43,654 nt of DNA, filler included, from Jimgerdemannia flammicorona (GCA_003990765.1; 2 parts of 2 records of this genome joined end to end with filler, not necessarily neighbours in it), one strand, 5' to 3'; shown: positions 1-43,654, numbered from the whole stretch's first letter. Numbers and translations are program-made. Notes: generated from the sequence alone by a model not told the origin.

Positions 1-1403
1 GCAATCATGAGTTGTTTGAGTCCAGGGGCTGCAGGATGGGCTCCATATCCTGGGGCATTGTTTGCTGCATTCTGAGCAACTACTGCAGGTCGGATATCCC
101 ATGTGAGGGGTTTTTCAGGAAGGGTTCACTACCATTCTTCAGCAGGTCCTCAGAAGAATGTAACAACTCAGCGAACATAGGCTATAGTGGTAGCAAAGAG
201 TTGTTCCAGGGTGTAGTCTTAATTGTTTGTCAGAACACGGTCAGCAACTCGCTCATTAGTCCATTGATTGGCTTTGAAGTTGGTATCAACTACACTAATG
301 AAGCTTTGGACTTCTTGTGCAGTGCCATTGAAGGTAGGTAGGCTCAGATTTTTGGTAGATCGGGTCTGTTCAGCTAAGGCAGTGATAGTTGTTACCATTA
401 TAGCTACTTGGGCTGTGAGATCAAGAATCTGTTGGTTCACCATGTTGATTGCTGGAGGTGGTTAGACTGCTGGTAGTGGTGTTACTGGTACTACTTGAGG
501 TACTGGTGCAGAGTGTGATGGGGTTCTTTGGGTCTGTGTAAGTTACTGGAGTAGTAGTTGTGGATCTGGAGTGAGGGCTTGATAGATAACTGTTTGTTAT
601 TGTGTAAGTGTATTCTGTCCTGATGGGAGTGCATCTCCTTCAGTGGTGTATCTAGATTGAATTCGGTGAGATACTCCTCCTCTTTTTCGGTTTGGTCCCC
701 GTGTAATTGGGTTTGCTCAGTATCAAAGTAGACAGAATCAGTTATATATCTGATTTCAGATGGACTTAATTCAAAGTCAAGTTCAGGTTCAGTAATGGTT
801 TCAGATTCAGGTAGGGCTGTAGCATGGCCTGCTTCAGGTTTGGGGTCAGGTAGTTGATGAAGGGTTTCTCTTGCTTCTTCTTTAAGAATATGGCAGGCCT
901 TGCTGTTCTGGAATCAGTAGTATAAGGCAGTCTTGGTCCTGGTGTGGTGAAAGTTGGTAGAGTTGAGCCACTTGGCTACAGAGGCTTGGGCTTCGTGAGG
1001 AACTAAGGCTAGAAAGACTGCTGCTGGTTGTCCTAGGTCGCTCAGATTTATGGAGCTGACAAAACTCTCATTGAGAAGAGTAAAGAAGGCTTCAATAAGA
1101 CCTTCTTTGTCTTGACTTGCTGGGTGTAGTGCAAGGAGTTTGGTGAATAGAGTTTCACCTATTTGCTGGTTTAACTTGAGTACTTCTTTCTTTGAATGAA
1201 GTTTATCTCACTTGTTGCAGGTGTGGAGGTCAAATTGTCCTTATATGTCAGGTTCAATTCTCTCCAGATTGTCAGATTATTCAGATAAATTCCAGTTCAG
1301 AGATTGGGCTTTATACCAACTTGTAGGAATTTGCAGAAGGGTTTGTAGCAGAGTAAGGAAGCATCTTGAAGCAGAATTGGATTGTAAACTGCTGCTACCA
1401 AGT
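1..1403 (-). mobile_element. Ty3/Gypsy family A, 5' internal region of copy A1 (PBS, upstream ORF, gag N-terminus); continues beyond the window start
   Basis: Follows LTR 1404-3475 and a PBS on the minus strand. Gag-like ORF from 443 (MVNQQILDLTAQVA...LPTFNGTAQEVQSFISVVDTNFKANQW). Near-identical to 12070-12306 + 18846-19671 and to 29105-29920. Confidence 0.85.
1389..1400 (-). promoter_or_regulatory. Primer-binding site TGGTAGCAGCAG (probably initiator tRNA-Met primed)
   Basis: Lies 3 nt inside the LTR end (cttaca-act-TGGTAGCAG). Complementary to a tRNA 3' end ...CUGCUACCA. Confidence 0.75.
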
Positions 1404-3475
1404 TGTAAGAGGGTTGCTTTTTAAGGTAACCTTTATGTAGTTCTGGAAGGATTTTCTGGAAGTTCTGGATATTCTGGAAGACTGTTTTCTTATGGTCAAG
1501 ATCAATTTCATATGGAGTACATCCTCTATGCTTATCGATTTCAAGATTGGGTTGATGTCTCAACCAAAGTCCTTTTTTGGACTAGTTCTGGATGTTCAGG
1601 ATTTTCTGTATTTCAGAAAGTTCAAGAAACTAAGACCAGCTTAGTTGAATTGGTGTATCACTGCAGACAATACCCAATTAGGAAATTTCGTGATGGGGTT
1701 AGGAGTAGGACCTAACAAGGAGCAGATTTACTTAAGAGTGGTTTGTGGGTTATGGAATAGGTTTATTTGCTATTCATGATATTGCTATACTAGGAGTAGT
1801 TGTGTGAAGGGATATTGTGGAGAAGTATTCAGGAATGTTCTTGTATGTTCGAGTCTGAGATTCTGAGGTCTGGGGGAGGGGGTATTTATACTAGTGAGGG
1901 GCTATCTGAACTATGCTGAATATGGATGTAGCACTAAGTGCTTTGCTGAGTCGGAATGCAGTCACATAGTACAAGTATGATCTGGCATATCAAGAGATCG
2001 TCTGACTGCTGAGTCAGTTCACAGTCACGTCATACAAAGCTAATCTAACTATACTATGACTGCTAGGCTATTTATGGGTTTAGGTGCTGTCTGGGTAGTC
2101 TTCGATGACATCACCATCAATGACATCATCTCTGATAAAGTAGTCGTCTAGGAAGAGTGGTTCGCAGATTACTTCTCCTTGTTCGCTGAGGTAGTAATAC
2201 ATTGGGACTTCGTCTCCATCCCACAGGATAGCATCATCTGTCTCGTAGGCTGGATAAGGTATTGGTGGGCGAAGGATGGGTATATTGTCTTTGCTTTCAT
2301 CAGATTCACTGTCTACATACCTTCTATAGGTTACAGTAATATAAGTTGCAGGATTGTAGTAAGCTGGCGGCTGTAGTTCATGTCACTTGTACTCAGGTGG
2401 TGGAGTGGTTGGTTCAATCTTGAGGGTTGTCTGGAGGTACAGGTTGTGTTCTCTGGTCTCCTCATTGTAGTTGAAGTAGTCAGGGGTGAATGCAGGTTGG
2501 TATTTGTGCCAGTGGTCATTGTCCCAATAAGTCTCATATGTAGTTATGAACTGTTGCAAGTTCATCAGTAAGTTTGGTAGTGTGATCAGGGTTGGCAGAG
2601 ATTCTTGGCTAGAGGTCATGTCAGCATCAGAGGGATCATTGTCTTCTGCTTCACTTTGTCGAAGTGGATTATATTGTAGATGTCCTTCATGGTGTATCCG
2701 ACTTGAGGCATTTGCAGAATATGGTCATCAGGGTGTGGGAAGGTTCTGTCTGTAGTTTCGACATACTCGAGATACTTGTGGTTGAGTTCTTGTATCATGT
2801 CATTGATTTGGCCATAGGACAGGGTAGTAACCATTTTGCTGGTAGTGACTCGGAGGTAGAGAATAAAGGTATTGTACTCATAGAAGAGTTCTCGATGTTT
2901 GTGGGCAATGAGCTTCTGGTGTTGAGACATCTGGGTAATGTCTGGGTAATGTCTGTATCATGGTGGTATTCGACCATATCTTCCAGGAGGCGGCCAATCT
3001 GGTAGTAGCTTGATATTTGTCCGATTCGGTGGGCCTTACTAAGCATGTTCAGGGCATTCCATTGGACTTCCATGAAGTAGAGGGGTGCCAGGCTATGGAT
3101 ATTCATGAGGGGCAGAGGGGGTGTGGCTCAGTTGACAATGGCATTCCAAATGTCAGTGCGGACATGGTTGTAGATCTCAGTGGTCATGTTTGTGTATTTG
3201 GAAGTTGTAGTTGTTGTTTGTTTTGGTTTTCTGATTCAATGTGTCTCGGTGCTTGGTATATATGCATTTAGTCCTGATTGGTAAGATTCTGTTTATGTAA
3301 ATCTTATGTTCCATGACTTCGTATTGACTCAGCTTTGTGCACTGTAACTTCGGTTTGACTCAGCTTCATAATCAAGCAGGTGATTTCCAGATTTGTTTGG
3401 AGGTCGCGTGTAGTTTTGGTGGCTTGTTCAGAGGGTGACATATAATTTCGGTGGCTTGGAGGTTGTGTGCTTATA
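1404..3475 (-). repeat. Family A LTR (5' LTR of copy A1, ~2.07 kb), inserted into another family A LTR
   Basis: Termini tgtaag...cttata (mutated cttaca). Homologous over its length to 4908-6955. The sequence right of 3475 resumes in the middle of another LTR-A copy. Confidence 0.85.
2080..3187 (-). pseudogene. Degenerate ~370-codon ORF of unknown function in U3 of the family A LTR
   Basis: ORF-track fragments 2795-3106, 2616-2930 and 2383-2619 join via small frameshifts (MTTEIYNH...MSQHQKLIAHKHRELFYEYN...YETYWDNDHWHKYQPAFTPDYFNY...DDVIDGDVIED). The N-terminal part is open in the young copy 22825-23346. Confidence 0.6.
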
Positions 3476-4907
3476 TTTGATCTCAAGGATTGTCTGAAGG
3501 TACAAATTATATTCTCCAGTCTCTTCATTGTAGTTGAAGTAATTGGGAGTGAATGCAGATTGGTACTCATACCAGTGGTCATTGTCCCATTAGGTCTTAT
3601 AGGTGGTTATGAACTGTTGTAAGTTCATCAGTAAAGTTGGTGGGATAATTAGGGTTGGTAGGGATCTTTGGCTTGAGATTATGTCAGCATCAGAGGGATT
3701 GTTGTCTTCTGCTTCATTATTGTCAAATTGAATTATGTCATAGATATTCTTCATGGTATATCTAACTTGGAACATTTGCAGGATGTAGTCATCAGGGTGT
3801 AGGAAGGTTCTGTCTATAGTCTGAACATACTCAATGTACTTGTGGTTGAGTTTTTGTATCATATCATCAATTTGGCTATAGGATAGAGTGGCAATAATAT
3901 TGACAGTAGTAACTCAGAGGCAGGGAATAATAGTGCTATACTCATAAAAGAGTTCTCAGTATTTGCAGATAATAAGCTTCTAGTATTGAGATATCTGAAT
4001 AATGTCTGTATCATACTATATCTTCTAGAAGGCAGCCAATCTGGTAGTAGCTTGAGATTTGTCTGATTCAGTGGGCCTTGTTAAGTATATTCAAAGTATT
4101 CCATCAGGTTTCCATAAAGTAGAGGGGTACTAGACTATAGATATTTATGAGGGGCAGAGGGAGTGTGGCTCAGTTGATAATGATATTCCAAATATCAGTA
4201 TGGATCTGGTTGTAGATCTTGATGGTCATGTTTATATATATATTCAGAAGTTGGGATTGTTTGTTTGGTTTGTTGTAGTTCTCTATTTTGATACATCTTA
4301 ATGCTCAGTATATATGCATTTGGTCCTGATTAGTAAAATTTTATTTGTATAAATCTTGTATTCTGTGACTTCAAGTTGGCTCAGCTTTGTATACTATGAC
4401 TTTGGTTTGACTCAGCTTCATGATCTTGCAGGTGATTTTCAGATTTGTTTAGAAGTTACATGTGATTTCAGTGACTTGTTCAGAGGGTGATATATAATTT
4501 CAGTAGCTTAGAGGTTATATACTTACAATTCTCTCCTTCTTAGCTTTTGATATCCTCATTGAGGCCTTCTAGTATTGTTACACTATTTGGATGGTCAAAA
4601 GTCCAGTAAGGTTCATTTTTTCAGAAAGTAGCATACTTATAGTACAGTTGCCTAACATATTAGATTTACATATTAAAGAGTTATGTATTTGATACTATAT
4701 ACTAGAAGTAATTCTGACATCATTCACTACTGAAGAATTTCCTCTAAAGAATCTTCTTAAATGTCTATACCTTATTTTCCATCAGTAGTATGGAGAGAAT
4801 AGGCTTGCTTTCAGTTTTGTTATTTTCCAGAGAGTTGGTATTCTTTTATATATTTGATCTTGATTAATAAGACTCTGTTTTTGTAAATCTTATATTCTGT
4901 GACTTTG
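3476..4907 (-). mobile_element. Family A copy A2 remnant: partial 3' LTR (3476-4527), PPT, 3' internal region (to ~4846) and a short LTR fragment (~4847-4907)
   Basis: cttaca terminus at 4527 followed by attctctccttcttagc (PPT complement). 4528-4846 matches 6956-7290. 4847-4907 matches the LTR interior at ~3258-3320. Confidence 0.75.
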
Positions 4908-6955
4908 TATAAGAGAATTGCTTTTTAGGATAACTGTTACATAGTTCTGAAAGGGTTTTCTGAAAGTTCTGGATATTCTGAAAGACTGTTTTCTTATGGT
5001 CAAGATCAATTTTATATAGAGTACATCCTCTATGCTTATTGATTTCTAGATTAGGTTGATGTCTCAATCAAAGTCCTTTTTCAGACTAGTTCTGGATATT
5101 CAGGATTTTCCATATTTCAGGAAGTTCAAGAAACTAAGACCAGCTTAGTTGAATTGGTGTATCACTGCAGACAATACCCAATTAGGAAATTTTGTAATAG
5201 GGTTAGGAGTGGGACCTAACAGGGAGCAGATTTACTTAAGAGTGGTTTATAGATTATTAAATAGGTTTATTTGCTATTCATGATATTGCTATACTAGAAA
5301 TAGTTATGTGAAGGGATATTGTAGGAAAGTGCTCAGAAGTTGTGTTCAGATTGTTCAAGTGTTTAAGTCTATTCAAGTCTGAGATTCTGAGGTATAGGGA
5401 AAGGGGGTATTTATACTAGTGAGGGGCTATCTAAGCTATGCTAGATATGGATGTAGTACTAAGTGCCTTGCTGAGTTGGAATGCAGTCATATAGTATAAG
5501 TGTGATCTGATATATCAAGAGATCATCTGACTGCTGAGTCAGTTCACAGTCATGTTATATAAGACTAATCTAACTATACTATGATAGCTAAGCTATTTAT
5601 AAATTTAGATACTGTCTAGGTAGTCTTTGATGATATCACTATCGATTGTATTATCTCTAATGAAGTAGTCATCTAGAAAGAGTTGTTCATGGATTAATTC
5701 TCCTTATTCATTGAGGTAGTAATATATTGGGACTTTATTACTATCTTATAGGATAGCATTGTCTGTCTCATATACTGGATATAGAGTTAGTGGGTGAAGG
5801 AGTGGTGCATTGTCTTCACTTTTGTCAGATTCACTATCTACATATCTTCTATAAGTTATAGCACTATAAGTCACAGAGTTGTAGTAAGCTGGCAGCTGTA
5901 GTTCATATCATTCATATTTGAGTGGAGTAGTTGGTTCAATCTCAAGAGTTGTCTGAAGGTACAGATTGTGTTCTCTGGTCTCTTTATTATAGTTGAAGTA
6001 ATCAGGGGTGAATGCAGGTTGGTATTTATGCCAGTGGTCATTGTCCCAATAGGTCTCATAGGTGGTTATGAACTATTGTAAGTTCATCAGCAGTATTAGC
6101 AGAATGATCAGGGTTGGCAGAGATCCTTGACTTGAGGTCATATCGGTGTCAGAGAGATCATTGTCTTCTGCTTCATCTTCATCAAATCAGATTATATCAT
6201 AGATATTCTTTATCATATATCCAACTTGAGGCATTTGCAGAATAAGATCATCAGAGTGTGGGAAGGTTCTGTCTGTGGTCTGGACATACTCAAGATACTT
6301 GTAGTTGAGTTCTTATATCATATCATCGATTTAGCTGTAGGACAGGGTAGTAACCATTTCACTGGTAGTAACTTGGAGACAGGAAATAATGGTACTATAT
6401 TTATAAAAGAATTCTCAGTATTTGCAGGTGATAAGTTTCTAGTGTTGGGACATCTGGGTAATGTCTGTATTGTGGTATTCAACCATGTCTTCTAGAAGGT
6501 AGCTGATCTGATAGTAGCTTGAGATTTGTCCAATTCAGTGGGTCTCACTAAGTATATTTAGGGCATTCCATTGGGCTTCCATGAAGTAGAGGGGTGCTAG
6601 GCTATAGATATTTATGAGGGGCAGAGGGGGTGTGGCTTGGTTGACAATGGCATTCCAAATGTCAGTGTGGATGTAGTTATAGATCTCAGTAGTCATGTTT
6701 GTATATATTCAGAAGTTATAGTTATTATTTGTTTTGGTTTTCTGTTTCAACATATCTTGGTAGTTAGTATATATGCATTTGGTCCTGATTGGTAAGATTC
6801 TATTTATATAATTCTTATGTTCTGTGACTTCATGTTGACTCAGCTTTGTGATCATACAGGTGATTTCCAGATTTGTTCAGAGGTCACATGTAATTTCAGT
6901 GACTTGTTCAGAGGGTGATGTGTGGTTCTAGTGGCTTGGAGGTTGTGTGCTTACA
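4908..6955 (-). repeat. Family A LTR (3' LTR of the large element extending to the right)
   Basis: tataag (mutated tgtaag)...cttaca termini. Preceded on the minus strand by the polypurine tract aagaaggggagag at ~6957-6969. Confidence 0.85.
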
Positions 6956-7386
6956 ACTCTCCCCTTCTTAGCTTTCAATGTCCTCATCGGGGCCTTCTAA
7001 TTTGTTCTAGTATTGTTATACTATTTGGAATATCAAAAGTCTAGTAAGGTCCATTTTTCTCAGAAAGTGGTATGCTCATAGTATAGTTGCCTAATGCATT
7101 GAATTCATATGTTAAAGAGTAATATATTCAATGCTATGTACCAGAAGTGATTCTGATGTCATTTATTACTGAAGAATTTCCTCTAAGGAATCTTTTTAAA
7201 TATCTATGTCTTGTTTTCCACCAGTGGTATAGAGAGAATAGGCTTGCTTTCAGTTTTGCTATTTTTTTTTTTTTAGAGGGTCAGTATTCTTTATTTTGTC
7301 TTGCTGAGTTCTTGATTTTGTTCATGATAATTATAATGTTTGGAAGGATAATATATAGTATGTACTGATAGATGCAGAATATTCAG

Positions 7387-10300
7387 TTAGTTGTTCAAGG
7401 AATCATATTCCTAAACTAAGTCAGTAGCATTCTGGAGATTAGTCTTGGGTTCCTAGGTTGCATTGTGGATTGGATAACCTTTTTATTTGACAAGATACTC
7501 AGGGTGATTCTTGTGGCCATGTTTGTTGAGGATTTGTTCAACTTTGTATTCTTCTTGATCATTAATAATGATAGGTACAGGTGGTTCAGTGGTCTGGTTT
7601 GGAAATAGCTCATCATTATTTTCATTGTATTACTTGAGATTTTAGACATTAAAGACTGGGTGGACCTTAATGGTATCTAGTAGTACTAATTTATAGGAGG
7701 TCAGAGAGACTTGTGCAATAACTTCAAATAGTCCAATGAACTTACTGTTCAGCTTTGTAGATAGTCTGTACTTGAGGTTGTCAACTTAGTATCCTCGGAT
7801 GTCCAGTAGAACTTTTTCTCCAATATCAAAGGTTTCTTCTTGGCAGTATTGGTTAACATACTATAACTGTTGTTCTTGAGCTTGTAATAAATTCTCAATT
7901 GCGATCTGGCTTAGATTACACATTCAGAGCAGGAATTCTTCAACAGCTTTGACTGTAGAGGGTTCATCAGTAGTTCAGATAAGTGTCAGAGGGGTGTTTG
8001 GGTTTTGTCCAGTGTTGGTGAAGAATGGGGTCATTTCAAGAAAGGCTTGCTTACTATTGTTATAGGCAAACTCAACTGTAGTGAAGTATTCATATCAGTC
8101 ATCTTGTCTATAGGAAACATAGTTCCTTAGCATTTGTTCTAGAGTTCGGTTCATTCTTTCAATTTGGCCATCAGTTTCAGGGTGAAAGACTGTAGATAGT
8201 GTGAGTTTCATTCTAAGGTATGTATAGAGGGCTTTCCAAAAATGGCTGGTAAATTTCAGGTCTCAGTCACTAATAATGATTTTAGGAAGACCATGATAGT
8301 AGAAGATATTGTCTAACAAGAGTGTGACTATGTCTGGTGCTATTGCGGTAGTAGTAGTTAGTATGAAGTGAGCTTATTTACTGAGATAATTTATAAAGAC
8401 AACAATTGCATTTTTCCCATTCTTGGTTCAGGGTAGTTATATAATGAAGTCTATAGAGATTTGTTCCCAATTAGCAGATAGTACTGGAATAGGGTGGAGT
8501 AGACCAGGTTTTGCAAGTATTGAGGACTTGTTCTATTGGCAGGCATCATAGGAAGTAATGTAGATCTTTAGCTGATCTGCCATACAGGGCCAATAGAAGT
8601 TTCAGGAGATAACTTCATAGTATTTGTCAAATCCTAAATGTCCAGCTGTAGGGGCATCATAATATTCAAATAGGATAGTCCTCTGGAGGTCTCAGTTGTT
8701 TGGGACATATAGTCTGTCCTTATAGTAGATAACATTATCCTTGAGTTGGTAATGGTACTGAGTATACTTGTCAGCATCATCACTATTCAGAATTTCTCAG
8801 AGTGTTTGAGCTTCTTATCATCAGCATATGCTGTAATGATTTGTTCTATGATAGAGTTTGTAACCAGAGTGAGTGTTTGGATAACTTTGTCAATCAGTGG
8901 TCTTGAGATTGCATCAGCAACAATATTTTCCTTACTAGAGTGATACTGGATTTCATAGTTAAAGTTGGTGAGGACTTTTATCTATCTGGCTTGCTTTCAG
9001 GAAAGAGTAGCCTGGGTCTTGATATTGACTAATAACTTGTGGTCAGTCAATACAGTGAAGTATGCTCCTTCTAGGTATAGTCACCACTTAATCAGAGTGT
9101 CTATGATGGCTAACATTTCCTTCTCATGGATTACATAGTTGATTTCAGTATCATTGAACTTGCAGGAGTAATAGGTGACTGGGTGTCCTTCTTGTATGAG
9201 TACTTCTCTAAGAGCTAGGTCAGAGGCATTAGTAGTGACTTCATATGGTAGAGCAGGATTTGCCACTTGAAGTACTGGAGTGGTTATCAAGGTATCTTTC
9301 AATACTTGAAAGGCTGTATCTTGTTTGGCTCCCCAATTTACAAGATTGTTGAAGTTTTTTTTTTGTTTTGTGGTCCAGGACTGTTCTTCTTTCTTGCTGT
9401 ACTTGGTTATTTAGATGAGAGCAGTGGCAATTTTGGCAAAGTTGGCAACAAATCACCTGTAATATATAGTTTGCTAATTTCAGGAATAACTAGAGGTCTT
9501 TCAGCCTTTTGGGTCTAGGCCAATCTTTGATTGTAGAGATTTTGCTGAGATCTACTTTGATTCCATTTGGTGTGATAATGTGTCTAAGGAATTGAATTTC
9601 TTTCAAGAGAAATTCACACTTGCTGAGTTTTGCAAAGAGTTGGTTTTCTCGAAGTTTCAGTAGTACTAGTTCAAGATGTTCAAGGTGTTCCTCCAGGGTT
9701 TTGCTGAAGACTAGGATGTCATCAATGTAGACAATAATGAATATATCTAGGTATGGGTGCAGAATGATATTCATCAGTATCTGAAAGATTGCAGGAGTAT
9801 TAGTTAAGCCAAAAGGCATAACCAGGAACTCGAAGTATCCATAGCAAGTTTAGAAGGCTGTCTTATAGATGTCTTCTTCTTTCATAGCAATTTGCCAGTA
9901 ACCATTTTATAGATCAAAAGAGCTCATGAATTGCAAGTTGGTGAGTCTATTGAATATTTTATTGATTCTGGGTAGTGGACAACAGTTCTTGATGGTCTAT
10001 TCATTGAGGTCTCAGTAATCAATACATATTTGTAGGTCTTCTCCTTTCTTTATAATGAAGAGGACTGATACACTATAGGGTGATATACTGGGTCTGATGA
10101 AGCCTTGTTCTAGGAGCTTATCAATTTCCTTCTTGAGTATATCAATTTCTCTCAAAGATATATGGTAGATTGACTTGAAGGCTGGCTTGGCATCTGGAAT
10201 GGTCTTGATGGTATGGTCTACTGCTCATTTAGGAGGTAGGCCTTTTGGGAGTTTCTTTGGGAATATGTCTTGAAATTTCTGAAGTAGGGGTCTGACATGG

Positions 10301-10860
10301 CTGTCAACTTTGGAAAAGTCTTCTTCAGCATTCTGGAGTTCTCTTTTGGAAGAGCAGATGGAGATAGCAAAGAGAGAGCATTTTTTGGCTAATTTTTTGA
10401 GTTATAACTTATTGATGTAGGTGATCTTTGGTCCAGAGTCACTAAAACTGAGTAGGTCCCTTTCACCTTAAAGTTTGAAGTTGTGGTATCCTTTCTTGAT
10501 GGTCAGAGAATAGTTTACTCAATCAATCATAGAGTTCTCTTATTTCAACCATGGGGTTCCAAGAATGATCTCATTATCAGGAAGTGGTACAATCTGAAGG
10601 GTAATATATACTTAGTAGTCACCAATTCAGAAGGGCAGATTGCGGACTTCTTTATTAATAACATGTGAGGTTCTATCAGCTATAGCAACTGCTTGAGTTT
10701 GTTATACTGGAGAGATGAAGATCTTGAGTCTGTTGGCTGTTTCTTTATTGATGAAGTTGCCTGAGACACTGCTGTCTATCATAATCTTAACAGGTGCTCA
10801 ATTGACAAAAGCTTGAAGTGTAAGCAGTTTGTCTGATCCAATGGTGGTGATTTTGGTTGT
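7387..10860 (-). pseudogene. pol: pol (aspartic protease, RT, RNase H, integrase, chromodomain), many stops and frameshifts
   Basis: Protease MIDSSVSGNFI...ILGTPWLK; RT MPFGLTNTPAIFQ...VYIDDILVFS; RNase H EVTTNASDLAL...EKEMLAII; integrase region with [19 protein letters not shown]; chromodomain EYKVEQIL...EYLVK*KGYP...AT*EP..NL. Stop at 7387-7389. Confidence 0.9.
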
Positions 10861-11044
10861 AGGAGTTTTCCTTCTATTGGTTCTTCTTTGAGCCAGTTCA
10901 TTGATACAAGAGAAGCAATCATCAATCATTCAGAAAGAGTATATCCCAATACTATAGGAATATCAGCCACTCAGTATATATCTATCTTTGATCTTCTTAT
11001 AGAATTATTCTTCTTTATTTATGGTAGGTTGGGCTAGGGCCTTG

Positions 11045-11455
11045 CTTGATGAGCCAAATTCTTTGGATCCTCGAATGGTAGGTAGTAGTTCAGAGACTTC
11101 CTTGACTGTCAGAGTTGACTCGATTTTTTCAAATAGGATCAGAAACCAATGGGGATCTTGAAGAGTATCCAACTGTGGTTTCAGATAAGGACAATAATTT
11201 TGCCTGTATAATCTTCATCAATGACTCCTTCTTCTACTGAGAGTTCTTTTAATGCTAGGCTGCTGCAATAGCATATTCTTCTAACATATCCTTCAGGAAT
11301 TTGGATACTGATTCCTGTATAGACTTTCTTGACTTCTCAGTTAGAAACTATAGCTTCTTTGGCTATATACAGGTCATATCCAGCTGCCTTTTAACTTTCT
11401 TTGGTTGGGGCCTTGGCAGTTTGCCTTAACTTGATAAAGTCCAGTGTTCTGGTAG
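11045..11455 (-). pseudogene. dUTPase domain between gag and protease
   Basis: Translation gives KAAGYDLY, TGISIQIPEGY, SSLALK, GVIDEDYTG and RGSKEFGSS, matching the five dUTPase motifs in order. Confidence 0.85.
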
Positions 11456-12395
11456 TCAGGTTATTGAGGTAGTGCAGAGTAGTAACAGTTACTCATGTTG
11501 CTGTTTGGGGTTTTCAGTTGGGGCAGACACTGGCTATATGTCCTGTCTTTTGGTAATAGAAGTAGGCTCCACTTCTTCAAAGTTCATTCCTTTCTCCTTC
11601 AGTGAGTTTCTTGAAGGTATGTACTTGGCTGGGTGGGTTCATAATTTCTGGGTATCCATGAGGTAGATGTAGAGGGAGCTCAGAATACTTTATGCTTGGG
11701 TTCTTCTTTCTTGATCTAAGTCTTTTTCTTGTTGTTGAATTGTCTTCAGGGCAGAATTGGTCTGGCTATTAGGATTTGCTTGACCATAGTCTTGATTCTT
11801 GCCAGATACCATTGTTGGTGATCACAACTGACTGGGCAGCCTTGTTCTTGGATTTTTCTAGTAAGTCATTCAGGTAGAGCATTGAATAAATGATCTGCTC
11901 TTGTACTATTTCATGCTTCATCATTGGCAATATATTCTAGACCAACAGTGTTCAGGAGTGACTTGAGTTTTATATAAAAGGTTTCAAATTCTTCCTTGCC
12001 ATGTATATTGAATTTGAGGTTGCAGAGTTTTACTCGAGATTCAGCAATCATGATTTTACTACAGTATTAGGCAATCATGAGTTGTTTGAGTCTAGAGGCT
12101 GCAGGATAGGCTCCATATCCTGGGGCATTATTTGCTGCATTCTGAGCAACTACTGTAGGTCAGGTGTCCCATGTGAGGGGTTTTTCAGAAAGGGTTCACC
12201 ACTATTCTTTAGCAGGTCCTCAGAAAAATATAACAACTCAGCAGACATAGGCTGTAGTTGTAGCAAAGAGTTGTTCCAGAGTGTGGTCTTGATTGTTTGT
12301 CAGAAGTAGTGCTCCAAATAAATGGAGTTGATCTGGATGAGATTTGATTCAAGTTCATCATATGATGGATTTGAATCAACTCAGATTAGTCTTGT

Positions 12396-12535
12396 GATCT
12401 GATCTGGATTGATCTGGATTGATCTGGATTGATCTGGATTGATCTGGATTGATCCATCTGGATTGATTCATCTGGATGATCCATCTGGATTGATCCATCC
12501 AGATGATCCATCTGGATTGACCCATCTGGATTGAA
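12396..12535. repeat. Subterminal tandem repeats (gatctggatt / gatccatctggat units)
   Basis: Directly visible 10-14 bp tandem units. Mirrored in copy 2 at ~37150-37245. Confidence 0.85.
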
Positions 12536-13458
12536 ATCTTTGGTGAAATCTTTGGTGACATCACCCTTTCTTTTGTTCATTTCACTCTTGTTTTTTTTTT
12601 CCTACTGCACTTTGGTGATATCACTCTTTCCTTTGTTCCCTCTCTTTTCTTTATTCTTTTTCTTTATTCTTTCCTACTGCATTCACGAGCAAACAGAACA
12701 GCAGCTCTTAATTTGTACATTGGTCCAGTCTACTCATTTTTCACTCTGTAATAATCATCAAAAGAGGGAGTATTCAAGGTGGAAACACACTCTCTGCTGA
12801 TAATGTTAGATTTTTTCTCATATGGGCAGCACACAGGCTGCTTATTGAGGGCCAAAGGAGTGACAGCGGTGACAATGGTGGGGATGAGGGTGAATTTCAG
12901 CAACAACTCATGGCGGCCCTTCAGACCTTGGAATTCACAGACCTCATAGCTATGTATATAGCAGCCTTTTTGGAGTAGCTGGTAGTAGATGTAGGTTGCT
13001 CTTTTCTACTGCTACTTTTGTTTAAATTCCTCCAGCATGACCTGATTCACCTCATGCTCTTCTTAGGGTCCACAGCTCTATAGCGAGATCTGCTGACTTT
13101 ATTTGCAACATTTGGTCAAGATGAAGAAAGGTTGGAGGATGTTACAGGGCATGTCTTTGGTGGCTGAGCTGTTGAGTCAATGTATCGCATGACAGAGGTC
13201 TTAAAAGGAACAGAAGCAAGCCTTTGTAAGCAATCTTGTGCAACTCGTTAGTGTGCAACTCATCGATATGCAGCTCACTCACTCACTCACTCATGCTCTT
13301 TTTCTGAAATACCCATCTCCATGTTTTATTTAATTTCATTTTTTACATGGTCTCCCCCTAAAAAACACCCATACTGCACACAATCCACCTACATGCAAAT
13401 CACCCACACACAATCCATCCACATACAACCCATCTATACACTTATCTCAGTCTCTCAG

Positions 13459-14706
13459 ATCAGGGCTCAGTTCCATTGGAAAGGAGAGTTCAAAGTTACC
13501 CAAGTCTAACCACATCTGGTATCTGATCAAATAGAGAAATTCAAGGGCAAGATGTTTAGCATAAGCAGTACCAGCATTGTTATTAAGGCTTGGGGGTCTA
13601 CATTCGAATCAGAGCCAATTGTTCTCGACCAAGGGGTCCATTGGCCAGCAGGAGTAATCAACGATAAAGAGAACCATATCTTTATTAATGAATGTGGAGA
13701 GGTGGTTGTGATGGTGGTAAGGAATCTCTACGGTGACAAGCTTCACTGCCACATCAATGAGATTTGCGAGGACTGCATCAAATACCAGGTGGCAGGAAAG
13801 AGGGGGTGAAAAAGCAAGGAGGGGGGGTTTGGACAGGAATTGGGTATACTGCAATACTGACAAAGGGTGGATTCTGGAGTTCCAAAATCCCTTACACTTA
13901 TCTCCCTTTTTTTTACTCCTTCCCAGATAAATCATACTCTTCACCAACATACTCTTTTTTGATACAAATCCAGGGATATACAAGATTCTATACTCCTACC
14001 GGAACTTTAGAAGTACTATTGAAGAGCAAACTGTATGCAAGCATGACATAGCCTGTGCAGTGATGGTGGCTATGATCTGGGGTTCTTTGAGCAGATTGGT
14101 AGAGTGTACAGCAGACCAGCTTGGTGGTGATCTCAGTGTGGCTGTATGTGTATTCTTGGCACAATTTAGTATGCTATATGAGGTGAGGAGCTCCACTTTT
14201 TTGGGGTACTGCAGCCTGGGGGGTTTCTGCAGCCTGGGGGGTTTCTGCCCCCCCACATGCAAAAAGGACTGACTGGTTGCTATCTGTTTTGGCAGGTTTC
14301 CAAGCCAGGGCTCCTGGGACTGGACTAAGAGCAGGCATCTACCAGCATAGTCTGGTAGTATGAGGTCCTGGGCCAAGGGTTCACCCAACCATATGCTTAC
14401 ATCATATCAGAATATGTCAGGTGCAACCTTTCTCTGCCCACACACATAGACAACAATGTTACTTCAGTAATGTTTTACATTCTGGAAAGGAAGGGCCCAA
14501 CCTGGGAGGATAGTGGCAGAGTCTGGTATGACCTCACCTATGGTTTCAAGATCCCATTTGCAGCCAACATGGCCATCCTCTTCCAACCACATGACCACCA
14601 TGGCACCGTCACCTTCAAGGAGAGCTCAGACACAACAGTCATTGCACTCACAATAGATGATAGGCTCATCAAGGCCTGGGACCGGTGAGTGGAGCAGTTT
14701 TTGTGA
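13459..14706 (+). pseudogene. TET/JBP-like 2OG-Fe(II) dioxygenase, intron-containing (copy 1); may have further exons upstream to ~12720
   Basis: Exons ~13459-13866, 13927-14182 and 14296-14706 with GT..AG introns in phase 0. The last exon reads ...YVRCNLSLPTHIDNNVTSVMFYILERKGPTWEDSGRVWYDLTYGFKIPFAANMAILFQPHDHHGTVTFKESSDTTVIALTIDDRLIKAW, with HxD, a distal His and double-stranded beta-helix-like spacing. Confidence 0.72.
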
Positions 14707-14984
14707 GAGTTAGGCAATCTTTCATAAGGGATAGGCAGTCTTTCATGAGGGTTAGGCAGTTATTTTGTGTAGGTTGGGCAGTCTTATATAGGGGATTGGG
14801 CCAGGCACCTCTTCTGTAGCCCTAGTTTAGCCATTATACAGGGCCCTACTGGCCCCTTGGCCCATGGGACCCAAACCAGTGATGGGGCCCAAATCTGTGA
14901 TAGACTTCGACTGCCAGAAATGCCCTCCAACCACCAGAAGCACCCTTCAACTGCCAGAAGCACCCTCTGCCCTGGACTCCTTGG

Positions 14985-15625
14985 CGGCTTGGGGCTGCCC
15001 CTATGCTGCTGGCAGAGGGCCACAAATTTTGTACACTCCCTCCACCTGCCCTGCCCATTCTGGATACTTGCGGTTTAGGGCTGCCCCTTGCTACCAGTGG
15101 AGGGCCACAAACTTTGCACATACCCTTGCTGACCCCATGCCCACCAACCCCACCCACTGACCTGGGTGCTGACAGCTTAGGGCTACCCCTCACTTCTGAC
15201 AGAGGGTCACAAATTTTGTATGCTCCCTCCACCTGCCCTGCCTGTCCCAGATACTTGCGGCTCAGGGCTGCCCCTTGCTGCCAGCAGAGGGCTGCAAATT
15301 TTGCACACTTCCTCCACTGACCCCATGCCCACCAACTCCATCGACCAACCCTGCCCACTGACTCAGGTGCTGACAGCTTAGGGCTACCCCTCACTGCTGG
15401 CAGAGGATTGTAAGTTTTGCACACTCCCTCTACCAACCCCCCTGACCAGGACACTTGCAGCTTGGGGCTGCCCCTTGCTGCCAGCAGAGGGCTGCAAATT
15501 TTACACGCTCCCTCCACTGACCTGCCCACTGATCCACTCACTGACTCAGGCACTGACAGCTTGGGGCTACCCCTTACTGCTGGTGGAGGGCCACAAACAC
15601 TGCATGCTCTCTCTGCTGCTACTGC
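14985..15625. repeat. GC-rich array, 7 copies of a ~57-bp unit with alternating linkers, between the convergent genes
   Basis: Unit gcttggggctgccccttgctgccagcagagggccacaaattttgcacactccctcc, at ~14987, 15073, 15177, 15260, 15376, 15460 and 15559. Confidence 0.85.
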
Positions 15626-15769
15626 CAACCCCGCTGACTGCTGCCCACTTGGACCACAAACTCTGGGCTGAGTCCTCAGGGTTTTTGCCTTTTTATTATT
15701 TTTTGAAAGATATTAAATATTCTACAAGGCCAACTAACTTATCTGTGAACCCCCAGGACCTGCTGAATT

Positions 15770-18348
15770 TTAGCGGCCTGAGCCCCACCAAGATTTCAGA
15801 TACATATACTCAGATTATTTCAGCATTCAGCATACATCTCTTTGGGGCAATGAGGTCCACCCCACCTAAGAACACCCACTCGACAGGAGCACTGGAGACA
15901 GGAATCACCAGATAGTCTCAAGCCATACCACACAGGCTGGGGAAGTCTATTTGACACAGCTGCATACCCCAGTAGGTAGAGCGATGGGTAGAGCAGTGGC
16001 TAGATTGGTGGGTTAAATTGGTTCAATACCCACCTGACAACCTATCTTCTACCAGTTGAGTACCTCCGTGCCCTCCAGCAGGATCACATGGTCACTAATA
16101 AGGTAAATGGTAAGTTTGTCTATTGATGGCAGCTCTTCCACTGATGGCTCCCTCTTCTTCTTTCTGCTGAAGTAAATGTGGGACAGGAGGGATCCCTCAG
16201 TATATTCGTCCAGACTTCGGCTGGAACCTTGTGGTAGCATGTAGTTTTTCTAGTATACTTCGATTACAGCCTACTTGATTCTCTCAATAAAGTGCTGCTC
16301 CCAGCCCTGATCTTTATAGTATTGTAGCTTTAAGCATGGGTCCAGCACTGTTCAAAGGAGAGGAGAGAGTGAGTTTTTGTGGGGATTTCTCTGTTTTGGA
16401 AGGGGCAACAGCTATACACTGACATCAACATTGACATACCTATACTGATTGAGTATATGGCAGTATCTGTTTGAGAGTAGTACTTTCTGAGCTTGCTAAG
16501 AGCAACCTTCATGATGTCTCTCTGATCCGGGCTCAACCATAAATCACCACAACCCTCCAGCCTATTCTCAAGCTTGTCCTCTAACTGGTCAATCAGAAGG
16601 TTGTATACTGGTATTGCCAAGCTTATTGTTGGGGTCATTTGTTTGACTATATCCTTCATACAATCATCAAAACACTGGCAGTTATATGTAGTGAGGTGTT
16701 GTATTGTGCAGAGGTAGACAAAATGAGTGCAGAGGCTGACAAAATGAGTGTGGAGCCGGAGCAATCACCACTTACTTCCAAAACTCTGACAACATTCCTA
16801 AGTACATCCCACTCACTTTCACCTAGAGCCTTGGCCTGTATTTCCTTGTCGGCAGCTACTGTTGAATCTATTGGCTTTTTTTGTTTTTTTAAAATAAATC
16901 TTCAATCATCCAAAATAAGTTGCTTCAGCTGACTGAAGAAAAAAAGGATGTATACTACAGCAAACTCTAGCACATGCTGGATTATTGCAAATGTTGAGTT
17001 CCAACATGTACAGATGTCCAATATAAGCTCTTTCAGGGCTAAACTGATTGCCCTATACTGTGCAACAAATTTGTCTTGTCATTGTAGGGACAATCAGACC
17101 AACACAATCAGGTTGCACAGCTTGGAAATTATACTCAGGACCCCTCCTCTCTTGGATGTTTTGTCTATGTGTGTAAGATAGTCCTGAACAGTGAGGTTCA
17201 GTACATGGGCCTGGTATCATATATGGCAGCTTTCTATACTGAAGGCCACATTTTTCCGTTTGAGGCTAGCAACTAAAACTTTGAAAAATATTGAGTTATT
17301 TGTGGTATTGTCCATCATAATAGCCAAAATCTGTACTTGAAATATTCAGTCAGTGAATTTATGTGAAAATAAATAACCAATAAAATCTGGTTTGGTTTAG
17401 GACCTCTCTCAAAACCTTTTTTACCTTGGTGGTGATCCCAAGCTCCCAGATACAACTGATAAAAGCATCTGCAATATTGTCTCCAGAATGAGGGCCAGCA
17501 AGTTTGATGAAGTCAAGGGTGAAAGATTTAAGCTGCCAATCGAGGTCAATCCAATGACCGATAATGCCCAAAAATAAAATTGTATTGGGAGATGTCCATG
17601 TATTGATCATAAATGAAATTTTGCCTGCCGAATTCTGCTTATAGAATGTGAGGTTAAATTGGTGAGCTCTTTTATATAATTCAGCTTGCAAAGGTCATGG
17701 TGCTGCCCTTATTTTATCTGAAGTATTTGGTGGAGATTATCATGTTCCTTTCTATAGGCCTCCAGGACATCTTTGCGAATAATATCAGTACTTGGCAATA
17801 TAAATCATGCTTGAGGAGGCCAAAGATGCTATGCAATTGATCACTCTCAATGGTTGTGAATAGCTGGTTTGTGCATACAATCTAGCAAATAAGCTGATTT
17901 CAAAATTCTACTGAAGAGTATGGCTAAATATTTTTGATTAAATGGCATTGTTGGTATAGAAATAGTTGGGCAATCAGATAAATGTACCCACCACAGCTTG
18001 GATGTCAATTTTATTTATCTCTGTGTTCTTTTTGATTTTGTCAAAGTACTTGTCTTTTATATGTCAATTTATGTTCAAAGTCATACTCCCAAGCATTTTG
18101 AACTTCTGGCTGGTGCAGTTCATGGGGGTGGATAAAACAATATCATGTGTATATCAAAACAAACAAAAAGTGTCAATAGGTGCATCTCAATTTTTTACCT
18201 GCAATAATTACAAATAACATCATCTCCTATCTTAATACAATGTTGCCAGATTTCAGAGTGAGGATTGTGTGGAAGGTGTGGAGCTATCAGAGATATTTGA
18301 CTTGAAACATTATTGGTACTGTGAACTGTTGAAGACTGATCTGTCAAT

Positions 18349-18350
<2 letters not shown>
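15770..18350 (-). pseudogene. hAT transposase (BED finger, DDE, C-terminal dimerization domain), about 8 introns, degenerate
   Basis: SEIWQHCIKIGDDVICNYC (BED); KISFMINTWTSPN..FLGIIGHWID; QAHVLNL; CWNSTFAII; VLDPCLK; VLNW; IPVSSAPVEWVF. Stop at 15770-15772. Confidence 0.88.
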
Positions 18351-18353
<3 letters not shown>

Positions 18354-18411
<58 letters not shown>

Positions 18412-18424
18412 GTCTCTTGGACTG
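18354..18424 (-). mobile_element. Minimal poly(A)-tailed insertion (16 nt + A55) with 16-bp TSD; non-LTR/TPRT signature
   Basis: gatctgtcaatatgta (18338-18353), T55, atagtctcttggactg, gatctgtcaacatgta (18425-18440). Only one copy of the target is present at the empty site in hAT copy 2 (~31326-31341). Confidence 0.8.
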
Positions 18425-18519
18425 GATCTGTCAACATGTATGTTTGCATGTTTGCGTATACATGTGTGTGCATGTGTGTGTGTATTGTGTTGTGGATGCA
18501 TCTGGTATATGAGTCATGT

Positions 18520-18810
18520 AGAGGATTTGGATTGGAGGATTCAGTTGAAGGATTCAGATGAGGATTCGGATTGAAGGATTTGAATTGGAAGATTCAAATT
18601 GGAGGATTCAAATTGGAGGATTTGGATTGAGTGATTCAGATTGAGTGATTTGGATTGAGTGATTCAGATTGAGTAATTTAGATTGAGTGATTCAGATTGG
18701 GGTAGTTCAGATGGGTAATTCAGATGGGGCAATTTAGATAAGTTGATTCAGATGGCTTTGGATTTGAGATTCAGATCAAACCATCATGTGATGAATCAAA
18801 TCCAGATTTG
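18520..18810. repeat. Subterminal tandem repeats at the transposase-side end (ggattgagtgattca, gaggattcaaattg units)
   Basis: Visible 14-15 bp tandem units. Mirrored in copy 2 at ~30900-31228. Confidence 0.85.
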
Positions 18811-19671
18811 ATTCGAATTGACTTGTTCAGAGCACTAGTTAGAAGGCAGTCAGCAACTCACTCATTGGTCCATTAATTGGCTTTGAAGTTGGTGTCAACT
18901 ACACTAATGAAGCTTTGGACTTCTTGTATAGTACCATTGAAGGTAGGTAGGCTCAGATTTTTGGTAGGTCAGGTCTGTTTGACTAAGGCAGTAATAGTTG
19001 CTGCCATTATTGCTACCTGGGCTGTGAGGTCTAGAATCTGTTGGTTTGTCATATTGTTTGCTGGAGGCAGTTGGAGTGCTGGTAGTGGTATTACTAGTAC
19101 TACTTGAGATACTGGTGCAGAGTGTGATGGGGTTCTATGGATCTGTATAAGTTGCTGGAGTAATAGTTGTAGATCTGGAGTAAGAGCTCGATAGATAGCT
19201 GTCTGTTGCTGTATAGGTGTGTTCTGTCCTGATGGAGGTGCATCTCCTTCAGTGGTATATCTGAGATTGAATTCACTGAGATACTCCTCCTCCTCTTCAG
19301 TTTGGTCCCTGTGTAATTGGGTTTGCTCAGCATCAAAGTAGACAGAATTAGTTGTATATCTGATTTTGGATGGACTTAATTCAAAGTTAAGTTCTGGTTT
19401 GGTATTGGTTTCAGGTTCAGGTAGGGCTATAGCTGGGCCTGCTTCTGGTTCAGGGTCAGGTTGTTGATGGAGAGTTTCTCTTGCTTCTTCCTTAAGAATA
19501 TGGCAGGTCTTGTAATTCTGAAACTGGTAGTATAATGTGGTCTTGGTCTGAGTGTGGTGAAAATCAGTGGAGTTGAGCCACTTGGCTACAGAGGCTTGGG
19601 CTTTGTGAGGGACTAAGGCTAGAAAGACTGCTGATGGTTGTCCTAGATCACTCAGATTTATAGAGCTGACA

Positions 19672-20076
19672 GGCAGATAGTATTGAGTTAATCCTTGAGA
19701 GCTTGCTTGATCTCTTCAGTATAGTATGTTGTTCTGAGGAAGGCCTTCATGTTGACAAGTTTGGCTACACCATTATTGGCAATAGTGGCTGTATTGAACT
19801 TGTCTCTAGCAGGTCCTCTGAGGCTGACTGGTAGAAGAGTCAATTGTGCATCTATACTAAGGGCTCATATAGCAGCAAATTGTTCAAAGTCTTCAATAAA
19901 GATCAGAATTGACTCTTCAGTAGTATATCCATAGAATGTGGGAGACACATTTCCATCTTATCTTGAATTATTGCAGGAGTGGCTCTTATAGTCAGAGTAG
20001 TTATTGTGGAGGTTGTTTGTTTTTTAGCTTGAAAGTGAGGAATTTGTCTTGAATTACCAGCTAATGAGCACTAAGT
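19672..20076 (-). mobile_element. Family B 5' internal fragment: PBS and gag N-terminus
   Basis: PBS-like TAGTGCTCATTAGC (mutated TGG) 3 nt inside LTR-B. Gag-like PTFYGYTTEESILIFIEDFEQFAAI*ALSIDAQLTLLPVSLRGPARDKFN...LKD*LNTI. Confidence 0.65.
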
Positions 20077-21582
20077 TATTATATATATAGTGGTCACTGA
20101 GTCCTTCAAATACACCAGATTCTCTTCAAGGTGTATCTCTTAGACTAACTCAAGTTTGTTATAAGTAAGTTCTTATTGGAGTATCTTCCCAAGATCTTAT
20201 AGTTCTCAAACTTCTTATCTTTAAACTGTCTTGTTATCTCTTAGATTGCTTGTAAGAGATTGTATATATTGTACTGAGTTGACTAACTTTATTTCAGAGG
20301 AAATAAGAGGGGTATTTATACAAAATATAATTCAATAGTTGCTAAGATATAAAGCTAAATATAAATTTCAATAACTAAAATAAAATACCAGGACAGGAAA
20401 AACTACTAAGTTCCAGGGTCAGTACTGATGGTTGTATAGGTTCAGGATGCTGGTATAATTCGGTATTATATCAGAATACCAGTACTGGCATTATTCAGTA
20501 TAATCAAGAGACTTAGAGCAGAATGTTCAGGACTATGGGGGCTTCATCATCAGAGATCAGGATATCTTCAAAGGAGATGAGGTCCATGAATTCATCATCA
20601 TTGCACGTTTTACATACTTCATTATGTATCTCATATATGTTATGTGAGATGACATCATTGCTGATGATGTCATCATGTTCAGCAGTAAGAAGAAGGTCTG
20701 GTACTCTCCAGTCTATGAGGTTCTCTTCCACAAAATAGGGAACAAATGTGGGGTCTTGGGGAGGTCTAACCTGGATGCTTGGGTCTTAGAATACTGAGAT
20801 CAATCCTTGTAGAAATTGGTCTGGGTTGTCCTGAAAGATGGGATGCTAGAAGTCTTCTACTTTATCACTATTGAGGGTGATAGTAGACTGGGCTTCTATA
20901 GCTACCCTGACTTCTAGTACATTGATATGGTGAGATGACAGGTCTCTGAAATCTGAGACTCTAACATACTCCAAGTTGGGGATTGACCATGGTACATGCC
21001 TGAAGATCTGATAGATCTTCTTAGCCATTCTTGCCTTATATATATTCATAAAAGTGGTATCTTGTAGCTCTTGAGAGCTGGCCTGTGGGAACTCCTGGCA
21101 GAGGAGATTTCCTATTTCATACTTCTACCACATTTGGAGGCATTTGGTAGCAATGGTGATTCTTGTTTCCATTTCATAGCAGTAGAGGATATAGTGATAA
21201 GGGTCACCAGTATCCAGGTTGATACTAGGAGTCCTTCTTGAGTGGGTCCTTATGGCTCTTCTGATGTCTTGGAACATCCTCTCTTCAACTGAGATACCTT
21301 GGTAGTTCCTTGATCTTGAGGTTTGGCGAGCAGTAGGTATTTCATTTGTGGTAAGTCTTTGAGCTATTTTGAGATTGGTGGGTCTTGTTGGTTGCTGCTA
21401 CTGCAGTTCCTTAATTCTTCTTTTATATTCCTCAGGATGCTTATACTATGGTTACAATAACTCATAGTTGGTTATTATTGCTCATCTCATATACTGTATA
21501 ATCTTCTTGTACTTCAATCTGGTGGCTTGTAAGGAAAGACTGTCTTCTGTGCTAATGTTATCATTCTGGGGTCACTGTTACA
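20077..21582 (-). repeat. Family B LTR (5' LTR, ~1.5 kb) containing a degenerate U3 ORF (20513-~21580)
   Basis: tgttaca terminus at 21582 is shared with the copy ending at 25705. TATAAATA box on the minus strand at ~20313-20320. Adjacent PBS. Confidence 0.8.
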
Positions 21583-21599
21583 CTATATATATACTATAT

Positions 21600-21772
21600 T
21601 AACATCAACATCAATAGATCAGTTATTAGTATTTTTCAATACTAGTAATATTTCAGGTCAAACTTCTTCTTTAAATAATATTCCATACTATACTTCTCAT
21701 TCAAAAGTTTGGCAATACTATATCAAAACTGGGGAAAATGAAGTTATTTATAAGTATTGTAGGGGGTTTTTT
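21600..21772 (+). pseudogene. Diverged hAT transposase N-terminal (BED finger) fragment
   Basis: STSIDQ...SNISGQTS...SHSKVWQYYIKTGENEVIYKYCR aligns with STDQ...NNASSQTS...PHSEIWQHCIKIGDDVICNYCR of the hAT copies. Confidence 0.6.
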
Positions 21773-21778
21773 TTTTTT

Positions 21779-21878
21779 NNNNNNNNNNNNNNNNNNNNNN
21801 NNNNNNNNNNNNNNNNNNNNNNTTAATTAATTAANNNNNNNNNNNNNNNNNNNNNNNNNNNNNNNNNNNNNNNNNNNN
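21779..21878. other. Assembly gap with artificial spacer (N44-TTAATTAATTAA-N44)
   Basis: Exactly 100 bp and symmetric. The central 12-mer has stop codons in all six frames. Confidence 0.95.
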
Positions 21879-22671
21879 AAGTTCTTATTGGAGTGCCTTC
21901 CCAAGGTCTTATAGTCCTCAAACTTCTTATCTTTAACTGTCTTGTTATCTCTTAGATTGCTTGCAAGGAAGTGTGTGTAGGTGAACTTGACTGAAACTTG
22001 ACTGAAACTTGACTGACTTTATTTCAGAGGAAATAAGAGAGGTATTTATACAAAATATAATTCAATGGTTGCTAAGATATAAAGCTAAATATAAATTTCA
22101 ATAACTAAAACTACTGAGTTCCAGGGCTGGCATTATTTAGTACCACATCAAAATACCAGTGCTGGAACAATTTCGCATCACCTCAGAATACCGGTGCTGG
22201 CATTATCCAGTGTTACATGAGAATACTGGTGCTGGCATTATTTAGTGTAACAAAGAACTTTAGAGCAGAAAGTTCAGGATCATGGGAGCTTCATCATCAT
22301 CATCATCACTGAAGGAGATGAGGTCCGTGAATTCGTCATGTAGGTCGCGCATCTCGCGTACTTCATCATTTTCGCATGCCTCGATGTTGCGCGGGATGAT
22401 GTCATCGATGACGTCATCACATTCGGGTGTGGTGGGAAAATCGAGAACAAGGTCTAGAGCTCTCTAGTCTATGAGGTTCTCTTCCACAAAATAGGAGACA
22501 AATGTGGGGTCTTGGGGGGATCTGACCCGGATGCTTGGGCCTTGGAATACTGAGATCAATCCTTACAGGAATTGGTCTGGGTTGTCCTGAAGGATAGGGT
22601 GCCAGAAGTCTTCTACTTCTTTGCTGTTGAGGGTGATGGTGGACTGGGCTTCTGTAGCTACCCTGGCTTCT

Positions 22672-25034
22672 TGTAAGCGCACAACCTCCAAGCCACCGAA
22701 ATTACACGTCACCCTCTGAACAAGCCACTGAAATCACACGCGACCTCCGAACAAATCTGGAAATCACCTGCTTGATCATGAAGCTGAGTCAAACCGAAGT
22801 CACAGTGCACAAAGCTAAGTCAATATGAAGTCATGGAACACAAGATCTATACAAACGGAACCTTACCAATCAGGACCAAATGCATATATACTGAGCACCG
22901 AGACGCGTCGAATCAGAGAACCAAAACAAACAACAACTACAACTTCCAAACACACAAATATGACCACTGAGATCTACAACCACATCCGCGCTGACATTTG
23001 GAATACCATTGTCAACCGAGCCACACCCCCTCTGCCTCTCATGAATATCCATAGCCTGGCCCCCCTCTACTTCGTGGAAGCCCGATGGAATGCCCTGAAC
23101 ATGCTTAGCGAGGCCCACCGAATCGGACAAATCTCAAGCTACTATCAGATCGGCTGCCTCCTAGAAGACATGGTCGAACACCACCATGATACAGACATTA
23201 CGCAGATGTCTCAACACCAGAAGCTCATCGCCCGCAAACATCGAGAACTCTTCTATGAGTACAACACCTTTATTCCCTGCCTCCGAGTTACTACCAGCAA
23301 AATGGTTGCTACCCTGTCCTATGACCAAATCGATGACATGATATAAGAAATCAACCACAAGTACCTTGAGTATGTCGAAACCACAGACAGAACCACCTGC
23401 ACCTGTCATCATTAATGATCAAGAAGAATACAAAGTTGAACAAATCCTCAACAAAAATAGCCACAAGAACCATCCAAATGGTACAACAACACCAGAACAA
23501 ATTAGAAGGCCCCGACGAGGACGTCGAAAGCTAAGAAGGGGAGAGTTGTAAGCGCACAACCTCCAAGCCACTAAAATTGCATAGTATCCTCAGAACTAAT
23601 TTGGAAACCACATGCGAGACTACAAAACAAGTTACCGAAGAGATCATCTGGTTACACAAATATGCCAGCAAGCATGAGAACCCACCACCAAGATACAAGA
23701 ATACTAGAAGAAGTACTACAACCATAAGACTGACTCTGAACCGCTATAGCTAGTTTGGTGTACTGTACTATTACAAAGAAGCCAAAAGTACCAAACTCAA
23801 ATCAAGATAAGAAGAACCCTATCTCACCCATCAAAAGGTTCACGAACTGTACTTATCAACTCAAGACCAAGATATACCATGACTATACAAGACCTCATTA
23901 CTTAGCAGAAGCAAAATGCATTTGAACAACTCTGTTCACTTTATCTGTGTCACCTCCATTGGAGAGTGACGGACACTTCATCTGAACTCAAGAAAGCCAA
24001 CAATGTCGAAACCAATCTCAAGCCATCCATGTGACAGATATTACTACTAGAAATTGCCTCGGATTACAGAAAATATCATTTCCGAGAGGTTCGAACCCCT
24101 AGCCGCGACATTGGGAGCTCTCGCCCTAGACGAGAATGGCCAGTCCTCGCAAATGTGCCAGTAGACCAAAAAAAAAGAGAACCAAGACCTGTTATCCTTG
24201 TACAACCACTGCCACCAAGGACAGCCTTACATAATCTTACAAGAGATAGACGTGACAACATCTTGAAAACTGATGATGTTAGAAAACTGCTCAAACTTTG
24301 CCAGTGATGATGTCATCAATAGTGATGTCATCAAGGACTAACCAGACAGTGCCTAAATCTATAAATAGCTTAGCAGTCATAAGTATAGATAGATTAGCCT
24401 TGTATGACGTGACTGTGAACTGACTCAGCAGTCAGACGATCTCTTGATATGTCAGATCACACTTGTACTACGTGACTGCATTCCGACTCAGCAAGGCACT
24501 TAAGTGCTACATCCGTATTTAGCATAGTCCAGATAGCCCCTCACTAGTATAAATACCCCCTCCCCCAGACCTCAGAATCTCAGACTCGAACACACAAGAA
24601 CATTTCTGAATACTTCCCCACAATACCCCTTCACACAAATACTCCTAGTATAGCAATATCATGAATAGCAAATAAACCTATTCCATAACCCACAAACTAC
24701 TCTTAAGTAAATCCGCTCTCTGTTAGGTCCTACTCCTAACCCCGTCACGAAATTTCCTAATTGGGTATTGTCTGCAGCGATACGCCGATTCAACTAAGCT
24801 GGTCTTAGTTTCTTGAACTTCCTGAAACACGGAAAATCCTGAACATCCAGAACTAGTCCGGAAAAGGACTTTGGTTGAGATATCAACCCGATCTTGAAAT
24901 CAATAAGCGTAGAGGACGTACTCCATACAAAATTGATCTTGACCATAAGAAAACGGTCTTCCAGAACATCCAGAATATCCAGAAAACCCTTCCAGAACTA
25001 CGTAACGATTACCCTAAAAAGTAACCCTCTTACA
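22672..25034 (+). mobile_element. Young family A LTR-derived composite with 5-bp TSD (partial LTR, chromodomain fragment, PPT, variant LTR from 23547)
   Basis: tgtaag...cttaca termini. TSD cttct at 22667-22671 and 25035-25039. Second LTR start tgtaagcgcacaacctccaagccac at 23547 after PPT aagaaggggagag. Many CpGs retained. Confidence 0.88.
24548..24676 (+). promoter_or_regulatory. LTR-A TATA box (TATAAATA 24548-24555) and putative polyadenylation signal (AATAAA 24671-24676)
   Basis: The TATA box is conserved in all LTR-A copies that span this region, downstream of the U3 ORF. Positions fit a U3/R organisation. Confidence 0.55.
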
Positions 25035-25705
25035 CTTCTAGTGCATTGATGCGGCAGGATGACAGGTCTCTGAAGTCTGAGACTCTAACATACTCCAAGT
25101 TGGAGATCGACCATGGTGCATGCCTGAAGATCTGATGGATCTTCTTTGCTGTCCTTGCCTCACATAGGTCTATGGGGGTGGCATCTTGTAGCTCTTGAGG
25201 GCTGGCCTGTGGGAACTCCCAGCAGAGGAGGTTTCTTATTTCATATTCCTGCCACATTTGGAGGCATTCAGTGGCAATGGTGATCCTTGTTTCCATTTCA
25301 CGATGGTAGAGGATAAAGTGATAAGGGTCTGCAGTACCCAGGTTGATGCTAGGAGTCCTTCTTGAGCGGATCCTCATGGCTCTTCTGATGTCTTGAAACA
25401 TCCTTTCCTCGACCAAGATACCTTGATGATTCCTTGACCTTGAGGTTTGGCGGGCAGCAGATATTTTGTTTGTGGTAAGTCTTTGAGCTATTTTGGGATT
25501 GGGGTTCTTGTTGACTGCTACTACTGCGGTTTCTTGATCCTTCTTTTATATTCTTCAGGATGCTTGTGCCATGGTTACAATGACTCACAGTTGGTCATCG
25601 TTGCTCATCTTGCATGCCGTATGATCTTCTTGTACTCTGATCTGGTGGCTTGTAAAGAAAGGCTGTCTTCTGTGCTGATGTCATCATTCTGGGATCACTG
25701 TTACA

Positions 25706-28700
25706 TTGAATATGATAGTTCTTTGAAGGTCTCAATTGTTAGAAATATATAATCTGTTCTTATAGTAGATAGTATTATCCTTTAGTTGATATTGGTGATA
25801 TTGGGAGTACTTATCAATATTATTACTGTTCAGGATTTCTCAGAGTATTTGAGCTTCTTTATCATTAGTATATATTGTGATAATTTATTCTATGATAGAG
25901 TTGGTAACCAAGGTGAGAGTTTGTATAACTTCTTTAATTAGTAGTTTGGAAATTACATCAGTAATAATATTCTCCTTACTAGAGTGATACTGGATTTCAT
26001 AGTTAAAATTAGTAAGGACTTTCATCTATCTGGCTTACTTTTAGGAAAAGATAGCCTGGGTCTTAATATTGACTAATAATTTGTAATCTATCAATATGAT
26101 AAAGTATACTTCTTTAAGATATAGTCACTATTTGATCAGAGTATCTATAATAACTAATATTTCCTTCTTATGAGTTATATAGTTGATTTCTGTATCATTG
26201 AACTTATAGGAGTAATAGGCCACAGAGTGTTCTTCTTACATAAATACTACTCCAAGGGCTAAATAAGAGACATTAGTAGTAACTTTACATAGTAGGGCAG
26301 ATTTGTCACTTAAAGTACTAGAGTGGTTATCAAGATATCTTTCAGTACTTGAAAGGCTGTATTTTATTTAGGTTTCCAATTTGCAAAATTATTAAAGCCT
26401 TTTTCTTATCTTATAGTCTAAAGCTATTCTTCTCTTTTACTATACTTGGTTATTTGGATAAGGTCAGTAGCAATCTTGGTGAAGTTTGTAATAAATTACT
26501 GGTAATAGTTTACTAGTCTTAGAAATAACTAGAGGTCTTTTAACTTTTTGAGTCTGGACTATTTCTTAATTGTGGAGATTTTACTAAAGTCTACTTTAAT
26601 TCTATTGAGAGTAATAATATATCTAAGAAATTGAATTTCCTTCAAAAGAAATTCATATTTGCTGAGTTTTGCAAAGAGTTGATTTTCTTGGAGCTTTAAT
26701 AGTACTAGTTCAAGATATTCAAGATATTCCTCCAGAGTTTTGCTAAAGATCAGAATGTCATCAATGTAGATAACAACAAATTTGTCTAGAGATGGGTATA
26801 AGATAGTATTCATCAGTATCTAGAAGGTTGAAGGAGTATTAGTTAAGCCAAAAGACATAATCAGGAACTCAAAATATCTATAGTAAGTTTGAAAGGTAGT
26901 TTTATAAATATCTTCTTCTTTTATGATAATTTGCCAATAGCTATTTCATAGGTCAAAAGAGCTTATGAATTATGTATTGATTAGTCTATTAAATATTTCA
27001 TCAATTTAGAGTAGTGGGCAATAATTCTTGATAGTTTGTTTATTAAGGTCATGGTAATCAATATACATTTATAGATCTTCTTCTTTCTTGATAATAAAGA
27101 GAATTGGTATACCATATAGTAATATACTAGATCAAATGAATTCTTATTCTAAGAGTTCATCAATTTCCTTCTTGAGTGTATTAATTTCTCTAGAAGATAT
27201 ATGGTAGATTGACTTGAAGGCTAGCTTGGCATCTAGAATAGTCTTGATAGCATGGTCTATTACTCATTTAGATGATAGGACTTTTAGGAGTTTCTTTGGA
27301 AATATGTCTTGGAATTTCTAGATTAAGGGTCTAATATAGCTGTCAACTTTGAAAAAGTCTTCTTCAAGATTCTTGAGTTCTCCTTTGGATGACTATATAG
27401 AGATAGCAAAGAGAGAGCATTTCTTGGCCAATTTCTTGAGTTGTAGTTATTGATATAGGTGATCTTTAGGCCTGAGTCATAAGAACTGAGTAGATCTCTT
27501 TTATCTTGCAGTTTGAAATTGTGGCATTCTTTCTTAATAGTTAGAGAATGGTTTATCCAATCAATCATAGGATTCTCTTATTTTAACCATAAGGTCCCAA
27601 GGGTGATTTCATTGTCAGAAAGTGGTATGATTTGGAGTATAATATATATCTGGTAATCATCAATTCTGAAGAGTAGATTATAGACTTCCTTGCTAATAAT
27701 ATGTGAGGTTTCATCAGCTATAGTAACTGCTTGAGTTTGTTGTACTAGAGAGGTCAAGACTTTAAGTCTGTTGGCTATTTCCTCATTGATGAAATTGCTA
27801 GAGACACTGCTAATTATTATGATTTTAACAGATGCTCAATTAATAAAAGCTTGGAAAGCAAGTAATTTATCTGATTCAATGGTGGTAATTTTAGTTATAG
27901 GGAATTTCCTTCTATTGGTTCTCCTTTGGACCAATTTATTGATACAAGAGAAGCAATTATCAATCATTCAAAAAGAGTATATTCTAATACTATAGGGATA
28001 TTGACTACTTGGTATAAATTCATCTTCAATTTTCTTATAGAATTATTCCTCTTTATTTGTGGTAGATTGAGCTAGAGCTTTATTTGATGAGCCAAATCCT
28101 TTGAATTCTCAGATAGTAGGCGGTAGTTCAGAGACTTTCTTGACTGTCAGAGTTGACTCAATTTTTTTAATAGAATCTGAGTAATGCAAAAATCAATAGA
28201 GATCTTGAATGGTATCTAGCTATAGTTTTAGAGAGAATAATGATTTTGCCTATATAATGACTTCTTCTTCTACTGAGAGTCCTTTTAATGCTAGACTGCT
28301 GTAATAGTATATTCTTTCAACATATCTTTCAGGAATTTGAATACTGATCTCTATATAGACTTACTTGACTTTCTAGTTAGAAACTATAGCTTCTTTGACT
28401 ATATATATAGATCATATCCAGCTGCCTTTAGGCTTCCTTTGGTGGGGGCTATAGTAGTTGGTCTTAACTTGATAAAGTCTAGTATCTTGGTAGTCAGGTT
28501 GTTGAGATGATACAGAGTAGTAATAGTTACTTATATTACTGTTTAGGGTTTTTAGTTGGGGCAGACACTAGCCATATATCCTGTATTTCAGCAATAGAAG
28601 CATACTCTACTTCTTTGGAGTTTGTTTCTTTCTTCTTTAGTGAGTTTCTTAAAAGTACTTAGCAGGATGAGTTTAGAATTTCAAGGTATCCATAAGATAG

Positions 28701-29923
28701 ATATAGAGAGAGCTTGGGATGCTTTATATTTGAGTTCTTCTTTCTTGGTCTAAGTTTTTTTCTTATTGTTAAATTGTCTTTGAGGCAGAATTGGTCCAGC
28801 TATTAGAATTTACTTGACTATAGTCTTAATTCTTACCAGGCACCATTATTGGTAATCATAACCAACTGGGCATCCTTGTTCTCAGATCTTTCTTGTGAGC
28901 TATTCTGATAGTGCATCAAATAAATAGTCTGCTCTTATACTATTTTGTACTTCATTATTGATAATATATCCTAGGTCAATAGTATTCAGGAGTAACTTGA
29001 GCTTTGTATAGAAGGTTTTGAATTCCTCTTTGCTATATATATTAAATTTGAGATTATGGAGTCTTACTTAGGATTCAGGAATCAGAGTTTCACTGTAATA
29101 TTAAACAATCATAAGTTATTTGAGCCCAGGGGCTGCAGAGTAATCTTTATACTCAGGGGTATTATTTGCTACATTTTGGGTAATAACTACAGGTTGGGTG
29201 TCTTATGTGAGGGGTTTTTTTAGGAAGAGTTCACTACCATTTTTCAGCAGATTCTTGGAAGAATATAATAACTCAGTGAATATAAGCTGTGGTAGTAGCA
29301 AAGAGTTATTCCAGAGTGTAGTCTTGATTATTTGTCAAAAGACAGTTAGCAACTTGCTCATTGGTCCATTGATTGACTTCAAAATTAGTATCAACTATAT
29401 TAATAAAGAAGCTTTGGACTTCTTGTACAGTACTATTGAAGATAAATAGACTCAGACTTTTTGTAGATCAGGTCTGTTCAGCTAGGGTAGTAATGGTTGT
29501 TACCATTATGGCTATGTCTAAGATTTGTTTGTTTGTTATATTGTTTACTAGAGGTAGTTGAACTACTAGAAGTCGGGTTACTGATGTGACTTGAGGTATT
29601 AGTGCAAAGTATGATAGTGTTCTTTAAATCTATATAAGTTGCTGGAGTAACTATTACAGATCTAGTATAAGAGCTTGATAGATAACTGTCTGTTGTTTTA
29701 TAGATATATTTTGTCTTGAGAGAGGTATGTCTTCTTCAGTAGTATATTTAAGATTGAATTCAGTAAGATACTTCTTCTCCTCTTTGCTTAGGTCCTCTTA
29801 TAGTTAGAGTTATTCAGTATTAAAGTAGATAGTATCAGTTATATATTAGATTTCAGATAAGCTTAATTCAAAAACTAGTTCTGATTTAGTATTACTCTGG
29901 TTTCTGATAGGGTTATTACTGGG
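25706..29923 (-). mobile_element. Family A copy A3 internal region (gag, dUTPase ~28085-28490, PR, RT, RH, start of IN), more degenerate
   Basis: Collinear with 8666-12306 + 18846-19436. RT VVIYIDDILIFS at 26559-26813. dUTPase RGFKGFGSS and AAGYDLY. Confidence 0.85.
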
Positions 29924-30875
29924 TATAAGAGAGTTGCTTTTTAGGGTAACCATTATGTAGTTCTGGAAGGGTTTTCTGGAAGTTCTGGATATTCTAGAAG
30001 ACTGTTTTCTTATGGTCAAGATCAATTTCATATAGAGTACATTCTCTATGCTTATTGATTTCAAGATTGGATTGACATCTCAATTAAAGTTCTTTTAGGA
30101 ACTAGTTCTAGATATTCAGGATTTTTCATATTTCAGAAAGTTCAAGAAACTAAGACTAGCTTAGTTGAATTGGCATATTACTACAGACAATACCCAATTA
30201 GGAAATTTTATGATAGGGTTAGGAGTGGGACCTAATAGGGGGCAGATTTACTTCAGAGTAGTTTGTGGGTTATTAAATAGATTTATTCACTATTCATAAT
30301 ATTGCTATACTAGGAGTAGTTGTGTGAAGAGATATTGTGGGGAAGTGTTCAGGAGTTGTATTCTGATTGTTCAGATCTGAGATTCTGAGGTCTGGGAGAG
30401 GGGGTATTTATACTAGTGAGGAGCTATCTAGACTATTGCTGAATATGGATATAGTACTTAGTGCCTTGCTGAGTCAGAATGCAGTCATGTAGTATAAGTG
30501 TGATCTGATATATCAAGAGATCATCTGACTATTGAGTCAGTTTATAGTCATGTCATATAAGGCTAATCTAACTATACTATGACTGCTAGGCTATCTATAG
30601 ATTTAAATGCTATCTGGATAGTCTTCGATGATATCACTATCAATGGCATCATCTCTGATGAAGTAGTCATCTAGAAAAAGTTGTTTGCAGATTAATTCTC
30701 TTTATTTACTGAGATAGTAATACATTGAGACTTCATCACCATCCTACAGGATAGTATCATCTGTCTCATATGCTGGGTATAGAGTTGGTGGGCGAAGGAG
30801 CAGTGTATCATCTTCACTTTCATCAGATTTGCTATCTGCATACCTTCTATAAGTTATAGCACTATGAGTTACAGG
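29924..30875 (-). repeat. Partial family A LTR, abutting the A3 upstream ORF without a PBS and truncated by hAT copy 2
   Basis: tataag terminus at 29924. Matches 1404-2352 and 4908-5877. Confidence 0.82.
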
Positions 30876-31328
30876 TAGTGCTCTGAACGAGTCAATTCAA
30901 ATCAAATCTGGATTCAATTTGTCACATGACAGTTCGATCTGAATCTCAAATCCAAAGTCATCCGAATCAACTCAGATTAATCTGAATTGCTCCATCCGAA
31001 TCACCCCATCCGAATTGACCCATCCAAATCACCCATCCAAACTACCCCAATCCGAATCATTCAATCCAAATCACTTAATTCAAATCACTCAATCCAAATC
31101 ACTCAATCCGAATCACTCAATCTGAACCCTCCAATTCGAATCCTCCAATTTAAATCCTCCAATTTGAATTCTCCAATCCAAATCCTCATCCAAATCCTTC
31201 AACTGAATCCTCCAATCCAAATCCTCCACATGACTCATATGCCAGATGTATCTACAATACATTACACACACATGTATATACAACACACACACATGCACAT
31301 ATATGCACATGCAAACATACAAACACAT

Positions 31329-33893
31329 ATGTCGACAGATCAGTCTTCAACAGTTCACAGTACCAATAATGCTTCAAGTCAAACATCCCTGATAGTTCCA
31401 TACCTTTCATGCAATTCTCACTCCGAAATCTGGCAAGATAGGAGATGATGTTGTTTGTAATTATTGCAGGTAAAAAATTAAGATGTACTTATTGACTTGT
31501 TTGACATACATATGATATTATTTCATCCACCCCCATAAACTGCACCAGCCAGAAGTTCAAAATGCTTGGTGGTATGACCTCGAACATGAATCGATATATA
31601 AAAGACAAGTACTCTGACAAAATCAAAAAGAACATGGAGACAAATAAAATTGACATCCAAGCTGTGGTGGGTACATTTATCTGATTGTCCAACCATTTCT
31701 ATACCAACAATGCCATTTAATCAAAAATATTTAGCCATACTCTTTGGCAGAATTTCGAAATCAGCTCATTCACTGGATTGTATATATAGACCAGCCATTC
31801 ACAACCATCAAGAGTGATCAATTACATAGCATCTTTGGTCTCCTCAAGCATGATTTATATTTGCCAAGTGCTGATACTATTCATAAAGATGTCCTGGAGG
31901 CCTATAGGAAGGAGCACGACAATCTCTGCCAGACACTTCAGATAAAATAAGGGCAGTACCATGACCTTTGCAAGCTGAATTATATAAAAGAGCTCACCAA
32001 TTTAACCTTACATTTAATAAGTAGAATTCAGCAGGCAAAATTTCATTTACAATCGATACATGGACATTCCCTAATGCAATTTCATTTCTGGGCATTACTA
32101 GTTATTGGATTGACCTCGATTGGCAGCTTAAATCTCTCACCCTTGACTTTGTCAAACTTGCTGGCCCTCATTCTGGAGACAATATCGCAGATGATTTTAT
32201 TAGTTGTATCCAGGAGCTTGGGATCACAACCAAGGTAAAAAAAGGGGGGCTTGCCATCAGGTCAGCATTTTGAGGGAGGTCCTTAAACAGAACAGATTTT
32301 GTTGGTTATTTATTTTTGCATAATTCGCCAACCGAATATTTCAAGTACAGATTTTGGCCATTATGACGGACAATGCCACAAATAACTCAACATTTTTCCA
32401 AGCTTTACCAGCCAGCCTCAAACAGGAAAATGTGGCCTTTGGTGCAGAAAGCTACCATGTGCAATGCCAGGCCCACGTACTGAACCTTGCTGTTCAGGAC
32501 TATCTTACACACATAGACAAAACATCCAAGAGAGGAGGGGCCCTGAGTATAATTTCCAAGCTGTGCAAACTGATTGTGTCAGTCTGATCATCCCCACAAT
32601 GATGAGACAAATTCGCTGCACAGTGTAGGGCAATCAGTTTAGCCCCGAAAGAGCTTATATTGGACATCTATACATGTTGGAACTCAACATTTGCAATGAT
32701 CCAGCATGCACTAGAGTTTGCTGTGGTATGCATCCTTTTTTTCTTTGGTTGGCTGAAGCAACTGTTTCGGATGATAGAAGATTTATTTTAAAAAATTAAA
32801 AAAAAAAAAAAAGCCAATAGATTCAATGATGGCTGCCAACAAGGAAATATGGGCCAAGGCTCTAGGTAAAAGTGAGTGGGACATACTTAGGAATGTTGTC
32901 AGAGTTTTAGAAGTAAGTGGTGGTTGCTCTGGCTCTACACTCATTTTGTCTACCTCCACACAATACAACACCTCACTACATATAACTGCCAGTGTTTTGA
33001 TGATTGTACAAAGGATATAGTCAAACAAATGACCCTGACAATAAGCTCTGTGATACTAGTATATAACCTTCTGATTGACTGGCTAGAGGATAAGCTTGAG
33101 GATAGGCTGGAGAGTTGTGGTGATTTACAGTTAAGTCCAGATCAGAGAGATGCTGTAGAGGTTGCTCTAAGCAAGCTCAGGAAATACTACTCTCAAACAG
33201 ATACCGCTGTATACTCAATCAGTACTGGTATGTTGATGTCGGCATGTAGCTGTTGCCCCTTCCAAAACAGAGGAAATGCTGCAAAAACTCACTCTCCTTT
33301 TCTTTGAACAGTACTAGACCTATACTTAAAGCTACAATACCATAAAAATCAGGGCTGAGAGCAGCACTTCATTGAGAGAACCAAGTAGGCCATAATCGAA
33401 GTGTACTGGAAAAACTACACACTGCTGCAAGGTTCTGGCCGAAGTCCGGACGAATATGCCAAGAATTTCCTCTTGTCCTACATTTACTTCAGTAGAAAGA
33501 GGAAGAGGGAGCTATCAGTGGAAGAGCTGCCATCAATAGATGAACTCACCATTTATCTCACCAGCAACTGCATGATCCTGCTGGAGGGCATGGAGGTGCT
33601 CAACTGGTGGAAGGTGGGTTATCAGGTGGGCATTGTCAGGCAGGCATTGGGCCAATTTAACCCACCAATCTAACCACTGCTCTACCCACTGGGGCATGTA
33701 GCTGTGTCAAACAGACTTCTCCAGCCTGTATAGTATGGCTTGGGACTACCTGGCAATTCCTGCCTCCAGTGCTCCTGTCGAGCAGGTGTTCTCAGATGGG
33801 GTGGACCTTGTTGCCCCAAAGAGGTGTGTGCTGAATGCTGAGACAATCCAGGTGTGTATGTATCTGAAGTCTTGGTGGGGCTTGGGCTGCTAA
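31329..33893 (+). pseudogene. hAT transposase, intron-rich, degenerate (copy 2)
   Basis: BED CNYC...TSNMNRYIKDKY; FTIDTWT (first D); IMTDNATNN (second D); CQAHVLNLAVQ; WNST; MAWDYLAIPASSAPVEQVFS (E); CMYLKSWW. An 11-nt deletion at ~31436 frameshifts the BED exon. Confidence 0.88.
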
Positions 33894-34044
33894 AATTCAG
33901 CAGGTCCATGGATAAGTTAGTTGACCTTGTGGAATATTTAATACCTTTCAAATTAATACCTTTCAAAATAATAAAAAAGGAAAAAAAAACCTGAGGACTC
34001 GGCCTGGAGTTTGCAGCCCAAGTGGGGTGGGGTTGGCAGCAGCA

Positions 34045-34472
34045 GCAGAGGGAGTATGCAATATTTGTAGCCCTCAGCCAGCAGCAAGGGGTAGCCCTAA
34101 GCTGCCAGTGCCCGGGTTGGTGGGCAGGTCAGTGGGTCGGCAGAGGGAGTATGCAAAATTTGCAGCCCTCCGCTGGCAGCAAGGGGCAGCCCCAAGCCGC
34201 AAGTGTCCAGGTTGGGGGAGTAGGCAGAGGGAGTGCGCAAAATTTGTGGCCCTCTGCCAGCAGCAAGGGGCAGCCCCAAGCTGTCAGCGCCTGGGTCAGT
34301 GGGTGGGGTCAGTTGGCGGGTTGGCAGGTGCAGAGTCAGCAGAGGGAGTGCACAAAATTTGCGGCCCTCCACCGGCAGCAAGGGGCAGCCCCAAGCCGCA
34401 AGTGCGGGGCAGGCAGAGGGAGCATGCAAAATTTGTGGCCCTCTGCCAGCAGCATAGGGGCAGCCCCAAGCC
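34045..34472. repeat. GC-rich ~57-bp unit array, 5 copies
   Basis: gcagagggagtgcgcaaaatttgtggccctctgccagcagcaaggggcagccccaagc at ~34046, 34140, 34224, 34339 and 34413. Confidence 0.85.
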
Positions 34473-34752
34473 ACCAAGGAGTCCAGGGTGGAGGGTGCTT
34501 CTGGCAGTCAGAGAGTGTTTCCAGCAGTTGAAGTCACTGGTTCGGATCCCACGGGCACCCCAGCCCTGCACTGCAGCACCGCACCGGTGGCACTACAGAG
34601 CAGGGCCAAGGGGCCGGTAGGGCTCTGTATAATGACTAAGCTAGTGCTACATAAGAGGCGTCTGGCCCATATAAGACTGCCCAACCTGTACAAAATAGCT
34701 GCCTAACCCACACAAAATGGCTGCCTAACCCTCACAAAAGATTGCCTAACCC

Positions 34753-35982
34753 TCACAAAAACTGCTCCACCTGCTGGTCCCAGGCCTTGATGAGCCTATC
34801 ATTCATTGTGAGTGTGAGAACTGTTATATCCAAGCTCTCCTCGAAGGCAATGGTGCTGTAGTGGTCATGTGGTTGGAATAGGATGGCTGTGTTGGCTGCA
34901 AACGAGACCCCAAAACCATAGGTAAGGTCATACCAGACTCCACCACTGTCCTCCCAGGTTGGGCCCTTCCTTTCTGGGACATAAAACATTACTAGGGTGA
35001 CATTGTTGTCTGTGTGTGTGGGCAGAGAAAGGTTGTGCCTGACGTATCCTGATGTGATGTGAGCATATAGTTGAGTGAACTCATGGCCTAGGACCTCATA
35101 CTGCCAGGCTGTGCTGGTGGATGCCTGCCCTTAGTCTAGCCCTGGGAGCCCCAGCTTGGAAACCTGCCGAAATGGATGGCAACCAGTCAGTCCTTTTTGC
35201 ATGCAGGGGGACAGAAACCCCCCAGGCTGCAGCACCCCAAAAAAGTGAAGCTCCTTACCTCATATGGTATACTAAATTACACCAAGAATATATGTACAAC
35301 CGCACTGAGATTACCACCAAGCTGGCCTGCTGTACGCTCTATCAATCTGCTCAAAGAACCCCAGATCATAGCCACCATCGCCACACAGGCCGTGTCATGC
35401 TCGCATGCAGTTTGCTCTTCAATGGCACTTCTAAAGTTCCAGTAGGGGTACAGAATCTTGTGCATCCCTGGAATTGTATTGAAAAGAGTATGTTGGCAAA
35501 GAGTGTAATTTATCTGGGAAGAGGTTAAAAAAAGAGAGATGAGTGTGGGGGATTTTGGAACTCTGAAACCCACCCTTCGCCAGTGTTGCAGTATATCCAA
35601 TTCCCGTCTAAACCCCCCCTCCTTGCTTTTTTTGCTCCCTCTTTCCTGCTACCCAGTATTTGACACAATCCTCACAAATCTTATTGATGTGGCAGCAAAG
35701 CTTGTTACCATAGAGGTTCCTTACCACCATTGCAACCACCTCTCCATATTCGTTAATAAATATATAGTTCTCTTCATCATTGGTTACTCCTGCTGGCCAA
35801 TGGACTCCTTGGTTGAGTATGATTGGCTCTGATTTGAATGTAGACCCCTAAGCCTTGATGACAATGCTGGTACTGCTCATGCTGAACATCTTGCCCTCAA
35901 ATTTCTCTATTTGATCAGACACTGGATGTAGTTGAACTCAGGTAACTTTGAACTCTCCTTTCCAATGGAACTGAGCCCTGAT
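34753..35982 (-). pseudogene. TET/JBP-like 2OG-Fe(II) dioxygenase (copy 2)
   Basis: ...YAHITSGYVRHNLSLPTHTDNNVTLVMFYVPERKGPTWEDSGGVWYDLTYGFGVSFAANTAILFQPHDHYSTIAF...RLIKAWDQQVEQFL*. Introns gtgggt..cccag and gtaagg..ctgac..cggcag. Confidence 0.72.
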
Positions 35983-36002
35983 CTGAGGGACCAAGATAAG
36001 TA

Positions 36003-36262
36003 TGTGGATGGGTTGCATGCAGACGGGTTGTGTGTGGGCGGGTTGCGTGTAGGTGGGTTGCATGCAGGCAGGTTGCATGCGAGCAGGTTACGGGCAGATT
36101 GCATGTGGGTGGGTTGCATGTGGGTAAGTTGCATGCGGGTGGGTTACATACGGGCAGGTTGCATGTGGGTGGGTTGCATGCAGGTGGGTTGCATGTAGGC
36201 AGGTTGCATGTGGGCGGGTTGCGTGCAGGAGGGTTGCATATGGGCAGGTTGTATGTGGGTGT
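36003..36262. repeat. 15-bp minisatellite (gggtgggttgcatgc-type), ~17 units
   Basis: Directly visible. Only ~5 units at the equivalent site in copy 1 (~13368-13440). Confidence 0.85.
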
Positions 36263-37331
36263 GGGTGTTTTTTAGGGGGAGACTACATAAAAATGAAATT
36301 AAATAAAACATGGAGATGGGTATTTCAGAAAAAGAGCATGAGTGAGTGAGTGAGTAAGCTACATGCTGATGAGTTGCACACCAACAAGTTGTATACCGAC
36401 AAGTTGCACGAGTTGCACAAGATTGCTCACAAAGGCTTACTTCTGTTCCTTTTGAGACCTCTGCCATGCGATGCATTGACTCAACAGCTCAGCCACCAAA
36501 GGTATGCTCCGCAACATCTGCCAGCCTTTCTTCATTTTGACCAGATGTTGCAAATAAAGTCAGCAGATCTCACCGTAGAGCTGTGGACCCTAAGAAAAGC
36601 ATGAGGTGAATTTGGTCATGCTGGAGAAGTTTAAATAAACACAAGTAAACAAGTGGTGGCCAAGTGAACAATCTACATCTACTATCAGCTACTCCAAAAA
36701 GGCTACCACATATATAGCTGTAAGGTCTGTGAATTCCAAGGTCTGAAGGGCCACCATGAGTTGTTGCTGGAATTCTCCCTCATCCCTGCCATCACTATTG
36801 CATCACCACTACCACCGCCATTGCCCCTTTGGCTCTCGATGAGCAGCTTGTGTGCTGTCCATATGAGAAAGAATCTAACATTGTCAGCAGAGAGTGCATT
36901 TCCACCTCGAATACTCCCTCTTTTGACGATCATTGCAGGGTAAAAAATGAGTAGACTGGACTAATGTATAAATTAAGGGCTGCTGTTTTGTTTGCTTGTG
37001 ATGTGGCAGGAAAGAACAAAGAAAAAGAACAAAGAAAAGAACAAAAGAAGAGAGGGAGTAAAAGGAAAGAGTGATGTCACCAAAGTGCAGTAGGAAAAAA
37101 AAAAACAAGAGTGAAATGAACAAAAGAAAGGGTGATGTCACCAAAGATTTCAATCCAGATGGATCAATCTGGATGGACCAATCCAGATGGACCAATCCAG
37201 ATGGATCAATCCAGATCAATCTGGATCAATCCGGATCAGATCACGAGACCAATCCGAGTTGATTTGAATCCATCACATGACGAATCTGAATCAAATCTCA
37301 TCTAGATCAACTCCATCCATTTGGAGTACTA

Positions 37332-40300
37332 TATGTATTATTGCTAGTAGTTCTTTCTTATAAGTAGCTAGCTTTTGTTCAGCTGGGGCCAGCTTGCAGG
37401 ACTTGAAAGCAATAGAGCAATATTCTTTACTATAATCTTATAACAGGACTGCTCCAATGACAAAATTTGATATATTAATAGTGACCATGAATTTTAGGCC
37501 TTGATCTACATTATGCAGAACTGGAGTATAGGTTAGGTAGTTCTTAAGTTCTTGAAAGACTTGTTGACAGAAAAGATATCAAATATAGGGTATATAGTGG
37601 TCTGAGTGTGGGACCTTCCTCATGAGATTAGTCAGTAGCTCAGCAATGCCAGAGAAGTTTCTGACAAAGTGGCAGTAATAGCCAGCTAGATCAAGGAAGG
37701 ATCAGAGTTCTGTGAGGTTTGACAGAATGGACCATTCTTCAATTACTTCTATCTTATGTAGGTCTACTTAAATTCCTTATGCAGAGACAATGTGGTCAAG
37801 GTATTTGACTTGTTCCTTAAAGAATTTACACTTCTTAAACTTAGCATAAAGCTTGTGTTTTCACAGAATCTCTAGGACTATTTGAATATATTTGAGGTAT
37901 TCTTTTTTAGTTGTACTAAAGATCAGGATGTCATCAAGATATACCAACAGGAAAATAAATAGTTGGTCCTTGAATATCTTGTCCATCAGAGTCTGGAATA
38001 TAGTGGGTATATTGGTGAGATCAAATACTAAGACCAGGAATTTGTAGAGTCCAAAGGGGGTTATTAATGCAGTCTTGGAAATGTCTTCTGGCTTGATTTG
38101 AATCTGGTGGTATCCTGACATGAGATCTAACTTGGTGAAGTACTTGGTATTCTTGAGAGCATCAAAGATTTGATTGATTAAGAGTAATGGATAGCAGTTC
38201 TTGATAGTGAGTTTGTTGAGTGTATGATAGTCTATACACATTTGCAGGGTACTATTCTTCTTCTTAATGAATAAGACTAGTGAGCTATAAGGAGATTTGC
38301 TTGGCTGGATGGCTCCTCATGCAAGTAGTTCTTCTAGTTCCTTCTTGACTGCTTCAATTTCAAGTAGTGACATACAGTACATATGTTTCTTGGGTGGTAC
38401 AGCTCCTGGGGTCAGTTCAATTTCATGATCAACTTCTTATGTAGGTGGTAGGCCAGGTAGCTTGTCTGGAAAGACATCCTTGAATTCCTCTAGCAATAGC
38501 TTAATGCTTTCATTAACTGATAGTCTCTTGTCTTGTTTCCTGGGGCAGATCATTACAATAAAGATATATATTGTCTTCTTGAGTACTTTCTTATACTGTA
38601 TAGCTGACAGTATTGCAATCTGGGTCTTGCTTGTGGTCTTGTCTGTCTTGATCATAATATTGGCTTTATCTTGAAGTAAGTTGACTTCATTCTTGCACCA
38701 ATCAATGTCTGGGTTGTGTTTTGTAAGCCAGGGTTTTCCTAAGATCAGATTATGATCTCCTAGTGATGCAATCTCGAAGTCTACTTGTTCTCAATATTTC
38801 TGGATCTTAATGGGTAGTTTGGTGGCAATTGACTCAATAGAGTGCAGAGTACCATCTGCAATAACTATACTATTATTCTTGGGTGCAGGCTTGGTGAGAA
38901 TCTTGAGATTTTCAATGAGATTCTGATTGATGAAGTTCCCTGCAGCTCCACTGTCTATGAGTACTTGAACTTATTTTCCTTTGACTAGGCCTTTGAAAAT
39001 AAGCATAGCTTGAGCTTGATTTTTACTAAGACTTGCTGCTTGATTAGTGCTACCAAAATCCTTTTGATCTTATTTAGTTTCAGAGAGTTCTTGGACTTCT
39101 GTAATCTTGAGTTGACTGGCTTTTTCCAGGATCATTTGTGTGACTCAGTCTCCTTCTTTAACTGTGTAGTCTTGATCCTTCTGGTTGACAAGCAGGACTT
39201 GAACTTGTTCTCAAAAGTCTGGGTCAATGATATCAGCATCTACATCTAAATAATGTTTGACACTGAGTTCTAATTGCAGTGCAATTCTAGCATAATGTCC
39301 TTCAGGACATTGGACTGCAATTCTAGTAGGCACCAGAGTATGGCCCTTGGCTAGAATAGTGACTTATTTGACTGAGTGTAGGTCAAGATCAATGGCTCCT
39401 TCTATTTAATATTGAGGGACCTGGGTCTTCAGATAAAGCTTCTTGATCTTGAGCTCAAGTTGACTGATAGTGGAATTGACAGGTGTATTCTTGGACAACA
39501 TGGTGACTGGTCTTGAGGGTTTGCTAGTCTTCCTAGGACATTTGGTTGCAATATATCCTATTTGGTGATAGAAGAAATAAGCCCGGATTTCTTCAGGTGG
39601 TTCTTTTCTTCAGAGGTGAGCTTGGTGTTCTTTTTGTTCATAGTGTCTAAGTCCATTGATACCAGGCCAACTGTTCTTGGTTGGTTTCTATAGCAGTTCT
39701 CAAAGTAGTTCTTTTTGTAGTATTCTGGTTTGAAGCGGTTACCAAAGGTGATGATATCAAATCTATCAGCAATTCTCATGACTTCATTAAGAGTTTTGGA
39801 CTCTTCTAGCTCAACCTTGACTTGTGTATTTCCCTTTAGACCTTGGACATAGCAGTCTATCTTTTCATCCTCAGATACTGCTGGTAGCTCAAGTAGGATT
39901 GATAAGAATTGTGCATTATAGCTTTGCACAGACTTTAGTTACTTGACATTTACTAGCTTATCTCTGGCTAGCTTTGTGGCATTAGCAGGCTTGAACTGCT
40001 TGTGAAGAGCTCTCTTGAAAGCTTCCCAATCTCTGATTTGTACATATAAGTATACAGATGTAACCATAATATATTTGCACTACCAGATAGCTATATTTCC
40101 TCAGAGAAGTATAGCAGCAAATTGGACTTACATATCATCTTTCATTCTTGTGAGCTCAAAGTATTAATCCAATTGGAAGGTCTATACATCTGTAGATAGT
40201 TCTCCTCAATAGCCATTGAAGATATCTGACTTGAGTGGCTTGAAACTGACTAGTGCTATAGTAGAATATGATATATCCATAGTTTGTGTTTTCTGCTATT

Positions 40301-40974
40301 CTAGTTGTACTTGAAGTTCTTGAATTTGGTGGGCCATAGCATTGATCATATCTTCTATATTGAGCTACAATCCTCCTGCTTCTTCTGTAGTAGAGGGGTC
40401 TGACTGGTAGACTGTCTCTTCATGGCTCATTTCAGATTCATGTGACTAGTTGTGATTGGTTTCCAAATTTGTATGAGGTTTCTTAATAAGGTAAAGTATA
40501 ATGACACTACTGCTATCAAGTATAACAGTTCTAGTTTCTTTAAGAGAAAGTGGCTAAATCTAGAAGTTCTAGTTAGCCTAAAGTAGCTTGAAGAGATACT
40601 TAAAAGTTCAAGTATTCTTGAAGGATTTCTGGGAGAAAATATTCTGAGCTTTATTCAGGTAGAGAACAAGGATATTTATATATAATCTGAAAGAAAGATC
40701 CAGAAGAATCTTGGAAAGAAAGAGAAATTTCAAGAAATAGATTCTTGGCAAAACTGACTAATACTATTCTACAATGTTCCAAAAGGTTCCATGACTAGCT
40801 GAGATAAGATACTCGGTACCAAGGAAAGATAAGAATATTCTAGTAGTATCTAGGTACCAAGAGAAGGTTTCTAAGTAAGTAAAAGGTACTGGAACATAGT
40901 AGAATATTCAAGAAATGATGACTAAAAGATGCAAAAAATGTACTAAAACTAAATATAACTATGAAATTGTTACA
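37332..40974 (-). mobile_element. Ty3/Gypsy family C, 5' LTR + PBS + gag + PR + RT + part of RNase H, truncated by hAT copy 2
   Basis: Gag 39558-39929 with a knuckle remnant; protease VLIDSGAAGNFI; RT MCIDYHTLNKLT...LDLMSGYHQI...VYLDDILIFS; RNase H KKELLAIIH at the junction. Confidence 0.88.
40521..40974 (-). repeat. Family C 5' LTR (~454 bp), followed by a mutated PBS (tgatagcagtag, ~40507-40518)
   Basis: tataac (mutated tgtaac)...gttaca termini. The PBS resembles that of family A. TATAAATA on the minus strand at ~40674-40681. Confidence 0.72.
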
Positions 40975-43568
40975 GTCTTAGTTTAATTTGAGTATATGTT
41001 AAGTGGTAGCAGTTATCTATTATTTAGCTTAAAAGTAAGAGATTTATCTTAAATTACTAGCCAATAGCTACTAAGTTATAATATAGTAGATATATACTAA
41101 TAAAAGTATAGTAGATTTCTTTATCTTGAATACTTAATCTTCTTTGACTTCTCAGAGTCCTCAGATATTAAGGTGGGTAAGTTTAAAGTATATCTGTCTA
41201 TAGACTTACTAGTTTTTTATCTCTTTGCTTAAACTATTTTAATCTGAGATTTATTTATTCTAAATATTAAAAATATTTATATAAGTTTGCTAGCTATATA
41301 GTAGCTAAGTTGGATTCTTTTTCTGTAAGTTATTTTATATAGTTGAGAGATCTATATATCTATCTTATAATATTTATTATATGTAAATCTGCAAATCTGC
41401 CAAATCTGTCTCATTATACTGAACTGTACCTAATTAGAAAATTGCTAAAATCATCTACATTATATAAAGAAAACTTTTATCTATAAACATTTTAGCTACT
41501 GGAAATTCTAACAGAAATTCTGATAGAAATTCTAATAGAAATTTTAAATAGTAGTTATAGATACTCTATATAGTATAACTATATATAAATATGTCTAATA
41601 TACTATATTTAGTTATAATCTCAAATATATCTCTTTGACTATAGATAAGATCATCTTTTAAATTCATTTAGTAGATAGATTAAGATTTAAAAAAAATGAT
41701 TTTTTAAAATATTATTTTTCTATTAAAAATATATCTCAATTTATTTAAAAAAAAAAAAAAAAAATTTTTTATATAATTTTTACCAAAGGTAAAATTATTA
41801 TATAAAAAATTATTAATAAATTTTTTTTTAAAATCTATTATGATTTTAAAAGTTATAAACTTTTAAAATCTTATCTCTAAATATAGGTGCAAAATAGTTA
41901 AAAGGATATAAATATCCTCTATATTGAGTATATTGTAACCTCAGTTTGAAAGTAGAAGAAAGCAATAGTTAAGTATTATATACTTATGAGAAATATCTGC
42001 TGAGAACTACTTAATCTATGAAAAATTGCAATACTTAAAAAGAATATCTACTAAGAGCTACTATTAGAAGTTATGAGCTTATTTTCTTTTTACTCTGATC
42101 TACTTTCTGTTAAAAGAAGAAGAGAGTTAGAAAGCTAAAAAAAAAGTAAAAGTCAATTGCTTGATATACTTAGGAAAAATATCTATTAAGAGTTACCATT
42201 AGAAATTATAAGCTTTATTCTCTTTCTACTTTGGTCTACTTATTAGATTAAGTTAGTAATCTGTCTGCTTTCTAGATAATATCAGAAGAACTCAAAAATC
42301 TACTTTTCAGATAAGCTAGAAGAACTCAAAAATCTGCTTTTCAGATAATATTAAAAGAACTCAAAAATTCACTCTTTAGATAAATCTATACTATTCAAGA
42401 AGAAAAGAATATAACAATTTGTTATATATTATTCAAATTTATATTTACTATTTGAGAAATATATATTATTTACTATTCAAGAAATCTACATTATTTACTA
42501 TTTAAGAAATCTACATTATCTACTATTTGAGAAATTTACCAAATTTACTATATTATACGGAATTTATATTATTTAAAAAATCTATTAAATCTGTCAAATC
42601 TGAGATATTATACTGAGTCTACCAAATTTGGAAATTACTAAAATTATCTATATTATAAATAAGAGAACTATACTTATTTTTTTTTTAAAAAAATATTTTA
42701 TTATTTTTTGTAAAAGAAAGAAAGAATATAATAGTTTATTATATATAAATCTGCAAATCTATAAAATCTATCTCATTATACTAAACTATATCTAATTAAG
42801 AAATTACAAAATTATCTATATTATATGAAAAAAAACTTATATTTATAAACATTTTAACCACTGGAAATTCCAATAGAAATTCTGATAGAAATTTTAATAG
42901 AAATTCTAATAGAAATTTCAACTAATAGTTATAGATATCTATAGTATAACTATATATATATATCCAGAATATCATATTTAGCTATAGTCTTAAACATATA
43001 TAAATATACTCTATACTGAGTATATTATAACCTCAGTCTGAAAGCTAAAAAAAAACTTAAAGCTCTATTTTTTCTAAATATGTATCTCTGATTATTAGTT
43101 TTAATTTAAATTAACTATTATAATAAATAAATTTTAAATTTAATAGTTTAGTAAAATATAAGTATTATCTATATTATAATAGATATTTATTCAGTATTTA
43201 TTTTTTATTTTATATATTTTAATTATTTTTTATTAATATATTACTTAACATTTATCTAAGTATTAAGTAAATATATTTATTTAATATATATTTATATTTA
43301 TATACTTTAATAATATATTTAGTTTTAAATGATTTTATTTTATATATTTACTGATAAATTAGTAACTATTTATTTTTATTTGAACTTAAAAAAACCAGAT
43401 ATTTATCTTTTTTATTTTATTTTATTTTATTTTATTTTTTATTTTTATTTATATATTTTATTTTATTTTATTTTATTTATTATTATTTTTTTTTATTATT
43501 ATTTTTTTTATTTTTTTTTATAAACCAGATATATATCTGAAAGATATACATATATCAAGAATATTAAA
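40975..43568. repeat. Very AT-rich relic DNA with internal direct duplications (e.g. ~41370-41625 vs ~42733-42995)
   Basis: Repeated block aaatctgcaaatct...ggaaattc(t/c)aa...gaaattctgatagaaatt. Short tandem units at ~42285-42380 and ~42445-42550. No recognisable coding motif. Confidence 0.6.
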
Positions 43569-43654
43569 TAGGGCAAAGCGGCAAGTGGCGGCAAGTGGCA
43601 AAATGGCAAGCGGCAAGCGGCAAGCGGCAAGCGGCAAGTGGCAAGCGGCAAGCG
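43569..43654 (+). repeat. GGCAAGC heptamer tandem array, running off the window
   Basis: At least 10 ggcaagc/ggcaagt units with an abrupt boundary after AT-rich DNA. Begins tagggc. Confidence 0.8.

Follow-up and report, generated by a model that had tools for sequence, protein, structure and literature searches.

Introduction

The strongest candidates for a counter-defence that transposons encode against DNA methylation are the TET/JBP genes found on them. Kyakuja/Dileera/Zisupton and Plavaka transposons carry TET/JBP genes of the AG type (CcTET, Coprinopsis cinerea; Iyer et al. 2014, cited in PMC12730594). TET-carrying hAT families ('hAT7') were described in Puccinia in December 2025 (Kojima 2025, Biology 14:1741, PMC12730594). 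According to the available text of that paper, hAT7 elements have a 7-bp target-site duplication (TSD) and start with CAACGGTGGG, and their cargo, a TET gene of the PU type, lies upstream of the transposase in the same orientation. The same text gives H-x-E in place of H-x-D as the hallmark of the PE type, whose carriers are five listed transposon lineages with hAT not among them. PE-type proteins are structurally similar to CMD1, NgTET, and CcTET (E<1e-5), and TET/JBP genes were shown to pass from one transposon superfamily to another in rusts, mushrooms, and truffles (PMC12730594).

In this study, a stretch of DNA of 43,654 nucleotides, filler included (the window), was analysed. We found an element that likely represents an old, dead hAT family of the autonomous type, with an 8-bp TSD, TAGTG... 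termini, and subterminal arrays, carrying a TET/JBP-like gene.

Results

Structure of the element and its two copies

One family is visible in the window, with two copies (n=2). Copy A (12307-18837) is bounded by TAGTGCTC/GAGCACTA, which form perfect 8-bp TIRs. The hAT TIR consensus is YARNG, and the TAGTG start of TAGTGCTC conforms to it. TAGTGCTC was found at three of the four ends of copies A and B, the right end of B being TAGTACTC; one further TAGTGCTC lies in the window, at 20066 (4 matches versus 1.5 expected). The TSD of copy A reads GTCAGAAG on the left and GTTAGAAG on the right, identical at 7/8 positions. Two empty-site paralogs, GTCAGAAC at 229-236 and GTCAAAAG at 29334-29341, hold the 8-mer once, and their flanks align on each side. 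This is direct evidence that copy A inserted with an 8-bp duplication. The core ATCTGRAT of its left subterminal array recurs inverted in the right array.

Copy B is inverted and collinear with copy A over the full length at 86.3% identity, with the same gene layout (Table 1). No clean TSD was found for copy B: its flanks, GTTACAGG and TATGTATT, do not match, and the nearest TSD-like match is 6/8 (TATGAGTT), shifted 5 bp to the left. The preliminary description of a TIR- and TSD-bounded element in two copies is thus confirmed, with the TIRs, TSD, and empty sites of copy A, although copy B lacks a clean TSD.

The hAT C-terminal dimerisation domain (PF05699) was matched on the transposase of copy B (E 1.1e-9, 38.4 bits, cutoff 21.4). 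By eye, the hAT-like core motifs TSPN…HWID, DNATNN, AHVLNL, and CWNST were recognised. The RNase-H-like core pieces gave no Pfam match, and a word-index homologue search gave none. The PF05699 match, the 8-bp TSD with two empty sites, the TIRs, and the inverted subterminal arrays together support the hAT identity proposed earlier.

Table 1. Positions of the element's features in the window
Feature	Position	Strand	Evidence
Left TSD, copy A (GTCAGAAG)	12299..12306	.	single in empty-site paralogs 229-236, 29334-29341
Left TIR, copy A (TAGTGCTC)	12307..12314	+	
Left subterminal repeat array, copy A, unit ATCTGGATTGATCC / TGATCTGGAT	12400..12534	.	
TET-like exon a, copy A; 5' limit approximate	13510..13866	+	tblastn with P0003 residues 92-151; reading frames
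Intron 1, TET-like gene, copy A, GT..AG, phase 1	13867..13973	+	L001 intron at same position
TET-like exon b, copy A	13974..14182	+	tblastn with P0003; frames; splice ends
Intron 2, TET-like gene, copy A, GTGAGG..CAG, phase 0	14183..14295	+	L001 intron at same position
TET-like exon c, copy A	14296..14688	+	tblastn with P0003; frames; family alignment
GC-rich array, ~100-bp repeats, between cargo and transposase genes (repeat family D10)	14961..15622	.	
hAT transposase remnant, copy A, many stops	15780..18300	-	domains by eye; Pfam match on B counterpart
Dimerisation-domain remnant, copy A transposase	about 15780-15956	-	by eye
RNase-H-like core, copy A transposase	17359-17694	-	by eye
BED-like CxxC stretch, copy A transposase	near 18210-18275	-	by eye
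Right subterminal repeat array, copy A, unit GAGGATTCAGATTG	18521..18755	.	
Right TIR, copy A	18830..18837	-	
Right TSD, copy A (GTTAGAAG)	18838..18845	.	
Copy B whole, inverted versus A; TIRs TAGTGCTC and TAGTACTC	30876..37331	-	
hAT C-terminal dimerisation domain, copy B transposase	33702..33893	+	Pfam PF05699
TET-like exon c, copy B	34753..35163	-	tblastn with P0003; splice ends
TET-like exon b, copy B; one stop	35259..35467	-	tblastn with P0003; frames; splice ends
TET-like exon a, copy B; one TGA stop; 5' limit approximate	35574..35880	-	tblastn with P0003; frames; splice ends

Methylation-type decay

The CpG o/e is 0.18, and depletion affects each of the four NCG trinucleotides (o/e 0.08-0.26). 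Between copies A and B, 760 transitions were counted versus 72 transversions; 127 columns show TG<->CA, and just 8 CG are shared. The CpG depletion, the transition excess, and the TG<->CA columns confirm the heavy methylation-type decay noted before. Copies A and B are both pseudogenes.

The cargo gene and its relatives

The two genes are convergent; in copy A, the TET-like gene is on the plus strand and the transposase on the minus strand. As shown in Table 1, the TET-like gene has three exon blocks, with which P0003, an uninterrupted relative of 374 aa, is collinear. Exon a of copy A is interrupted by a stop at 13807-13809, which a frameshift closely follows. Exon c of copy A retains the H-x-D motif (HID) and the distal His motif HDHHGT and has two in-frame stops near its start. 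Exon c of copy B still has an intact H-T-D, but its distal His motif now reads HDHYST through decay, and one stop lies near its start. Both introns end in GT..AG in the two copies, and their two positions are also intron sites in L001, an intact metagenomic homologue. Of the two intron-containing genes described initially, the TET-like gene is thereby supported (P0003, GT..AG ends, L001), while the introns of the transposase are plausible by eye only.

An exhaustive phmmer search with the cargo against 1.84 billion representative proteins gave 8 matches at E<=1e-3, among which 5 are true relatives (4.1e-60, 8.9e-31, 5.4e-12, 8.9e-9, and 8.5e-5). The other 3 were judged spurious, being long proteins with short, low-complexity-like matched stretches. 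P0001, an independent relative (78% identical), reads ...LPTHTDNNVTLVMFYVPERKG...HGTVAFEESSDTTV...DDRLIKAW. It bears out most of the CpG reversals proposed in the earlier consensus peptide, which was a fair reconstruction. The exons, the introns, and the family alignment support a complete second gene with an H-x-D...H triad inside the TIRs of both copies. These results show that the cargo belongs to a real gene family and is a complete gene of three or more predicted exons, arranged tail-to-tail with the transposase.

The identity between copies A and B is 83-87% in exons and 83-90% in introns. The exons are kept no better than the introns, and the cargo thus shows no sign of selection within the window. 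The pN/pS values of the three TET-like exons between the copies were 0.42, 0.28, and 1.32, uncorrected for the strong transition bias. The missing selection signal would fit a cargo of no benefit to the transposon, either taken up passively from the host or inserted by nesting, and shared by the two copies only because both derive from one founder. The presence of just one family with two copies points the same way, as does the intact homologue L001/L002, in whose 3.7 kb neither a transposase nor a TIR is recognisable. However, the gene, which is complete and has introns of its own, sits between the left subterminal repeats and the transposase, and no internal TIR pair bracketing it was found in the element. 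In addition, other samples contain intact exon-c ORFs of this clade, P0001 and P0002, and the nearest described relatives are borne by five other transposon lineages (PMC12730594, available text). We regard passive capture as quite improbable.

Relationship of the cargo to TET/JBP proteins

Pfam gave no match at E<=1 or E<=10, including Tet_JBP (PF12851) and 2OG-FeII_Oxy_6 (PF20515), for the window exons, P0001-P0004, P0007, or the L001 exons, with full-length P0003 among the queries. A profile search of PDB sequences with the cargo gave a chance match only. Two AlphaFold2 models had pLDDT values of 38.7 and 43.8 and were unusable; Foldseek with the first, low-pLDDT model returned nothing at E<=0.001. 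In the ESM Atlas, rank 3 for the window exon (score 0.92, 183 shared features) was a cluster with 72% PF20515, and rank 10 was a PF12851 phage cluster. For P0003, rank 1 (score 0.96, 209 shared features) had 15% PF20515, and rank 11 was a PF12851 cluster (score 0.91).

We also compared the cargo by eye with the PE-type proteins printed in Table S1 of PMC12730594. The stretch GEVVAMVVRNL of copy B corresponds to GEIVAMVYRNF of the Tuber borchii PE type (Table S1 of PMC12730594). The motifs SAG, T-H-x-[DE], GG-x-[FW]-[FY]-x3-YG-x-x-[IV]-x3-N-[ST]-x-[VI]-x-[WF]-x5-HG[TS], and T-x-x-RL-[VI]-K are common to both. From GG to the distal HGT, P0001 and a Morchella PE protein are identical at 13/32 positions without gaps. 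The TET/JBP identity suggested earlier is thus supported only indirectly, by the Atlas neighbours, the collinearity with the PE type, and the reported structural likeness of that type to CMD1, NgTET, and CcTET, against the absence of a Pfam match and the unusable models. By this comparison, the cargo's nearest described relatives appear to be TET/JBP-like dioxygenases of the PE type, which transposons of Pezizomycetes and Agaricales carry.

Catalytic residues

Residues were counted in an alignment of 8 cargo family members. The first His of the iron triad is kept in 8/8, the Asp in 7/8, and the distal His in 7/8, the exceptions being one Asn variant and the decayed copy B; the predicted HxD...H triad is therefore a conserved feature of the family. 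The H-x-D motif reads HTD, HVD, or HID in seven members and HVN in one, and HxE in 0/8. No Arg after the distal His is invariant among the 8 members, and the DDRL Arg is kept in five. In 5/8, an Arg stands 7 residues ahead of the first His; the other three have His or Cys there, as expected from CGC decay. The position of the Arg in the PE-type SAGSRS is Thr in the cargo, as assigned by eye.

These Arg positions bear on whether the cargo, with a TET/JBP-like fold, had a chemistry other than 2-oxoglutarate-dependent 5mC oxidation. Such a protein might use another co-substrate (algal CMD1 uses vitamin C), act on thymine or 6mA, or be a non-catalytic reader of DNA marks. The lack of an invariant Arg after the distal His and the Thr at the SAGSRS position would agree with this, since both are positions where an Arg usually contacts 2-oxoglutarate. 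Kojima likewise admits other activities for both the PU and the PE type, naming CMD1 among the nearest structures (PMC12730594, available text). On the other hand, the Fe-binding triad is kept, the Arg before the first His could serve, and the Arg assignments were made by eye, without a structure. An alternative chemistry is rather unlikely. A broader reading would make the cargo a fourth, hitherto unclassified clade of TET/JBP-like proteins borne by transposons, PE-like with H-x-D, independently captured by an Ac-like 8-bp-TSD hAT in an unsurveyed fungal lineage; both Args that hold 2-oxoglutarate would be absent, and it would therefore use another co-substrate or make a different DNA mark, like CMD1. 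We consider this combination unlikely.

Discussion

Under the preferred reading, an autonomous-type hAT with a TET/JBP-like cargo, the host is most likely a soil fungus whose repeats are heavily CpG-methylated. During the family's active period, the enzyme it carried may have oxidised 5-methylcytosine on the element's own or nearby DNA, and the transposase promoter would thereby have been freed from silencing by methylation. Copies A and B would later have been methylated and mutated into pseudogenes. The anti-silencing or self-marking role proposed initially is a putative one, and both copies have undergone heavy methylation-type decay themselves.

The element would be a second, unrelated hAT lineage with a TET-like cargo, and the cargo adds a TET-like clade that is invisible to Pfam and ordinary sequence searches, with just five true relatives among 1.84 billion representative proteins. 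A second hAT carrier and a clade hidden from Pfam suggest that current surveys underrate both how widespread TET genes on transposons are and how often they escape notice. In practical terms the finding is of modest value, with both copies dead and the activity of the cargo only predicted.

The element resembles Ac/Tam3-like hAT transposons in its 8-bp TSD, short TIRs starting with TAG, subterminal arrays, and C-terminal hAT dimerisation domain. To our knowledge, classical members encode the transposase alone, whereas the present element carries a second gene. With Kyakuja/Dileera/Zisupton and Plavaka it shares the general idea of a DNA transposon carrying a 5mC oxidase; the transposase superfamily differs, and the AG-type pattern N-R-x-T-P-x-H-R-D ... 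P-G-T ... H-G-V ... R is quite unlike the cargo (PMC12730594, available text).

The likeness to the PE type (Kojima 2025) is closer: by eye, the two are collinear motif by motif across the whole domain, and both are too diverged for Pfam. They differ in that the cargo has H-x-D rather than H-x-E, Thr rather than the Arg of SAGSRS, and a longer loop after the SAG motif, and in that its hAT carrier is outside the five PE carriers listed in the available text.

The preliminary description knew of no hAT carrier of a TET gene; this claim falls with Puccinia hAT7, which had already been published (PMC12730594). Membership of that lineage would account for what both have in common, a hAT with a TET/JBP-like gene next to the transposase in a fungus with methylated repeats. 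Against this, the present element has a TSD of 8 bp instead of 7, starts with TAGTGCTC instead of CAACGGTGGG, and has a convergent, PE-like cargo instead of a PU-type gene upstream in the same orientation. All NCG trinucleotides are depleted here, whereas TCG alone is reported for Pucciniomycotina (PMC12730594, available text). We regard hAT7 membership as highly improbable. TET-carrying hAT elements are thus already known, and the present element is a different variety of them; its differences in TSD length, termini, gene orientation, and TET type from hAT7, as described in the available text, suggest that it probably arose by an independent TET capture.

Boundaries, insertion and transposase of the hAT element

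The two copies of the element, A and B, were aligned with MAFFT and were 86.3% identical over 6078 aligned bases. Copy A carries TAGTGCTC/GAGCACTA at both ends; of the two ends of copy B, one is TAGTGCTC and the second is TAGTACTC. The flanks of copy A are GTCAGAAG and GTTAGAAG. Since the insertion target of copy A is itself a repeat, two empty sites exist in the window: the target copies at 1-588 and 29035-29684 are uninterrupted at the insertion point and hold the target 8-mer once (229-236 and 29334-29341). These two empty-site paralogs prove the 8-bp TSD of copy A. Copy B had no clean TSD (flanks GTTACAGG versus TATGTATT), and the nearest TSD-like match was 6 of 8 bases, 5 bp further left. 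At least three copies of the target repeat lie in the window (1-588, 12001-12306 plus 18838-19197, and 29035-29684), with 76-91% identity.

The transposase gene was recognized by eye as a string of ORF fragments with hAT-like motifs, on the minus strand of copy A and the plus strand of copy B, with many stops in both. The C-terminal piece in copy B (33702-33893) matched the hAT dimerisation region, PF05699, above the gathering score (E 1.1e-9). The remaining pieces had no Pfam match, and a word-index homologue search of the transposase core against longer proteins returned nothing. Given the PF05699 match, termini that begin TAG and a TSD of 8 bp, we regard the hAT assignment as secure. The preliminary description of a two-copy hAT element with a second gene was thus confirmed by the TIRs, the empty-site TSD, PF05699 and the cargo family described below.

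Further features were seen in and around the copies. Subterminal arrays with a common core lie inside both ends of copy A. A 55-T run at 18354-18408, near the 5' end of the copy A transposase gene, coincides with a break in the A/B alignment. Between the stop ends of both genes lies a GC-rich (50-58%) array of ~100-bp repeats (A, 14961-15622; B, ~34048-34471), from which long spurious ORFs arise, such as a minus-strand one of 288 aa at 14846-15712. Upstream of the TET-like exons, a 15-bp tandem repeat has at least 13 units in copy B (35987-36273) versus ~4 in copy A (13377-13432). Outside copy B, 11 bp from its left end, TAGCACTA at 30857-30864 is the reverse complement of a 7/8 TIR match; it may derive from the end of a further copy or be a chance match. 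A retroelement adjoins copy B: a reverse transcriptase ORF (37861-38316, minus strand; Pfam RVT_1, E 8e-20) lies ~500 bp from its right end.

Features of the element and relatives of its cargo gene
Feature	Position	phmmer E	Remarks
Copy A	12307-18837		6.5-kb element
Copy B	30876-37331		inverted; end-to-end collinear with A
Subterminal arrays, copy A	12400-12534 and 18521-18755		mutually inverted; ATCTGRAT core
Cargo intron 1, copy A	13867-13973		phase 1; GT..AG
Cargo intron 2, copy A	14183-14295		phase 0; GT..AG
Long cargo ORF with H-x-D...H pattern	A 14359-14688; B 34753-35130		no Pfam match
P0001		4.1e-60	78% identity
P0002		8.9e-31	
P0003		5.4e-12	374 aa
P0004		8.9e-9	
P0007		8.5e-5	
Metagenomic loci	L001 1-3666; L002 1-2870		intact cargo homologue; short canonical introns

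The cargo gene and its family

The second gene of the element, the cargo, was searched as its ORF with phmmer, exhaustively against 1.84 billion representatives (cut-off E<=1e-3). Eight proteins were returned, of which five are real relatives, all metagenomic or Logan predictions without names. The other three, long proteins with short, low-complexity-like matched stretches, were judged spurious. A word-index homologue search of the copy B cargo exon against longer proteins found nothing, and one with P0003 gave one relative, P0023. When P0003 was aligned to copy B by tblastn, three collinear blocks were obtained (residues 92-167, 167-227 and 234-345), and copy A has the same blocks. In each copy, both gaps between these blocks have GT..AG ends.

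Scanning metagenome loci with an alignment of the close clade gave 156 pattern matches, none of them confirmed. A second scan found the locus L001 and its near-twin L002, and L001 encodes an intact homologue whose introns (GTAAGT..AG and GTGAGA..AG) stand at the same two places as those of the window cargo. P0004 is a truncated gene call on the last exon of this homologue and belongs to a 28-member cluster. L001 comes from an AT-rich eukaryote (34% GC) with no CpG depletion (o/e 1.21), and neither transposase nor TIR was seen within its 3.7 kb. Judged from the phmmer relatives, the collinear P0003 blocks, the GT..AG gaps and the shared intron places, the cargo is a genuine gene with introns and belongs to a small conserved family.

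In the window, both copies of the cargo are pseudogenes. The reading frame of copy A is broken after 13806 by a stop and a frameshift, and its exon c contains another two stops. In copy B each of the three exons carries a single stop, and the distal His motif is decayed. No convincing internal TIRs were found around the cargo.

CpG decay of the window and of the two copies

The window is a eukaryotic repeat mosaic of ~40% GC, and tRNA and Rfam scans of it gave no match. There is strong CpG depletion (o/e 0.18; TG 1.11, CA 1.30), and all four NCG trinucleotides are depleted too (o/e 0.08-0.26). As the depletion is not confined to TCG, TCG-specific hypermutation of the Puccinia type was rejected; the decay is of the methylation type. 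The copies differ by 760 transitions versus 72 transversions. In the alignment, 127 columns are TG<->CA and 86 are CG<->TG/CA, and CG is common to both copies in only 8; from these counts, ~340 of the 832 differences are attributed to independent CpG decay. Exons were no better kept than introns (83-87% versus 83-90% identity), and pN/pS for the three cargo exons was 0.42, 0.28 and 1.32, uncorrected for the tenfold transition bias. A/B divergence is therefore mostly neutral decay after insertion.

Elsewhere in the window, GC falls to 20% at 41001-43000, far under the rest. Strong strand asymmetry extends over many kb of repeats at 1-12000 and 18000-21000 (GC skew +0.2 to +0.3, AT skew -0.1 to -0.2), and larger blocks are duplicated ~17 kb apart, such as 8815-11920 and 25859-28954 (~80% identity). 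Of the sampled words, a share of 0.06 was found in one soil-metagenome DNA run, and no RNA run was among the sequencing runs listed for them.

Resemblance of the cargo to TET/JBP-like proteins

Direct tests of a TET/JBP-like identity were negative or inconclusive. Pfam matched no family in any member of the cargo family tested, and a profile search of PDB sequences gave one chance match only, TAF6 (E 0.96). AlphaFold2 models of P0003 had a pLDDT of 38.7 with 13 alignment rows and 43.8 with 24. Foldseek with the first, low-pLDDT model found nothing at E<=0.001; its best matches (E 0.024; GGCX, cupins, PHD) were given no weight. Searching phage genomes with P0003 by tblastn gave chance matches only (E 7-9).

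Indirect evidence was favourable. In the ESM Atlas, the neighbours of the window exon were Basidiomycota clusters, including one named as a Tet-like 2OG-Fe(II) oxygenase (PF20515 in 72% of members; 183 features shared, score 0.92), together with a Tet_JBP cluster from phages. P0003 lay near a Basidiomycota cluster in which 15% of members carry PF20515 (209 features shared, score 0.96) and near a phage cluster with PF12851 (score 0.91). In an eight-member alignment, the first His of the triad is invariant, and the Asp and the distal His are each kept in 7/8. The earlier caveat on a missing Arg was correct: none is conserved after the distal His, and the DDRL Arg is present in 5/8. An Arg seven residues before the first His is also found in five members; the remaining three have Cys or His there, which decay of CGC would produce.

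The most telling evidence that the cargo may be TET/JBP-like came from the PE type, one of the protein types in Table S1 of Kojima 2025 (PMC12730594), compared by eye only. In this comparison the cargo family is collinear with the PE proteins there, motif by motif. Common to both are a stretch ...D-x-N-[YH]-I-F-[VI]...G-E-[IV]-V-x-M-V-x-R-N-[FL] (GEVVAMVVRNL in copy B, GEIVAMVYRNF in Tuber borchii), the residues S-A-G, [RK]-N-[FIL], a helix rich in aromatic residues that ends W/F-N/G, T-H-x-[ED], G-G-x-[FW]-[FY]-x3-Y-G-x-x-[IV]-x3-N-[ST]-x-[VI]-x-[WF]-x5-H-G-[TS], and T-x-x-R-L-[VI]-K. From GG to HGT, P0001 and a Morchella PE protein were identical at 13/32 ungapped positions. The AG and PU types looked much less like the cargo family. 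However, the PE hallmark H-x-E (PMC12730594) is H-[TV]-D in the cargo family, and the Arg of SAGSRS in PE is Thr. PE-type models are reported to resemble CMD1, NgTET and CcTET at E<1e-5, with a weak HHpred result (E 1.4; PMC12730594), which explains the silence of Pfam on the cargo family. The preliminary interpretation is partly supported; its TET/JBP reading is favoured indirectly by the PE collinearity, the ESM Atlas neighbours and the triad, and unsupported by Pfam.

By family resemblance and the arguments of Kojima and earlier work, the cargo protein would oxidise 5mC or another DNA base, and this oxidation may counteract silencing of its own element. Both copies are dead and their exons are no better kept than their introns, which speaks against any current role in the window.

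Comparison with known TET-carrying transposons

In rusts, seven transposon lineages carry TET/JBP genes according to Kojima 2025 (PMC12730594), among them hAT: twenty families with a TET gene, named "hAT7", are reported there from six species of Puccinia. The preliminary statement that no hAT carrier had been described is thus out of date; a literature search for further hAT-TET reports returned this paper only. The hAT7 elements have 7-bp TSDs, start with CAACGGTGGG, and carry a PU-type gene, which in the cases described lies upstream of the transposase gene and points the same way, whereas the window element has an 8-bp TSD, starts with TAGTGCTC, and holds a PE-like gene tail to tail with the transposase. 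On these four differences, its identification as hAT7 was rejected. For the PE type, five carriers are listed in that paper, and hAT is not among them. The window element is thus a variant of the kind published in 2025, and its two dead copies would widen the range of TET-like genes carried by transposons, adding a second hAT lineage and a cryptic H-x-D clade.
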